A stretch of DNA of 64,000 bases from Oscillospiraceae bacterium. Lineage in GTDB: Bacteria; Bacillota; Clostridia; Oscillospirales; JAVBNY01. The notes below the pieces were generated by a model, which worked only from the letters and a program-made list of their open reading frames with translations, had not been told where the DNA came from and did no database searches. The stretch is from assembly GCA_031551205.1 (NCBI GenBank), contig JAVBNY010000001.1, positions 7,586 to 71,585 on the forward strand. The letters run 5' to 3'. Shown one piece after another: positions 1 to 64,000 of this stretch (positions are counted from its first letter, which is position 1; each line of letters opens with the position of its first letter). The position numbers and the translations under genes are program-made.

Positions 1-1011
1 CTCACCGGTCAGCAGCTTGATAAAAGCCAGTGCGGCCTCGTTGTTTTGGCAATTGTTCGACATCGCATAACACTGGTCAACCGACTGTATCGCCGCGCCG
101 CTAAATTCAGGATCGATAGCCGGGAGCAGGAACGCACCGATATTTTCATGGCTTCGAAGCCCTGCGGTAGCCCAGTCGCCATTGATTATCATTGCCGCTT
201 TGCCTTCTTTCAGAGCCTTATTAGCGTCCATTGCGGTGCTATGTAAAAAAGTGTCGTAGTTTATAAAATTCTTTTTGTACAGCATAGCGAGGGCCTCTGC
301 GCCTGTTTTAATCCTGTCGTCGGCCCAGCCTTTTTTATCAACAAGCGACTGATATAGCTCGCCCCCGCCGCAGCCCGCCAGAAGCGTCGCAAAAAGCTGC
401 CCCGCGGGCCAGCTTGACGAGCCGTGAATAAACATCGGGGTTACGCCACTTGCTTTAACAGTCTCGCACGCGAGCAAAAACTGATCCCATGTCTCGGGTA
501 TGTCAAGGTTTGCGCCCGAGAAAACGTCCTTATTGTAAAATACAACGACTATGGTCTGCTGCATGGGGACGGCATAGATTTTTCCGTGAAAGGTCAGGTG
601 CTGGAAAACCCCGTCTTCAAAAATATCATACCAGGGTCCTTGGCGCGACGATAATTCGTCAATGGGAAGAACTCTGTCGTTTTCCACCAGCGTCTCTAAA
701 TATCCCGCCTCCCATGTGAAAAAAATATCGGGCATTTCATTGATCGCGGCCAGCTTCAAAAGCTCACTTTTGTATTCAGCCATGTTCCATGTTACAAGCT
801 TGACCCTTGCGTTGTATGAGTTATTGCTGTTAAATTCATCTATTGCCTCGCGATACGGCGCAAATTCCGCTGAATGAAGCGCGTAAAAAGTGAGGATCTG
901 TTCCTCCGTCCCGTCCGTTTCCCCATCATTGTTTGTGGGCAGTTCATGGCTGCATCCAAAGACAGATGCGATGAGACAGACGACAATCGAAACAATAACC
1001 AGCCTTCTCAT
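1..1011 (-). CDS. ABC transporter extracellular solute-binding lipoprotein (sugar-type); 3' end runs off the window
   Basis: Absent from the ORF track because it is open to the window edge. My minus-strand translation from ATG at 1011 gives MRRLVIVSIVVCLIASVFGCSHE (signal peptide plus lipobox). It continues VKLVTWNMAEYKSELLKLAAINEMPDIFFTWEAGY, AVPMQQTIVVVFYNKDVF and INGDWA, the typical layout of Firmicute sugar-binding proteins. Confidence 0.8.
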   Translation of the reverse strand, partial: MRRLVIVSIVVCLIASVFGCSHELPTNNDGETDGTEEQILTFYALHSAEFAPYREAIDEFNSNNSYNARVKLVTWNMAEYKSELLKLAAINEMPDIFFTWEAGYLETLVENDRVLPIDELSSRQGPWYDIFEDGVFQHLTFHGKIYAVPMQQTIVVVFYNKDVFSGANLDIPETWDQFLLACETVKASGVTPMFIHGSSSWPAGQLFATLLAGCGGGELYQSLVDKKGWADDRIKTGAEALAMLYKKNFINYDTFLHSTAMDANKALKEGKAAMIINGDWATAGLRSHENIGAFLLPAIDPEFSGAAIQSVDQCYAMSNNCQNNEAALAFIKLLTGE

Positions 1012-1357
1012 AAAATGACTCCTTATTGCGGAATTCAGAAAGTATCACACCGTCTGTTTATTATACTGCCGGCAAAGTTTTGTGTCAAGCCATACAAAAA
1101 AACGCCTATTTATCGTGATTTGATTGTGTACTTTTATTTCAATTGTATAATACACGATGGAGAAAATTTATGCCTGCTGTAATATTAACTAATACTATGA
1201 AATTATTTACCAATACGTCACATGACACCTCTGTCCGATGCCGGCCTCAAGCCAATAATCATGAGAGCAAATACACTAAACCAAAGGGCTGTATGCTAAG
1301 TAAATTGTCCGCCCATAAGACGGGCGATTTCCTGAAAAATTGCAGGCTTGAATTGCA

Positions 1358-1385
1358 GATATATAAATTATATAATTTATATATC
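1358..1385. repeat. 28-bp perfect AT-rich palindrome gatatataaattatataatttatatatc
   Basis: Checked base by base: 1358 pairs with 1385, and so on inward to 1371/1372. It lies inside a ~740-bp AT-rich noncoding island. The direct repeat aattgcag occurs twice immediately upstream. Confidence 0.9.
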
Positions 1386-1755
1386 TAAGGCAACACCACA
1401 CAAAGAGTGTCTGATGACTTTGCGTGCATCTCGATTTTACCTTGCCTGACACAAAATACGCTCGAAATCTAAGCATTTCCAATAGTGTCAACAAGCCCTA
1501 GTTAATAGCATTTTTATACTTATTGCGATTGGTATTGGCTCTTTGTTTGACCAAATGATAAACAAGCGAAACGAATAAGCAAATCCGACCAAGTGACTTG
1601 AAAATTTGTACCTCTTGATTAGTCAGATTTTCAAAACATAAATTACACCTGATTTTCGTTTGCCGTGGCAAGATTAAGCTGGTAATTCACACGATAGTAT
1701 TTATATTTTATGAAGAAGAGAGTGCTATATTAAACGGTTTGTAACGGTTTTATTT

Positions 1756-2280
1756 TTGGCCATTTTAATGGAGATGCTGTTCGCCTCATGCGTTCAATCT
1801 GTGTCTCCAAATGACGCCGGAACGTCTGAGGAAACCCCTTCTTCGTCGGCGGAAGAAACTGCGGCATCTACTGAGGCTGTCATACGGGATATTGATGACA
1901 GGGTATCGTGGATAGACGAAGGTTTGGGTGGTTATCCCTTCCAGGGCGACGAGAATTTAGCTATGGGGGACTTTGACTATAAAGATGCCGAAGTCTACAA
2001 GGATTATTATGACGGCGACGATTTGGTGTATCGGAGAGGGAGTGAATATTACGACAAAATTGAAGGGATAGTAGAATATTATTTATATTACAATACAGAA
2101 GGAAACTTAGTATTTGCATATATAACTCAATATAGGCATCCTTCTTATTGCATTTACTTTCACAATGACACGGCAATCCGCTTAACACAAGGTGTTCGTG
2201 GTGAGAATGAAGAAGAAGCCGTCTTTGATGAGGATATGATCCATGGAGTTACGCTATGTTTGGAAAATGCGTATAAATAG
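1756..2280 (+). CDS. Hypothetical small acidic lipoprotein; the N-terminus may be frameshifted
   Basis: The ORF begins at TTG and reads AILMEMLFASC (lipobox LFASC) followed by an acidic, Tyr-rich body. An ATG at 1710 encodes MKKRVLY-stop in a different frame (46 nt upstream of the TTG). GC content is lower than in neighbouring genes. Confidence 0.5.
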   Translation: MAILMEMLFASCVQSVSPNDAGTSEETPSSSAEETAASTEAVIRDIDDRVSWIDEGLGGYPFQGDENLAMGDFDYKDAEVYKDYYDGDDLVYRRGSEYYDKIEGIVEYYLYYNTEGNLVFAYITQYRHPSYCIYFHNDTAIRLTQGVRGENEEEAVFDEDMIHGVTLCLENAYK

Positions 2281-2425
2281 GTGATTGATATATTTAGCGG
2301 CAGAAAATAAGACCAACTATGTTTTGTCAATAGAAAAACCACAAACGATCACATCGGCCCCGCGCTGCTATGCAGGTCGTGTCAACAGCTCCCTTATTAT
2401 GCGTCATCAGGGCCAGGGCGTGAAA

Positions 2426-2460
2426 GACACAGGCGGCAGGAGTTTTCCTGCCGTCTGTCG
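2426..2460. terminator. Hairpin between convergent genes
   Basis: gacacaggcggcagg / cctgccgtctgtc stem with one mismatch, between the lipoprotein ORF (+) and the AKR gene (-). Confidence 0.4.
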
Positions 2461-2510
2461 ATGTAGTGCTTATTATATTCGCGTCTCAGCCTTGGTCTAA
2501 AGAATAAAGC

Positions 2511-3656
2511 TTATTCGCCAAATACTCTTTGCGCTTCGGCCATGCTGTCAATTATCCTTACATCAAAGGGGCAGCGTTCTTCACAGCTGCCGCAGCTGAT
2601 GCAGTCCTCGCCATGGTGCGGCAGACCGAGGTAATGCGACCGGACAGAAGGCGGAACATTTGCAAGGTCCAGCCTCGCAATATCAAGATACTTGTTGACC
2701 GCCGCAATATCAATTCCCGCCGGACAGGGCTGGCAATGACTGCAGTACACACAGTTTCCCTTGAAATCATTGCGCATCGTGCTGAGTACTTCCGTGTAAT
2801 CGCGGTCTGAGTCGTCCAGACTAAAATATTGCATGCTTTCCGCGACCTCGGCCCTCGACTTCAGGCCCAAAAGGACGCTTGAAACAGCCGGCCTTGACAG
2901 CGCATAGTGGATGCACTGGGATACGCTCATCGGCCCGGCAAAGGGAGTGTGCTCCGGCGAGATCAGCTTGCCGCCGCCAAAGGTTTTCATCACCGTGATC
3001 CCGATCTGCTTTTGCGTGCAAAGCTTGTACAGCTCGGCGCGTTTTGGGTCGATCCCGTGCATGGCGGCGGTGTCAAATCCGTTTTCGAGTTGATCCAGAG
3101 CATATCTGTCCGTTGGCAGCATATCGAACGCCGGATTAATGCTGAACATGAGCATCTCGGGCAGCCCCGTATTGATGGCGCGGATAGCCGTTAACGGATT
3201 GTGGGAGCTGAAGCCGATGTGCCCGATATATCCCTTATCTTTCATGCCCATGACATAGTCGGCAAACCCCGTTTCAAAAACGTCCTTATAATCCTTTTCC
3301 GAATCGATGAAGAACATCATCCCGAAGTCGATATATCCGCCGAAAATGCGGAGCGAATCCTCGAAATACCGCTTCACTGTGGGCAGATCGCGGCTGATAT
3401 CATATTGCTGATTAATGTCCGTCGAGCCTATGTGCCCCTGAATCATTACCTTATTGCGCCTGTCCCCCAGGGCCTTCGCAATATTTTCCCTCACTTCTTT
3501 TCCGGGCATGAAGACATCTAGGATATTGATGCCGCTTTCAACCGCTGAATCAATCGTCTCCTTGACCTGGCTGTAAGGCTTTCCGTCAAGATGCTCGCAT
3601 CCAAGGCCTATTGCGCTGATGCTTTTGCCGGTATTTCCAAGCTGTCTGTACTCCAT
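2511..3656 (-). CDS. Aldo/keto reductase with a C-terminal 2x[4Fe-4S] ferredoxin-like domain
   Basis: N-terminus MEYRQLGNTGKSISAIGLGCEHL is AKR-like. The C-terminus carries CVYCSHCQPCP and CISCGSCEERCP cluster motifs. Confidence 0.85.
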   Translation of the reverse strand: MEYRQLGNTGKSISAIGLGCEHLDGKPYSQVKETIDSAVESGINILDVFMPGKEVRENIAKALGDRRNKVMIQGHIGSTDINQQYDISRDLPTVKRYFEDSLRIFGGYIDFGMMFFIDSEKDYKDVFETGFADYVMGMKDKGYIGHIGFSSHNPLTAIRAINTGLPEMLMFSINPAFDMLPTDRYALDQLENGFDTAAMHGIDPKRAELYKLCTQKQIGITVMKTFGGGKLISPEHTPFAGPMSVSQCIHYALSRPAVSSVLLGLKSRAEVAESMQYFSLDDSDRDYTEVLSTMRNDFKGNCVYCSHCQPCPAGIDIAAVNKYLDIARLDLANVPPSVRSHYLGLPHHGEDCISCGSCEERCPFDVRIIDSMAEAQRVFGE

Positions 3657-4078
3657 TATACGCCCCTCCTGTTTTGTTGCAAATCGGATTTGGATTCCAG
3701 ATAGACCTCCATGAGGGATCTGAAAAATATGTCCTTCGCGGCGTCGTCAAGCTCGCCGCCCACAAAAAGCGCCGATGCCTTATCAAGCACCGCCTGCGCC
3801 TCGCGCGCCCCTTTATGACTAAACTCGTTTTTGGCGTTGGCGAGGAACAGCTCCTCGTCGATGCTTTTCATTTTATCTGTTTCGCTATCGTCCATGAGAT
3901 AAGCCACAGAAACATTCAAGGCCTCCGCAAGTCTCTTAAAAACCGCGATTCGCGGAAAAGTTCCCGTCTGCTCATAGCTGTAAATAGAGCGTTCCGTGAT
4001 CCCCGCTTTTTTGGCCAGTTCTATTTGCGACAGATTAAGCGCAAGCCGGGCGTTAATCAGCTTTTCACCAAACGTCAT
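3656..4078 (-). CDS. XRE-family helix-turn-helix transcriptional regulator
   Basis: MTFGEKLINARLALNLSQIELAKKAGITERSIYSYEQ is a classic HTH_3 motif. A GGGAGGG RBS precedes the ATG at 4078. Its stop codon overlaps the AKR start codon by 1 nt (TAATG). Confidence 0.8.
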   Translation of the reverse strand: MTFGEKLINARLALNLSQIELAKKAGITERSIYSYEQTGTFPRIAVFKRLAEALNVSVAYLMDDSETDKMKSIDEELFLANAKNEFSHKGAREAQAVLDKASALFVGGELDDAAKDIFFRSLMEVYLESKSDLQQNRRGV

Positions 4079-4412
4079 CTTTTCCCTCCCGCAAAACTTC
4101 CGGTTAGCTATTGACAAACTGCGAACTTGGCCTTATGGCCAAACCATAATCGGAAGCAAACTTCTGGGTGCATTTAAATGTAAAGATACACCAATAGTCT
4201 GCTGCTGTCAATAGTTTTGGGGAATCTAAGTAACCGATGATTAAATCAGCGCTTACCTAAATGGGCGCGTTATAGGCACATAACATATAAAATTTCGATA
4301 TCTATATTGAATATTTGTTTATATTAATGTATAATAAGCATATATCTGTTTTGCAGTACACAACCGGTTGTTTTGAGAGAGATGAAAAAAGATCAGCAAG
4401 GAGAAGACTGAC

Positions 4413-6965
4413 ATGAAAATCGTCTCAAAGTACACAAGAAAGCTATTAGCGCTGGCCATTACCTGCTGCCTCTTAATTACTTCGGTAGGGTCAATCACCG
4501 CGTCTGCGGAAGACGTTTCCGGCCATTGGGCTGCCGGCAGCATCGCCCTGCTGAAAGAGAAGGGCATTATTAAAGGAGACAACAACGGCGACGTCAAGCC
4601 AAACAATGATATCACGCGGGCGGAGTTTGTCGCCATTATCAACAGGGCTTTTGAGTTCACGCAAAAAAGCGGCTCGAATTTCCCTGATGTTAAATCCGGC
4701 GCGTGGTATTACGACGATTTTGCCGTTGCCAAACAAGAAGGCTACCTACAGGGCGACGATAGCGGAAACGCCAACCCCGGAAGGGACATCACGCGCGCCG
4801 AAGCGGCGGCTATAATTGGCCGGATTTTGGATCTGCCTCAAGTTCCGGGTGAAAGCCCTTTCATCGACAAGGATACCTTCCCCGTCTGGAGCGTTGACAG
4901 CATTAACGCGCTGACAGGGAGCAAGCTCATTTTGGGGTACCCGGACAACACGTTCAGGGCAGGCGGCAGTATCACAAGGGCCGAGGCGTTCACAATCCTG
5001 GCCCGCATTTTTGCCCAAGGCCTGATTCCCGCTAAAGATATCCCCGACAGCGAAACGCCTCAGTCCGCGCCTAGCGGCGGAAGCAGCGGCGGAAATACCA
5101 CTCCATACACGCCACCCACTCCACCCACTCCGACCGCCCCACCCGCGCCCACGGCGGATGAGCTGAGCGTAACGCTCGCGCCGGGCAGCGTGCTGTGTTC
5201 CACGATTATTAAGTTTGAAGGCACAAAGGCCAAAGCGCTGGATATCGTCAATTATGAGTTTGTGATCGCAGACTCTGCCGGCGTGAAGGGCGAGTGGACT
5301 TCCATTACTGCGGACGATCTGATTTCCGGAAAGCAGGTTGTGGTGGAGAGCGTCCGTCACTATATCTATCTCCGTGTGAAAGCGGCCGGGAACACCCCTG
5401 CCGGCGCGTCCACGGCAGGTGTGCAGCTGACAAATGACAACGTGAACCTGGAGCTCTCCGGGGATCTAAACCCCTATGTTAATTACAACGCTGAGACAAT
5501 CAAGCTCCCAAAATGGTACGAATACGCAATAGGTAACGGGTATACAAGTGAGATAGACGAAAATGGCAAGTTGATTGGCGACGTTTTTGATACGCCGGTT
5601 TCGTTGCCCGTCGGCTCTTATATCTATTACCGTGCCCGCTATACAGACGACTTGCCGTTTATCCAGTTTTTTGATCCTTCTGAACGAGGGCATTTAATGT
5701 TCGGGGAGCTAAAACGTATGGATCCCCCGCCTGTAGACGCTGTTATCCTCTCGTCCGGCGAGACGGGAACCAATATCAGGCAAGCTCAGTCGTATCGGGG
5801 CGATCTGGAGGTAAAAGCCGTTGTTCCCGGCGCCGGCGCGAAAGCGAAGGGGAATGACGTGATCTGCGACTGGACAAAGCTTGACAAAGCCGCCGGGATG
5901 AACCTGGCCGTTTATACCGGATGTACAATATACATACGGACGCCCGCCGTTCCGGGCACCGGCGAGAGATATGGCTGGGGAGATTACATACCCGGAGATC
6001 ATAATCCCGAAGAGTATATCCCCGGAGAATATAAATCGCTGCCTGTAACCGTGAGCATTGTGGACACGACGCCCACTCCACCGCGCGCGCCCACGGCGGA
6101 GGAGCTGCGCGTAACGCTCGAGCCGGGCATTTTTACCGCCACAACAAGACTTTTCTTTGCGGGAAGCAAACTCAATATTGAGGACCTCGAAGACTATGAG
6201 TTTTGTATTGCGGATTCCCCCAATGAAAGCGCCGAATGGATGACACTTAAGCTATATGATCTGAATCCCAATGGAATACAGTGCGATGTATCCAGTGTCC
6301 GTGACAGCGTCTTTATCCGCCAAAGAGCCAGCGGGATCGTTCCCGCCGGCGCGCCCACAGCGGGCGTGCTGCTGACAAAGGACAATGTGAATCTCAGCCT
6401 TGTCCCTGATTTTCACTGGTGGATTGACTATGATAAAGAGACCATAACGGTTCGAGATTGGTATAAATTTGGGATTGGAACGGACGATTTTGACGGAGTG
6501 ACCGGGCAGCCGGTTCCGCTGCCTCCGGCTACAAGTGTATATATCAGGAACCGTTCGACGGAGGATTTGCCCTTTGAGGAGCTATACCGCGCCTTGTGGA
6601 TTCCTAGACGGCCGATACCGCCCGATAACTCGGTGGGCGCGCTGCTGACCCCGGGCGCGGCGGCGGGCACGGTTAACATCAAGCTGTCGCCGCTGGTGGA
6701 ATTCAAGGTGGTGCTTCCCAATGTCGAAGCGGACGTGGAGGGTGACGCCGTGATTGCGGATTGGGCCAAAGGAAATGACGAAACGGGGATCGATGTCGCC
6801 GCGGCGGCGGGATACAGGGTTTTCTACCGGGTGGCTTGTGTTTGGCCTCATGAAGTTTGGGTCGGAGACGAGGAAACCGGCCAGTGGATTTGGGATCCCG
6901 GAATTTATAAATCCCTGCCCAGTGCTCCCTACGTTATCCAACAGTCGGAGATTAATCCGGGCTGA
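4413..6965 (+). CDS. Secreted surface protein: signal peptide, three SLH domains, Pro/Thr linker, two copies of a ~313-aa module
   Basis: Three SLH-like units, each ending in ITRAE (ITRAEFVAIINRAF, ITRAEAAAIIGRIL, ITRAEAFTILARIF). The linker is TPYTPPTPPTPTAPPAPT. A good RBS (aaggag) is present. Confidence 0.9.
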   Translation: MKIVSKYTRKLLALAITCCLLITSVGSITASAEDVSGHWAAGSIALLKEKGIIKGDNNGDVKPNNDITRAEFVAIINRAFEFTQKSGSNFPDVKSGAWYYDDFAVAKQEGYLQGDDSGNANPGRDITRAEAAAIIGRILDLPQVPGESPFIDKDTFPVWSVDSINALTGSKLILGYPDNTFRAGGSITRAEAFTILARIFAQGLIPAKDIPDSETPQSAPSGGSSGGNTTPYTPPTPPTPTAPPAPTADELSVTLAPGSVLCSTIIKFEGTKAKALDIVNYEFVIADSAGVKGEWTSITADDLISGKQVVVESVRHYIYLRVKAAGNTPAGASTAGVQLTNDNVNLELSGDLNPYVNYNAETIKLPKWYEYAIGNGYTSEIDENGKLIGDVFDTPVSLPVGSYIYYRARYTDDLPFIQFFDPSERGHLMFGELKRMDPPPVDAVILSSGETGTNIRQAQSYRGDLEVKAVVPGAGAKAKGNDVICDWTKLDKAAGMNLAVYTGCTIYIRTPAVPGTGERYGWGDYIPGDHNPEEYIPGEYKSLPVTVSIVDTTPTPPRAPTAEELRVTLEPGIFTATTRLFFAGSKLNIEDLEDYEFCIADSPNESAEWMTLKLYDLNPNGIQCDVSSVRDSVFIRQRASGIVPAGAPTAGVLLTKDNVNLSLVPDFHWWIDYDKETITVRDWYKFGIGTDDFDGVTGQPVPLPPATSVYIRNRSTEDLPFEELYRALWIPRRPIPPDNSVGALLTPGAAAGTVNIKLSPLVEFKVVLPNVEADVEGDAVIADWAKGNDETGIDVAAAAGYRVFYRVACVWPHEVWVGDEETGQWIWDPGIYKSLPSAPYVIQQSEINPG
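5140..6075 (+). repeat. Internal protein module copy 1 of the SLH protein
   Basis: Starts APTADELSVTLAPG and contains YEFVIADS, PAGASTAGVQLTNDNVNL and YKSLP. It is collinear with copy 2. Confidence 0.75.
6078..6962 (+). repeat. Internal protein module copy 2 of the SLH protein
   Basis: Starts APTAEELRVTLEPG and contains YEFCIADS, PAGAPTAGVLLTKDNVNL and YKSLP. The DNA at the two repeat starts is nearly identical (gcgcccacggcggatgagctgagcgtaacgctcgcgccgggc versus gcgcccacggcggaggagctgcgcgtaacgctcgagccgggc). Confidence 0.75.
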
Positions 6966-7002
6966 CGAAGGCTTTCCGACAGCCTGAAAAGGGGCGGCTT
7001 TA

Positions 7003-8751
7003 TTGCAGAATACAATACAGATACCGGAGAACGTGAAAGGGCAGTTTAACGCTGCCCTTTCTCCCGGCAAGACTGGCAAAATACTGTCGGTTTTTTTGTT
7101 TGCTTCCGTTTTCCTTGGGGGACTGTTTCCCTACTGGTGCGGGCTTTTGGCCGGCGCCTTTTTGGTGTGTCTGCTGTGGATCGTTGTCCGCAAAAGAGGG
7201 AGTTTGGTTTTCCCAAAAACAATACCCGCCGTCTCCGTTTTTGTCGCCGTGGCGTTTTATCTGTTGTCGGTGCTCTGGGCCGTGGACAGAGGCATGGCCC
7301 TTCTCGGCTTTTTTAAATATCTGCCTATCGCGCTCTTCCTCTGCCTGTGCGCCGGGCTGGAAGATGAAAAAGAGAGATTGTTCCAAAGCGCGGCCATGGC
7401 AGGCGTCGCGTCTGTCGCCATATGCCTGCCATTGAGCTTTATCCCGGCATTGGGGAGATTCCTCAGGCCGGACGGCCGCTTCAGCGGCCCGTTCATGTAC
7501 GCGAACACATACGGTCTGTTTCTCCTGGCCTGTATTGTCATACTGTTCACAAAAAAGCAAGTGGCAAAGCGCGACTTCTTTTTTTGCGGTATTCTGATAC
7601 CCGGTATCCTTACGACCGGCAGCCGCAGTCTTTTCGTCTTGCTGGCGCTGACGATGGCTGCCCTGCTGTTTGTCAATTGGCGCGCCGTATGCGCTGCCGC
7701 GGGAATTGGAGCGGCGGCTACGGCGCTCGCCTCACTTGGCGCGTCGGGATCGCTGCAGAGGGCGTCGGAGGTCTCTTTTTCCGCCGGGGAATGGTTGACA
7801 AGGCTGGCATACTACTATGACGGCGTCCGTCTGCTGCCCGGCAGCCTGTTCGGGAGGGGGCATCTCGGGTGGTGGTATATTCAGCCGCAAATCCAAACGT
7901 CCGTTTATGATGCGAGATTTATACACTGCTGGCCGTTACAAGTGGCTCTGGATATCGGCGTTTTTCCGGCTTTGCTATTGATATTTTCCGCCTTTTTGCT
8001 TTTATTCAGCAAGAAAGTCGATCTCCGGGGAAGGCTGCTGCTTATCCTCATCGCCGGGCATGCGCTCATTGATTTTGATCTGGAGTTTCTGCCGGTGGCC
8101 TTTCTCCTTGTGTTGATTATCCCGAACGACGGCAAGGAAAACATTTCGCTGAACAAGGGGGCTAAACGATGGCTCTGTACGGCGGCGCTGCTCGCGGCCG
8201 GTCTTTCCGTTTGGCTGGGAACCGCGTCACTGGTGTCATACCTGGGTGAGCACAATGCGGCTGTGGCCATATATCCGTATTACACGGAAGCCATGGAAGC
8301 TATCGAGCTTCGGGAAAGCGACCCGCTTAAGGCCGAAAAATGGGCGGACCGCATCCTCTTGCATAACCCTCTCGTTTATGAGGCCTATAATGTGAAGGCC
8401 AAGGCGTTTGCGCGCGAAAAGGACTGGTTAGAGGCGGTGCGGATGAAACGGAGTTTCCTTTCTATCTATCGTCTTGAGGGAAAAGAATACGATGAATATT
8501 TAATGTATATTTACGCCGCTTTGCAAAAGGCCGCAGCGGAAGATGATGTGGACACATGCATTCAATTGGTAGATTGGGGACTTTCCGTTCCAAAGATGAT
8601 GGAGTCGGTGCAAAAGGGCCTTGGCCCCTTTACCTATAGAATAAAACACCAACCTACCCTTGCTCTTTCAATACAGTCACAGAATTTTCTAAACTATCTT
8701 GGCGATTATCAAAAACGTCTTAAAACAGTCAAAGAAGCATTGAATCAGTAA
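7003..8751 (+). CDS. Polytopic membrane protein of the O-antigen ligase/polymerase (Wzy_C-like) family with a helical-repeat (TPR-like) C-terminal domain
   Basis: About 10-12 hydrophobic segments. The region LTTGSRSLFVLLALTMAALLF resembles the Wzy_C core. The soluble C-terminal ~170 aa is helical-repeat-like. TTG start with an AAAGGGG RBS; an alternative GTG lies at 7033. Confidence 0.65.
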   Translation: MQNTIQIPENVKGQFNAALSPGKTGKILSVFLFASVFLGGLFPYWCGLLAGAFLVCLLWIVVRKRGSLVFPKTIPAVSVFVAVAFYLLSVLWAVDRGMALLGFFKYLPIALFLCLCAGLEDEKERLFQSAAMAGVASVAICLPLSFIPALGRFLRPDGRFSGPFMYANTYGLFLLACIVILFTKKQVAKRDFFFCGILIPGILTTGSRSLFVLLALTMAALLFVNWRAVCAAAGIGAAATALASLGASGSLQRASEVSFSAGEWLTRLAYYYDGVRLLPGSLFGRGHLGWWYIQPQIQTSVYDARFIHCWPLQVALDIGVFPALLLIFSAFLLLFSKKVDLRGRLLLILIAGHALIDFDLEFLPVAFLLVLIIPNDGKENISLNKGAKRWLCTAALLAAGLSVWLGTASLVSYLGEHNAAVAIYPYYTEAMEAIELRESDPLKAEKWADRILLHNPLVYEAYNVKAKAFAREKDWLEAVRMKRSFLSIYRLEGKEYDEYLMYIYAALQKAAAEDDVDTCIQLVDWGLSVPKMMESVQKGLGPFTYRIKHQPTLALSIQSQNFLNYLGDYQKRLKTVKEALNQ

Positions 8752-9080
8752 AAAGACCGCGTCAATCTATCAGATGTCTTATTTTTTACATTGTTGACGA
8801 CGCGGCGCTTCTCGGTCGTCCCAGGATTTCTGGCTGGTCGGTCAGGCTGCGGGTTTTGTGGAGGCTATGTATCTATTACACGCCCATGCCCGGCCGTGTA
8901 TCCTCCTATCTTTTGTCAGTACGTGTTCTGTCCAGACGATTCTATTTGCAATGTTCTTAAAAATTTAGTATTTTTTTGTAGATTTTTGTAGAAAATTATG
9001 ATATAATAAATGCAGATCAACATCCATAAAATGGGGTTTTTTGGATGTTGATACTAAAAAAATTGGAAGGTGAAAAATAA

Positions 9081-12000
9081 ATGAGCAGATGGAATAGGCG
9101 CGTCACGGCAGTGATATTGGCAGCGATTATGATCTTTGGAATGTGCATTACGTCTTATGCCGCGCCGTCGCGGACGGTTGTCTACAATTTAAACGGCGCT
9201 ACCGGTACCCCGCCTGCGGACCCCAATGTGTATAGCGCTTCGCCTTACAGGGCGACCATATTAAACATCAACGAGGGCGGCGGCAATGTAACGGCTCCGG
9301 CGGGAAAACAGTTTGCCGGATGGAGTCCTCTCGCGAACGGCATCGCCAATGAATGGTATGCTCCCGGCAAATCTGTCATAGTGAGCGCCAACGGCTTGGA
9401 GCTCTATGCTATGTGGGTGGAAGAGAAAGCGGAGTACAACGTGACCTTCCGCACGAAAATCAAGCCGTTTACAGTCGCGCCGCAGGTTGTCCAAAGGGGC
9501 GGCCTTGTAACTGAGCCCGCGCCGCTTGCTTATGAGGGCTATACGTTTGAGGGCTGGTACAGGGATTCCTCCTTCAGAACAAAGTGGAACTTTGCCACGG
9601 ACACCGTAACCGGCGATCTAATACTCCATGCCAAATGGCTGGAAAAAGACCTTAATCCCTGGAAGGTTACATACATAATGAGCGAAGGGGTAATCGGCCC
9701 CGGCCCCGTGGATAACACAACCTATTCCCTGAGCAGCGGCAACGCCAGGGTGAAAAACATTCCGGAAGGCACGACCTTCCCCGGAAAGGTCTTCGCCGGC
9801 TGGTCCACAACCCCCAACAGGGTGCTGGAGCTGAAATTCCGTCCCGGCACTAACACCGCCGACTACGTTGCGGTTAAGCAGGAGGGCGCAAAGCTCTACG
9901 ACGTTTGGGTCGACGCCAATCCGGCCTACTCGAACGCCGTGACCGTTGATTTCAGTAAAGAGTATCAGACTATGGCGGGACTCGGAAACGCTCTGGCCTT
10001 CAACAAAACGTCCGGCTATTTGCAGGTCTATAAAAAATTCAAGGAGCTCGGCGTGCCGGATGAGGAAAACCTGGCAATGGTCGCCCTCAATAAAGCCGTT
10101 GACGCCGAAACCGGCGCCAAGCTGGAAGTTTTCCGAATGATCATCGGCGACGGCGGTATTACCGCTCCCGATATAAACCCCGCCACCGGCGAAAAATATG
10201 AATGGGGCAACCGTTACTACGACGGGCCGAACGACACCATCTGGCCGGAGCCCGGCGTGGAAAATATTGTTTGGAACAGGCCTGATTGGGATACGCAAAA
10301 AGACAAATTTGACGCCAATCAGATATGGTATGTGCAAAAGGCCCTTGAGATAAACCCCAACCTCAAGGTGTACGGAGCGGCCTGGTCCCCGCCGTACTGG
10401 ATGAAGACCAATCTGGGCGTCCGCAACGACACGCCGGACAACCCCAACGGCCAGCCTAAGACCACATATCCGCTGCTCGACGAGGCGTACTTCGCGGACT
10501 ACGCGAAATATATCCTCGATTACGCATGGGGCATGTACGCATGGTACGGCATACCCATCTATGCCGTGTGCCCGACAAACGAGCCGGAAATTGACCACGG
10601 ATATTCCGCGCTTGTCTTCCGCGGCGACGACTATGAGAGATTCCTGCTTGATTATGTGAAGCCGCTCCTCGCAAAATATAAGGCCGAAGGCAAATTTGGC
10701 GACAAACCCTCCGGCGCCGGCATGGGATTTGGCGCGGTGGCGCCGATGATGACCATAGCCGCTCCGGAAGGTACGCGCATTGACCGTTCCACCAGCCCTG
10801 TTGATATGGGAACGCCCGACAGGCCGGGATACGGCGCGATGATGGCTAACCCCGAGATTCAGGATATGGTCGGCGTTTTCACAACCCATATGTACGAGAA
10901 CGACCAGTTCCTCTACTCCCCCAGAGTGGCCGGCGACGACGACCCCATCTATCCCTCATTCATGAGAAAATACGGCGACATCTGGATGACCGAGATAGGC
11001 CAGCAATTCCCCGCTTATAACGAACAGAATGTCGCGGACAACTTCAGTATGGTGAACGGCCTGTTCTGGGCCAGGAGAATATCCAACCAGTTTGCCAGCG
11101 ACCCGGGCTTTACCTCCTACGTATTATGGAACGGCACGGGTTCGGCGGGCGTTACAAATGACACCGCGCGCTGGATCAATATGCTGAACGCCGGTTCCGG
11201 CCAGGGGACGCTGCCTTCACTTACCGGGCAGCTCCGCATATACAAGCGCTTCTATACCGTAGCGCAGTTCTCGCGCTTTATTAACCCGGGCGATATACGC
11301 GTCGGCGCGGACAGGGTCCCGTTCGAGGGTGCAAACGTCACGGCGTACAAGAGCGCGGACGGCAAGGACTTCTCCATTGTCGCTCTCAACGAGGACAATC
11401 AGGCTCACACCATCACGATTACACTCTCCGGAAACAGCGCGACGAGCATTATTCCGTACCGCACCTCGAACAGCGAGAACATGAAGAGGCTTGACGCCAT
11501 TAGCGCGGCGGACGGCGTGTTCACGGTCACGCTGCCGGCCATGTCCATGACGACCTTTGTGAACGACAAGGGCGAAAAGAATCTGTCCGGCTGGAATGCC
11601 CGCGACGTGTTTACCACGATGGAGGCTGAGGACAACGACGGTCTGACCGGCGGAATCGTGACAGCTGACGGAATTGAGATTTCCAACGGCAACTGCGCCA
11701 AATTTGGAAACTTCAACTTTGCCGACGGAACCGGTACCCCGAGTGCGAACATACACGTGCTGCGCATGAAAGCTCTCGGCTCAGCTACCGCAAACGGCAG
11801 CCTTGAGATTCGCGTTGAAGGCCCGACGGGCCCGCGGGTGGGCGTTTTCAAGATAACCCCCTCTGAGGAGCCTACTCAGTATTTTGCCCAGATCGACACG
11901 GGCGACCTGTTTGCGTATGGCGTGAAGGACATCTATGTGACGTACAAGGGGCTTGGAAAGCTGTTCCTGGACAAGTTTACGTTTGATTCCACCGCGATTG

Positions 12001-13031
12001 CCGACGACAGCAACCTTGTCGTTAACAGCACGCTTAACACGAACGCGAACAGCTGGGCCGGAAAGGGCACCACAGTTTCCTCCGTTAATGAGCTTTACTA
12101 CCGCACAAGGTCCCTGAAGGTTGCCGCGGGCGGCTCGGATGTTGGGGCGGAGGCCGACCTCAGCGCGCTGCCTGAGGCGGGAACGGCTTATAATGTAAAA
12201 GCGTTCTTTATCCCGGCGTTCCCCTTTGCTTACAGCAAATACACCTCTTATGAGTCCGGGTTTGTAAACGGAGGCACCGCAGAGATCAGGCTTCAGTTCT
12301 ATAACGGCGAAACCCTGGTTGCTTCCCAGATCATAGCGTCCAGAGATAACATCAACAATATTGACTGGCGTCAGGTCAAGGGCACGTTTGTATACAGCCC
12401 GCCCGCGGAGGCGTTTACCTCTGTAAAGCTTATGCTCAGCATGTCGGGCGCCGGCGCGTTCTATGTTGACGAGGTGACGCTTACCAAGGCCGAGGTTGAG
12501 ACCGAAGAAGCGTTTGACCTGAGTATAGTATCGAAGATTGTCGCGGGATATGCCGCAAATCTCCCGGTTGAGGTTGTCAACGTCACCGAGCCCGTCGTGT
12601 TTGAGCTCTACAGCCCGAGCGACGCGCTGATCAGAACCATTACGGCTTCTAATGACGGAAGATACGTATTCCGCATCGAGAAGCAGGAGGCTGTTGCCGG
12701 GACGTACAAAATCAGGGTTAAAGGCCGCCCGTCATTTGAGGGCAGCGTGGAATGCGTAATTCCCGGAAACCTCTGGAGTGCGAGCGCCAGGGTTGAGGGC
12801 GGCAAAACGCTGATAACCTTTGGCGCGGAAGTAAGCTTTATGCCGGCTAAAAAGAACGTTACGATAGGCGGAGCCGTTGTCGACAACAGCAAAGTGGCCG
12901 CAGCCGGAAATGTCGTTACGATTGAACAGGCGGCAAGTCCGGGTCAGAAGGTAAAGATAGCCGGCGTTAAATATCCGGATCTCTTTCCGAGTTACTCGTT
13001 CACATTTGACATTGAATTCGTTGGGCAATAA
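9081..13031 (+). CDS. Secreted multidomain glycoside hydrolase family 30 enzyme
   Basis: Signal peptide. Three Listeria-Bacteroides-type repeats (FAGWS..LYAMW, YTFEGWYRD..LHAKW, FAGWST..LYDVW). GH30/clan-A catalytic core with PTNEPE (Glu codon 10581-10583) and WMTEIG (Glu codon 10992-10994). A CBM6/35-like domain (MEAEDNDG), a CBM4_9/22-like domain, and the shared C-terminal module. Confidence 0.85.
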   Translation: MSRWNRRVTAVILAAIMIFGMCITSYAAPSRTVVYNLNGATGTPPADPNVYSASPYRATILNINEGGGNVTAPAGKQFAGWSPLANGIANEWYAPGKSVIVSANGLELYAMWVEEKAEYNVTFRTKIKPFTVAPQVVQRGGLVTEPAPLAYEGYTFEGWYRDSSFRTKWNFATDTVTGDLILHAKWLEKDLNPWKVTYIMSEGVIGPGPVDNTTYSLSSGNARVKNIPEGTTFPGKVFAGWSTTPNRVLELKFRPGTNTADYVAVKQEGAKLYDVWVDANPAYSNAVTVDFSKEYQTMAGLGNALAFNKTSGYLQVYKKFKELGVPDEENLAMVALNKAVDAETGAKLEVFRMIIGDGGITAPDINPATGEKYEWGNRYYDGPNDTIWPEPGVENIVWNRPDWDTQKDKFDANQIWYVQKALEINPNLKVYGAAWSPPYWMKTNLGVRNDTPDNPNGQPKTTYPLLDEAYFADYAKYILDYAWGMYAWYGIPIYAVCPTNEPEIDHGYSALVFRGDDYERFLLDYVKPLLAKYKAEGKFGDKPSGAGMGFGAVAPMMTIAAPEGTRIDRSTSPVDMGTPDRPGYGAMMANPEIQDMVGVFTTHMYENDQFLYSPRVAGDDDPIYPSFMRKYGDIWMTEIGQQFPAYNEQNVADNFSMVNGLFWARRISNQFASDPGFTSYVLWNGTGSAGVTNDTARWINMLNAGSGQGTLPSLTGQLRIYKRFYTVAQFSRFINPGDIRVGADRVPFEGANVTAYKSADGKDFSIVALNEDNQAHTITITLSGNSATSIIPYRTSNSENMKRLDAISAADGVFTVTLPAMSMTTFVNDKGEKNLSGWNARDVFTTMEAEDNDGLTGGIVTADGIEISNGNCAKFGNFNFADGTGTPSANIHVLRMKALGSATANGSLEIRVEGPTGPRVGVFKITPSEEPTQYFAQIDTGDLFAYGVKDIYVTYKGLGKLFLDKFTFDSTAIADDSNLVVNSTLNTNANSWAGKGTTVSSVNELYYRTRSLKVAAGGSDVGAEADLSALPEAGTAYNVKAFFIPAFPFAYSKYTSYESGFVNGGTAEIRLQFYNGETLVASQIIASRDNINNIDWRQVKGTFVYSPPAEAFTSVKLMLSMSGAGAFYVDEVTLTKAEVETEEAFDLSIVSKIVAGYAANLPVEVVNVTEPVVFELYSPSDALIRTITASNDGRYVFRIEKQEAVAGTYKIRVKGRPSFEGSVECVIPGNLWSASARVEGGKTLITFGAEVSFMPAKKNVTIGGAVVDNSKVAAAGNVVTIEQAASPGQKVKIAGVKYPDLFPSYSFTFDIEFVGQ
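12520..13028 (+). other. Shared C-terminal module, copy A (GH30 enzyme)
   Basis: IVAGYAANLPVEV...GRYVFRI...AGTYKIRV...LWSASA...VKIAGVKYPDLFPSYSFTFDIEF. Confidence 0.8.
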
Positions 13032-13118
13032 TTGCATTATGTTTTGGCGACAACGTATTCTATGGCTTTGGGATGGTCTGTGAACATATTTTATAAAAAA
13101 ATCACATAACTCTTGGCA

Positions 13119-13160
13119 AAGGGATGCCGCGCTGAAAAACAGCGCGGCATCCCTTATTTG
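13119..13160. terminator. Rho-independent terminator, usable in both directions
   Basis: aagggatgccgcgctg-aaaaa-cagcgcggcatccctt forms a perfect 16-bp stem, followed by atttg. Confidence 0.65.
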
Positions 13161-13236
13161 ATGAAGAAATTCCTGCAACCATGTCCGTGCGGCGCTCGTA
13201 TGTATTCATCGCAGAGCGGCGGAGAGCTTAAAGTCT

Positions 13237-13911
13237 TTACGTGCGCACATACTCAGTAAAGCAGTTTATAAACACGTCGCTGGCTGCCTCAATCTCTGTT
13301 CTCACGCGCTTCTGGCTGTCGTCGTAAACTGCGCAGACCCGAAAGCCCGCCCGCTTCGCCGTTTCAATCGCATACAGCGTGTCCTCAAAGACGAGGCACT
13401 GCTGCGGGCGGAGTCGGAGCCTTTCGGCGGCCTCGAGGTAGACATCGGGGAAGTGTTTCCCCCTGCCGACCTCAGGCACGGTGACAACAAATTCAAACAT
13501 GTCCAGCACACCGAGCCTTGAAAGAGCCGGGACGGCATGGCGCCTGTCCGTCAGCGTGGCGACGCATAAGCCGATGCCGCCCTCTTTGAGAAAGGCCAGA
13601 AACTCGGCTGCGCCGTCCTTCAGCTGCAGCACATTTTCATACTGCCAGGTTACTTCGGCCTCCCACTTATTGAGTATCTCATCTCCGGTGAGCTTTATGG
13701 GAAAAGTATCTGCGATAAAGTCCGCGCTTTGGCGGAGTGTTTTCGCCGCCAGGACATTGTTAAGATCCCCGTGCAGGATCCCGTGTTCGCACAGAAGCGC
13801 CGGGCAAAGGGCGCGCCACATCGGCATTGAATCAAGAATCGTGCCGTCAAGGTCAAATATCGCGCCGCCGATTCCGGCGAAGAAGCTACTTTCTCTCACT
13901 GATCGGGACAT
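13237..13911 (-). CDS. HAD-superfamily hydrolase (beta-phosphoglucomutase/phosphatase-like)
   Basis: Motif I FDLDGTILDS lies near the N-terminus. I trimmed the track ORF to the ATG at 13911 (MSRSVRESSFFAGIGGAIFDLDGT). This start overlaps the citrate synthase 3' end by 26 nt. Confidence 0.75.
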   Translation of the reverse strand: MSRSVRESSFFAGIGGAIFDLDGTILDSMPMWRALCPALLCEHGILHGDLNNVLAAKTLRQSADFIADTFPIKLTGDEILNKWEAEVTWQYENVLQLKDGAAEFLAFLKEGGIGLCVATLTDRRHAVPALSRLGVLDMFEFVVTVPEVGRGKHFPDVYLEAAERLRLRPQQCLVFEDTLYAIETAKRAGFRVCAVYDDSQKRVRTEIEAASDVFINCFTEYVRT

Positions 13912-15253
13912 ATTCGCGATCCGCGCCGATGGCCTTGTAAGCCGGCCTGATGATCCTGCTGCCGGTCGTGACTTCCTCAATCCTGTGCGCACACCAGCCG
14001 ACGATCCTGGCGAGGGCGAACATCGGCGTGAAGAGATCGGGCGAGATGCCGAGCATCTTGTAAACAAGCCCGGAATACATATCGACATTCGCTGAAATTG
14101 TCTTCTTTGAGCCCTTGATCATATCAAAGACCTCCGGCGTGAGACGCTCAATGCTTTCAAGAAGCCTGAGCTCTTCGGAGAGGCCGTTTTTCACGGCAAG
14201 CTCTCTGGCGTATCTGCGAAGGATGATAGCCCGCGGGTCGGACTTCGTGTAGACCGCATGACCCATGCCGTAAACGAGCCCACTTCCGTCACCGGCTTCT
14301 TTTCGGATGATCTTGCCGAGATACGCCCTGACCTCGTCGTCATCTGTCCAGTCGCGCACATTTCTCTTGATCTCGCCGAACATATCCATAACGCGTTTAT
14401 TCGCGCCGCCGTGTCGGGGCCCCTTCAGTGAACAGACCGCGGCAGAAATCGCCGAATATATATCCGTGCCCGACGAGGTCAGCACGCGGCATGAAAACGC
14501 CGAATTGTTGCCTCCTCCGTGCTCCGCGTGTAAAACGAGCATCAGGTCGAGGAGCTTTGCCTCTTCATCAGTGAACTTGTTGTCCGGCCTCACGCAGTAA
14601 AGAAAATTCTGCGCGGTGGAATATTCGTCTTTCGGATAGTGCAGGTAGAGGCTCTCGCCGTCATACCTCTGCCTCTTGCACATATAGGCGTGCGCTATAA
14701 TCGTCCCAAATCGGGCGATCAGCTGAAGGCTTTGCCTGAGTTGATTTTCAACAGACATGTCCTCGGGGTTTTCGTCATAGGAATATAGTGCGAGGACGCT
14801 GGCCGCCAGCTTGTTCATTATGTCCGGGCTGGGCGCTTTGAGGATCATGTCCTCGGTAAAGTCATCCGGCAGGGAGCGCGAGCTGGCAAGCAGCAGGTTC
14901 CACATCTCAAGCTGCTGCTTTGTCGGCAACGCGCCGAACAGAAGCAGATAAGACGTCTCCTCAAAGCCAAACCTGTCGTCGTGCTTATATCCCTCGATAA
15001 TGTTGTTGATGTCAATGCCCCTGTAATCCAGCCTTCCCTCAATCGGGACGGGCTCTGAGTCCTGAACGACATATCCGTGAACATGCCCCACCATCGTGAC
15101 GCCTGCGAGCACGCCCGTACCGTCTGAATTCCTCAGGCCGCGCTTGACGCCGTACTGCTGAAAGACACCGGGATCAATCCTGTCGTAACTGTCTTTATTG
15201 ACAAGGATGTTGTTAATAAGCTCCATGAATAAATCTCTGTTGAAATCTTGCAT
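13886..15253 (-). CDS. gltA: Citrate synthase
   Basis: Citrate synthase signature region LKGPRHGGANKRVMDMF and HAVYTKSDPRA. RBS AAAGGGGAG. Confidence 0.9.
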   Translation of the reverse strand: MQDFNRDLFMELINNILVNKDSYDRIDPGVFQQYGVKRGLRNSDGTGVLAGVTMVGHVHGYVVQDSEPVPIEGRLDYRGIDINNIIEGYKHDDRFGFEETSYLLLFGALPTKQQLEMWNLLLASSRSLPDDFTEDMILKAPSPDIMNKLAASVLALYSYDENPEDMSVENQLRQSLQLIARFGTIIAHAYMCKRQRYDGESLYLHYPKDEYSTAQNFLYCVRPDNKFTDEEAKLLDLMLVLHAEHGGGNNSAFSCRVLTSSGTDIYSAISAAVCSLKGPRHGGANKRVMDMFGEIKRNVRDWTDDDEVRAYLGKIIRKEAGDGSGLVYGMGHAVYTKSDPRAIILRRYARELAVKNGLSEELRLLESIERLTPEVFDMIKGSKKTISANVDMYSGLVYKMLGISPDLFTPMFALARIVGWCAHRIEEVTTGSRIIRPAYKAIGADREYVPISERK

Positions 15254-15451
15254 TTCCGTCTCCCCTTTCCGCTTTCTCTATCAATCATTATTTTAATATG
15301 TAAATACAATAATGTCAATATATTTTTGATTTTTACACAATCTTTACTTATATTTTAAATTTATATGAACAAATGGTTAACATTTGCGGCATCTTTCTTT
15401 CATCGAAAAATGAATTTTAGATAAAATAAACTTGCAAATAAGGAGTTATCT

Positions 15452-16552
15452 ATGCGCCAGATATGCCTGATTTCCATAATGCTTCTCATTTTCGTCCTCA
15501 CGATGCCGATAATCGCGCTGAGATCGACAATTTTCGACGAAAGCAACGTGCCCATCTCCTCTATATTGGCCAACCGGCAAAAGGACGGAGACATCGAGCC
15601 GGACGGCGCCGCGGTGGAGGCGTCTGTGCGGAAAGATCCCTCGCCGACCCCGTCTCAGGCGCCGTCACCTTCGCCGGAGCCGGAAAATCCCGACAGGGTT
15701 ACGCTTGTGAGCGTACTCTCCGGCGGCGCGATTAAAGAGCTGTATATGGATGAATATCTCGTCGGGGTTATCGCGGCGGAGATGCCCGCCTCGTTCCCGG
15801 AAGAGGCGCTCAGGGCGCAGGCCGTGGCCAGCAGGACGAACACTCTCTATAAGATGAGGCAGCGACGTCTGCTAAAAACAGACGGAAGGCACCCCGACGC
15901 GGACGTCTGCGCCGATTCCTCCCACTGCGAGGCGTATATTTCGATGGATGCAGCTCGCGAGAAATGGGGACAGGACGCCGACCTTTTTGAGGCGAAAATC
16001 CTGGACGCGGTGCAGTCCACCGCGGGGCTCGTCGCGCTGTATGACAACGAGCCGATCTCAGCCGTATTTCACGCGGCCTCCAGCGGAACCACCGAGCGCT
16101 CGGCCGACGTATGGGGCAAGGATCTGCCTTACCTCCAAAGCGTGAAAAGCCCCGGAGAAAGCGATTCTCCGCGTTATTACGGCCGTGTGGAGATTGACGC
16201 GGAAAAATTTAAAGCAGACTTCCTCGCCGCGCACGCGGACGCAAAGCTTGAGGGCAAAGCGGATTCCTGGCTCAAAAACGAAAGGCGCAGTGCCGCCGGA
16301 GGCATTGAAACGATAGAGGTCGGCAGTGTTACAGTAAAGGGCAGCGAGCTGCGCATGATGTTCGGACTTGCTTCAACAAATTTCAGGTATTCCGTCGAGG
16401 ACGGCAAGCTGATCTTTAAGACGACGGGGTACGGCCACGGCGTCGGGATGAGCCAGTACGGCGCGCGGGCGCTCGCGCTTGAGGGAAAAGACTTTGAGGA
16501 AATAATAAAATGGTACTACTCCGGCGTTGCGATAGGAACATATCTGAGCTAG
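15452..16552 (+). CDS. spoIID: Stage II sporulation protein D (lytic transglycosylase)
   Basis: LVGVIAAEMPASFPEEALRAQAVASRT, AVFHAASSGTTE and GYGHGVGMSQYGA are SpoIID hallmarks. Confidence 0.85.
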   Translation: MRQICLISIMLLIFVLTMPIIALRSTIFDESNVPISSILANRQKDGDIEPDGAAVEASVRKDPSPTPSQAPSPSPEPENPDRVTLVSVLSGGAIKELYMDEYLVGVIAAEMPASFPEEALRAQAVASRTNTLYKMRQRRLLKTDGRHPDADVCADSSHCEAYISMDAAREKWGQDADLFEAKILDAVQSTAGLVALYDNEPISAVFHAASSGTTERSADVWGKDLPYLQSVKSPGESDSPRYYGRVEIDAEKFKADFLAAHADAKLEGKADSWLKNERRSAAGGIETIEVGSVTVKGSELRMMFGLASTNFRYSVEDGKLIFKTTGYGHGVGMSQYGARALALEGKDFEEIIKWYYSGVAIGTYLS

Positions 16553-16627
16553 TGTCTGTTAACCCCTTGACGGGTGGGTGTATAATAGAAGCATCCAAAA
16601 ATTCGTTTATAAAACTGGGGGATTAAT

Positions 16628-17800
16628 ATGCTGGATTTTTCATATTTTAATCAAACCGAGATAGTATTTGGGAAAAACACTGAGCTTTCGGTTGGAGAGC
16701 TGGTCAAAAAACGCGGCAAAAAGGCCATGATCGTCTATGGCGGCGGCTCTATAAAGCGCTCCGGCCTTTACGACAGGGTGAAAAAGTCGCTGGACGACGC
16801 CGGCGTGGCTCATTGCGAGCTCGGCGGGGTCAAGCCTAATCCTGTGCTCTCTCTTGTGCACAAGGGTATTGAGCTGGGAAGGCGCGAGGGCGCCGACTTT
16901 ATCCTCGCCGTAGGCGGAGGGAGCGTGATCGACTCCGCAAAGGTGATCTCGATGGGTATGCTGTACGACGGCGAGGTGTGGGATTTTTTTGAGGGCAAAA
17001 CGGCCGAAAAGGTCGTTCCCGTCGGCGTTGTGCTGACGATTCCCGCCGCCGGAAGTGAGAACAGTGCCGACGCCGTGATTACAAACGACCTGCGCGGCAA
17101 CGAAAAATGGCCCTCCTGCTCGGCGGATTACATCCGTCCGGTCTTCTCGATCCTCAACCCCGAGCTGACGTTCACGCTCCCGCCCTTTCAAACAGCCTGC
17201 GGCGCGGCGGATATCATCGCGCACGCCCTTGAACGGTATTTTACGCAGGACCGCGATGTCGACCTTTCAGACAGGCTTCTCGAATCCGTCGTCAGGACTA
17301 TGGTCAAATTCGCCCCGGCCGCGATAGCCTCGCCGGAGGACTACAACGCCCGCTCGCAGATCATGTGGGCGGGGACGCTGGCCCACAACAGCCTTTTCGG
17401 CTGCGGCAGAACCGGCGACTGGGCCTCTCACATGATTGAGCATGAGCTCTCCGCGCTCTACGACGTCGCGCACGGCGCCGGCCTCGCGGTTATTGTACCC
17501 GCCTGGATGGAATACGTCCTTCCGGGGAACGAGGCGCGCCTCGCGCAGTTTGCAAACCGCGTGTTTGACGTTGAATACGACGCTTTTGTCCAGGAAAACA
17601 CCGCCCGGAAAGGCATCTCGCTCCTGCGTGCGTTCTTTAAGAGCATCGACCTGCCTGTGACGCTTTCGGAGCTCGGCATCCCTGGCGACCGCGTTGATGA
17701 GATGGCCGAAAGGTGCACATACGGCGATCAGTGGGCGCCCGGTAATTTTAAAAAGCTCAAAAAGGCCGACGTCGCAGCCATCTACAAAAGTTGCCTCTGA
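16628..17800 (+). CDS. Iron-containing alcohol dehydrogenase (YqhD/butanol dehydrogenase-like)
   Basis: ILAVGGGSVIDSAK and HMIEHELSALYDVAHGAGLA, the Fe-ADH metal and NAD(P) motifs. Confidence 0.9.
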   Translation: MLDFSYFNQTEIVFGKNTELSVGELVKKRGKKAMIVYGGGSIKRSGLYDRVKKSLDDAGVAHCELGGVKPNPVLSLVHKGIELGRREGADFILAVGGGSVIDSAKVISMGMLYDGEVWDFFEGKTAEKVVPVGVVLTIPAAGSENSADAVITNDLRGNEKWPSCSADYIRPVFSILNPELTFTLPPFQTACGAADIIAHALERYFTQDRDVDLSDRLLESVVRTMVKFAPAAIASPEDYNARSQIMWAGTLAHNSLFGCGRTGDWASHMIEHELSALYDVAHGAGLAVIVPAWMEYVLPGNEARLAQFANRVFDVEYDAFVQENTARKGISLLRAFFKSIDLPVTLSELGIPGDRVDEMAERCTYGDQWAPGNFKKLKKADVAAIYKSCL

Positions 17801-17822
17801 TTTTCTCTGATTTAGGAATGGA

Positions 17823-17848
17823 CAGAAGCCGCCGGAAGGCGGCTTCTG
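17823..17848. terminator. Perfect 11-bp hairpin with a GGAA loop downstream of the ADH gene
   Basis: cagaagccgcc-ggaa-ggcggcttctg. No clear U-tract on either side. Confidence 0.4.
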
Positions 17849-17985
17849 CTAAAGGACAGCACGAAAAACACCGTAGTTTTGACTCCACAGTTATGTAGGT
17901 GATGTTTGCCTGAAGGCCGGCGGCGCGTTAAGCTTTGCCTGCGACCTCGCGCCGAAAGAACCTCACGAAAGATAAGGGACCCATT

Positions 17986-18498
17986 ATGAACGCGATTGCG
18001 GCGGTGGACAAAAACCTCGGCATCGGCCTGAGAGGCTCACTGCTCTTCAGGCTGCCGGGGGATATGGCGCACTTTAAGAAGATGACGCTTGGTAAAACGG
18101 TTATCATGGGCAGAAATACGCTTCTGTCTCTTCCGGGCGCGCGTCCGCTCCCCGGGCGCGACAATATTGTGCTTTCGTCAAACCCTGCCTTCCGGGCGGA
18201 GGGCGTGCGCGTTGTACATTCACTTGAGGAGCTTTTTGAGACAGTCCGCCCTTTGAATGGGGACAGCCTTTTTGTCGCGGGCGGCGCGAGGATATACTCA
18301 TCGCTCCTGCCTTACTGCAAAAACGCGTATCTGACAAGGGTTGACGCGTGTTTCGAGGCCGACAGCTTTTTTCCAGACCTTTTTTCGATGCCCTCATGGC
18401 GCCCAGCGGATGAATCCGGCCCATTTGAGCAGTGCGGCGTACGCTATTTTTTCACAAGATACGAAAACAGCAAGGTGCTTTCTACGCCCGCGAGATAA
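17986..18498 (+). CDS. folA: Dihydrofolate reductase
   Basis: MNAIAAVDKNLGIGLRGSLLFRLPGDMAHFKKMTLGKTVIMGRNT. Trimmed to the ATG at 17986. Confidence 0.85.
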   Translation: MNAIAAVDKNLGIGLRGSLLFRLPGDMAHFKKMTLGKTVIMGRNTLLSLPGARPLPGRDNIVLSSNPAFRAEGVRVVHSLEELFETVRPLNGDSLFVAGGARIYSSLLPYCKNAYLTRVDACFEADSFFPDLFSMPSWRPADESGPFEQCGVRYFFTRYENSKVLSTPAR

Positions 18499-18564
18499 AA
18501 CAGCGGCATATTTCTCTCCGGCGCGATATATATATGTAGTGCCCGCCACCGATGCAGAAAACAC

Positions 18565-18593
18565 TTGACACGCGGCCCTCATTTTACTATAAT
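18565..18593 (+). promoter_or_regulatory. Consensus sigma-A promoter upstream of greA
   Basis: TTGACA (18565-18570), 17-nt spacer, TATAAT (18588-18593). Confidence 0.55.
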
Positions 18594-18693
18594 TGTTATT
18601 GGCATCTTTTAGAGAGGTGTGTTTTTTTATATTCATTGCCTTTCAGGCGTGCAAAGTCCATCAATACTTCTTTTCTTTAGAGGAGATTATAAT

Positions 18694-19167
18694 ATGCAGA
18701 AACAGTTTAAACTGACTCAGGAGCGGCTGTGCGAGCTTGAGGAGGAACTCAATTTTCTCAAGACCGTGCGCGAAAAAGAGGTTGCCGAGCAGATCAAAGA
18801 GGCCCGTTCTTTTGGCGATCTGTCTGAAAACTCAGAATACGACGAGGCGAAAAACGAGCAGGGGAAGCTGTTCTCCCGCATTGCGGAAATTGAGAACGTG
18901 CTTATCCATGCGGTTATTATTGACGAGGAATCCGTCAAGACGGACGTTGTCACTCTCGGCTGCAAGGTCAAGATCCTTGAGCTTGCGTCAGGAGCCGAGG
19001 ACGAATACCTTATCGTCGGCTCGCAGGAGGCGAACCCGATGATGGGCCGGGTCTCGGACGAATCGCCCCTGGGGCGCGCGGTGCAGAGCCGCAAAACCGG
19101 AGAAGAGTTTGTTGTAGACGCGCCCTCCGGGCAGACACGCTACAGAGTGGTTCAGATCAGCAAGTAA
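18694..19167 (+). CDS. greA: Transcription elongation factor GreA
   Basis: FGDLSENSEYDEAKNEQ motif. AGGAG RBS. Confidence 0.9.
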   Translation: MQKQFKLTQERLCELEEELNFLKTVREKEVAEQIKEARSFGDLSENSEYDEAKNEQGKLFSRIAEIENVLIHAVIIDEESVKTDVVTLGCKVKILELASGAEDEYLIVGSQEANPMMGRVSDESPLGRAVQSRKTGEEFVVDAPSGQTRYRVVQISK

Positions 19168-19256
19168 AAGCGATTCCCCCGCTTTACGGCGGGGGAATTT
19201 AGTATCCGGTCTTGCGAGCCGGTGATGATACATTTGCGAAATACGGGGGAAAAGAT

Positions 19257-20765
19257 ATGTCGGATGATAGAAACACGCCTTCTCAGGAGCTCACGCAGGC
19301 GGAACTTTCCGAGCTTCTGCAAATCAGGAGAGACAAGCTCACATCACTTTGCGAAGGCGGGCTCGACCCGTTTTTAAAAACTGGATTCAAAAAAGATACG
19401 CTCGCCGAGGACATAAAGGCGCGCTTTGAAGACCTGGAGGGCGCCGAAGTTTCGATCGCCGGGCGCGTGATGTCGAAGCGCGATATGGGAAAGGCCTCGT
19501 TCTGCGACCTGCAGGACGCATCCGGCCGCATCCAGCTGTATGTCCGGCGCGACGCGATCGGCGACGAGGCCTATGCCCTTTTCAAGAAATATGACATCTC
19601 CGACATAATCGGCGTGAAGGGCGAGGTGTTTCGCACTCAAAAGGGCGAGATCTCCGTCAAGGCCGCTAGCGTAGAGCTGCTAGCGAAGTCGCTGCGCCCG
19701 CTGCCGGAGAAATTTCACGGCCTGCGCGACCCCGATCTGCGCTACCGTCAGCGCTATGTCGATCTTATTATGAACCCCGACGTCAAGAAGACATTTGAAA
19801 TTCGGAGCCGGGTCGTCCGCGAGATGAGGCGCTGGCTCGACGACAGGGGCTTCATGGAGGTTGAGACGCCGGTGCTCAACACGATCCCCGGCGGGGCGGC
19901 CGCCAGGCCGTTTGTCACGCACCATAACACGCTCGGCATTGACATGTATCTGAGGATCGCCACCGAGCTTCACCTCAAGAGGCTGATTGTCGGCGGCATG
20001 GAGAAGGTCTATGAGATCGGCCGCATATTCAGGAACGAGGGCATGTCGGTTAAGCACAATCCCGAGTTTACGACAATTGAGCTTTACGAGGCTTACGCCG
20101 ACTATCAGGACATCATGTGTCTGACCGAAAACCTGATAGCTCACATATGCGAGGCCGTGTGCGGCACTACGGAGATCAGTTACGGCGGCGAGGCCGTCAG
20201 CCTCAGGGCGCCATTTGCGCGTATGACTATGGCAGAGGCCGTCAGGAAGTACACCGGCCTTGACTTTATGACGATCACCTCAGACGAGGAGGCGAGAAAG
20301 GCCGTCAAGGATCTCGGCATTCACTTCGACGCCGCCAAAAACCCCACCTGGGGCGAGCTTTTGTATCTCTGCTTTGACGAAAAAGCGGAAAGTGAGCTCG
20401 TGGGGCCCGTGTTTATCACACAGCACCCGATCGAGGTTTCGCCGCTCGCCAAGAAAAACCCGGACGACCCCCGTCTGACCGACAGATTTGAGCTTTTTGT
20501 CACGCGGCGCGAGCTGGCAAACGCGTTTTCCGAGCTGAATGATCCTATCGACCAGAAGGAGCGCTTCATGCGTCAGGCAGAGCTTCGTGCTTTGGGCGAT
20601 GAGGAGGCCTCAATGATGGACGACGACTTCATCTGCGCGCTTGAGTACGGGATGCCGCCGACCGGCGGCCTCGGCATAGGCATCGACAGGCTTGTCATGC
20701 TGCTGACGGACAGCCCCTCGATACGTGATGTACTGCTGTTCCCTACGATGAAGCCGCAGGAATAA
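19257..20765 (+). CDS. lysS: Lysine--tRNA ligase (class II)
   Basis: [24 protein letters not shown] and [15 protein letters not shown] are class II LysRS motifs. The conserved greA-lysS adjacency is present. Confidence 0.95.
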
Positions 20766-20799
20766 TACACTCCCGCCTCTGACAATTTTCAAATTTTAG

Positions 20800-20840
20800 G
20801 CAAGTGCGTCCGCAAAAAAGCGGACGCACTTGCTGTTTTT
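20800..20840 (+). terminator. Rho-independent terminator of lysS
   Basis: gcaagtgcgtccgc-aaaaaa-gcggacgcacttgc forms a perfect 14-bp stem, followed by tgttttt. Confidence 0.75.
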
Positions 20841-21143
20841 AAGGTTTTTTTGCTTTGGGATATATGATTATTGAGTTTACATAATCTCCAAGACACTTAA
20901 CCGTTTTAATGACTTTCGGCTATTTATTTTGTCAATACTACCTCATAACCACCCCGCATTATGCCCGTTTCACCGCATTATATTAACAAACTACCTATTA
21001 TTAGTATATAAAACTACCTACTTGGGTAGTAGCTTTTTCATATAAACTGGTCTAGTATTGTAAACATAAAACAACACAGCACACGAAAAAAACTTCACAC
21101 ATGAAAAACAACATAAAATACTAAATGACAGGAGATGCACACA

Positions 21144-21617
21144 ATGAGAATAACACAGGAAGCTGACAACGCCATCCGCATTATTTATTGTCTTGCGAAG
21201 CATCAGAGAAAGCAGGGCGCAAAAGAAATATCTGAGAACACGTCGGTAACGCTCAGATTTACCCTTAAAATTCTAAGGAAGCTTATCGGCGCGGGTTTCG
21301 TAATGTCCTTTAAGGGCATGAAAGGCGGCTATATTCTAAAAAAAGCGCCTGTTGACATCTCTGTCGGAGAGGTGGTTGAGGCGATTGACGGGCCGATCAG
21401 CATTGTTAAATGTCTTAACGGCAGCTGTGAAGAGCCCTGTGCCGAAGATAGGTCAACATGCCCAATCTACAGATACGCACTGGAGCTTAACGAAACCATA
21501 CGCAGTATGATGTGCTCCGAGACATTTCTTTCTCTGCTCGAGAACGAGAAAAGTGAGTGCTCATATAATTTTAATCAGGCCAGGGCATATTCCGCGCCTA
21601 AGATTCTCCATATGTGA
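21144..21617 (+). CDS. Rrf2-family transcriptional regulator with a Cys cluster (probable Fe-S sensor)
   Basis: MRITQEADNAIRIIYCLAK is an Rrf2 wHTH. The Cys cluster is KCLNGSCEEPCAEDRSTCP. AGGAG lies 9 nt upstream of the ATG at 21144. Confidence 0.8.
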   Translation: MRITQEADNAIRIIYCLAKHQRKQGAKEISENTSVTLRFTLKILRKLIGAGFVMSFKGMKGGYILKKAPVDISVGEVVEAIDGPISIVKCLNGSCEEPCAEDRSTCPIYRYALELNETIRSMMCSETFLSLLENEKSECSYNFNQARAYSAPKILHM

Positions 21618-21967
21618 GTTTTTCAAAGATCCCGTAGCGATTCGAAGGGTGAGACCTCAAAGAAAGAGTGCAGGCAGATAGCAGGGCAGATAGATCGACT
21701 GATACATATAAGCAAAAAGCTAACGCTCAGGCGACAGGGCCCCGGCAAAAGCCGGGGCCCTCGGCTGTCTGCGCGTCATACAAACGAAAGGCCCGCACAA
21801 GCCGGATACAAAGGTTTACCGGCTCAGTACGAGCGTCTTAGCTAATTGCGCTTATGCGATTGAACCGCCGTATACCGGACGGTATTCACAATGGTTTGCG
21901 AGGTTGGCTGCGCAATTAATGAACAGGCTCCCCCCATTTTAATCTATACTCCTAAGAGAGGCCTGTG

Positions 21968-22801
21968 TTACTTCCCGGTCTGCGCTCCTATCCAGCGGCA
22001 GATGCCTCGGAGCACGTCGTCGCGCCCGGCCTCGAGCATCGTGTCGTGGCCGAATCCCTCCCATTCGCGATATTTGCAGTCAGGGCAGGCCTTTGCAAAC
22101 TCTCTGCTGCCCTCTACCGAGCAGACCCTGTCCAGCGTGCCGTGAAAAAGGTATACCGGAGGCAAGCGCCTTTGCGCGGCGCCGAGTATCTCACCCGCCG
22201 CTTTAAAGCAGTCGCTTGCAGTCTGCGGCGTGATAAGCAGGTGCATCAGAGGGTCCCTTTTCGCCGTTTCAGACACCTCTCTGTTCTTTGACAGCGCCTC
22301 GGCTGTGAGTCCGCTGTCCATCGCGCGCGACGGGAACAAAAGCGCACCGACATTGAGCAGAAACGCCTGCACCAGCGTCGTTTTTTTCTGAAGCTTGAGC
22401 CACGGCGAGGATATTATGTAACCCTTTATATCCATGTCGGTATTAAGGAGCCTGTAGGACAGCGCAAGGTTCCCGCCCATTGAGTGCCCCATCACAAAGA
22501 CCGGCGCGCTTGAGGCCCTTCTCGCTTGGGCGTACAGCGCGTCGATTATACTGAAAACGCCCTGGCGCGGGCCGATATGCCCCCTGATGCCAGACGATTT
22601 CCCATGCCCGGGAAGGTCCGCGCCGTATATGGCCACGCCTTCCCTAAAAAAGTAATCCGAAACGTACTCATATCTTCCGAAATGCTCTCCAATGCCGTGA
22701 ACAAAACAGATCGACGCGCGTGGGTTCTCCGGCACGGAACGCTTGGCCTCATACTCCACGCCGCCAACCTCAAAATCAAACCGTTTCAGCATATCGCTCA
22801 C
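21968..22801 (-). CDS. Alpha/beta hydrolase (lysophospholipase/monoacylglycerol lipase-like)
   Basis: HGIGEH and the nucleophile elbow GHSMGG. The start overlaps the upstream gene stop (ATGA). Confidence 0.8.
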   Translation of the reverse strand: MSDMLKRFDFEVGGVEYEAKRSVPENPRASICFVHGIGEHFGRYEYVSDYFFREGVAIYGADLPGHGKSSGIRGHIGPRQGVFSIIDALYAQARRASSAPVFVMGHSMGGNLALSYRLLNTDMDIKGYIISSPWLKLQKKTTLVQAFLLNVGALLFPSRAMDSGLTAEALSKNREVSETAKRDPLMHLLITPQTASDCFKAAGEILGAAQRRLPPVYLFHGTLDRVCSVEGSREFAKACPDCKYREWEGFGHDTMLEAGRDDVLRGICRWIGAQTGK

Positions 22802-24069
22802 TCCTGTGCTCCGCCCTGCGGACGGGAGCTCTCAAGAATCTCAGACGCGGCGAGAAGAACGCCCTCCTTGCCGGACTCAAATGTCAGGCCCCCCTGCATA
22901 TAGGCCGTGTATGGCTCGCGCATCGGCGCGTCACAGCTGAGCTCGATCGACGCGCCCTGGATAAACGCCCCGGCGGCCATGATTACATCGCAGTCGTACC
23001 CGGGCATACGCCACGGCTCGGGCGTGACAAACGAATCCACCGGCGCGCCGCTTTGTATCCCCCGGCAAAAGGCGGCGACCGCCTCCGGGCTGCCAAACCT
23101 TATCGACTGAATGATATCGTACCTTTTTTCATCCCATTTTGGGCTGGCCTCAAAGCCCAGAAGCTCCATCAGCCTCGCGCAGAACACCGCCGTTTTAAGC
23201 GCCTGCGCGACGGTGTGCGGCGCCATGAACAGGCCCTGATACAAAAGCCGCGACTGCCCCAGCGTCGGCCCGCATTCACGCCCGATCCCAGGCACGTTTA
23301 GCCGATGCGACGCGCGCTCCACAAGCTCGCGCCTCCCCGCGACGTAGCCCCCCGTCGGCGCGAGCCCACCGCCCGGGTTTTTGATCAGCGAGCCGGCGCA
23401 GATATCCGCCAGCCCCTCACAGACAGGCTCTCTTTCCTCAACAAACTCCCCGTAGCAGTTGTCGACGATTATCGCGGCGCCCGGGTTTACCGCGCGGACG
23501 GCCCGGCATATCTCCGCGATGCCTGAAACCGACAGCGCCGGACGCTGTGAGTATCCCCTTGAGCGCTGTATGAGCACGGCGCCTATGTCCTTTGCCGACG
23601 CGGCGGCCTCAATTGCGGAGATATCCGGGCTTCCGTCAGACAGCGCCGCAACCTCCGCGTAGCCAATGCCGTAAAACGCGAGGCTGCCGTGCGGAGGCGG
23701 CCCCTTCGAACCGATCACGCCCTCAAGCGTGTCATACGGCGCTCCGACACAGGACAAAAGCCGCTGCCCCGGGCGCAGGCAGGCGAAAAGCGCGCAGGCG
23801 ATCGCGTGAGTACCGTTCACAAAGCCGATCCGCACCAGCGCGTCCTCGCAGCCGAACACCGATGCGAAAACGCCGTCGAGCGCGTCGCGCCCGCGGTCGT
23901 CATAGCCGTATCCGGTCGTACCGGCAAAAAAGGTATCCGACACGCGAGCACGGCGGAAAGCGGCAAGCACACGCGAGGTATTTTCAGTGGATACGCGGTC
24001 AATTTTTTGAAAAACTCCCGAAATGTCGCTCTCAGCTTTTTGGGAAAGCCTCAAAAGCATATCGTCCAT
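22798..24069 (-). CDS. YnbB/'aluminium resistance' family PLP-dependent enzyme (Met gamma-lyase fold)
   Basis: TGYGYDDRGRDALDGVFASVFGCEDALVR and SLIKNPGGGLAPTGGY are typical of this family. ATG at 24069, or GTG at 24075. Confidence 0.7.
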   Translation of the reverse strand: MDDMLLRLSQKAESDISGVFQKIDRVSTENTSRVLAAFRRARVSDTFFAGTTGYGYDDRGRDALDGVFASVFGCEDALVRIGFVNGTHAIACALFACLRPGQRLLSCVGAPYDTLEGVIGSKGPPPHGSLAFYGIGYAEVAALSDGSPDISAIEAAASAKDIGAVLIQRSRGYSQRPALSVSGIAEICRAVRAVNPGAAIIVDNCYGEFVEEREPVCEGLADICAGSLIKNPGGGLAPTGGYVAGRRELVERASHRLNVPGIGRECGPTLGQSRLLYQGLFMAPHTVAQALKTAVFCARLMELLGFEASPKWDEKRYDIIQSIRFGSPEAVAAFCRGIQSGAPVDSFVTPEPWRMPGYDCDVIMAAGAFIQGASIELSCDAPMREPYTAYMQGGLTFESGKEGVLLAASEILESSRPQGGAQE

Positions 24070-24126
24070 TTGCACCCCCGCAAACGCTGTATGGGGGCCG
24101 GAACAATAATTCCGACCCCCCCGGCG

Positions 24127-24555
24127 TTAAATCGTATACACTTCTTCCGGTGTGAGAAGCTTGACCCCGGCTTTCCGGAGAATCTCCACCGCGGCCGCGT
24201 TATCCTCAACTCGGATGATCACAAACGCGCCCTCGGCCTTCCTCGTGATGAACGCGTATGCGTACTCGACGCTGATGCCCTTTTCGTTCAGCGCGCTGAG
24301 TATGCCGTAGAGCCCGCCCGGCCTGTCCTCGATACCGACCGCGATGACATCCGTCGTCGTGACCGTGAGCCCCTCGCTGCGGAGGGCCTCGAGCGCAAGA
24401 TCGGGGTTGTCGGCGATCATGCGGAGGATGCCGAAGTCGGTCGTATCGGCGATTGAGAGTGCGCGGATGTCCACGTTCTTTTCCTTCAGTACCTTTGTGA
24501 TCTCGGCCAGCCTTCCCGGTTTGTTCTCCACAAACACGGATATCTGCTTTATCAT
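24127..24555 (-). CDS. Tandem ACT-domain protein
   Basis: MIKQISVFVENKPGRLAEITKVL plus a second ACT unit, IAVGIEDRPGGLYGILSAL. Confidence 0.8.
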   Translation of the reverse strand: MIKQISVFVENKPGRLAEITKVLKEKNVDIRALSIADTTDFGILRMIADNPDLALEALRSEGLTVTTTDVIAVGIEDRPGGLYGILSALNEKGISVEYAYAFITRKAEGAFVIIRVEDNAAAVEILRKAGVKLLTPEEVYTI

Positions 24556-24595
24556 TTAAAATGCCCCCTTACATCAAAATATGTCGCCTTTATTG

Positions 24596-25900
24596 TCAGC
24601 TGTAAAGCTTTCTGTTGTCGATGACCCTGACGGCCTTGCCTTCGCTCCTCGCAATGGTCTTCGGCCCGACGAGCCTGACCCTTGCCGAGATCCCGAGCGT
24701 TGAGTCGATGTCCTTCTTGATCCTTCGTTCGATCTCCTCAAGCCGCCTGACCTCGTCTGAAAAATACTCCTGCCTGAGCTCGACCTGCACCTCAAGCGTA
24801 TCGAGGCTGCCCTCCCTGTTGACAATCAGCATGTAGTAAGGCGCGACCTCGACGATGTCGAGAAGCACGCTTTCCACCTGCGACGGGAACACGTTGACCC
24901 CGCGGATAATCAGCATGTCGTCGGCGCGGCCCTGCGGCTTGCTCATCCGGCAGAGCGTCCTCCCGCAGGCGCATTTTTCATGGCTGAGCGTTGAGATGTC
25001 CCTTGTGCGGTAGCGTATAAGAGGCATTGCCTCCTTCGTGACGCATGTGAACACGAGCTCGCCGGGCACCCCGTCGGGCAAGGGCTCGCCGGTGTTCGGG
25101 TCGATTATCTCGGGGATGAAGTGATCCTCGTTCACATGCAGGCCGCACTGGCACTCGCACTCGTTTGAAACGCCCGGCCCCGTGATCTCCGAAAGCCCGT
25201 AGATATCATAAGCCTTGATGCCCAAGCCGCGCTCGATCTCCTCGCGCATGCTCTCAGTCCACGGCTCCGCGCCGAAGATACCTCTCTTCAGTGAGATGTC
25301 CGCAGGCGTGAGCCCCTCTTCCTTCAGCGCTTCCGCGAGGTATATCGCGTAAGACGGCGTACACATCAGCACCGTCGAGCCGAAGTCGCGCATGATCTGG
25401 AGCTGGCGCTTTGTATTGCCTGAGGAAACGGGTATCGTCGCCGCGCCGAGAAGCTCTCCGCCGTAATGCGCGCCGAGCCCGCCGGTGAACAGCCCATATC
25501 CGTAAGAAACGTGAATTACATCGCTTTTGGTGCTTCCCGTCCAGGTGAGGCATCTGGCCATGCTCTCGCTCCAGATGTCAATATCGCTCTGAGTATAGCC
25601 GACGACGGTTTGCTTGCCCGTGGTGCCCGACGACGCGTGAATCCTGACAACCTGGTCCATCGGGACGGCGAACATGCCGAAGGGGTACGCGTCGCGCAGG
25701 TCTGTTTTGAGTGTGAACGGCAGCTTTGAAAGGTCGGAAACGGTCTTTATGTCGTCCGGCGAAATGCCCGCCTCATCCATCTTCGCGCGGTAAAGCGGGA
25801 CGTTATCGTAGGCTCTTTTTACAGCCAACTTGAGCCTTTCTCCCTGCAGCGCCTCCATCTCCGGGCGCGGCATGGTCTCTATTTTTTCGTTCCAGAGCAT
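24596..25900 (-). CDS. paaK: Phenylacetate--CoA ligase family enzyme (copy 1)
   Basis: [17 protein letters not shown] (AMP-binding P-loop), [15 protein letters not shown]. Confidence 0.9.
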
Positions 25901-25915
25901 AATCTGGGTCCTCCA

Positions 25916-26506
25916 TTAAGTATTATCTTGTTTCATAGCCGTATCTCTGCCTGAATTAAAGGCCTTTATGTTCATATCGAGAAACCGCTCAGGCACACAG
26001 GCGCGCAGCGCCTCGTCCCATTCCGATTCGGAGAAGGGAAGCTGGAGCGACGCCGCCCCGAGCATTACAATGTTCACTGCCTTCGCGCTTCCCGCGGCCT
26101 CCGCCTGCGGAAGCGCGTTGAAGACCAGCGCGTCGGGAAAGCTCTTTTTGACTGACTCCTCTATCCCGTCGGGATACACGGCCGCGCCCGTTATAACCGG
26201 CATAGGGGCGATCCTCTGAGTGTTTAGGACGCATTTGCCGTCATTTTTCAGGTAGTGTGTCCAACGTAGGCCTTCAAGCTCTTCAAAGGCAATGAGCAGG
26301 TCGGCCTCACCGGGCGTTATCAGCGGGGAGGCGACGTTCTCCCCAGCCCTTACATAGGTCACGACGCTTCCTCCGCGCTGCGACATGCCGTGAACCTCGC
26401 TGACCTTGACGTCAAGGCCACGCCCGGTATAGATATGACCGAGGATGCGAGAGGCGAGCAGCGTGCCCTGTCCTCCGACGCCGGCAATAAGAATATTACA
26501 GTTCAC
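25916..26506 (-). CDS. iorB: Indolepyruvate ferredoxin oxidoreductase, beta subunit
   Basis: VNCNILIAGVGGQGTLLASRILG. GTG start at 26506 overlaps the iorA stop (GTGA). The upstream part of the track ORF was discarded. Confidence 0.85.
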   Translation of the reverse strand: MNCNILIAGVGGQGTLLASRILGHIYTGRGLDVKVSEVHGMSQRGGSVVTYVRAGENVASPLITPGEADLLIAFEELEGLRWTHYLKNDGKCVLNTQRIAPMPVITGAAVYPDGIEESVKKSFPDALVFNALPQAEAAGSAKAVNIVMLGAASLQLPFSESEWDEALRACVPERFLDMNIKAFNSGRDTAMKQDNT

Positions 26507-28242
26507 TGTGCCACCTCCTCGCCGATGATCGCGCCGAATCGGCACATCTTCGCGCAAAGGCCACACCCGACGCAGATCGACGCGTCGATATCCGCGCCGC
26601 TCTCCGTCATCCTGACGGCGGGGCAGCCGATCCTCATACAGGCCTTGCATTTCGTGCATTTTTCGCTGATCACGGCGAACGGCTCTCCCTTTTTAACGTG
26701 CTTCAAAAGCACGCAGGGGCGTTTCGCGATAATAACCGAGGGCTCCTCGGCCGCGAGCTCCTCGCGCAGCGCCTTCTCAAACCCCGCCATGTCGTGCGGA
26801 TCGACAGTCCTGACGCGCCCAACGCCGACAGCTTTGCACAGCCCCTCAAGGTCAAGCCTGTGGGCGGGCAGATTTTTCAGCGTGAGCCCCGTAGTCGGGT
26901 TCTGCTGGTGCCCCGTCATGCCGGTGATCGAGTTGTCCAGGATCAAAACCGTTGAGGGGGAGTTGTTGTAAACAATATCGATGAGCCCGGTGATACCGGA
27001 GTGAATAAACGTCGAGTCGCCGATCACTGCGACGCGCTTCTTGGCTCCGTCAGGATCCGTGCGGTTCATCCCGTGGAGCATCGAGATCGACGCGCCCATG
27101 CACACCGTCGTGTCCAGCGCCGTGAGCGGCGCGACGGCGCCGAGCGTGTAGCACCCTATGTCGCCCGACACCATGATCTTAAGTCTTGAAAGCACGCTGA
27201 AAAGCCCTCTGTGCGGACATCCGGGACACAGCACGGGCGGACGTGCGGGAGCGTCAAAGGCAACTGCCTCCGGAAGCGGAGCTCCGAGCAGCCTGCTTCT
27301 GATAATCTCGGGGGAATACTCTCCGAGCAAGGAAAACAGTGCCTTTCCCTCGCAGTTTACACCCAGAGCGCGGCAGTGCTCCTCAATGAACGGATCAAGC
27401 TCCTCGATGACATAGAGTTTTTCAACCCCGGCGGCAAATTCACGGATCAGTGCGTCCGGCAGCGGGTAGATCATGCCGAGCTTAAGGTATGACGCGTCGT
27501 CGCCCAGAGCTTCACGCGCGTACTCATATGCGATGCCGGCTGAGATTATGCCTATATTCCGGTCTCCCCAGATTATCCTGTTAAGCCCGGCCTTCTCCGA
27601 CAGCTCCTTCAGGCTGAGCATCCTCTTTTCGACGACGACATGCCTGCCGCGCGCGCTCGAGGGCATCATAACGTATTTCGCTGCGTCTTTTTTATATTCC
27701 CTGCGCGGCGCATCTTCTCGCTCACCTAAGGATACAAGGCCCTGCGAGTGTGACACGCGCGTCGAAAGCCTGAGCATAAACGGCGTGTCATACTCCTCCG
27801 AAAGCTCGAAAGCCAGCCTCGTAAAGTCCAGGCACTCCTGTGAGTCGCTGGGCTCGAGCATCGGCAGCTTTGAAGCGCGCGCGTAATGGCGGCTGTCCAG
27901 CTCGTTCTGCGACGAATGCATGCCCATATCGTCGGCCACGGCGACAACCAGCCCGGCGTTCACTCCCGTGTATGACGCGGTGAAGAGCGGGTCGGCCGCG
28001 ACGTTCAGGCCGACATGCTTCATGCCTGAAAACGCCCTCCCGCCCATAACGGACGCGCCGAGCGCCGCTTCAAGGGCCACCTTCTCATTTGGGGCCCATT
28101 CAGCGTACATTTCGTCATATTCGGCGGCGCACTCGGTTATCTCGGTGCTCGGCGTGCCGGGATAGCTTGAAACAAACGCGCAGCCCGCCTCCCATAGGCC
28201 CCGGGCAACCGCGCCGTTCCCAATCATAAGCTTCTTCTTCAT
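26503..28242 (-). CDS. iorA: Indolepyruvate ferredoxin oxidoreductase, alpha subunit (TPP and 2x[4Fe-4S])
   Basis: GDSTFIHSGITGL (TPP motif). C-terminal CTKCKACMRIGCP and CVGCGLCAKMC. Confidence 0.9.
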   Translation of the reverse strand: MKKKLMIGNGAVARGLWEAGCAFVSSYPGTPSTEITECAAEYDEMYAEWAPNEKVALEAALGASVMGGRAFSGMKHVGLNVAADPLFTASYTGVNAGLVVAVADDMGMHSSQNELDSRHYARASKLPMLEPSDSQECLDFTRLAFELSEEYDTPFMLRLSTRVSHSQGLVSLGEREDAPRREYKKDAAKYVMMPSSARGRHVVVEKRMLSLKELSEKAGLNRIIWGDRNIGIISAGIAYEYAREALGDDASYLKLGMIYPLPDALIREFAAGVEKLYVIEELDPFIEEHCRALGVNCEGKALFSLLGEYSPEIIRSRLLGAPLPEAVAFDAPARPPVLCPGCPHRGLFSVLSRLKIMVSGDIGCYTLGAVAPLTALDTTVCMGASISMLHGMNRTDPDGAKKRVAVIGDSTFIHSGITGLIDIVYNNSPSTVLILDNSITGMTGHQQNPTTGLTLKNLPAHRLDLEGLCKAVGVGRVRTVDPHDMAGFEKALREELAAEEPSVIIAKRPCVLLKHVKKGEPFAVISEKCTKCKACMRIGCPAVRMTESGADIDASICVGCGLCAKMCRFGAIIGEEVAQ

Positions 28243-28375
28243 ATTCCCTCCAAAATCAGGATATATTGCGCCGGGATAAGCTCGTTATCCGATATCCCAA
28301 AGGCGCAAATCCGCAGGAAAGGATGCGGCAATGCGTTTGGCTGCCACTTATTCCACCTTCTTTCAGGTAATCTCT

Positions 28376-29665
28376 CTATCTCAGGTCGGTAACCCTTTTC
28401 GCCTTGCCCATAAACCGCTCCATACTCTTGGGCTCGGCCAGCGTCACCTTTGTATCAAGTCCTAAAACGGAGCGCAGGCGCTCGCGCACCAGGCGCTGGA
28501 GCTTTTCAAGCTCCGAATATTTTTCAAGCAGCGAGCCGTCGAGCAGCTCGACCGAGACCTCGAGCGTATCCATAAATCCCTCGTGGCGCACAGTAAGATG
28601 ATAGTGCGGCCCGACCTGATCCATACCCATCAGCACGCTCTCAATCTGCGACGGGAACACGTTGACGCCCTTGATGATCAGCATATCGTCCGAGCGACCC
28701 ATGACCTTGCTCATGCGCGCGTGCGTGCGCCCGCATTTGCACGGCTCGTATGTAATGCGCGCAATGTCCCTCGTGCGGTATCGGATGATCGGCAGGGCCT
28801 CCTTGGTCAGCGAGGTGATGACGAGTTCGCCGGTCTCCCCCTCGGGCAGAACCTCAAGCGTATCCGGATCGATTATCTCGGCGATGAAGTGATCCTCGGC
28901 GATGTGCAGCCCGTCGCGCTCAAGACACTCGCCCGAGACGCCGGGCCCGATGAGCTCGGACATCCCGTAGTTGTCTGTGGCGATGATACCGAGGCTTTTC
29001 TCGATCCTCGACTGCATCTCGTGCGTCGCACCCTCGCCCCCGAAAAGCCCGACCCTGAGGTTGAGCTTTTCCCTGATGCCCTTTTCGTCCGCGAGCTCGC
29101 TCATATACATGGCGTAAGACGGCGTGGATATAAGTACGCTCGTCTGAAAGTCTTCCATAATCATAAACTGCCTGTCGGTGTTTCCGCTCGACATCGGGAT
29201 GACCAGCGCGCCTATTTTTTCAAGCGCCTGGTGGAGGCCAAACGCCCCGGTAAACAGCCCGTATCCGAAGCATATCTGCGCAATATCGCCGTCTGATACG
29301 CCCACGGCGACGGCGAGCCTCGCGACAAGGTCGCTCCACAGGTCAAGATCATTTTTTGTGTAGCCCACGATCGTCGGCTTGCCTGTCGTGCCCGACGAGC
29401 CGTGCACCCTTACGATATCCTTTACGGGCACGGCGTTCAGCCCGAACGGATAGTTGTTGCGAAAATCGTCCTTTGTCATAAAGGGGATGTTTTTGAGGTC
29501 TTCAGCGCACCTGATATGCTCCGGCCTCACCCCTGCCGCGTCATATTTTTCCCTCATATAAGGCACTTTAGAGAAAATCCTGTCCACGGTCCATTTGATC
29601 CGCTCATCCTGAAGCTGCCTGATTTTATCGCGGGGCATAGTTTCCATTTCTTTGTTCCAGTACAT
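28376..29665 (-). CDS. paaK: Phenylacetate--CoA ligase family enzyme (copy 2)
   Basis: [32 protein letters not shown]. It is collinear with copy 1 but clearly diverged. Confidence 0.9.
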   Translation of the reverse strand: MYWNKEMETMPRDKIRQLQDERIKWTVDRIFSKVPYMREKYDAAGVRPEHIRCAEDLKNIPFMTKDDFRNNYPFGLNAVPVKDIVRVHGSSGTTGKPTIVGYTKNDLDLWSDLVARLAVAVGVSDGDIAQICFGYGLFTGAFGLHQALEKIGALVIPMSSGNTDRQFMIMEDFQTSVLISTPSYAMYMSELADEKGIREKLNLRVGLFGGEGATHEMQSRIEKSLGIIATDNYGMSELIGPGVSGECLERDGLHIAEDHFIAEIIDPDTLEVLPEGETGELVITSLTKEALPIIRYRTRDIARITYEPCKCGRTHARMSKVMGRSDDMLIIKGVNVFPSQIESVLMGMDQVGPHYHLTVRHEGFMDTLEVSVELLDGSLLEKYSELEKLQRLVRERLRSVLGLDTKVTLAEPKSMERFMGKAKRVTDLR

Positions 29666-29802
29666 TTCTACCGTCCTTCCGTTCTTCAGATTTATACCCG
29701 GGAAGACCGCCTTCCCATGCCTATTCCTTTTATTCTACATAATAACATGTTCAATGTAAAGCGCCAAATATAAGTTTCTGGTTTTTAGCAGAAAAAGTCC
29801 GC

Positions 29803-31566
29803 TCACCCGCCGGCTTTTTCGTGAAGCTCCGCAACGGCCGCCTGATCCGGGGTGACAAAGGCCGTCTTGAAATCCTTGTATATAACGCCGCCGGGACGCG
29901 CCCCAGGCGGCTTTTTCACATTTCTCACAATAGTATAGTCAACCGGTACCTTGGCGCCGCCCCTCGCCTTAGAATAGTACGCCGCGAGCATAGCCGCCTG
30001 CGTGACCGTCAGGTCGTCCGGCGCCTCACTTCCGCAGGATATGATAACATGCGCGCCGTGTATCTTCTGCGTGTGCAGCCAAACATCGTTTTTATCGGCA
30101 AGCTTCAGCGTCAGCTCGTCATTTTGCAGGTTGTTGCGCCCCACGAGTATCAAAAATCCGGCCTCGGAGCGGAATCTGAGCGGGCGAAGCGCAGGGACAC
30201 CTCGCTTTTTTGCCGCCGCCTTTTTGAGATACCCTGTCTCGCCGAGCTCCGAGCGTATCCCCTGAAGGTCGGAATCACTCTCGGCGAGAGAGATCTCCCC
30301 GAGCACGCTCTCAAGGTAAAAAAGCTCTGCTTTCCCGGCTTCAATCTGCGCGAAAAGCATCTTTTCCGCGTTTTTCATGCGCGAATAATCCTTATAAAAG
30401 CGGGCGGCGTTTTGCTGGGGGGAAAGCTTCGGGTTCAAGCGTATCTCCGCCACTTCGCCCTCCTCGGAATAAAAGTCGTCAACCGTGACGCTTTCCGCGC
30501 CGCGCCGCACGAGATGCAGGTTCGCCGTCAGCAGGTCTCCAAGCCTGCGAAGGCTCTCGCGGTCCTTCGCGCTCTCCAGCTCTTTTTCCTGGTTGACCAG
30601 CTTTCGAAGCAGCCTGTCCCTCGCGGAGGAAACGGTCCTCGTCATGTCCTGCGACCGCTGCCTCATCCGCTCGCCCGCGTCGCGCTGTGCGTAAAAGGTA
30701 TCCAGAAGGGCAGAAAATCCCGGCATTTCCTCGCCTTCCATGACACCGGAGTATTGACTCACTGGCATGAAGCATATATCCGCGGGCGCGCCGTTTTTCC
30801 TCAGCATGTATGGTTTGAAGGCGTCGTTTTCAATCAGCCCGAGCACGCGGCAGAGCGCGTCTGAAAAGCTCTTCCTGTCTGAAAACTCAAAAAAGCGCGG
30901 GGATACGTCGCCGCATGAGAGAAACGCTATCTCTCTGCATACAAGCGGCGAAAGCCCTAAAAAAACCGACAGAAGCCACTCGTCCGCCTTCGCCTCCGGA
31001 GGAGCATCATCGACCATGCGCCGGATCTCATCGTGCGAGAGCGTGAGCGGGTCTCTTTTATCCTGCTGCCCGGGGGGGAGCCTGTAAAATAGCCCGGGCA
31101 GCACCTGCCGCGCGCCTGACATATCGGAGTCCACACGGCGCAGGCAGTCGATTATCCTGCCGTCCGCGCCGGTGAGGATAATATTCGAATGCCTGCCGAT
31201 CAGCTCCGCCGTCAGCCTCTTCCTGGATGGGTCGCCAAACTCATCGGTCGTGTCAATATCAAGATGGATGACGCGCTCCATCGGTTCGTTTGAAACCTCC
31301 CTGATGATGCCTCCGCAGAGGTGCTTTCTCATCAGCATACAGAGCATCGGCGGCGCGGAGGGGTTTTCCTTCTGCGTCTTTGTGATGTACACGCGCGGAT
31401 GGCTCCCCCCTGCGGACAGAAGCAGGCGGAGCGAACCCCTGGCCCCGCGCAGAGAGAGCACAAGCTCGTCTTTCTCCGGCTGAAAGACCTTATCTATCTT
31501 CATATTTAAAAGCTCGTCACGAAGCTCCGCTGCGAGAGCGCGGACGACCACGGCGTCAAGCGGCAT
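29803..31566 (-). CDS. rqcH: NFACT-family ribosome quality control protein (RqcH / fibronectin-binding protein A)
   Basis: MPLDAVVVRALAAELRDELLNMKIDKVFQP at the N-terminus and WLHTQKIHGAHVII in the C-terminal NFACT-R region. Confidence 0.85.
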   Translation of the reverse strand: MPLDAVVVRALAAELRDELLNMKIDKVFQPEKDELVLSLRGARGSLRLLLSAGGSHPRVYITKTQKENPSAPPMLCMLMRKHLCGGIIREVSNEPMERVIHLDIDTTDEFGDPSRKRLTAELIGRHSNIILTGADGRIIDCLRRVDSDMSGARQVLPGLFYRLPPGQQDKRDPLTLSHDEIRRMVDDAPPEAKADEWLLSVFLGLSPLVCREIAFLSCGDVSPRFFEFSDRKSFSDALCRVLGLIENDAFKPYMLRKNGAPADICFMPVSQYSGVMEGEEMPGFSALLDTFYAQRDAGERMRQRSQDMTRTVSSARDRLLRKLVNQEKELESAKDRESLRRLGDLLTANLHLVRRGAESVTVDDFYSEEGEVAEIRLNPKLSPQQNAARFYKDYSRMKNAEKMLFAQIEAGKAELFYLESVLGEISLAESDSDLQGIRSELGETGYLKKAAAKKRGVPALRPLRFRSEAGFLILVGRNNLQNDELTLKLADKNDVWLHTQKIHGAHVIISCGSEAPDDLTVTQAAMLAAYYSKARGGAKVPVDYTIVRNVKKPPGARPGGVIYKDFKTAFVTPDQAAVAELHEKAGG

Positions 31567-31693
31567 AGAAATCCCTCATCAAAGTCCGGACGGCGGGCGC
31601 CGACCCATTATATTAGGAATTTTACCAAAACGCACACGCCTTGTCAAATCCGCGCTGGGAGCTGTCCGAGGCGGCAAGCCATCGCTTTGATTG

Positions 31694-32761
31694 TTATTTA
31701 AAGGCCGGAGCGATATACCCCCAGCTGTTGAGCTGTAGCAGCGTAATAAGAATTATCGGCAGGATTATCATGCCCGGCAGACCGAACGTGCAAAAGCCCA
31801 CGTACATGGAAAGCAGTGTTGCGAGCGGGTGCAACCCGATCTGACTGCCGACAAACTTGGGCTCGATGACACCGCGTATTATTGACACCGCGCCGTAAAG
31901 AATAATGAGCGACACACCAAGGCGCGTCTGGCCTGTCAGCAGCAGAAAGGCGGCCCACGGGATCAGCACAGTACCGGAACCGAGGATAGGGAGCGCGTCC
32001 ACCAGCGCGATGAGCGCTGCGAAAAGCACCGGATAGTCTATGCCCAGCACAAAAAGCCCCAGCGTGAGCTCGAGAAAGGTTATGCCCATGAGCATCAGCT
32101 GCGCCCTGAGCCATTTTGCCAGTGTTTTTGAGAGGCCATCTTTCGTGCGAAGGAGCTTTTCGTGCCACTTTTCCGGAAACTGCCGCTTTATAAACGCCAT
32201 CACGGTGCCAAAATCCGCGCTCAGGAAAAACGTGGACAACACCGAGGTAACTATAAACAAAAATATTGACGGGAGGCTGCCGGCCGCCCCGGACAACGCG
32301 CCGAGGAGCCTGCTGTAAACCTCCTGAGGGACTGAAACGCCTTCGTTTATCAGCCTATCCATAGTGTTTGACAGAAACGATTGCAGCTCCGGCGGCGTCG
32401 AGGCGATGAAGTGCCTCAGCGTTTCCTGAAGGCCGCTTGTCGTATCCGGCAGCGAGGCAATTACCGTGGGCAGGCGCGTCAGCAGCCCGCTCAACTCGAA
32501 GCCCACACGCCAGACTATCAGCGCCGCCAGGCAGAGCGCCGCGCCATATACCGCAAGGGTGCACAGCGCCGCGGCAAGCGCCCGGTTCCATCGGCGGCGC
32601 GTCAGCCAGCCCACGGCTTTTTCCTGCCCCCTCGCCACGAGCAGCGCGATTACAAACGGCATCAGGAGCGGCAGGCCGTATTTGACCAGCACCCACAGCA
32701 AGAAAATCACGCCTGCTGCCGTGGCCAGCCTGAATATAAGTTTTTTCTGTTTTTCCGTCAT
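31694..32761 (-). CDS. AI-2E family transporter / sporulation integral membrane protein YtvI-like
   Basis: Eight or so TM segments. C-terminal DALPILGSGTVLIPW and PKFVGSQIGLHPLATL motifs. Trimmed to the ATG at 32761. Confidence 0.7.
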   Translation of the reverse strand: MTEKQKKLIFRLATAAGVIFLLWVLVKYGLPLLMPFVIALLVARGQEKAVGWLTRRRWNRALAAALCTLAVYGAALCLAALIVWRVGFELSGLLTRLPTVIASLPDTTSGLQETLRHFIASTPPELQSFLSNTMDRLINEGVSVPQEVYSRLLGALSGAAGSLPSIFLFIVTSVLSTFFLSADFGTVMAFIKRQFPEKWHEKLLRTKDGLSKTLAKWLRAQLMLMGITFLELTLGLFVLGIDYPVLFAALIALVDALPILGSGTVLIPWAAFLLLTGQTRLGVSLIILYGAVSIIRGVIEPKFVGSQIGLHPLATLLSMYVGFCTFGLPGMIILPIILITLLQLNSWGYIAPAFK

Positions 32762-32980
32762 CGTTTTACCTTTAACGCGGCGCACGCCGTCCTTTCAATA
32801 TGCTTTAAGGCATTAAACACCCGGATGCCGCTGATCAAAAACGTGCCCTGATGTTTAATCCGACCGCATTTCGGCGCTGTGGACACAGCAATTTTGTGAA
32901 AATTGTTTTCTTGCACATTCGCCGTAGGTGTGTTAGAATATCCACACGGGAAAAACAATTGATTTTGTGTGGTGAACATT

Positions 32981-33418
32981 ATGGGTCAGCCCAGATACTA
33001 TCTTGTCGAGGCTTCCGCCCTGCCGGAGGTTTTTTTGAAGGTCGTCGAGGCGAGGCGCCTGCTGGAAACCGGAAAGGTTTCCACCGTGGGCCGCGCTGTG
33101 GATGCCGCCGGGATCAGCCGGAGCGCTTTTTATAAGTACAAGGATCTTGTGCTCCCCTTCTTCGACATGGCTCAGGGCAGGATCATCACATTCCATGCCC
33201 TGCTCGAGGATGAACCGGGGGTTCTGTCCGGCGTATTAGGTATTTTTGCCGGATCCGGAGCAAATATTCTGACGATTAACCAAAGTATCCCGGTCAACGC
33301 CATCGCGCCTGTCACTTTGACGGCGGAGACCTCGGCCATGAACACTCCTCTTGACGCGTTTCTGGCAGCGGTGCAAAAGCTCACGGGCGTCGTCAAGTTT
33401 GAGATACTGGCGGGATAG
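32981..33418 (+). CDS. UPF0735 ACT-domain protein (PheB-like)
   Basis: YYLVEASALPEVFLKVVEARRLLETGKV..SRSAFYKYKD followed by an ACT fold. Confidence 0.75.
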   Translation: MGQPRYYLVEASALPEVFLKVVEARRLLETGKVSTVGRAVDAAGISRSAFYKYKDLVLPFFDMAQGRIITFHALLEDEPGVLSGVLGIFAGSGANILTINQSIPVNAIAPVTLTAETSAMNTPLDAFLAAVQKLTGVVKFEILAG

Positions 33419-33467
33419 CCTTTCCGCTCGGCGGGAAGGCACAGACATACAGAAATGAGGTTTTTAT

Positions 33468-34691
33468 ATGACTCACATTGCGGTTTTAGGGTATGGGACG
33501 GTTGGCTCGGGGGTTGTTGAGGTTCTTAACACAAACAGGGGCTCGATCTCGCTCAGGGGCGCCGGAGACATCTCGGTGAAATATATCCTTGACGTGCGCG
33601 ACTTCAGTGACAGCGAATACGCCTCGCTGTTTGTAAACGACTTCTCCGTTATTGAAAACGACCCTGACGTGCGTGTGGTCGTCGAGACAATCGGCGGTTC
33701 CGGCGTGGCGCTGGAGTTTACCAGACGCGCGCTCGCGGCAGGAAAAAGCGTGGTTACCTCGAACAAGGAGATAGTCGCGGAGTACGGCGACGAGCTTCTC
33801 AGAACCGCGGGTGAGAAAAACCTCAACTATCTTTTTGAAGCGAGCGTTGGCGGCGGCATTCCGATCATCAGGCCGATCAGCCAGTGCCTGGCGGCCAACG
33901 AGATTGACGAGATATACGGCATATTGAACGGTACGACAAACTATATCCTGACGCGCATGATCAAGGCCGGGCTTTCGCTCGACGACGCGCTGAGGGAGGC
34001 GAAGGAGCTCGGATACGCCGAGCAGAACCCGGCCGCCGACGTCGAGGGGCACGACGCCTGCCGCAAGATATGCATCCTGTCCTCGCTGGCTTTTGGGAAG
34101 CATATCTATCCAAGGCAGGTGCCTACGGAGGGTATACTAAATGTTACGCTCGACGACGTGCAATATGCCAAGAGCGCCGGCAGATGCATAAAACTTCTCG
34201 GCCGAGCGTCGCGGCTCCCGGGCGGAAAGGTGTGCGCCTACGTTGGGCCGCATCTGGTCAGCGCATCGAATCCGATCGCGAACGTCGAGGATGTGTTTAA
34301 CGGGATCGTCGTCAAGGGAAACGCGATTGGCGAGGTAATGTTCTACGGCAGGGGAGCAGGCAAGCTTCCGACGGCTTCCGCCGTTGTGGCCGATGTCATT
34401 GACGCAATTAAGCACATCTCTTCAAGAAAGCTTCTGTCCTGGGACAGCGCGGACGAGGCCCTTGTAGGGGACAGCGGATGCCTCGAATCAAGCTACTATA
34501 TCCGCTGTGAAAACGGCATTGACGCGGCGAAAGAGATTTTCGGCGGCGTTCAGCAGCTCTCACGCGCGGACGCGGGCGAAAATGAGCACGCGTTTATCAC
34601 CTCTCCGATGAACCTATACGAGCTTAAAAAGCGCGTTGAGCAGCTTAAACACTCGGCGCTCGTCCTTTCGCTAATGAGAACGCTTGACTAG
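33468..34691 (+). CDS. hom: Homoserine dehydrogenase
   Basis: IAVLGYGTVGSGV, FEASVGGGIPII, ILNGTTNYILT, plus a C-terminal ACT-like domain. Confidence 0.9.
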   Translation: MTHIAVLGYGTVGSGVVEVLNTNRGSISLRGAGDISVKYILDVRDFSDSEYASLFVNDFSVIENDPDVRVVVETIGGSGVALEFTRRALAAGKSVVTSNKEIVAEYGDELLRTAGEKNLNYLFEASVGGGIPIIRPISQCLAANEIDEIYGILNGTTNYILTRMIKAGLSLDDALREAKELGYAEQNPAADVEGHDACRKICILSSLAFGKHIYPRQVPTEGILNVTLDDVQYAKSAGRCIKLLGRASRLPGGKVCAYVGPHLVSASNPIANVEDVFNGIVVKGNAIGEVMFYGRGAGKLPTASAVVADVIDAIKHISSRKLLSWDSADEALVGDSGCLESSYYIRCENGIDAAKEIFGGVQQLSRADAGENEHAFITSPMNLYELKKRVEQLKHSALVLSLMRTLD

Positions 34692-34746
34692 GGTTTGTTA
34701 ACATAAAACGCACTTCCATCGCAAAAGAATATAGGAGGATGGTCAG

Positions 34747-35952
34747 ATGGCAATTATTGTACAGAAATTTGGAGGCTCCTCGGTCGCGAACGCCGAGAAG
34801 ATAAAGAATGTCGCCTCCATAATCGCGGACACCTATGACAAGGGCAACGACGTTGTCGTCGTGCTCTCCGCTCAGGGGGATACGACGGACGACCTGATCG
34901 AAAAGGCGCACGAGATAAACCCTAAGCCCTCGCGTCGTGAGATGGATATGCTCCTCTCGACCGGAGAGCAGATCTCAATCGCACTGTGCGCCATGCAGCT
35001 TGAACTGATGAACTACCCTGTCTGCTCGCTCATAGGCTGGCAGGTCGGGCTCAACACCGACTCAGACTACGGAAACGCGCGCATCAAGTCCATAACCGGC
35101 GAGAGGCTGCGCGCGGAGCTCGACAGGCGCAATATCGTGATCGTCGCGGGCTTTCAGGGCATCAACAAGTACGGCGACGTCACAACGCTCGGGCGCGGCG
35201 GCTCCGATACGACGGCGGTTGCGCTGGCGGCCTCGCTGAAGGCAGATCTCTGCCAGATTTACACCGACGTCGACGGGGTATACACCGCCGACCCGCGCGT
35301 TGTAAAAAACGCTAAAAAGCTCAATGAGATAACGTTTGACGAGATGCTTGAGCTTGCTTCTCTCGGGGCGCAGGTGCTTCACAACCGCTCTGTGGAAATG
35401 GCTAAGCGCTACGGCGTGAATATGGAGGTTATATCCAGCTTCTCAAGGAATCCCGGAACAATAGTCAAGGAGGTAGTTAAGATGGAAAAATCCAATATCA
35501 GCGGTGTCGCGAGGGATGATAATGTTGCGAGGATCTCGCTTGTTGAGCTCGAGGATAAGCCGGGCGTCGCCTATAAAATATTCTCACTGCTGGCCGACAG
35601 AAAGATCAATGTCGACATAATACTTCAGTCGATCGGCCGCGGCTCGACAAAGGACATATCTTTCACCGTCTCCGCCGCAAACGCGGATGAGGCTGTTGAG
35701 ATCCTGAAGGAGAATCAGGATGGCCTTAATTTTAAGGAAATCCTCGTCACAAGCAAGGTTACAAAGCTCTCCATAGTCGGCGCGGGCATGATCGGGAGCC
35801 CCGGGATCGCCGCTCAGATGTTTGAATCGCTTTACAATGCCGGCGTGAATATCCAGATGATCTCCACAAGCGAGATCAAGGTCTCTGTTTTGATCGACTC
35901 GCGCGACTCAACGATCGCGATGCAGGCCGTGCACGACAAGTTCTTCGGCTGA
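34747..35952 (+). CDS. Aspartate kinase (monofunctional, two C-terminal ACT domains)
   Basis: IVQKFGGSSVANAEKIKNVA, TLGRGGSDTTAVALA, IYTDVDGVYTADPR. Confidence 0.9.
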   Translation: MAIIVQKFGGSSVANAEKIKNVASIIADTYDKGNDVVVVLSAQGDTTDDLIEKAHEINPKPSRREMDMLLSTGEQISIALCAMQLELMNYPVCSLIGWQVGLNTDSDYGNARIKSITGERLRAELDRRNIVIVAGFQGINKYGDVTTLGRGGSDTTAVALAASLKADLCQIYTDVDGVYTADPRVVKNAKKLNEITFDEMLELASLGAQVLHNRSVEMAKRYGVNMEVISSFSRNPGTIVKEVVKMEKSNISGVARDDNVARISLVELEDKPGVAYKIFSLLADRKINVDIILQSIGRGSTKDISFTVSAANADEAVEILKENQDGLNFKEILVTSKVTKLSIVGAGMIGSPGIAAQMFESLYNAGVNIQMISTSEIKVSVLIDSRDSTIAMQAVHDKFFG

Positions 35953-35988
35953 GCGGCCTTCTGCTTTTAAAGGATAATAAATAAATGT

Positions 35989-36013
35989 CCCTGCGTCGAC
36001 GCAGGGCCTTTTT
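35989..36013 (+). terminator. Rho-independent terminator after aspartate kinase
   Basis: Perfect palindrome ccctgcgtcgacgcaggg followed by cctttttg. A second hairpin at ~36023-36050 probably terminates the convergent esterase gene. Confidence 0.6.
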
Positions 36014-36060
36014 GCGTAAAAGTGAAGGGCCGACAGAAGCCGGCCTTTCACTGATCCGAA

Positions 36061-39000
36061 TTATTTTACAGTCACGGTGAAGGAGAAGCTGTAACTTGGG
36101 AAGAGATCCGCGTACTTGACGCCGCCGATTACGATCTTCTGTCCGCTCGCTGCTGCGGCGGCTATCGTGACGGTTTTGCCGGAGGCGGAAACCTTTGCGA
36201 CATCTATTGCGGTATCACCGATCTTAACAGCCTTCTTCACGGCGTTAAAGCTCACGTCGGAGGCAAACACGACAACCGTGCTGCCCTCGCCGGAGGTTGC
36301 CACCGGCGACCAGAGATCCGCAGGAGCCGGAACACATTCCACAGCCGCTTGCGAGAGAGCCATTACGGACGTCGAGGCTTTTATAAGATAATTGCCCGCC
36401 ACGGACTCGCCTGCCTTCAGCGTGAAAACATACCTGCCGGAGGCGCTAATGCTCAGGGAATCAACAAGCGTGCCGTCCGGTGCAAAGAGCCCGAGCCGGG
36501 CCGCATACGCCTCGGCCGGGAAGGTGACCTGGACAGGCAGGTTCGCCGCGTATCCGGCGACGATCTTTGACGCCAGAGATGTAACGGACGGCGCCGTTCC
36601 CGGCATCACTATCTCCTCGTCGGAGAGCTTAAGCGTGACAGCCTTCGCGTACGCGAGGTTTATAACGTCCCTCTTTGGGAACTCGGAGCCGCCGGGCACC
36701 GCCTCGCCGTATCTGAAGCTCATGAAAGCGGCGTCCGTCGTGGAGTCGCACTGCTGCCAGACGGGGAGGCCCTCGCCGTTGGGATTGCCGGTCTTAACGA
36801 AGTTTGCCCAGTAAGACGTCATAGTGTCGCCGAGCTGATAATCCTTTTCTGTCCACTGCCTCTGCTGGGGAACATCCCTCATGGAATTGAACATGTACCA
36901 GAGCTCGGAGGAGTGGAACGCGCCGTAGAAGTCCTCGTCGCGGTCACGAGCGTACTGGGGCGTGTGCGGCGGGAGCTTCTGCTCAAAGTAGTAGGCATAG
37001 GCAGTGTGATCCTGATTGTGCGCGTTTGAATACATCGCCGACAGCCTGTACTGCGCGAGTGAAGAATCACATGAGGCCCTGAGATTCATCCTGTATGCGT
37101 CCTTCTCGGTCTGCGCGTCATATATGTCCTCGGTGTAGCCGTAGGGAGCAAATTTTGACTTCATGCTGTTCTGGAAGGTTGTTACATTCGTTGTACCGTT
37201 CTGGTTTCCCATCAGCGAGGTCATCTCGTCCGACGTGCCGCCGATCATGATGTCGATTCCGTCAAGAGCGCCGTCACGCCTGCGGTTGACAGACTCGTCC
37301 GTGAACACGTAGCCGTCCTTAGTCATGTTGCCGGACCCGAGAGCGCCCTTGGCGAGGATATCGGCCGCGGGGAGCTTGCGCAGCTCATTAACGTCCGTAG
37401 TTCCGAAGGCGGCCTGTACGGCGGTTACGCAGGCCGCGGTCTTGGCCTCAAGCGTTGGATAGCTGTTTGCGGCGACATATCCCGAAAAGCCGCTCTGGAG
37501 GATGGCGCGGTTAAAGAGGCCCTTTGTAAGCGGGGTTGAAAGCAGCGCGTTGACCGACATGCCGCCCGCGGACTGGCCGCAGATCGTAACATTCGCCGGG
37601 TCTCCGCCAAAGGCGGCGATGTTTTTCTGAACCCACTCAAGGCTCTTTATCTGGTCAAGCAGGCCGTAGTTTCCGGACACGCCGCGATCGTTCTCAGCGG
37701 ACAGCCCGGGAAGCGCAAGGAAGCCGAGCGCGCCGACGCGGTACTGAATCTGAACGACGATAATGCCCTTCGCCGCGAGCTTTGCCGCGTTAAACTCAAC
37801 CTCGGAGGCAAATCCGTGGTCAAAGCCGCCGCCGTGGATCCAAACAAGCACGGGATACTTCTCGTTCGCGGCGCCGGTCGACGGGGTATATACGTTCAGA
37901 TAGAGCCCGTCTTCACTGGCTTCGGGCTTCGGAGAGCCTTCATAATAGAACTCGTCGCCCCAGAAGCCGCCGGGAGGGTTGAGGTCGGGGTTTTGGAACT
38001 GCTGGTTTCCCCATGTGTCGCAGACGCGCACGCCTGACCAGGTGTTTTCATCGAGATCCTGCGGGGCTTTCCAGCGCAAATCGCCCACAGGGGGCTTCGC
38101 GAACGGGACGCCCTTGTAAAGCGTAACGCCTGCCTGGTCTGCGGGCACGCCGGAGATGTATCCGCCGGTGACCTTCACCGCATCCGCCTTCTTCTGTGCG
38201 AAAAGCCAGTCGACAACGCCGATTTTCTCGCTGTTATAGCTGTCGTTCAGAACAGGAACCCAAGACCAGTGGCCGTTGTACTGAACGCTCGGGAACTTTG
38301 TGTACTTGAAGCCGTCGTCCACGGCCTTGCCGTTGTCGATAAGCTTCTGATAGACAAGATCACTGTTCGCAGCGGGCCTGACAGTCGTGTCGTCCGCACT
38401 CTGGAACAGCCACATCGGCAGGCTCTTCAGCGAGGCGAACTCCTCGTCGGTGTACGCGGGATTTGCCAGCTGCGTCGCGGCGCAGATCGGCATCGCGGCC
38501 GCGAACCTCGAAGGATTGTAAAGGATCGTATTCCATGTCATGAAGCCGCCCATTGAGCAGCCGGTGACATAGATTCGGTTTGTGTCGACCTCCGGGTTGG
38601 AGGCGAGGATCTCGTCGATCATGCCGTGGATTTTGGAGGCGTCTGTGCGCGCCCAGCTCGTCGAGGTCTTACACTGCGGGGCGGCCACGAAGCAGGGGTT
38701 CTTCTCCTGCCGGTCGCCCTCAATCCATGCCACGCCGCCCTTGTTGCCCATGAGCTGGGCGGCGTTATCGGTTCCGCCCTCGCCGAAGCCGTGGATCCAG
38801 ATGACGAGCGGATACTTTTTGCCGCTCTCCATATTGGGGGTATAAAGCCTGTAGTTCAGGTCGTCGGCGGTTGTCTTTTTCGCGAATTCGTCGACAAGCA
38901 GGTTAACCGTGCCGGCGTTCGTGATTGTGTCGGAGGAACCCGACTTCACAACAGCATACCTTTCGAGCGGCTTTTGCACGTTAAATTGGGTAGAAAATAC

Positions 39001-39420
39001 ATACTGAAGCGCGTAGCAGCCGTTCACATCATTGTAGCCGTACTGGAGCTCCAGTACTATGTAGCGGCCGGAAGCGGCCCCGACGCCGCTGGGATCTATC
39101 TCCATCTTGTCGCTCACATAGGCCTTTGTTATGTTTCTCGTCGTGGGTGTGGCGTTCACCTGTCCGGTAAAACTCATGCCATAGCAGGTAACGGTATAGT
39201 CGGATGCCGCGACACTCGCGGCCGCAACGGTTTCGCCCATGTCGATAATAACCGCGGGGACTACCGTGCCATATTCCTCGACGCGCGTGATGACCTTAAA
39301 ATTGCGTTCAGCGGGCGCCGCCATGGTGCCCATGGATGAAAGCGTGCCCAAAACAATTGCCAGACAGAGCATCAGGGAAAGGCTTCTTTTGATCATACTG
39401 CTTTTTTTGTTGAGTTTCAT
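36061..39420 (-). CDS. Secreted double esterase: N-terminal alpha/beta-hydrolase esterase, type-B carboxylesterase, shared C-terminal module
   Basis: Signal peptide. First catalytic unit: YPLVIWIHGFGEGG..YVTGCSMGG. Second unit: GVPFAKPPVGDLRWKAPQ..WIHGGGF..ICGQSAGG (COesterase family). The C-terminus ends GVKYADLFPSYSFSFTVTVK. Confidence 0.85.
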   Translation of the reverse strand: MKLNKKSSMIKRSLSLMLCLAIVLGTLSSMGTMAAPAERNFKVITRVEEYGTVVPAVIIDMGETVAAASVAASDYTVTCYGMSFTGQVNATPTTRNITKAYVSDKMEIDPSGVGAASGRYIVLELQYGYNDVNGCYALQYVFSTQFNVQKPLERYAVVKSGSSDTITNAGTVNLLVDEFAKKTTADDLNYRLYTPNMESGKKYPLVIWIHGFGEGGTDNAAQLMGNKGGVAWIEGDRQEKNPCFVAAPQCKTSTSWARTDASKIHGMIDEILASNPEVDTNRIYVTGCSMGGFMTWNTILYNPSRFAAAMPICAATQLANPAYTDEEFASLKSLPMWLFQSADDTTVRPAANSDLVYQKLIDNGKAVDDGFKYTKFPSVQYNGHWSWVPVLNDSYNSEKIGVVDWLFAQKKADAVKVTGGYISGVPADQAGVTLYKGVPFAKPPVGDLRWKAPQDLDENTWSGVRVCDTWGNQQFQNPDLNPPGGFWGDEFYYEGSPKPEASEDGLYLNVYTPSTGAANEKYPVLVWIHGGGFDHGFASEVEFNAAKLAAKGIIVVQIQYRVGALGFLALPGLSAENDRGVSGNYGLLDQIKSLEWVQKNIAAFGGDPANVTICGQSAGGMSVNALLSTPLTKGLFNRAILQSGFSGYVAANSYPTLEAKTAACVTAVQAAFGTTDVNELRKLPAADILAKGALGSGNMTKDGYVFTDESVNRRRDGALDGIDIMIGGTSDEMTSLMGNQNGTTNVTTFQNSMKSKFAPYGYTEDIYDAQTEKDAYRMNLRASCDSSLAQYRLSAMYSNAHNQDHTAYAYYFEQKLPPHTPQYARDRDEDFYGAFHSSELWYMFNSMRDVPQQRQWTEKDYQLGDTMTSYWANFVKTGNPNGEGLPVWQQCDSTTDAAFMSFRYGEAVPGGSEFPKRDVINLAYAKAVTLKLSDEEIVMPGTAPSVTSLASKIVAGYAANLPVQVTFPAEAYAARLGLFAPDGTLVDSLSISASGRYVFTLKAGESVAGNYLIKASTSVMALSQAAVECVPAPADLWSPVATSGEGSTVVVFASDVSFNAVKKAVKIGDTAIDVAKVSASGKTVTIAAAAASGQKIVIGGVKYADLFPSYSFSFTVTVK
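36064..36590 (-). other. Shared C-terminal module, copy B
   Basis: IVAGYAANLPVQV...GRYVFTL...AGNYLIKA...LWSPVA...IVIGGVKYADLFPSYSFSFTVTV. Confidence 0.8.
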
Positions 39421-39890
39421 TTCTTTCCTCCTTCGTTTTTCCGCCGTCAGGGGAGTCTTCCCAAACGGCGGACAGTGCCCGGTACGCGCCGAATATTTTT
39501 TAGCCCATTCATCAGTCGTCAGTCCGAAAAACGTCGGCCTGCCCCCGCCTACATTTTCATAGAACGGTTCTGCTGCAAATATCCGGCTTGTCTTAATCCT
39601 AAAGACATAATTATTTTACAGTAAAACGGCCGCGAAAAATATTGCTAAATCTTTTGATTTGCACAGATATTTTTGTTGTTTTAAGGTGCTTATATATTTC
39701 AGGGTTTTATCTCAGCGCTTTATATGTTCGAAATATTCCGGTTTTGTATAAATACTTTACATGTTGAGTCTTAATTAAAAAAAAGCCCCAATTTAAAAGC
39801 CAGTTGGTGGTTTATACCAAAAACTCCATTGCAATATTTATCTTTTTATGATATTATTTTTGCAATACCTGATTCGGGGAGTTGATACGA

Positions 39891-41459
39891 ATGATTGAAA
39901 CCTTGATTGTTGATGATGAAATATATGTCCGGCTCGGGCTCGCTTCTATGATAAACTGGGAACAGCTGGGTTTTTCAATTGTCGGGCAGGCCGGGAACGG
40001 GGAGGCCGGACTTGAGCTTGCCCTCTCTCTGAAGCCACAGCTGATAATCACCGACATCAGGATGCCGGTGATGGACGGACTCACGTTTGTACGCAAGCTG
40101 AGAGAGCGGGGAGATACCGCCAAGATAATTGTTTTGAGCCTTTATGAGGATTTTCACAAGATGCGGGACGCTTCGCGCCTCGGAATTTTCGATTACCTGC
40201 TGAAATCCGAGCTTGTGGATACGGACAAGCTGACCGGTATACTCCTGAGCGTAAAGAAGGAGATTGAATCAATTCACGGCGCGGGGAAAAACAGCAGGAA
40301 CGCCCTGCAAACGAGCCTCATCCATGAGCTGTCTCACACTTTTGACCCTTATTCAGAGACGGCGTCGTTCCTTCTGTCCGAGCTCTCGCTTTCAGACTGC
40401 AAAAGCTACATACTTGTGCTCTATTCGCTTGACGACTATAATCTGCGTCTTATGCGCGGCGACAGAGGCCAAAACGAAAAAAACGTGATTTCCAGAACCG
40501 TGCAATATATAGCCGGAGACGTCGCCGGAGGCGACCCGTACTGCGTTATCGGCCCGGCCGGTGAAAACATCTTTGCATGCGTCGTTTTTGGAGACGGCAG
40601 CGAGGCGCTTGCCGCCAGGGCGGACGCATTTATCTCCGGCGTCAAAAAAGAGGTTTTTAAGCTCATTGAGTATGACGTCTTCGCCGCCAGCTCCGGGGTT
40701 TTGCCCATTCCATCCCTTCATGAATGCTTTCCAAGGGTTCTACCTCTGCTGAACTCAAGGATGTTCTTCAGTGACAGCTACAAGGTCACGCTGGCGGACG
40801 TGCGCGCAAAGACGGATTACCGCCTTAATCACGGGCTTACATCGGCTATGCTGTCCAAGTGCTTTGATCTCGGCGATGAAAAAGGCGCCTGCACTCTGCT
40901 TGACGACATCCTTTTGCGAGGCGTTCAGGAGAGCTTTGACGCCGTAACGGCCGACAATGTCAGCCTTGAGCTGTATGGGATCATACGCGAGACGATCAAG
41001 ATGAACTGCCTTCTCGACAATGAGGACGAGATAAGCAGTATCGACATACTTCGCTTTGACACGCTTCGGAAAAGGCGCGACTTTCTCGCGGAAAAGCTGA
41101 TGTCCGCTCTGCGAAAGCGAGAGGGCGGGGGCGACATGTGCAAGAGGATCATCGGATACTTCAACGAGAACTACCAGCACAGCATCTCGCTGCAGGAGAT
41201 CGCAAATTTCGTCAATATGTCACCGTCGTACGTCAGCCATCTTTACAAAAAATCCTCGGGCGAGAGCCTTATCGACACACTGACAAGAATACGCCTGCAA
41301 AACGCGAAAAAGCTGCTTACCGATAAAAACCAAAATCTAAAGATATACGAGATTTCGGACCGCGTGGGACTCGAAAACCCCAGGTATTTTAGCCAGCTTT
41401 TCAAAAAGGTCATTGGCTGCACCCCGGTGGAATACCGCGCAAAACATGTCGATGATTAG
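39891..41459 (+). CDS. Response regulator with a CheY receiver and a C-terminal AraC-type HTH (YesN-like)
   Basis: MIETLIVDDE..LIITDIRMPVMDGL (receiver domain). C-terminal NYQHSISLQEIANFVNMSPSYVSHLYKK..TPVEYR (AraC HTH). Confidence 0.9.
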   Translation: MIETLIVDDEIYVRLGLASMINWEQLGFSIVGQAGNGEAGLELALSLKPQLIITDIRMPVMDGLTFVRKLRERGDTAKIIVLSLYEDFHKMRDASRLGIFDYLLKSELVDTDKLTGILLSVKKEIESIHGAGKNSRNALQTSLIHELSHTFDPYSETASFLLSELSLSDCKSYILVLYSLDDYNLRLMRGDRGQNEKNVISRTVQYIAGDVAGGDPYCVIGPAGENIFACVVFGDGSEALAARADAFISGVKKEVFKLIEYDVFAASSGVLPIPSLHECFPRVLPLLNSRMFFSDSYKVTLADVRAKTDYRLNHGLTSAMLSKCFDLGDEKGACTLLDDILLRGVQESFDAVTADNVSLELYGIIRETIKMNCLLDNEDEISSIDILRFDTLRKRRDFLAEKLMSALRKREGGGDMCKRIIGYFNENYQHSISLQEIANFVNMSPSYVSHLYKKSSGESLIDTLTRIRLQNAKKLLTDKNQNLKIYEISDRVGLENPRYFSQLFKKVIGCTPVEYRAKHVDD

Positions 41460-41486
41460 ATGCGCTGGATTTAAGGAGGGGCTGAC

Positions 41487-43016
41487 ATGAAAACAAAGCG
41501 CGAGGGTTCTATCGTTCGCATGATTACAATTGCGATCGCGCTTACGCTCGGCGCGGCGCTGACAATCACGGTTTTCGGCATGACCTCGCTTGGCGAGATC
41601 AACAAAAAGGCCGACAGCATGAAAAACGAATATTCAATGTTTGACATGGATCTTATGGACATCCGCCTGCGGTATTCCGAGATAACCTGCATGGAACGTG
41701 ACATAGCTTATCAAACCCGCGCCGACAAGGATAAGATCATCCTTTATTTTGATCAAAACGTCCGGCGGATCGACGCTTCCTTCTCCCGGCTTGAGCAGCG
41801 CGAGCTGCCTGAAGAATTAAAGTTCAAGTTGAATACGCTGAAAAAAAACTGCTCGGAGTATATCCGGATCTCCAGGATGGGGACCGACTACTTCTTTTAT
41901 GGCAAGGAAACCGAAGAATTTTCCAAGATCCTCGCTTTGGCGGGTTACTTTCCGATCCAGTGGCTTCTCGCGACTGTGATCCCGCCCGCCGAGGAGCTCG
42001 ACTCCCTGGCGGAGCAGTATTTTACCGGCGAGATAGAAGAACTTGAGCTGCAGGGGCGTTCAACGACTTATTTTATTATGATCTCTACGCTGACGTCGTT
42101 TTTTATACTGTCTGTTTTTGCGATCGTGTTTATCAGAAGATCACTGAGGCCTATCAAGCGGCTCATAAAGACGATGTCCATTGTCGAAACCGGCGATTTC
42201 AACATCCGTTCACAGATCGACGACAACAACGAGATCGGGCGCCTCTCCCACTGCTTTAACCAGCTGGCGGAAAAGATACAGGCTATGCGTGAGATCGAAA
42301 AACAGGACGAGGCCAAAAAGCGCGAGCTTGAGCTGGCCGCGCTGAAATATCAGATTAATCCACATTTTCTTTACCATACAATCAACTCGATTCACTGGAT
42401 AGCGAGGCTGAACCAGATCGAAAGCATTGAAAAGATGACGGTTTCGCTCGTGCGCCTGCTCCATTCTCAGTCCCGGGGGGACGAGTTTATCACGCTTTCA
42501 GAAGAGGCTCTCCTGCTTAAATGTTATTTTTCTATTCAGGGCTATCGCTTTCCGGATAAGTTTGTCGTGGAATACGATATCCCCGATGAACTGTCGGATA
42601 TTAAGATCCTGCGAATGCTGCTCCAGCCGCTCTGTGAAAATTCGCTGTTTCATGGGATACAGCCTATGTCCGGCGTGGGCCATATCATGATCTCGGCCCG
42701 CGAGGCCGATGGATATGTGGAGGTCAGTATCAGTGACAACGGCGTCGGACTGAGCGAAGAGGCGCTTTGCGGGCTGAATGACTCCTCTGCGCTCTCCGAA
42801 ACGCAGTACGACGGCTTAGACAACGGCACCGGGCCGAGTTCAGGCCTTGCCGTGAGAAATATCCGCGAACGGCTCTTCCTGCACTATAGCGGCTCCGCGC
42901 GGATGAACTTTTCCCGCATTGAAGGCGGCGGCACAAACGTAACGGTCAGCTATCCTGCGAGCCGCGCGCAAAAGCCTGACGGCCACCCGGGGCACGGAGG
43001 AGAAAAAACCGCGTGA
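41487..43016 (+). CDS. Sensor histidine kinase (YesM/LytS-type His_kinase plus HATPase) with a ~170-aa extracytoplasmic helical sensor domain and HAMP
   Basis: Two TM segments, HAMP (RPIKRLIKTMSIVETGDFN), the QINPHFLYHTINSI H-box typical of the PF06580 class, and the N/G boxes LQPLCENSLFHG and DNGVGL. Confidence 0.9.
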   Translation: MKTKREGSIVRMITIAIALTLGAALTITVFGMTSLGEINKKADSMKNEYSMFDMDLMDIRLRYSEITCMERDIAYQTRADKDKIILYFDQNVRRIDASFSRLEQRELPEELKFKLNTLKKNCSEYIRISRMGTDYFFYGKETEEFSKILALAGYFPIQWLLATVIPPAEELDSLAEQYFTGEIEELELQGRSTTYFIMISTLTSFFILSVFAIVFIRRSLRPIKRLIKTMSIVETGDFNIRSQIDDNNEIGRLSHCFNQLAEKIQAMREIEKQDEAKKRELELAALKYQINPHFLYHTINSIHWIARLNQIESIEKMTVSLVRLLHSQSRGDEFITLSEEALLLKCYFSIQGYRFPDKFVVEYDIPDELSDIKILRMLLQPLCENSLFHGIQPMSGVGHIMISAREADGYVEVSISDNGVGLSEEALCGLNDSSALSETQYDGLDNGTGPSSGLAVRNIRERLFLHYSGSARMNFSRIEGGGTNVTVSYPASRAQKPDGHPGHGGEKTA

Positions 43017-43165
43017 CAATCCCTCTTCCGGGAAAAAAATCAGCCCTCAGGTGGAAAAACCACCCAGGGCCGCATGATACGGCACTTTTAGGTGCCGGTC
43101 CACCGGCTGGCTCCGGAGGACGGTTGGAAGATCAATAAACAGCAGCTTAAAGGAAAATCGAGATA

Positions 43166-43194
43166 TTGACAACAGAGTTCCTCTGTTATAGTAT
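43166..43194 (+). promoter_or_regulatory. Sigma-A-like promoter of yebC with a 7-bp inverted repeat in the spacer
   Basis: TTGACA (43166-43171), 17-nt spacer, TAGTAT (43189-43194). The spacer holds AACAGAG-ttc-CTCTGTT. Confidence 0.45.
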
Positions 43195-43354
43195 CATTAT
43201 ACTGCCTTCCGGCCACCGGCGGTAGTACATAATCCATGCAAAACTGCGGTCAGATTATGCTGTGCTGTGCCTTTCTCTGTGCCTCACGCAGCCAGATGTG
43301 AGGCTCCTGGCATTCGCCAGGCGGGAGCCCATACCTTTTTTTCAGGAGGAAGAT

Positions 43355-44080
43355 ATGTCAGGTCATTCAAAATGGAAGAATATTTTGCATAAAAAGGGAA
43401 GGACGGACGCGCAGCGCGCAAAGGTCTTCACAAAGCTTTCCCGCGAGATCATCGTGGCTGTCCGCGAAGGAGGAGGAGATCCCGCCGCCAACTCACATCT
43501 CAAGGACGTTATCGCTAAGGCACGCGCCGCCAACGTCCCCAACGACAATATCCAGAGGGTTATTCAGCGCGCCTCGGGCTCGGGCGACTCGTCAAATTAC
43601 GAGAGCATCACCTATGAGGGATACGGCCCGCGTGGCATCGCTGTCATTGTTGAAACCCTTACAGATAACCGCAACCGTACCGCCTCCGAGATGCGGCATT
43701 ATTTTGACAAGTTTGGTGGGAATCTCGGAGCCACAGGTTGTGTATCGTGGTCATTCGATAAAAAAGGCGTTATCGCGATTGAGCGCGGAGATCTTAATGA
43801 GGACGAGGCCATGCTCGCGGCTCTTGACTGCGGCGCCTCCGATTTTGAAGCTCTGGACGACGTGTTCGAAATAACCACCGAGCCGGACGACTTCGGCGCC
43901 GTGGCCGACGCGCTCTCCGCTGTTGGCTACTCTTTCCTCAGCGCGCAGGTTGAGATGGCTCCGCAAAACTATGTTTCCCTGACAGACGAGGAAGACATGA
44001 AAAACATGCAGAAGCTGCTCGACATGCTTGAGGACAACGACGACGTTCAGAACGTGTGGCACAACTGGGAAGACAATTAA
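43355..44080 (+). CDS. yebC: YebC/PmpR-family DNA-binding regulator / translation factor
   Basis: MSGHSKWKNILHKKGRTDAQRAKVFTKLSREI is a near-invariant family N-terminus. AGGAGGA RBS. Confidence 0.9.
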   Translation: MSGHSKWKNILHKKGRTDAQRAKVFTKLSREIIVAVREGGGDPAANSHLKDVIAKARAANVPNDNIQRVIQRASGSGDSSNYESITYEGYGPRGIAVIVETLTDNRNRTASEMRHYFDKFGGNLGATGCVSWSFDKKGVIAIERGDLNEDEAMLAALDCGASDFEALDDVFEITTEPDDFGAVADALSAVGYSFLSAQVEMAPQNYVSLTDEEDMKNMQKLLDMLEDNDDVQNVWHNWEDN

Positions 44081-44213
44081 ATCCTAGTAGCGGCCGCACT
44101 CCGGACGCTGAGTTTTATCATTTGGGGAAGAAATCGCAGCTTAAATAAAGCAATAATCCGAGCCCGTCTCCGACAGGAACTAACCGTCGGGATTGGTTCG
44201 GATTATTTTGGTT

Positions 44214-44299
44214 TGGTGCCGGTGGTCGGACTCGAACCGACACGTCCTCTCGGACACAGGATTTTGAATCCAGCGCGTCTGCCATTCCACCACACCGGC
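44214..44299 (-). tRNA. tRNA-Leu (anticodon CAA), CCA encoded
   Basis: Folded by hand. Acceptor GCCGGUG/CACCGGC, anticodon loop UUCAAAA, long variable arm GUCC-GAGA-GGAC, T arm GUCGG-UUCGAGU-CCGAC, discriminator A plus CCA. Confidence 0.9.
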
Positions 44300-44548
44300 G
44301 CTTTGTGCACTGCGGAACAAAGCTTATTTTAAAGCAAACGGCGTGCGTTGTCAAGCGGGCGGATAAGCGAGCCTGCAATATGTTGATCAAAAAAGAAAAT
44401 ATAACTTTTTTTGTAATATTATTGACTGTATCTCTCGTTTCCAGCTAATCCATTAATTTTCTGCATATAAAATAAGACGTCGGCAAGAATATAAATGCGG
44501 AACCCCACAAAGAGAAAGCAAAAATTAAAGCAAGGAGTGTAACAAAAA

Positions 44549-44737
44549 ATGGCTAATAAAGCACTTGTACCTGAGGCAAAGGATGCTATGAACAGATTTA
44601 AGATGGAGGCGGCTTCCGATGTGGGCGTCAATCTTAAGCAGGGTTATAACGGTGATCTGACCTCTCGTCAGGCAGGCAGCGTCGGCGGACAGATGGTTAA
44701 AAAGATGATCCAGTCCTACGAAAACACCCTTAAGTAA
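44549..44737 (+). CDS. Alpha/beta-type small acid-soluble spore protein
   Basis: LVPEAKDAMNRFKMEAASDVGV and LTSRQAGSVGGQMVKKMI are the two conserved SASP blocks. Confidence 0.9.
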   Translation: MANKALVPEAKDAMNRFKMEAASDVGVNLKQGYNGDLTSRQAGSVGGQMVKKMIQSYENTLK

Positions 44738-44778
44738 CTAAATCGAAGCAGCAAAACAGATAAAAACACTTAAAATAG

Positions 44779-44812
44779 ACAGTCCTCCTCAATCGAGGGG
44801 GACTGTTTTTTT
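44779..44812 (+). terminator. Rho-independent terminator of the SASP gene
   Basis: 12-bp stem acagtcctcctc/gagggggactgt followed by a T7 run. Confidence 0.7.
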
Positions 44813-45025
44813 AGGCGCTGTTTATGTGAGCAGGCCCTAAAAGCCGATTCAAACGAGCCTCATAAACCGCCGCGCCTTTTGGCAAGACAAACGCAAGCTG
44901 CACGCCCTTTTTGAAGTCTGTTTACTTGTGATTATACCTGATTTCGCTTAAAAACATCAAGGAAATTTTGTGAAATGCCGGGGCCCTTTAGAGGGCCCCG
45001 GCATTTAATTGCGCTGCGGGGGATA

Positions 45026-47521
45026 TTAAACGGTTATTGTAAACGTAAACGAGTAGCTCGGGAAGTAGAGCGGGAATTTGACCGCCCTGACCGTGATTTT
45101 GTCTCCGCTCGCAAGCTCGCTGAAGAGGAACGGAACCTTCAGGCTGTTTCCGACAGTCTCAACAATGCTTTGCGTAAGGCCCTTCACGGTCACACAGCCG
45201 TTGAACGACCCTCCTGCGGCTGCGTTTGCTTCCGGCTTCAGCGCAAAGTTTATCAGCGTCGCGCCGTCTGTCGAGGCGGAAAGCGTCGGGCTCCAGATGC
45301 CGGCCGGAAGGTCGGTAACGTCGAGGCTAATCTCGCGCGAGATCTCTCCGGCGGTGGCTTTTATTGTATACTTGCCCGCGGCAGGCAGTTTTTTGCAGGC
45401 GATCAGCACTGTTCCGTCGCTGCCAACAGCCCCTCTGCCGTATTCAGTTTCGCCGTCTGAAACCGAGACGGTAATCCCGCTTGGTATGAAGTTGACCGCC
45501 CTGACCGAGACCTTGATGTTGGCCGCGTGCCCCGCGACAATATTTGAGGGAGTCAGGTTTTTGACCTCCAGCCTCTGCATGGCAAGGTCGTAGTCCGTAA
45601 GGCCGTAGCCGTCTCTCGCGTACAGGAGGTTTACCCTGTCGCGCTCGGGGAACTGAGTGGCTGTTCCAAAGGCGGCCTCGCCGTCAATAAAGCTCATAAA
45701 CGCGCCGCTTGTGGACGAATTGCAGGTATTCCACTGCGTCATCCCTGCGCCGTTCGGGTTGCCGTACTTGACGAAGTTTGCCCAGTATGCCGAGATCGTG
45801 TCGGCCAGGGCGTGATCCTCGGCGCGCCACAGTCTCTGCTTCGGGTCTGAGTCGCGCATCGAGTTGAACACATACCAGAGCTCGGAGGAATGATATGCTC
45901 CGTAGAACGCCTCGTCGCGCGTGGGAACAACTTCCTTTGAGTGCGGCGGGTTATTGTGGTCGAAGTAGTAGGCGTAAACATTTGCGTCGCTGTGCGCCAT
46001 TGTGTACATGGCCGACACACGGTACTGCGCAAACATGACGTCCGCCTGGCAGCGCAGGTTCGCCCTGTATGCCTCGGAGTTCGTAGTGACGGCGTAGGCG
46101 CTTTCGTCGTAGCCGTATTTGCCGTACCTGTTTTTCATGTTGTTCATAAATGTCGTCATGTTAGTCGTTCCGCTCGGATTGCCGCTGAGCGAGGTGTTCT
46201 CGTTCGACGTGCCGCCGATCAGCAGGTCGATGCCGTCAAGGGCGCCGTCCCTGCGCAGATTAACGGACTCGTCGGTGAATACAAAGCCGTCCTTCGTCAT
46301 GTTGCTGGCGGCGTTTGTGACGGCCGACTTTGAGAGCAGGGTTGCGGCGTCGATCTTGCGAAGCTCGTCAGGGTCGGTCGTACCAAACGCGGTTCTGACG
46401 GCGTTTTCGCAGCTTGTCTGTTTTGCCGCCAGCGTGCCGTAAGGCGTGTAGGAATTGCTGCCGAGGAATCCCGCCAGGTTGCTTTGAAGGATCGCGCGGC
46501 TGAACAGGCCCTTTGAAAGAGGCGTGGAGAGCAGAGCCTGCACGGCCCACGAGCCTGCCGACTGCCCGGAAATCGTGACCATGGACGGGTCGCCCCCGAA
46601 GGCCTCGATGTTATTATTTACCCACTCAAGGCTCTTTACAAGGTCGAGGATCGCGTAGTTGCCTGAAACGCCGTTTTCGTTCTCGGCGTTGAGGCCCGGA
46701 AGCGTGAGAAAACCGAACGAGCCGAGACGGTACTGCGTCTCGACGACGATGATGCCGTTTGCCGCGAGCTTCGAGGCGTTGAACTCAACCTCGGAGGCCC
46801 AGCCGCTGTTAAAGCCGCCGCCGTGGATATTCAGCAGCACGGGCAGCTTTTCACTGCCGGTCTTCGCGGGCGTGTAGATATTCATGTACAGGCAGTCTTC
46901 GCTGGCCTCAGGGCGCTCGTCATAGTAGAACTCGTCGCCCCAGAAGGAGGTGCCAGGCGGGTTGCCGTTAATGCTCTGATACGCGCGGTTTGGGTTGGTG
47001 TCGCAGGCGCGGACGCCCTCCCACGCGTTTTCATCGAGATCCTGCGGCGCCTTCCAGCGCAGGGCGCCCACGGGCGGCTTCGCAAACGGGACGCCCTTGA
47101 ACAGCTCGACGCCCTGTGTATCGGACGGGATGCCGCTGATCAGGCCGCCTCTAATGCGAATGTCTCCCAGTCCTACCGAGGGGACCTCTTGTGTGGATGA
47201 AACGCCGTTTACCTTGACGATTATCTTGTCGCCGGGGGCCCATACGGCCGCGGCGGACGGATATGTAAACGTAAAGTTACCGTCCGTATCGGCCTGGGTT
47301 TGCCCCAGGTAGTCTGGGTTTACAAATCCGGTGTCGGCATTGAGGTATTCGATTATTGAAAGCATTTGGCCGGAGGCGAAGCCTGAGCCTGCGACCGTAA
47401 CCTTCCTGGCTTGAAGATCAAGCTGTATGCTGAAGGCCGGGTCGGCGGCGAGAGCTGAAAAGCTGAGAAGCTGGATAAGCATCGCAATTATCAGCAGGCA
47501 TGAAAAAGCTTTTTTTGTCAT
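45026..47521 (-). CDS. Secreted type-B carboxylesterase with an N-terminal Ig-like region and the shared C-terminal module
   Basis: Signal peptide. GVPFAKPPVGALRWKAPQ..NIHGGGF..ISGQSAGS. Ends AVKFPLYFPSYSFTFTITV. A GC hairpin at 44978-45003 lies downstream. Confidence 0.85.
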   Translation of the reverse strand: MTKKAFSCLLIIAMLIQLLSFSALAADPAFSIQLDLQARKVTVAGSGFASGQMLSIIEYLNADTGFVNPDYLGQTQADTDGNFTFTYPSAAAVWAPGDKIIVKVNGVSSTQEVPSVGLGDIRIRGGLISGIPSDTQGVELFKGVPFAKPPVGALRWKAPQDLDENAWEGVRACDTNPNRAYQSINGNPPGTSFWGDEFYYDERPEASEDCLYMNIYTPAKTGSEKLPVLLNIHGGGFNSGWASEVEFNASKLAANGIIVVETQYRLGSFGFLTLPGLNAENENGVSGNYAILDLVKSLEWVNNNIEAFGGDPSMVTISGQSAGSWAVQALLSTPLSKGLFSRAILQSNLAGFLGSNSYTPYGTLAAKQTSCENAVRTAFGTTDPDELRKIDAATLLSKSAVTNAASNMTKDGFVFTDESVNLRRDGALDGIDLLIGGTSNENTSLSGNPSGTTNMTTFMNNMKNRYGKYGYDESAYAVTTNSEAYRANLRCQADVMFAQYRVSAMYTMAHSDANVYAYYFDHNNPPHSKEVVPTRDEAFYGAYHSSELWYVFNSMRDSDPKQRLWRAEDHALADTISAYWANFVKYGNPNGAGMTQWNTCNSSTSGAFMSFIDGEAAFGTATQFPERDRVNLLYARDGYGLTDYDLAMQRLEVKNLTPSNIVAGHAANIKVSVRAVNFIPSGITVSVSDGETEYGRGAVGSDGTVLIACKKLPAAGKYTIKATAGEISREISLDVTDLPAGIWSPTLSASTDGATLINFALKPEANAAAGGSFNGCVTVKGLTQSIVETVGNSLKVPFLFSELASGDKITVRAVKFPLYFPSYSFTFTITV
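45029..45560 (-). other. Shared C-terminal module, copy C
   Basis: IVAGHAANIKVSV...AGKYTIKA...IWSPTL...ITVRAVKFPLYFPSYSFTFTITV. Confidence 0.75.
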
Positions 47522-47577
47522 ATTCGCTCATTTCCTTTCTTTTTATGGGTTTTGCCAACGATGAGCAGTATTAAGGC

Positions 47578-49872
47578 CTAAATATCCCTGCGCGCATACC
47601 ATTCGAGATAGGCGTTGGCGATGGCAGTGCAGCCGAGGTCGTTAGGATGCGCGTCGGAGGCGGAGTATTTGTATTCGGGCACCACCATGCCCTCGTTCGG
47701 CTCCGGCAGGGCAATGGCCGGCGTGGGGTCAAAGACGTAATCCCACTCGTCTGTCTTTGTCGTCAGAAGATAGCTTCTGATCTTGCGCCACTCGGCAAGC
47801 GGCGCCGGCGCGTAATCAAAAGATGGCGGGACAAACACGGTGAGCTTCGCGTTAGGGTTCACCGCTCTGACGGATGAGCATATCTTCTTCATGTCGAGAA
47901 CCCATTGCTCAAAGGTTCTCCACATGCCGAGGTCGTTAATACCCAGGACAAAGTTGACCTCGTCCGAGCGCTTTACCTTCGCGAGCCAGGCCCCGTCGCT
48001 GGAGACGTCGTATGTGCGCGCCCAGCCGAGTCCGTGGTTCCATACGCGGACATCGGGGCCGAGCCCCGCGGAAACCTTCGTGACCCAATACTGCTCCTGA
48101 CCGAGCTGTGTGCCCGTGCCCTGCGTAACAGAGTCGCCAATAAAGTCAATGACCTTGGAAACGCTTTTCTTAACGGCGAACATATTGGGGAATATGCCCT
48201 GCCCGGTTCCGTTTGCGGCAAACCCGGCGCTTGTCTCCTGAGACGAAAAATCCCCCGTTTTGCTCCAGGACAGAAGCCTTGACTCATATCCGCCCGGGAT
48301 CACGTTTCCTCCGTCAACTCCGGTAACCGTCCACGTAAAGCAGAGGTAATGTCCTTCGGGCAGGTCAAAGCTGACCTCGTCCGACCAGAACTGCTCGCCC
48401 GGGAGCACGCCGCGGCTCGCTTCGCCGCCGTACAGAACCGGGACGGAGGTGCCCTCCGCGACCGTGCCGTTGGGGGCCGTGCCGCCGTCGGCAATGTATG
48501 CCGCGGTGATCTTCCAGTTTCCGCCGAGAAGATTTTCGTGGTGGAATTCACCAGTGGAATCACTGGCGTCCCTGATATTGGAGTACCAAAAGCGCCATGT
48601 CTGAGTGCCGAAGTCAAACCTCGGCTTGACGTATACACGGTAGGTTCTGGAGGCGCCCCTGTTCACACCGAGGAGCCTGTTATTGTCGGTACTCGACGCG
48701 ACGGCTGAAACATAGCTGCTCCAGATGTCCTGGTCAAAATCCTGCGACAGCTGCATGGGCCTGACCAGATCGTCCCAAACGAAGGACCTTATAACAGCGC
48801 CCTCTACCCCGGTCAGATCAAAATCCGCGAAGAAAAGCTCGCTGTTTTCAGGCTCAACGACAATGTCGTTTATAAGTTTAGAGGCGCGCAGCCTGCCGTC
48901 AATATCATAAAGAGCAAAGATGACCGGCGGCGCGTAGGGAAGAGCCATCTTGTTGTTAAGCACGCTGACGGACGCCCTGTATGTATTTCCCGAAAGCCTG
49001 ACGGAGGTGAGCGGCGCGCTCCACACCTGCGCGGGGCTGACGTCTACCGTACAGGCGGCCTCGGCCTCTCCCAGGGAGGCCGTAATCGTCGCGGCGCCGA
49101 TCCCGACGGCGGTAATCTTTCCGCTCTGATCCACTGTGGCGGCTGATTCATTGTCGGAGCGCCACAGAACCCCGGGATCCGACGCCTTAAGCTCATACAC
49201 GGCGCCCTTATACATGCTGAGGCTGTAATCACTGAGGCCAAGCTTCACATATTCCACGACAGGATCCCAGTTGAGGTTGTCGCTCGAAGCGCCGACGCCG
49301 AGCATGTTGGCTATGAAATGCAGCTTGTCGCCCGCATTTATGTACATCCCGATCGGCTCAAATGTGATGCCTCCCAGGGCATTAAGGTTGTTCGGAAGCC
49401 TTTTCCAGTCAGAATCAAATGGGTGGTACTTTGGCCAGATCAAGTCGGCGTTCTTTTTGACCATTATCTTCGCGCCGTCGTTTGTGTTCGTCGATACAAA
49501 GGTGATTTTCTTCGAGGCTGAGATCCTGACAAAACCGCTCTTTGGCGCGGTAAACGTCACGGCGGTGCTCAACCATTCGCCCGTGGCCGGGCTGATTGTT
49601 CCGGCGCCGACGGCGCCCCAGGTGAGGGATGTGTTGACCGCCGACTGGCGCCATCTCCCGTCCGGGGAGACGGCCGCAAGATCCTCATAGTTGTCCAGGT
49701 TATGGCCAACGTACTGATACCTCCAGACAGGCCCCTGCGCTTCGGACGAAAAATCCTTGGACAGGGAGAAGGCGCTGTCAGCTTCCGCTCCAAAGGCGGC
49801 AAAGGTGAACGAGCCCAAAATCAGAGCAAGCAGCAGAAGCGTCGAAACTGTTATTCTAAATTGCTTTTTCAT
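47578..49872 (-). CDS. Secreted multidomain SGNH/GDSL-type (carbohydrate) esterase with a Big_2 domain
   Basis: Signal peptide. Big_2-like segment YELKASDPGVLWRSDNESAATVDQSGKITAVGIGAATITA. SGNH block I IDFIGDSVTQGTG and block V SDAHPNDLG. Confidence 0.75.
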   Translation of the reverse strand: MKKQFRITVSTLLLLALILGSFTFAAFGAEADSAFSLSKDFSSEAQGPVWRYQYVGHNLDNYEDLAAVSPDGRWRQSAVNTSLTWGAVGAGTISPATGEWLSTAVTFTAPKSGFVRISASKKITFVSTNTNDGAKIMVKKNADLIWPKYHPFDSDWKRLPNNLNALGGITFEPIGMYINAGDKLHFIANMLGVGASSDNLNWDPVVEYVKLGLSDYSLSMYKGAVYELKASDPGVLWRSDNESAATVDQSGKITAVGIGAATITASLGEAEAACTVDVSPAQVWSAPLTSVRLSGNTYRASVSVLNNKMALPYAPPVIFALYDIDGRLRASKLINDIVVEPENSELFFADFDLTGVEGAVIRSFVWDDLVRPMQLSQDFDQDIWSSYVSAVASSTDNNRLLGVNRGASRTYRVYVKPRFDFGTQTWRFWYSNIRDASDSTGEFHHENLLGGNWKITAAYIADGGTAPNGTVAEGTSVPVLYGGEASRGVLPGEQFWSDEVSFDLPEGHYLCFTWTVTGVDGGNVIPGGYESRLLSWSKTGDFSSQETSAGFAANGTGQGIFPNMFAVKKSVSKVIDFIGDSVTQGTGTQLGQEQYWVTKVSAGLGPDVRVWNHGLGWARTYDVSSDGAWLAKVKRSDEVNFVLGINDLGMWRTFEQWVLDMKKICSSVRAVNPNAKLTVFVPPSFDYAPAPLAEWRKIRSYLLTTKTDEWDYVFDPTPAIALPEPNEGMVVPEYKYSASDAHPNDLGCTAIANAYLEWYARRDI

Positions 49873-50309
49873 TTCTACAGTCGATCCTTTCCGTATCTCT
49901 TCAAAAAATCGGCATTTCTCCAGGTCCTACTGGCTAGGACGCACCGCCCGGAACCTTAAAAAATCACCTCCTCTGATACTTGAAAAGGGCTAATTCTGAC
50001 ACGGCTGACATTAAATGTGCCCGGGCTCAAAAATAAAGACAGGATTACATTTTTGAAGAGATTGTTATTTCATCCAAATTATACTGCCAATATACAGGCG
50101 GGTCAACCCTTTTATGGGGAATATATATGTATTATTTATATATTTGACGTCTGTTTTTCTGTTCTTTTAAACGGTAAGCAGGTAGAATTGGGGCGGGTGT
50201 TTTAAATATAAAACCTCCCGTGCGCGTGAACAGTACGGCGGGAAGGCCGTCGCTGTCTGCGCGCAGGGAGGTTTTAATTTGCCGCTATTTCTCGGGTCTT
50301 GTGCGGGGC

Positions 50310-52931
50310 TCAGTTGCCCTTGCCGTAAGGTCTCAAATTGACCGCTGAGATACTCAAAAGCTCCAGCATCTCATCCTGTGAGGATGGGCTGTGGTAATAA
50401 AAGCCCTGAAGGAAGTCGACGCCCGCTTCACGGCATATCTTCAGCTGCTCGTCGGTTTCAAGCCCTTTCAGGCAGACCTTCAGACCCAGCAGATGTCCGA
50501 CATTGCTCATCATTGAGATGAGCTTTTCCGGCTTAAGCCCGCTTCCGGACTGGCACGCGAAGGAGCCGTCAATCTTAATCATGTCGGCAGGCAGATCCCT
50601 CAGGCACTCCAGCGTTGAGGCGCCTCCGCCGAAGCCGTCCAGCGAGACGCGGATGCCCATGCTCCTCAGCCCTTTAAGCACACCGGAGGCTTTGAGGAAG
50701 CCTTCCGCGTCACCGCCTGAGATGTCAAAGATTATATTTCTGGGACTTACGCCGGTTTCCGTGAGCAGCCAGTGAATATCCTCGGCGAAATCAGGCTGGA
50801 TGAGCTGTGAAAGGCAGACATTCACGGTAACGGAGAAATCAGGGTGGCCGCAGTTGTTAATATGCCTGCATATCCTCATAGCGGATCTGAGCACAAACTT
50901 GCCGAGAGGCTGGATCAGCCCCAGCCGGTCCGCCAGGGGAATAAACTCGCCGGGCATCACCAGCTCTCCGGAAAGCCTGTCATATAGCCTGAGCAGCGCC
51001 TCGGCACCGATAAAACCGCCGTCTTTCATATCGACGCAGAACTGATAGTGCACCTCGAAGCCTTCAAAATTGTTGTTTATCGAATCCCGCAGCATTCGTT
51101 CCAGCTCGGCACGACGCTCCGTGGCGTGCTCCATCCCCTGAAAAAAGCTTATAGCCCTGTTTTTGCCGGCTTTTTTCGCTTCAAACATCGCGGTTTCTGC
51201 ATTTTTCAGCACACTGCCAACGGTTTTGCCGTTGTCAGGAAAGCAGGCGAGGCCGATGCTCAGCGAGAGAAAAAACTGGCGTCCGTGCGCAATCCACGAC
51301 CTTCGGGTGCGATTTTGCAGCTTGGTGATCAGCGCGTTGGCCTTTTGCTCGGAAAACTCCTCCATTATTATCGCAAAGGCGTCCCCGCCAAACCTGAAAA
51401 CACTGACCCTGTCGGTCACAAGAGATTTGAGGAACGTGGAGATCTCAATTAGCAGCGCGTCGCCGTAATCGTGCCCGTAGCCGTCGTTGGAGATACGGAA
51501 ATCATCAATGTCGGCGATGAGGACATATCCTTCTCTCCCTCGCTGGACAGCACGGGACACGGCCTCCCCAAGTGCCGTCTCACAGCTCCGCCTGTTCGGA
51601 AGTCCGGTCAGATGGTCAAAGCCTGAGAGCTTTTCGACACGGTCCTCGCTCTGTTTTTTAACAGATATGTCGTCAAGGCAAATGAGGCGCGCTTCCCTGC
51701 CGTCAGTCCATTTTATCAGGGATCGTGTCGTTTTGAACCATGTTTTGTGTTTTTCAGAGCACATCTCAAAGACATTTTCGTCCGGGCTTATCCCGAGCTC
51801 ATTCTCGATGCACTTTATGCAGTCCTCCGTAAATGCGCCGTGTATTACGTCCCAGCACCTTTTGGACAGGCAGGTTTCTCCGAAGGCGTCTCTGAATTTT
51901 TTGTTCGCAAAAATAATGCCGTTGTGCTCAGATTCAACTACAGCAACAAGCGAGCTGACAGCTTCCAGCGATTCCTCCAGCAATGATATAGAGGCCTCGG
52001 AACTTTCCTTGTATGCTGCCCCCGCTATTGCAGCCGACAGGATTGCCGACGCCATGTCGAGGAAGGAGAGCTCGTCCTCGCGCCATTCCATCTCGCCCGA
52101 GCAGCGCTGAAAGCAGCAGATTCCATATCGCTCGCTGCCGGCCGTCTTAACGGGGAAGAAGGCGGCGGCCGTGGCGCCGCGGAGGAGCCCTTCCCTGGAG
52201 ACGGAAAGCTGCTCTGCCCCGAGAGCGCACCTTCCTGCTTCGCTTATATCCTCTATAACTCCAGGGAGGTGGCTTACATAATCATAGACAGCGCCGTGCG
52301 ACTGCGCTTCAATGCTTATAACGCCCTCGCCTGTCCATTCGCACGAGACGGCAAAAGACCTGCCTCCGTTTCTGTCGCAAAGCAGCACGGCGCGGCTCAA
52401 ACCCAGAAGTTCACCCGTCTTTTTCAGCAGCGCTTCTGAAGCGAGCCGAGCGCTGGGATTGTGTATGTCTCTTAACATGCCGCTCAGTACGGCCTCGCGG
52501 CCGTATCCGTCGGCGGATTTTTCTTTCAGCCGCTTGAAATGCGAATGGTCTGAGAGCTGGTGCTCCCAGCAGACCGGGGTGCCCTCCGCGTCGCGCGTCA
52601 GCGTACACGTGTCGGAAACCCATATGTGGTTTTTATCCCGCGAGACAAGCCTGAAAAAATGCTCATACACATCCTTTTTGCCCTCCTCACAGCTCCTGAG
52701 GGCCTCTGCAGCATGGTCAAAATCGCCTGGATGTATTATGTCGGATAGGCACAGCCTGCCGGAAATAAAATCCTGCGCTCTGTAACCGTACCTGGAGATC
52801 TCGCGCGAGATGTGGCTCACGGCCCATTTGTCGCTCCCCGAGGGGGTGATCGCGAATATGTAGGGGCTGAGGTCATCAGCCCGCCCGGCACCGAAACTAA
52901 TGTCACGCGGATAGTCTCCAGCCATATCCAT
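50310..52931 (-). CDS. PAS-GAF-PAS-GGDEF-EAL signalling protein with a degenerate GGDEF motif (GGDAF)
   Basis: GGDAF is encoded at 51375-51389 and EAL at 50994-51002. N-terminal PAS- and GAF-like regions plus the Cys cluster CLSKRCW..DCIKC. Confidence 0.9.
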   Translation of the reverse strand: MDMAGDYPRDISFGAGRADDLSPYIFAITPSGSDKWAVSHISREISRYGYRAQDFISGRLCLSDIIHPGDFDHAAEALRSCEEGKKDVYEHFFRLVSRDKNHIWVSDTCTLTRDAEGTPVCWEHQLSDHSHFKRLKEKSADGYGREAVLSGMLRDIHNPSARLASEALLKKTGELLGLSRAVLLCDRNGGRSFAVSCEWTGEGVISIEAQSHGAVYDYVSHLPGVIEDISEAGRCALGAEQLSVSREGLLRGATAAAFFPVKTAGSERYGICCFQRCSGEMEWREDELSFLDMASAILSAAIAGAAYKESSEASISLLEESLEAVSSLVAVVESEHNGIIFANKKFRDAFGETCLSKRCWDVIHGAFTEDCIKCIENELGISPDENVFEMCSEKHKTWFKTTRSLIKWTDGREARLICLDDISVKKQSEDRVEKLSGFDHLTGLPNRRSCETALGEAVSRAVQRGREGYVLIADIDDFRISNDGYGHDYGDALLIEISTFLKSLVTDRVSVFRFGGDAFAIIMEEFSEQKANALITKLQNRTRRSWIAHGRQFFLSLSIGLACFPDNGKTVGSVLKNAETAMFEAKKAGKNRAISFFQGMEHATERRAELERMLRDSINNNFEGFEVHYQFCVDMKDGGFIGAEALLRLYDRLSGELVMPGEFIPLADRLGLIQPLGKFVLRSAMRICRHINNCGHPDFSVTVNVCLSQLIQPDFAEDIHWLLTETGVSPRNIIFDISGGDAEGFLKASGVLKGLRSMGIRVSLDGFGGGASTLECLRDLPADMIKIDGSFACQSGSGLKPEKLISMMSNVGHLLGLKVCLKGLETDEQLKICREAGVDFLQGFYYHSPSSQDEMLELLSISAVNLRPYGKGN

Positions 52932-53140
52932 TTACCACCAATCTTACAGGTTTCCCGAACGGAGCGGGACGCCGCGCGTCCGCGCGGGAGGTCAGACCAG
53001 CGAAAATTATATTACATTGGCAATCAAAAAACAGGAAAAAGCCCGGTATTACTTCGGCACGTAAAAATTCCCCTCAAAGTTTCATCATCTAAATGCCGGA
53101 GTAATAAAAGCCGCAGACACGCCGCAGCTTTCATGTGATC

Positions 53141-54421
53141 CTATTGGTTCCGGAAAATGACGTCTCCCCTCTTTGGGCCTGTGGAGACTATGCTGATCGG
53201 AACACCGATGCGTTTCTCAATATACTCTATATATGAGTGGGCCTCTTCCGGGAGCTCGCTGAGCGACTTCGCGCCTCTGATATCCTTTTTAAAACCGGGA
53301 AGTTTTTCGATAACCGGTTTTGCACCCTTAAGTTCCGGAGTGACCGGGAAATCCTCCGTCACCCTGCCGCTGATCTCATAAGCGACGCACACCGGGATTT
53401 CGTCCATATAGTGGAGCACGTCGATGGCCGTGAGAGCGACCTCTGTCGCGCCCTGTGCGCGGCACCCGTACCTAGTCGCGACAATGTCAAAATACCCCAT
53501 GCGTCTCGGCCTCCCGGTAGTGGCGCCAAATTCACCCGCATCTCCTCCGAGGTTTCGCAGCGTATCCGCCTCGTCGCCAAAGATCTCGCTGACAAACGCG
53601 CCTGCGCCGACGCAACTCGAGTATGCCTTTGCTACCGCGACTATTGAGCGGATATCTCCCGGGGGAACGCCGGCGCCGATCGCGCCGAAACCGGCAAGCG
53701 TGTGCGACGAGGTGGTGAACGGATAGATCCCGAAATCGGGGTCGCGCATCGCGCCGAGCTGCCCTTCAAGAAGGATCTCCTTCCCTGATGAGGCCGCCTG
53801 AGAGAGAAAAGTGCCCGTATCGCTGACATACGGCCTGATCTGCTCACGCCAGGACACCAGAAGATCAAAAATCTCGGAGGCGTCGAGTTCGTCCTTTTGG
53901 TAAAGGTGCTTCAGCAGCACGTTTTTCACCTCGAGGACGCGGCTAAGTCTCTCTCTTAAAAGTTCATCGTCATAAAGCTCGCAGACCTGAAAGCCTATTT
54001 TAGCATATTTGTCAGAATAAAACGGAGCGATGCCCGATTTTGTGGAGCCGAAGCTCGCGCCCCCAAGCCTTTCCTCCTCATAAGCGTCAAAAAGCTTGTG
54101 GTATGGCATCACAACCTGCGCCCTATCGGAGATCATTAGATTAGGTTCCGGCGCGCCGCCCTTTATGACGCTGCCGATCTCTCTGATCAGCGCGGGGATG
54201 TCAAGCGCAACGCCGTTTCCGATGATATTCACAGATTTTTTTGAAAAAACCCCGGACGGCAGCAGATGCAGCGCAAATTTGCCATAATCGTTGATAATCG
54301 TATGTCCGGCGTTGGCCCCGCCCTGGAACCGCACAACAACATCTGCCTGTTCGGCAAACATGTCGGTAATCTTGCCTTTTCCCTCGTCGCCCCAGTTCGC
54401 TCCAACTATCGCCTTTATCAT
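53141..54421 (-). CDS. purA: Adenylosuccinate synthase
   Basis: VGANWGDEGKGKITD, GGANAGHT, GTTGRPRR. Confidence 0.95.
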   Translation of the reverse strand: MIKAIVGANWGDEGKGKITDMFAEQADVVVRFQGGANAGHTIINDYGKFALHLLPSGVFSKKSVNIIGNGVALDIPALIREIGSVIKGGAPEPNLMISDRAQVVMPYHKLFDAYEEERLGGASFGSTKSGIAPFYSDKYAKIGFQVCELYDDELLRERLSRVLEVKNVLLKHLYQKDELDASEIFDLLVSWREQIRPYVSDTGTFLSQAASSGKEILLEGQLGAMRDPDFGIYPFTTSSHTLAGFGAIGAGVPPGDIRSIVAVAKAYSSCVGAGAFVSEIFGDEADTLRNLGGDAGEFGATTGRPRRMGYFDIVATRYGCRAQGATEVALTAIDVLHYMDEIPVCVAYEISGRVTEDFPVTPELKGAKPVIEKLPGFKKDIRGAKSLSELPEEAHSYIEYIEKRIGVPISIVSTGPKRGDVIFRNQ

Positions 54422-54502
54422 GTCGGTTCTCCTTTACAATAGCTTTAAATCGCAAGTTAAAACGCACGCGAAGCCGTCAGAGGCTCTTTGTGCGGTGTTA
54501 CC

Positions 54503-55861
54503 CTAGTGAAAATACTCCCCGGTATAGCAAGCGTCGCAGAAGCATCGTTCTCCCATAATCGTGAAAATATCCGCAATGTCAAGATACGCGAGTGAATCCG
54601 CACCAATGCGCCGCCGTATCTCCTCCGGGTTCCTCGGCGCCGAACGCTCTATAACCTGCGGAATATCCGCCCCGTACAGGCAGCCGAACCTAAACTTCGG
54701 AGACAGCACGCGCATGTGCACCTCGCGCGCGCCCTTTGAGCGCAGCATTCTGACGATGTCGGCGCTCGTGATCCCGCGTACGATCGAGTCGTCTATAAAA
54801 AGAACACGCTTGTCCTTTACGAACGGGCCGAGTACATTGTACCGCTGCCCGGTGGGGATTGCCCTGAAGCTGCGCTCCGGAGGGGAAAATCCGCTTTTAA
54901 TATAGCCGTTCATAACAAACGCGTTTTCAAACGGGAGACCCGACTCGCTGGAATACCCTGAGGCGGCGTCAAGCCCTGAATCGGGCACCCCGGTCACAAA
55001 ATCCACATCCACCGGATTTTTGCGCGCGAGCAGCTTTCCGGCTTCAAAGCGCCACCTGTAAACGCTTCTGCCGTCCAGCACGGTGTCCGGCCGCGCAAAA
55101 TAGATATATTCGAAGATGCAGCCCCGCCTCGCGGCGCTCGGGCTGATGAGCACAGATCTAATATCGCTTTGCCCCGCGACGACCATCTCTCCGGGGCAGA
55201 TATCCCGAAGAACCGTTCCGCCCACAGCGTCAATTGCGCAGCTTTCCGAGGCAAAAATCAGCATATTGTCAAGCCTGCCCATGCAAAGCGGCTTCACCCC
55301 GTTCGGATCACGCACGGCCATCATCTTCTGCGGGCTCATCACTATCAGTGAATATGCGCCCCTCAGCTCAGGCAGGATATTCGCGACAGCGTCCTCAACA
55401 GTCTTGCATTTGAGCCTTTCGCGGGCTATCAAGTAGGCTATTATCTCGGGCTCCGCATCCGTTTGAAAGATGGCGCCGTCCAGCTCAAGGCGCGTTTTGA
55501 TCTCCGCCGCGTTGACGATGGCGCCGTTCATGGCGATTGTCAGGTTGCCCTTGACATACCGTGAGACAATCGGCTGTGCGTTTTCCGCCGTGGCCTCTTT
55601 TTTAAGCGAATTTTGCACATGACCAACAGCCATCTGCCCTTTGAGCGACGAGAGGATGTCGTTTGAAAAAACCTCGCTGAGGAGGCCGGTTCCCTTATGC
55701 GCCTCTATCTCCCTGTCGAGATTAACGGCTATGCCGCAGGCCTCATGCCCCCTGTGCTGAAGCGCGTACAGTCCGGTATGAGCCAAAAGCGCGGCGTCGC
55801 ATGACGCGGCGCCAAAGATTCCTATAATTCCACATGCGTCACTGGGTTTTCCAAGATACAT
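54503..55861 (-). CDS. purF: Amidophosphoribosyltransferase
   Basis: N-terminal ..ACGIIGIF, ALQHRGHEACGI, and the PRPP loop VLFIDDSIVRGITS. Confidence 0.95.
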   Translation of the reverse strand: MYLGKPSDACGIIGIFGAASCDAALLAHTGLYALQHRGHEACGIAVNLDREIEAHKGTGLLSEVFSNDILSSLKGQMAVGHVQNSLKKEATAENAQPIVSRYVKGNLTIAMNGAIVNAAEIKTRLELDGAIFQTDAEPEIIAYLIARERLKCKTVEDAVANILPELRGAYSLIVMSPQKMMAVRDPNGVKPLCMGRLDNMLIFASESCAIDAVGGTVLRDICPGEMVVAGQSDIRSVLISPSAARRGCIFEYIYFARPDTVLDGRSVYRWRFEAGKLLARKNPVDVDFVTGVPDSGLDAASGYSSESGLPFENAFVMNGYIKSGFSPPERSFRAIPTGQRYNVLGPFVKDKRVLFIDDSIVRGITSADIVRMLRSKGAREVHMRVLSPKFRFGCLYGADIPQVIERSAPRNPEEIRRRIGADSLAYLDIADIFTIMGERCFCDACYTGEYFH

Positions 55862-56072
55862 ATTTACACCTCTTGAGGCTTATCGGATAAAGAAAATTGT
55901 ACCACAATCCAGTATAACATTCAATAGTCCGCGTCATTTTATAAAGCGACGCACATATCAATTGTAGAAATAAACAATTTTGTGTGTTATAATGTCCGCA
56001 AAGCTCGCATTTTGCCCCGGCAAACGGGCGCTTAGCCCTTACGATGTGTCGGTTTCATGCGATTATTACTTT

Positions 56073-56942
56073 TTGGCTGATGGTGATTTTGTGAAATACC
56101 GGTTTTGTTGTTTTTTTCTATGCCTTTTGCTGCTCGCATCCTGCGGCTCTTGTTCACAGAGCGCCGGCCCGGCCCCGATCGCGGACGGTGAGGACAGTGA
56201 GGAGTCGGTTTTGGCATTTTCGGAGATTCCGCTTTCGGAGGGGCCGCCGGAAGCTTCGGACAGCGAGGTGGCGGTCGCATCGCCCACGCCCTCGCTGGAC
56301 GGCGGAGATACGGATCTGACAATGGAGGAGTGGGAGGAATCTCACAGAGAAGCGGCCATTTTGGAAACGGACGACATCACAGCCGGGGCTGAGCTTCGGG
56401 GCGGCGGCAGGCTGAACGTCACGCTTCCAAAGGTCAGGGGCGGCGGGGAAAGCGTGGGAAATATTAACGCTTTTTTTGAAGAGCTGATGGCCGAGCTTTG
56501 CTCCGCGGAATTTTCTGAGAGTCCGGACAGTGTTTCCTACAGCTATGAGCAGAGGTACCTTGACGGGGAGGTTTTGAGCTTCGCGGTGTTTGAGGACATC
56601 GCATCCGGCGTGGAGACCGGCAGCCGCACAGAATTTTACGTGTTCAGGCTTTCGGACGGCTCGCGCATGACGCTTTCGGACTTTTTTGGGGAAAACGCCG
56701 CGGGAACCGTTAAGGATATTGTAATCTCATACATAAAGGGACACCATCTGGAGGACAGGGTATACGGCGGGCTGTTTGAGCCGGGGGCGGATTTCCCCCT
56801 GGAGGCCTGCGTGTTCTCGCCCGATTCGCAGTTTTTTACGCTGCTCTTCAACCCGGGAACGCTTGGCCCAAAGGAGAAAGGGCCGCTGCTTGTCCCCGTT
56901 GAGTTTGAGTTGCTTAAATGGAGGCCGGGGGCAACCGGATGA
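56073..56942 (+). CDS. Hypothetical lipoprotein, DUF4163/DUF3298-like C-terminal region
   Basis: VKYRFCCFFLCLLLLASCGSC (lipobox LLASC), an acidic linker, and a C-terminus resembling RsiV/PdaC-type DUF3298. The start is uncertain (TTG 56073 or GTG 56091). Confidence 0.5.
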   Translation: MADGDFVKYRFCCFFLCLLLLASCGSCSQSAGPAPIADGEDSEESVLAFSEIPLSEGPPEASDSEVAVASPTPSLDGGDTDLTMEEWEESHREAAILETDDITAGAELRGGGRLNVTLPKVRGGGESVGNINAFFEELMAELCSAEFSESPDSVSYSYEQRYLDGEVLSFAVFEDIASGVETGSRTEFYVFRLSDGSRMTLSDFFGENAAGTVKDIVISYIKGHHLEDRVYGGLFEPGADFPLEACVFSPDSQFFTLLFNPGTLGPKEKGPLLVPVEFELLKWRPGATG

Positions 56943-57041
56943 ACTTCAAGGCAGAAATTGAGCGGCACCTTCCGAGCGCTTGCGGCTCAGGGGAAACGGC
57001 GCGCCAAAGATGAGAATGCAGCCTTCTTTTTCTAAAAACCC

Positions 57042-57070
57042 TTGACATACGGGAAGGGAACTGCTACAAT
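57042..57070 (+). promoter_or_regulatory. Consensus sigma-A promoter of the T-box leader
   Basis: TTGACA (57042-57047), 17-nt spacer, TACAAT (57065-57070). Confidence 0.55.
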
Positions 57071-57076
57071 GAAAGA

Positions 57077-57366
57077 AATTTAATATTTTAAATTCGAAAA
57101 CGCTTTATGCGCAGCAGAGAGTAGTAGCTTTTTCATTTGCTTTCAGAGAGTCGGCGGGAGGTGCGAGCCGGCAGCCGTGAAACTGTTGAATGGACTCTGT
57201 GAGAAGCCGGGCGAGCCCCTTTCGGGAGGTAGCTTTGGACGTATATCCCACGTTACAGGGATGAGGGCGTGATTGCGCCTTCTCCGAGATATGCCTTTTG
57301 GCATAAGATAGGTGGTACCGCGAAGTGGCCTTCGCCCTATTACAGGGTGGGGGTTTTTCTGTTTTT
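57077..57366 (+). ncRNA. T-box leader (riboswitch), tryptophan specifier UGG
   Basis: Stem I elements: agagagtag, then cagagag..ggtgcgag. Specifier-loop context ttGAA-UGG-Ac, with UGG at 57191-57193. Canonical T-box sequence ataGGTGGTACCGCGaag at 57308-57325. Confidence 0.8.
57329..57358 (+). terminator. T-box terminator hairpin
   Basis: ccttcgccct-attac-agggtggggg (10 bp including G-U pairs) followed by TTTTT. Its 5' arm (cttcgc) can alternatively pair with gcgaag of the T-box, giving the antiterminator. Confidence 0.7.
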
Positions 57367-57411
57367 ACACACTTGCCCTGACAGGTCAAAAAAACAAAGG
57401 GAGCGATTAAT

Positions 57412-58779
57412 ATGAAAAATATTCCTAACAGGATCTACCTTACCGAAGAACAGATGCCGAAAACCTGGTATAACCTCCGCGCGGACATGAAGGAGCAGCA
57501 TGATCCGATCCTCCATCCGGGTACGCATAAGCCAGTCACGATGGAGGATATGAAGGGCATATTCTGCGAAGAGCTGTCGGCCCAGGAGCTTGACTGCACG
57601 ACAAGGCACTTCGAGATCCCGGACGAGGTGCTGTCATTCTACAGAATGTTCCGCCCGTCGCCGCTCATCAGGGCATATAACCTTGAAAAAGAGTTGAAAA
57701 CTCCCGCGAAAATATACTACAAGTTTGAGGGTAACAACACCTCCGGCAGCCACAAGCTCAATTCCGCCGCCGCTCAGGTGTACTACGCTAAAAAGCAGGG
57801 GCTTACGTCTCTGACCACCGAGACGGGGGCGGGGCAGTGGGGCACCGCGCTCTCTATGGCCTGCGCCTTTTTCGGGATCGATCTGACGGTTTACATGGTC
57901 AAGGTATCGGCGGCGCAGAAGCCTTACCGCAAGGCCGTTATGGAGACTTACGGCGCGAAGGTCGTCCCCTCGCCGTCCAACACGACGAAGGTGGGCAGGG
58001 AAATCCTCGCGAAGTACCCCGAAACAGGAGGGAGCCTCGGCTGCGCCATAAGCGAGGCGGTTGAGGCTGCCGTAACGGCGGACAACTGCCGGTATGTGCT
58101 CGGCAGCGTACTCGATCAGGTGCTCCTTCATCAGTCGATTATCGGGCTTGAGTCGAAGCTCGCGTTTGAGATGATCGACGACTATCCGGACATCGTCATA
58201 GGCTGCGCCGGAGGAGGATCAAACCTCGGCGGGCTCATCGCCCCGTTTATGCAGGATAAGCTGCTGGGCAGGAATGACCCGCGCATTATCGCCGTTGAGC
58301 CCGCGTCCTGTCCTTCACTGACGCGCGGGCGCTATGCCTACGACTTCTGCGACACCGGGCACGTCACCCCGCTCGCAAAGATGTATACGCTGGGCAGCGA
58401 GTTTATGCCGGCGTCGAACCACGCGGGCGGACTGCGTTACCACGGCATGTCTCCGGTGCTTTCACAGCTCTATCACGACGGCTATATGGAGACCGTTTCC
58501 GTCGAACAGACAAAGGTTTTCAACGCGGCGGGGATGTTTGCCAGGGTTGAGACTATCCTACCCGCGCCTGAGTCGGCCCATGCGATCTCCATGGCTATCG
58601 ACGAGGCGGTTCGCTGCCGCGAGACGGGCGAGGCGAAGACGATACTCTTCGGCCTCACCGGTACGGGATACTTTGACATGACTGCCTACACGCAGTTTAT
58701 CGAAGGGAAGATGACGGACTATATACCCACGGACGAGGAGCTCCAGAAGGGGTTTGACCTTTTGCCCGACGTGCGGTAA
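57412..58779 (+). CDS. trpB: TrpB2-type tryptophan synthase beta-like PLP enzyme (standalone)
   Basis: 455 aa. FEGNNTSGSHKLNSA (PLP lysine), GCAGGGSNLGG. It has the N-terminal extension typical of TrpB2. No trpA or other trp genes occur in the window. Confidence 0.85.
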   Translation: MKNIPNRIYLTEEQMPKTWYNLRADMKEQHDPILHPGTHKPVTMEDMKGIFCEELSAQELDCTTRHFEIPDEVLSFYRMFRPSPLIRAYNLEKELKTPAKIYYKFEGNNTSGSHKLNSAAAQVYYAKKQGLTSLTTETGAGQWGTALSMACAFFGIDLTVYMVKVSAAQKPYRKAVMETYGAKVVPSPSNTTKVGREILAKYPETGGSLGCAISEAVEAAVTADNCRYVLGSVLDQVLLHQSIIGLESKLAFEMIDDYPDIVIGCAGGGSNLGGLIAPFMQDKLLGRNDPRIIAVEPASCPSLTRGRYAYDFCDTGHVTPLAKMYTLGSEFMPASNHAGGLRYHGMSPVLSQLYHDGYMETVSVEQTKVFNAAGMFARVETILPAPESAHAISMAIDEAVRCRETGEAKTILFGLTGTGYFDMTAYTQFIEGKMTDYIPTDEELQKGFDLLPDVR

Positions 58780-58794
58780 GGCTGCCGAGAAGAT

Positions 58795-58835
58795 AAAGAA
58801 GCTCCCGGTTAAGAGAACCGGGAGCTTCTTTTTGC
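58795..58835. terminator. Bidirectional terminator between trpB2 and the permease gene
   Basis: aaagaagctcccggtt-aagag-aaccgggagcttcttt forms a perfect 16-bp stem, flanked by A and T runs. Confidence 0.75.
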
Positions 58836-58849
58836 AGTCTGGGGAAAAA

Positions 58850-60049
58850 TCAGCTTCCGTGCAGCGCGACAATGGGATCAAGCCTTGCCGCGCGCACGGC
58901 AGGGACAACGCCGAATACGAGCCCGCAGAGAAGCGAGATGCCCTCGGCGTAGAGCAAAAAGCGCAGGTCAAGCGTGAGCGGCATGCCCGCCGCCCAGAAC
59001 ACACCTTCGGCCAGCGTTATCCCCGCCAGCGCGCCGAACATCCCGCCTGTAAGAGAAACTATCAGCGATTCAGCAAGAAAGCACAGGGCGATGTCCCTGC
59101 GCCTGGCGCCGAGCGCCATGCAAACGCCGATCTCGCGCCTTCGCTCGGAGGCGCTGGAGAGCATGGTATTCATTATTCCGATACCGGCCACTGCGAGCGA
59201 GATGGCCGCCACGGCGCTCACAATAAGCGCGACGATGCCGGCCAGCGAATTCAGCTCCGCGATGTGTCCCGCCATGTTCTCAAAATCGAACCCGTCCTTT
59301 GAGCTGTTATCACGGTTCAGCAGTGAGGTGATCTCGCCGCCGGTTTCGTTTTTATCGGCGGAGGCCAGGCATTTTACCGCGATCTGATCGATAGTTTCCT
59401 TTGAGCGCATCGTGTTGAGTTTTGTATACGGGATATAGATAAACTCAGGAAGCGCGCCTCCCATCAGCTTATCAATGCTTTTTTTCTGGGCGCTGATTAT
59501 GCCTATTATCCTGAAAGACTCGATGCTGCCGCCGTACATCACGTCAAGCTCCTTCCCCACGATGTTCGCACGCTTGTATACCTTAATGGCCAGAGCGTCG
59601 TCAATTACGGCCAGCCTTGACTGACTCTCAATATCCCGCCGAGTGGGGAAGCGTCCATAAAGCAGCCGGACGTCCAACACCTGGGGGAGACTGTCGTCAA
59701 TGCCCCACAGCACCGCTCCGCCCGATATGTTTTTTATTGAAATGGCCGCGTATTCAAGATTCAGCGGCATCGCTTTTTTAATAGATTTGACCCTGTTTTC
59801 AATCCTTTTCACGTCCTCGGGATAGATCGCCGGCGCTCCATCCTCTGTTCCGCTGGCGAACACAGTTATACCGTTGATGCCGAGGCCGTCGAGCTCGCCG
59901 GCAATGGCGGATTTGCCGCCCTCACCCAGGCTGGTGATAAGAATTACCGAAGCTACGCCGATGGATATCGCCGCAATTGTCAGGATTGTGCGCATACGCC
60001 CGCGGATCGCGCCGCGCATGGCTATCCATATGATGTCACCTATCTTCAT
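58850..60049 (-). CDS. MacB/FtsX-type ABC transporter permease
   Basis: MKIGDIIWIAMRGAIRGRMRTILTIAAISIGVASVI, a large extracytoplasmic loop, and a C-terminal FtsX block RRREIGVCMALGARRRDI. Trimmed to the ATG at 60049. Confidence 0.85.
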   Translation of the reverse strand: MKIGDIIWIAMRGAIRGRMRTILTIAAISIGVASVILITSLGEGGKSAIAGELDGLGINGITVFASGTEDGAPAIYPEDVKRIENRVKSIKKAMPLNLEYAAISIKNISGGAVLWGIDDSLPQVLDVRLLYGRFPTRRDIESQSRLAVIDDALAIKVYKRANIVGKELDVMYGGSIESFRIIGIISAQKKSIDKLMGGALPEFIYIPYTKLNTMRSKETIDQIAVKCLASADKNETGGEITSLLNRDNSSKDGFDFENMAGHIAELNSLAGIVALIVSAVAAISLAVAGIGIMNTMLSSASERRREIGVCMALGARRRDIALCFLAESLIVSLTGGMFGALAGITLAEGVFWAAGMPLTLDLRFLLYAEGISLLCGLVFGVVPAVRAARLDPIVALHGS

Positions 60050-61079
60050 CCGTGCCCTCCATGGCGACGCGCATGCCCTCCCTAATATTTTCTCCGGGAG
60101 AAAGCACGATGATATCGCCTTTTTTGAGTCCTGAAAGGACGGTCGTCTTGTCCTCAAGCTCGTATCCGGTTACGATGCGGCGTTTTTTTATCACCCCGCC
60201 GGACACGATATAGATCGCCTCGCGGTTATCGTCACCCTGTATTATCGCGGAGTAGGGGATCAGGCAGAGCTCGCGGCGGCCGGATGTGAACACGCAGACG
60301 TCCGCTGTAGCGCCCGGGAGCAGCCGGCCGCCTGTGGACAGCACGTCGCAGACGACGTCGACCACGGTTTCACTGGGGCCGGTGAGCGAGGTGATCTGCC
60401 GGGCCGTGGGCATAATGGCCGCAATTTTTCCGGGATAGACTGTCCCGTTTCCGGAAGCGGCCGAAGTTATATTGCATTTTTGACCAACCGCAAGCCGCGG
60501 GATCAGCTTCTCCGGGACGGGCAGGCGGATCTTCAGAGTTTTCATATCACTGACTGTCATAAAGGGGACGCCGGGGGAGACGGACTGCCCCTCCTGAAAG
60601 GGTGACGAGGTAACAATCCCGCCCAGCGGGCTGTAGAGCGTATCAAGCCTGGCCTCGGCGACGGCGGCGGCGTCCGGCGAAAGCTCTGCAGATGCGAGGA
60701 TGCCGCTTATGGCATTCGAGGCCTCCTCCGGCAGCTCCAGTGAGCCCAGCTCCTCAAGCGCTTGCCTCACCTCGGGATGGACGGCGGAAATCTGAGACTG
60801 CGGCGAGGGGATCGTTTCTATCTCGGCGAGCGCCTGCCCGGGAAGGACACTGTCTCCGATTCCGGCAAGCAGTTTTTTTATTGTGGAGAAGCCCTCGGAC
60901 GAGATCTGTACCTGCCCCGAGTCCTCCACCTTGCCTTTGAGTTGTACATTTTCGAACAGCCCGATGGTATCGACCCGCGAGACGGAAAGCTCCCGCCTCT
61001 GTGCGTGGCTGCGAGAGGAATTTTGAAAAAGAGAAAAACAGATAATCACTGCGGCAATTATTGTGAAAAGAGACCTCAA
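60036..61079 (-). CDS. Membrane-fusion (HlyD/MacA-like) periplasmic adaptor protein
   Basis: N-terminal TM segment, then lipoyl and beta-barrel-like segments (PGQALAEIE, VTSSPFQEGQSVSPGVPFMTVSD, VVDVVCDV). TTG start with a GAGGAGG RBS. It overlaps the permease start by 14 nt. Confidence 0.75.
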   Translation of the reverse strand: MRSLFTIIAAVIICFSLFQNSSRSHAQRRELSVSRVDTIGLFENVQLKGKVEDSGQVQISSEGFSTIKKLLAGIGDSVLPGQALAEIETIPSPQSQISAVHPEVRQALEELGSLELPEEASNAISGILASAELSPDAAAVAEARLDTLYSPLGGIVTSSPFQEGQSVSPGVPFMTVSDMKTLKIRLPVPEKLIPRLAVGQKCNITSAASGNGTVYPGKIAAIMPTARQITSLTGPSETVVDVVCDVLSTGGRLLPGATADVCVFTSGRRELCLIPYSAIIQGDDNREAIYIVSGGVIKKRRIVTGYELEDKTTVLSGLKKGDIIVLSPGENIREGMRVAMEGTDEDR

Positions 61080-61205
61080 TTTTGATTATCCTCCTCTAGT
61101 TAATTAATATGGTTGTATTTTTTGTTTATATATTGGTTGCTTAGAGGCAAAGCTATCATGACATCAAGCGTCCAAAAATAAAAAAATAAGGGTGCGTGCG
61201 GAAAG

Positions 61206-61382
61206 ATGAGCCTGATAACTTGCGTCTGGGACTGTGTGTATCAGACCGACGGCTATTGCAGCCTGAAGCGTGCGGCTACCTGCGGCCATGAAAGGGGCGG
61301 CTGTGTTCATTATGTCCCGGGGAAGGGAAAAATAAACAGCAAAAACGGAACGCTTTCGGGTAGAATAGACGGGGGAGATTGA
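61206..61382 (+). CDS. Candidate 58-aa Cys-rich small protein (below the ORF-track cutoff)
   Basis: My translation: MSLITCVWDCVYQTDGYCSLKRAATCGHERGGCVHYVPGKGKINSKNGTLSGRIDGGD. It has five Cys in the first 33 residues. The RBS is weak (ggaaag). Confidence 0.3.
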   Translation: MSLITCVWDCVYQTDGYCSLKRAATCGHERGGCVHYVPGKGKINSKNGTLSGRIDGGD

Positions 61383-61593
61383 ATGTACACGGATAAAAAC
61401 GGGGCAAATAAAGTGAAAAATCAAAAAAATTACTCGTTTTTTTGAATATTTACGGCTGAGTTAAGTCTTTCCAGTTTATTTTTATCACCCTTTGACAATA
61501 ATAGATAAACAGGCCAAATAATGCGGGAGTATTTTGGCTCCCGGCCTGACATGAAAGCTCCGCGCATTTGGCGGGACTGAAAGGGTGAAAAAA

Positions 61594-63945
61594 ATGAAAG
61601 CGGTTATAATGGCGGGCGGCATGGGCCAAAGGCTGAGGCCGGTGAGCTCGGGCCGTCCAAAACCCATGATCGGACTTTTCGACAGGCCGGTTATGGAACA
61701 CATTGTAGACCTGCTTAAGAAACACGGCATAACGGATATCCATATGACGCTCCAGTACATGCCCAGGCAGATAAAGGATTATTTCGGAGACGGGTCCCGT
61801 TTTGGCGTTTCGATCAAGTATTCTGAGGAGACAAAGCCTCTCGGCACAGCGGGCAGTGTCCGCCTCTGCGCGAAAGACCTCGGAGACGAGGACTTCATCG
61901 TACTCAGCGGCGACGCGGTATGCGACGCGGATCTCCGGTCGTGCATCGCCTTTCACCGGCAGCGCGCCTCAGACGCGACAATCGCCCTGTACAAGCACCC
62001 CAGTCCGCTTGAGTACGGATTGGTGATGACCGCCCAGGACGGAAGAATCGAGAGGTTCATTGAAAAGCCGTCGTGGAAGCAGGTGTTTACAAACACCGTC
62101 AACACGGGGATCTATATTCTGAGCCCCAAGGCCCTCAGTCTTATACCGCCGGACAGGCCGTTCGATTTCGCGCGGGATCTGTTCCCGCGTATGCTGAGCG
62201 ACAATATGCGCCTTTTTGGCTGCGTGGTAGAGGGATATTGGTGCGACGTCGGCGACTGCAAGGCGTATCTCACGAGCGCGATGGACGTGCTGTCGGGCAA
62301 AACCGGCATAAAGATCGGTGCACCGGCACTCTCAAAGGGCCTTTACAGCAAGAAAAGCTATCCCGGCGTCAGGATTACGCCGCCTGTATACATCGGCGAG
62401 GATGTACGCATTGAGGAAAACGCGAGGATAGGGCCGCGGGCGATAATCGGAAGGGGCAGCATAATCGGATCCGGCGCTATCATTGAGGACAGCATTATTG
62501 AATGCGCCAATATAGGGCGCAAGGCGCAGATTATCGGCGGCATCGTCTGTACAGGCGCGGTGATACAGAACGGCGCGTCGCTCGGCGAGGGGTGCGTCAT
62601 CGGTGCGAAAACCGTCGTCGGCGAGGGAGCGGTGCTGAACGAAAATGTACGCGTTTGGCCGGGCAAGGAGATCGAGCCCGGCGCGCATGTTCGGCATAAT
62701 ATTGTATCCGGCAGCTTCAGACGCGACGTCAGCTTTGAGGAAAACAGTGTGATTTCGGGCAGGTTCGGAGCCGACATGACGGCCTCACTCTGCCTTTCCT
62801 TAGGTGCGGCGCTGACAAATTCGGCGCGCACGCTTGGCATAGCGTCGAGCGGCGCGTGTGCCGGGCTGCTCGCCCGGTCGCTCGAGACGGGCTTTACGTC
62901 CGGCGGTGGGCAAAGCGTGATACTCGACGCGGGATTCGAGGCGCAGGCCGCCTTCGGTGCGCGGATGTACGGACTTGACATGACAGTTTTTTTGAGCTAT
63001 GATTCCGATTATGTGAGTATCAGGTTTTTCGACTCTCTCGGACTGCCGCTGGACCGTGAGGCGGAGAGGGCAATCGAGGCCGCGATAATAAGGGGCGACG
63101 AATTCTGCGTGCCCGAGGGGGACATGGCCGAGCCGAGGATGCTGGCCGGACTGCCCGAGGCGCATCTTGCCGTGGCAATGACCTTTGCCGGAGGAAAGGC
63201 CGGCGGCGTCGGCGTGCAGGGCACAGACGAAGCGGCGCGGACGCTTGAGCGCGCGCTCGGGGTGTTCGCCGTGCCGACAAAGGGAAACCGGGCGGCCTTC
63301 AGGGTGTCCGGCGACGGTTTTTCATTTTCCGCGGTTGACGAAAAGGGAGGCAGCATCCCGGAGCAGAGGATGCTCGCGATGCTGTGCATGCTGGAATTTG
63401 AAAGCGGGCGCGAAACGATCGCGCTGCCATATGACGCCCCGGCGACGATTGACAGGATAGCCTCGCGTTACGGCGCAAGGGTGCTTCGCCTTGAGCGCGA
63501 CAGGGATGCGCGAGCGCTTTACGCAAAGGATCTTCACCTGCGCGACGCTGTGATTGGTGCGGCATATATCTCGAACATCCTCGCAACGCGCGGATGCACG
63601 CTGTTTGAGCTCAACGCGCGCCTTCCGAGGTTCACGACCTACAGCATTGAGCTTGAGTTGAGCGGCGACAGGGGCGACGTTATGCGCGCGCTGTGCGATG
63701 AGGCTGGAGCGGGGCGGGAGCTGTTTGAAGGACTGCGGGTAAACGGCGGAGGCGGCTGGGTGCACGTTTTTCCGTGCATATCGAGGCGAGCGCTGAAAAT
63801 CGTGGGCGAGGGGGCGAACATGGAGGCCGCCGCCGAGCTCTGCCTTGATTATGAAAAGCGGGCGCGCCGTGTCGACTCCTCTTTATCTAAGCTTTCGAAT
63901 ATCGGAGAAAAAATAGGTATACAAAGCCGGGAAAATGTGCTATAA
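61594..63945 (+). CDS. Sugar-1-phosphate nucleotidyltransferase fused to a left-handed beta-helix and a degenerate phosphohexomutase (PGM/PMM)-like domain
   Basis: MKAVIMAGGMGQRLRPVSSGRPKPM (NTP_transferase). Hexapeptide repeats lie around IGRGSIIGSGAIIEDSII. The C-terminal half is collinear with the PGM/PMM fold but lacks its catalytic loops. Confidence 0.85.
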   Translation: MKAVIMAGGMGQRLRPVSSGRPKPMIGLFDRPVMEHIVDLLKKHGITDIHMTLQYMPRQIKDYFGDGSRFGVSIKYSEETKPLGTAGSVRLCAKDLGDEDFIVLSGDAVCDADLRSCIAFHRQRASDATIALYKHPSPLEYGLVMTAQDGRIERFIEKPSWKQVFTNTVNTGIYILSPKALSLIPPDRPFDFARDLFPRMLSDNMRLFGCVVEGYWCDVGDCKAYLTSAMDVLSGKTGIKIGAPALSKGLYSKKSYPGVRITPPVYIGEDVRIEENARIGPRAIIGRGSIIGSGAIIEDSIIECANIGRKAQIIGGIVCTGAVIQNGASLGEGCVIGAKTVVGEGAVLNENVRVWPGKEIEPGAHVRHNIVSGSFRRDVSFEENSVISGRFGADMTASLCLSLGAALTNSARTLGIASSGACAGLLARSLETGFTSGGGQSVILDAGFEAQAAFGARMYGLDMTVFLSYDSDYVSIRFFDSLGLPLDREAERAIEAAIIRGDEFCVPEGDMAEPRMLAGLPEAHLAVAMTFAGGKAGGVGVQGTDEAARTLERALGVFAVPTKGNRAAFRVSGDGFSFSAVDEKGGSIPEQRMLAMLCMLEFESGRETIALPYDAPATIDRIASRYGARVLRLERDRDARALYAKDLHLRDAVIGAAYISNILATRGCTLFELNARLPRFTTYSIELELSGDRGDVMRALCDEAGAGRELFEGLRVNGGGGWVHVFPCISRRALKIVGEGANMEAAAELCLDYEKRARRVDSSLSKLSNIGEKIGIQSRENVL

Positions 63946-64000
63946 TATTTTGATGAAAGAAAATGTGCGGCATTTTACCTTTGGGTTACCGCAAAACGAC

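What the first reader, a model, noticed from the sequence alone, without database searches (positions are those of the whole stretch)
12520..13028. Unassigned ~170-aa C-terminal module ending FPSYSF[ST]F shared by three secreted hydrolases
Three large signal-peptide-bearing enzymes end in the same two-part module. They are the GH30 enzyme (12520-13028, +) and the two carboxylesterases (36064-36590 and 45029-45560, both -). The first half aligns as IVAG[YH]AAN[LI].V, GRYVF and AG.Y.I[KR]. The second half aligns as [LI]WS, G.T, V.F, K, G.K[IV].[IV], [GA]VK[YF], then FPSYSF[ST]F plus 4-7 residues to the stop. The catalytic domains in front of it differ (glycosidase versus esterase), so it behaves as a mobile C-terminal tag rather than part of one enzyme family. 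I see no LPXTG motif, SLH repeat, dockerin Ca-binding repeats, choline- or GW-type repeats, or terminal TM helix. A module that always sits at the extreme C-terminus of several exoenzymes is typical of a sorting, surface-retention or shared substrate-targeting domain. It may be a lineage-specific system for displaying plant-cell-wall esterases and glycosidases.
Basis: partly seen in the sequence, partly recalled or inferred. Interest (0 to 1): 0.7.

Follow-up and report, generated by a model that had tools for sequence, protein, structure and literature searches.

The report
Shared C-terminal tag on secreted enzymes
Three unrelated secreted enzymes in this window end in the same ~170-residue, two-domain Ig-like module with a near-invariant GVKYxxLFPSYSFTF ending; no database describes this module, yet it tags dozens of different secreted proteins per genome in a narrow group of uncultured Clostridia, and it most likely holds them at the cell surface.

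Summary
A GH30-like glycosidase (9081-13031 +) and two carboxylesterases (36061-39420 -, 45026-47521 -) each carry a signal-peptide-like N-terminus. Each ends in a homologous ~170-aa module closing with FPSYSF[ST]F plus 4-7 residues.

It is not a private paralogy. A profile search of 1.84 billion representative proteins gave 386 hits. The module reaches the C-terminus in 169 of 183 analysed cases. Among 185,579 species genomes, the exact motif with a confirmed module occurs in only three MAGs, at roughly 17 and over 30 copies in the two Oscillospiraceae MAGs. Cargo is very diverse: GH3, GH43, GH26, subtilases, M28 peptidases, esterases, lyases, sulfatase, nucleotidase, VWA, LRR and cohesin.

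Pfam, NCBIfam and PDB give no assignment. AlphaFold models two beta-sandwiches: a filamin-like Ig spacer and a terminal domain with no close solved structure. Within one genome the module body is ~30% identical but the last 16 residues are ~87% identical.

The best reading is a lineage-specific, non-covalent surface-retention or docking tag, analogous to but not homologous with CBM37, dockerin or SLH. This function is inferred, not shown.

The parts
9081..13031 (+). Gene for a 1316-aa secreted multidomain glycosidase: signal-peptide-like N-terminus, Flg_new repeat, GH30-like TIM barrel plus beta-sandwich, a sub-threshold CBM6-like region, and the C-terminal tag
   Evidence: ORF. Pfam: Flg_new 6e-18, Glyco_hydro_30 27.9 bits (cutoff 23), GH30C 22 bits, CBM_6 23.9 bits (below the 28.9 cutoff).
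12525..12761 (+). Tag domain 1 of the GH30 protein (residues 1149-1227): acidic Ig-like beta-sandwich of filamin/Big_3_5 type, probably a spacer
   Evidence: Coordinates. AlphaFold shows strands 16-90 of the 180-aa tail. The family profile matches filamin repeats at E 8e-4 and the gingipain Ig domain. Big_3_5 and Big_6 hits are sub-threshold. Median pI is 4.6.
12762..13028 (+). Tag domain 2 of the GH30 protein (residues 1228-1316): terminal 8-stranded beta-sandwich, with no sequence or close structural relative in Pfam, NCBIfam or PDB
   Evidence: AlphaFold model of domain 2 alone has pLDDT 95.1 and pTM 0.84. The best Foldseek PDB hit is E 6e-3 with TM <=0.50. The PDB profile search gives no hit to this half.
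12963..13007 (+). Hyperconserved terminal hairpin GVKYPDLFPSYSFTF of the GH30 protein, followed by 7 residues and the stop codon
   Evidence: Coordinates. Column conservation is 76-99% over 156 non-redundant modules. The terminal 16-mer is ~87% identical within a genome, against ~30% for the rest of the module.
36061..39420 (-). Gene for a 1119-aa secreted double esterase: signal-peptide-like N-terminus, EstA_Ig_like, an alpha/beta-hydrolase esterase, a COesterase domain, and the tag
   Evidence: ORF. Pfam: COesterase 1.3e-101, EstA_Ig_like 3.6e-14, Esterase 3.9e-12. The protein is identical to P0005 in public data.
36064..36576 (-). Tag of esterase 1 (residues 949-1119): domain 1 at 36325-36576, domain 2 at 36064-36324, motif GVKYADLFPSYSFSF at 36079-36123, then 5 residues
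45026..47521 (-). Gene for an 831-aa secreted carboxylesterase: signal-peptide-like N-terminus, a small N-terminal domain, a COesterase domain, and the tag
   Evidence: ORF. Pfam COesterase 4.9e-95. The protein is identical to P0006.
45029..45553 (-). Tag of esterase 2 (residues 657-831): domain 1 at 45308-45553, domain 2 at 45029-45307, motif AVKFPLYFPSYSFTF at 45041-45085, then 4 residues
   Evidence: Big_3_5 scores 27.1 bits on domain 1, below the 35.5-bit cutoff.
47162..47449 (-). N-terminal ~95-aa domain of esterase 2 (residues 25-120). The same domain occurs in small proteins made only of signal peptide, this domain and the tag
   Evidence: phmmer E 1e-11 to 5e-25 to P0092, P0031, P0017, P0051, P0002, P0004 and P0056. 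Pfam gives no hit.
9081..9161 (+). Sec-type signal-peptide-like N-terminus of the GH30 protein (MSRWNRRVTAVILAAIMIFGMCITSYA|AP). The equivalent stretches lie at about 39316-39420 (-) and 47447-47521 (-) in the two esterases
   Evidence: Read directly from the translations. The pattern is a basic n-region, a hydrophobic core and an A-x-A-like site. It was judged by eye and by a crude regular expression, not by SignalP.

Best explanation
The module is a lineage-specific tag for exoproteins. I propose that it retains Sec-secreted proteins non-covalently at the cell envelope, or on a common surface receptor.

Anatomy, shown here. The N-terminus looks like a Sec signal peptide. The cargo is any of many catalytic or adhesive domains. 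Domain 1 is an acidic filamin-like Ig sandwich. Domain 2 is a terminal 8-stranded beta-sandwich. Its last two strands form a hairpin, G-V-K-Y-P-x-L-F-P-S-Y-S-F-T-F-T, which is almost invariant, and the protein ends 3-11 residues later.

Proposed mechanism, inferred. After Sec export the module folds outside the cell. Domain 1 acts as a spacer. The conserved outward-facing residues of the terminal hairpin (G/K on the penultimate strand, the S-S-T-T ladder on the last strand) form one binding face. All tagged proteins of a cell use this face to recognise the same ligand. That ligand is a surface protein receptor or a neutral cell-envelope glycan. The result is that hydrolases, peptidases, adhesins and even a cohesin-bearing adaptor are displayed on the cell. 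In this lineage the tag would do the job that SLH domains, sortase signals, dockerins or CBM37 do elsewhere.
For: 1. One tag, many cargoes, many copies per genome. Fifty loci (54 ORFs) with the motif lie in just three of 185,579 species genomes, at about 17 and over 30 copies in the two Oscillospiraceae MAGs. The 38 full-length MAG proteins carry 54 Pfam families, and 54 metagenomic representatives carry 83. These include Peptidase_S8 (6), M28, M20, GH3, GH43, GH26, GH106, GH116, fucosidase, RG lyase, sulfatase, GDSL, VWA and LRR. A substrate-specific CBM would not be expected on subtilases, nucleotidases, VWA and LRR proteins. Many tagged CAZymes also already carry their own CBMs: CBM6, F5/8-C, CBM_X2 and CBM96.

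2. The tagged proteins are secreted. 152 of 180 have a signal-peptide-like N-terminus by a crude test.

3. There is one copy per protein, and it is terminal in 169 of 183.

4. The tag is mutually exclusive with other anchors. About 190 tagged proteins contain no SLH, no LPXTG signal and no dockerin-type loops, although SLH proteins exist in the same genomes.

5. The tag occupies the position of other docking domains. The MAG subtilase P0079 (I9-S8-PA-tag, 1336 aa) has Bacillaceae homologues of the same length and order that carry Dockerin_1 at the C-terminal end, for example residues 1321-1372 of 1407.

6. Proteins with the order signal peptide-tag-cohesin exist (P0107 scores Cohesin at 26.2 bits against a cutoff of 24.1). 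This pairs the tag with a cohesin in the way anchoring scaffoldins pair a cohesin with an anchor.

7. Constraint is strongly uneven. Within one genome the module body is 27-31% identical but the last 16 residues are 87% identical. The conserved positions include the polar alternate positions S173, S175, T177 and T179 at 83-96%. By beta-strand periodicity these should point outward. This fits a shared recognition face.

8. The tag also occurs N-terminally or internally. It is therefore a self-contained folded binding domain, not a signal that needs a free C-terminus.
Against: No ligand, receptor or co-occurring machinery was found. No untagged gene family recurs next to tagged genes in 50 loci.

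The module is acidic to neutral (pI 4.6 and 5.9). This is unlike classical wall-polymer binders such as SLH or GW domains, so binding to anionic wall polymers is unlikely and the ligand class stays open.

The inference that the conserved S/T positions are solvent-exposed rests on strand periodicity, not on inspected coordinates.

All carriers are uncultured organisms, so there is no localisation or proteomic evidence.

Enrichment for CAZyme cargo is equally expected for a promiscuous CBM.
Confidence: 0.45

Rival explanations
1. The module is a promiscuous carbohydrate-binding module. It targets the enzymes to dietary or plant polysaccharides, and perhaps also binds the cell's own glycans, as CBM37 of Ruminococcus albus does.
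For: Most cargo is carbohydrate-active: GH3, GH43, GH26, GH30, lyases and esterases. The module is a beta-sandwich, the commonest CBM fold. It contains invariant aromatic residues W101, Y174, F176 and F178. CBM37 is a precedent for a species-restricted, high-copy C-terminal CBM that binds many polysaccharides and also the cell surface (PMC4081043).
Against: The tag also sits on subtilases, M28/M20 peptidases, 5'-nucleotidases, VWA, LRR and cohesin proteins. Tagged CAZymes usually already carry dedicated CBMs. The tag is never seen in tandem, whereas CBM37 often is. The conserved aromatics alternate with polar residues and continue into an I/V row, so they look like core residues rather than a binding platform. 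Foldseek returns no CBM. hhalign against the putative CBM37 of an R. albus 7 xylanase gives 0.2% probability.
Confidence: 0.2
2. The module is a C-terminal sorting or processing signal. A dedicated machinery would recognise it and then cleave it or use it for covalent attachment. This would be a Gram-positive counterpart of the T9SS C-terminal domain, or a removable pre-peptidase C-terminal (PPC)-type domain.
For: The module is at the extreme C-terminus in 92% of cases and the distance from motif to end is tightly constrained at 3-11 residues, with a mode of 4-5. The terminal motif is hyperconserved over a divergent body. The layout cargo-Ig domain-terminal beta-sandwich parallels gingipain IgSF plus CTD. 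Domain 1 weakly matches the gingipain Ig domain (E 0.03-0.1).
Against: The sequence lacks any hydrophobic or charged membrane tail of the kind sortase- and exosortase-type signals need. Por_Secre_tail/TIGR04183 and PPC are not matched; PPC scores E 0.0018 in 1 of 39 members only. Fourteen of 183 modules are N-terminal or internal with intact motifs, which a signal needing a free C-terminus would not tolerate. Oscillospiraceae are generally regarded as single-membrane bacteria, so they would not need outer-membrane export. No conserved neighbouring machinery was found.
Confidence: 0.12
3. The module is a protein-protein assembly element. It would join tagged proteins to each other or to a scaffold, giving a cohesin-dockerin-like complex or strand-exchange polymers, without necessarily involving the cell wall.
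For: The terminal strand has the alternating hydrophobic/polar pattern typical of donor or edge strands, and both of its faces are conserved. Tag-cohesin fusions exist. Homologous peptidases carry a dockerin at the same position. Small proteins consisting only of signal peptide, N-domain and tag exist, and they could be structural subunits.
Against: AlphaFold places the terminal strand confidently within its own domain (pLDDT 95). No candidate partner domain was identified. No repeated receptor-type scaffold turned up near tagged genes.
Confidence: 0.13
4. The module is a passive structural element: an Ig-like stalk that stabilises or solubilises large exoenzymes. It would have no targeting function and would have spread by domain shuffling.
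For: Ig-like domains are common inert linkers in bacterial exoproteins. Domain 1 resembles filamin/Big-type spacers. No ligand is known.
Against: Passive spacers are not normally restricted to the extreme C-terminus, limited to one copy per protein, or nearly invariant over 16 residues while the rest drifts to ~30% identity. They also do not usually reach dozens of copies per genome on unrelated cargo.
Confidence: 0.08

Closest known systems
CBM37 of Ruminococcus albus
   Same: CBM37 is restricted to one lineage within Oscillospiraceae and is present at high copy number, 51-102 per genome. It is usually C-terminal on many different secreted enzymes. It sits on enzymes whose orthologues in a sister species carry dockerins. 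It is reported to attach enzymes to the bacterial surface (PMC4081043).
   Different: No sequence relationship is detectable. hhalign gives 0.2% probability against the C-terminal ~110 aa of the R. albus 7 GH11-CBM22-GH10-CBM37-type xylanase. CBM37 is one ~100-aa unit and is often tandem. This tag is a fixed two-domain unit, never tandem, and also sits on peptidases, nucleotidases and VWA/LRR proteins. Carbohydrate binding is untested here.
Type I dockerin (PF00404) of cellulosomal and non-cellulosomal Firmicutes
   Same: Both are a shared C-terminal docking module on diverse exoenzymes. Homologues of a tagged subtilase carry Dockerin_1 at the equivalent position. Tag-cohesin fusions show that the tag coexists with cohesin-type systems.
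   Different: A dockerin is a ~60-aa duplicated calcium-binding helical module with a known partner, cohesin. This tag is a ~170-aa all-beta module with no calcium loops and no known partner.
SLH domains (PF00395)
   Same: Both would give non-covalent retention of many exoproteins at the Gram-positive surface. Both are position-flexible, occurring N- or C-terminally.
   Different: SLH is a helical three-repeat module that binds pyruvylated wall polymer. The tag gives no SLH hit. SLH proteins form a separate, non-overlapping set in the same genomes.
T9SS C-terminal domain with preceding IgSF domain (gingipain RgpB type)
   Same: Both are a terminal ~80-90-aa beta-sandwich at the extreme C-terminus of dozens of unrelated secreted proteins per genome, preceded by an Ig-like domain. 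Domain 1 weakly matches the gingipain Ig domain.
   Different: Neither Por_Secre_tail nor TIGR04183 is matched. T9SS is, to my knowledge, a Bacteroidota outer-membrane system, and the carriers here are Clostridia. Some tags are internal or N-terminal.
Filamin / Big_3_5 / E-set bacterial Ig-like domains
   Same: Domain 1 has this fold and weak sequence similarity: filamin E 8e-4, and Big_3_5 at 27 bits.
   Different: The scores are below the Pfam cutoff. The similarity does not cover domain 2 or the conserved motif, so it says nothing about function.

Membership tests
SLH (PF00395) | Profile match to the ~45-aa SLH repeat, usually three copies | tested here: not met
   The three tails give no hit at E<=10. 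The window's own SLH triplet, used as a phmmer query, finds nothing in ~190 tagged proteins.
Dockerin type I (PF00404) | Duplicated calcium-binding loop-helix segments; profile match | tested here: not met
   Pfam gives no hit. A regular expression finds no paired D.[ND].[DN]G-type loops. The predicted fold is all-beta.
Sortase LPXTG signal (Gram_pos_anchor) | LPXTG, then a hydrophobic helix, then a basic tail at the C-terminus | tested here: not met
   The proteins end 3-11 residues after the FxF motif with no hydrophobic stretch. The regular expression was negative in all true tag proteins. NCBIfam and Pfam give no hit.
T9SS C-terminal domain (PF18962 / TIGR04183) | Profile match to the Por_Secre_tail CTD | tested here: not met
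   Pfam and NCBIfam give no hit even at E<=10 or over 39 diverse members. No CTD appears among the listed Foldseek hits.
T9SS C-terminal domain (PF18962 / TIGR04183) | Strictly C-terminal beta-sandwich on many unrelated secreted proteins per genome | tested here: inconclusive
   The module is C-terminal in 169 of 183 and present at dozens per genome. However, 14 are internal or N-terminal.
T9SS C-terminal domain (PF18962 / TIGR04183) | Presence of Por/Spr secretion machinery and an outer membrane in the host | not testable with these tools
   Only ±6 kb around the tagged genes was available. The carriers are labelled Oscillospiraceae and Defluviitaleaceae.
CBM37 | Sequence homology to the R. 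albus CBM37 module | tested here: not met
   hhalign of the 39-sequence tag profile against the C-terminal 110 aa of R. albus 7 xylanase WP_013483737 gives 0.2% probability. The architecture of that protein matches the GH11-CBM22-GH10-CBM37 entry of PMC4081043. Caveat: only one CBM37 sequence was used, and its identity is inferred from the architecture.
CBM37 | Binding to diverse polysaccharides and to cell-wall carbohydrate | not testable with these tools
   This needs recombinant protein binding assays.
Big_3_5 / filamin-type Ig-like domain (domain 1 only) | Profile match above the Pfam gathering score | tested here: not met
   The best score is 27.1 bits against a cutoff of 35.5. Only 4 of 39 members match, all sub-threshold. 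The PDB filamin match is E 8e-4.
Big_3_5 / filamin-type Ig-like domain (domain 1 only) | Ig-like beta-sandwich fold | tested here: met
   AlphaFold gives pLDDT 86 for the two-domain model. Foldseek matches tandem Ig proteins at E 7e-7 to 1e-5.
PPC pre-peptidase C-terminal domain (PF04151) | Profile match | tested here: not met
   One of 39 members matches at E 0.0018, and none above threshold.
Other Gram-positive wall-binding repeats (CW_binding_1/2, GW, WxL, LysM, SH3b, ChW) | Profile match | tested here: not met
   None appears in Pfam scans of the tails at E<=10 or of 39 diverse modules at E<=0.05.

The most novel reading that the evidence does not exclude
The tag and a still-unidentified receptor or attachment machinery would together form a previously unrecognised exoprotein display system in a clade of uncultured Oscillospiraceae-like Clostridia. 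It would be independent of sortase, SLH, cohesin-dockerin and CBM37. The invariant GVKYxxLFPSYSFTF hairpin would be the address label that puts 20-40 hydrolases, peptidases and adhesins per cell on the surface. In the most unusual version, the label would be used for enzyme-catalysed modification (for example O-glycosylation of the Ser/Thr/Tyr ladder) or for strand-exchange assembly, rather than simple binding.
Probability: 0.35. Interest if true: 0.8.

Novelty: new variant of a known kind. Interest (0 to 1): 0.62.

Why it matters
Only a handful of systems are known by which Gram-positive gut and fibre-degrading bacteria keep their enzymes on the cell: sortase, SLH, cohesin-dockerin, CBM37 and CWB2. 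Each was informative for microbial ecology and useful for surface-display engineering.

This module appears to be another such address label. No domain database I could search describes it. It marks the exoproteome of a poorly known, uncultured clostridial lineage. Recognising it lets one predict that lineage's surface-exposed degradome directly from sequence. It also gives a compact ~170-aa (perhaps ~90-aa) candidate display tag.

The problem is well posed for experiment. The open question is what binds the invariant hairpin. If the module turns out to be only a promiscuous CBM, it would still be a new CBM family.

Tried and rejected
1. The word-indexed protein search returned only 4-5 hits, both with the 3-sequence profile and with a 39-sequence profile. 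It is not suited to this family. The exhaustive representative search was needed.

2. Cluster look-ups gave no names or annotation.

3. Domains 1 and 2 are not detectably related to each other (hhalign). I therefore dropped the idea of an internal duplication.

4. I looked for a conserved neighbour that could be a receptor or machinery. Clustering all ORFs of at least 150 aa from 50 loci gave no untagged family linked to the tag. SLH proteins near some tagged genes are unrelated to one another outside the SLH repeats. The window's Wzy_C-like gene has no counterpart in the loci.

5. I considered a DNA-level explanation: gene conversion, or a conserved RNA or DNA element at the gene ends. It is rejected because synonymous sites differ.

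6. tblastn of the tag against 72,556 plasmids gave no match.

7. Literature searches for the motif string found nothing. A search for Oscillospiraceae C-terminal anchoring domains listed no evidently relevant paper. A search for the MAG label returned only unrelated word matches.

It was repeated without them.

9. Binding to anionic wall polymers by charge was considered and judged unlikely, because the module is acidic to neutral.
Full report
OBSERVATION

The three ORFs exist as described. They are 9081-13031 (+, 1316 aa), 36061-39420 (-, 1119 aa) and 45026-47521 (-, 831 aa).

Pfam supports the catalytic assignments. The first protein has a Listeria-Bacteroides (Flg_new) repeat, a divergent GH30 barrel with its beta-sandwich (27.9 and 22 bits, at or above the cutoffs) and a sub-threshold CBM6-like region. 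The second has EstA_Ig_like, an alpha/beta-hydrolase esterase and a COesterase domain (1.3e-101). The third has a COesterase domain (4.9e-95).

All three begin with a basic, then hydrophobic, then A-x-A N-terminus. I read this as a Sec signal peptide, by eye and not with a dedicated predictor.

The last ~175 residues of the three proteins align at 46% and 34% identity with 36 invariant columns. All three end FPSYSF[ST]F plus 4-7 residues. An HMM of the three tails finds only these three copies in the six-frame translation of the window.

The coding DNA of the motif differs at synonymous positions. The conservation is therefore selection on the protein, not recent duplication.

IS IT A KNOWN DOMAIN?

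It is not, in any library I could search.

- Pfam and NCBIfam give nothing above threshold, even at E<=10.
- Scanning 39 diverse members one by one gives only sub-threshold Big_3_5 (4 of 39) and scattered noise.
- A 39-sequence profile against all PDB sequences matches only the first half, and weakly: filamin repeats at E 8e-4, and the gingipain Ig domain at E 0.03-0.1.
- AlphaFold models the tail as two beta-sandwiches (pLDDT 86). Foldseek returns generic tandem-Ig proteins at TM 0.35-0.45.
- Domain 2 modelled alone with 30 sequences is very confident (pLDDT 95.1, pTM 0.84, eight strands). It still has no close solved relative (best E 6e-3, TM <=0.50, MHC class II chains).
- The two halves are not detectably related to each other.
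- The motif string is absent from 8 million full-text papers.

HOW WIDESPREAD, AND ON WHAT?

The word-indexed search was nearly blind to this family. The exhaustive profile search of 1.84 billion representative proteins gave 386 hits at E<=1e-3 and 246 at E<=1e-10. The hits include the window's own two esterases (P0005, P0006).

I analysed 183 proteins with a full-length module: the listed representatives, the MAG proteins and the window's GH30 protein. In 169 of them the module reaches the C-terminus. The proteins stop 3-11 residues (mode 4-5) after the F-x-F. By a crude test, 152 of 180 have a signal-peptide-like N-terminus.

A scan of one genome for each of 185,579 species used the pattern [YL]FPSYSF[TS]F. 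It found 50 confirmed loci (54 ORFs) in just three MAGs:

| MAG | Loci |
|---|---|
| Oscillospiraceae EPI_MAG_00114 | 17 |
| Oscillospiraceae EPI_MAG_00258 | 32 (a few ORFs are contig-end fragments) |
| Defluviitaleaceae MAG | 1 |

The cargo is very heterogeneous. The 38 full-length MAG proteins carry 54 Pfam families. These include Peptidase_S8 with PA (6), GH3, fucosidase, RG lyase, CE2, GH26, GH106, GH116, sulfatase, glucuronoyl esterase, LRR and CBM_X2. The 54 metagenomic representatives carry 83 families. These include GH43 (6), GH3, M28, M20, GDSL, VWA, LRR, CBM6 and F5/8-C.

The 14 non-terminal cases are informative. The tag lies directly after the signal peptide, in front of:
- VWA domains (P0077, P0081);
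- a GDSL lipase (P0132);
- three 5'-nucleotidase units (L028);
- a cohesin domain (P0107, with Cohesin at 26.2 bits against a cutoff of 24.1; P0127 and P0140 are sub-threshold).

None of about 190 tagged proteins has an SLH domain, an LPXTG signal or dockerin-type loops. SLH proteins do occur in the same genomes and in this window.

WHERE THE CONSTRAINT LIES

Conservation was measured over 156 non-redundant modules. It is concentrated in the last two strands, G-V-K-Y-P-x-L-F-P-S-Y-S-F-T-F-T, at 76-99% per column. Elsewhere only A28, G62, G76, Y78, W101 and F116 stand out.

Within a single genome the module body averages 27-31% identity, while the terminal 16 residues average 87%. Both the hydrophobic row (Y, F, F, then I/V) and the polar row (S, S, T, T) of the last strand are conserved. 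By strand periodicity one of these rows must face the solvent. This is my inference, because I could not inspect the coordinates. This pattern is what a shared recognition surface would produce.

The module is acidic to neutral: domain 1 has a median pI of 4.6 and domain 2 of 5.9.

INTERPRETATION

The module is a mobile, lineage-restricted tag of secreted proteins. Six points favour a general retention or docking function over a substrate-targeting one:
- the cargo includes peptidases, nucleotidases and adhesin-type domains;
- tagged CAZymes already carry their own CBMs;
- there is exactly one tag per protein;
- the tag does not co-occur with other anchors;
- it is fused to a cohesin in some proteins;
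- it sits where other lineages have a docking domain. The MAG subtilase P0079 (I9-S8-PA-tag) has Bacillaceae homologues of the same length that end in a Dockerin_1 domain, and another homologue that ends in Big_2.

The N-terminal and internal occurrences argue that it works as a folded binding domain, not as a processing signal that needs a free C-terminus.

I therefore propose that domain 1 is a spacer and the conserved hairpin face of domain 2 binds one common surface ligand. That ligand would be a protein receptor or a neutral glycan. My confidence is about 0.45. The rivals are a promiscuous CBM (0.20), an inter-protein assembly element (0.13), a cleaved or covalently processed sorting domain (0.12) and a passive stalk (0.08).

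No ligand, partner or linked machinery was found, so the function is inferred.

COMPARISON WITH KNOWN SYSTEMS

The closest functional analogue is CBM37 of Ruminococcus albus. CBM37 is unique to that species and present at 51-102 copies per genome. It sits on enzymes whose R. flavefaciens orthologues carry dockerins, and it is reported to attach enzymes to cell-wall carbohydrate (PMC4081043).

To test membership I fetched an R. albus 7 plasmid-borne xylanase. Its architecture is GH11, CBM_4_9, GH10 and a ~100-aa C-terminal unit. This matches the paper's GH11-CBM22-GH10-CBM37 entry. Profile comparison with the tag gave 0.2% probability. The tag works in a similar niche but is not a CBM37.

It is likewise not an SLH, dockerin, LPXTG, T9SS-CTD, PPC, CWB, GW, WxL or LysM element, because the profile tests are negative. 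Its cargo-Ig-terminal sandwich layout does resemble gingipain IgSF plus CTD.

VERDICT

The finding is real and not in the databases I could search. Two corrections apply: the position is not always terminal, and the cargo is not only plant-cell-wall enzymes.

I rate it a new variant of a known kind, namely a shared terminal targeting or anchoring module of Gram-positive exoproteins, with interest about 0.6. The decisive experiments are binding and localisation assays with the recombinant tag and hairpin mutants. Genome-wide co-occurrence profiling would identify the partner.

Noticed in passing
window 47162-47449 (-); proteins P0002, P0004, P0017, P0031, P0051, P0056, P0092: The first ~95 residues after the signal peptide of esterase 2 form a domain with no Pfam match. 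The same domain recurs in a family of small (~270-300 aa) secreted proteins made only of this domain plus the tag (E 1e-11 to 5e-25). One of them, P0031, comes from the same sequencing sample as the window. phmmer also gives weak secondary alignments between this domain and tag domain 2, for example GNFTFTYP against YSFTFT.
   Followed up: partly
window 4413-6965 (+): This is an 850-aa protein with a signal peptide and three N-terminal SLH repeats (Pfam 9.5e-30). A Pro/Thr linker follows, and then two ~290-aa internal repeats of an unassigned domain. It lies two genes upstream of the tagged GH30 gene on the same strand. It may be an S-layer or surface-receptor protein. No homologue of the repeat region was found in the 50 fetched loci.
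   Followed up: partly
window 7003-8751 (+): This is a 582-aa polytopic membrane protein with a sub-threshold Wzy_C (O-antigen ligase/polymerase) match (22 bits, cutoff 31.7) and a soluble helical C-terminal part. It sits between the SLH protein and the tagged GH30 gene. Wzy_C domains also occur in protein O-oligosaccharyltransferases (from my own knowledge). That would bear on the Ser/Thr/Tyr ladder of the tag only if a link were shown, and none was found.
   Followed up: partly
proteins P0107, P0127, P0140 (public metagenomes): These are small secreted proteins with the order signal peptide, acidic linker, tag, cohesin-like domain. P0107 passes the Pfam Cohesin cutoff when its C-terminal part is scanned alone. 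This places the tag in organisms that also have cohesin-type assembly.
   Followed up: partly
proteins P0227, P0186, P0168 and many others: A large family of ~1350-1400-aa Vpr-like S8 peptidases occurs in non-cellulolytic Bacillaceae such as Bacillus, Peribacillus, Neobacillus and Gottfriedia. These proteins carry a Dockerin_1 domain near the C-terminus.
   Followed up: no
L003 (three genes), L007 and L043 (two genes each), all in EPI_MAG_00258: Tagged genes sometimes lie in tandem on the same strand. The tails at the contig ends of L044 and L045 are identical to the tail of L002, so they may be assembly fragments or very recent copies.
   Followed up: no
window 47578-49872 (-): This is a 764-aa secreted GDSL lipase/esterase with a Big_2 domain. 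It lies immediately upstream of tagged esterase 2 on the same strand but lacks the tag. Not every exoenzyme of this organism is tagged. Its N-terminal ~220 residues have no Pfam match.
   Followed up: no
window 39882-43016 (+) and L051: An AraC-type response regulator and a His_kinase/HAMP sensor pair lie next to esterase 1, transcribed divergently from it. The same arrangement appears on the independent public contig that carries this gene. This pair may regulate the esterase.
   Followed up: no
L024 and P0146 (RG lyase family 11 proteins): In these ~2100-aa rhamnogalacturonan lyases the tag is followed by an extra ~170-180-aa C-terminal domain with no Pfam hit, ending ...FTF.G.QAY..GIIIEA. 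This is a rare case of the tag being internal.
   Followed up: no
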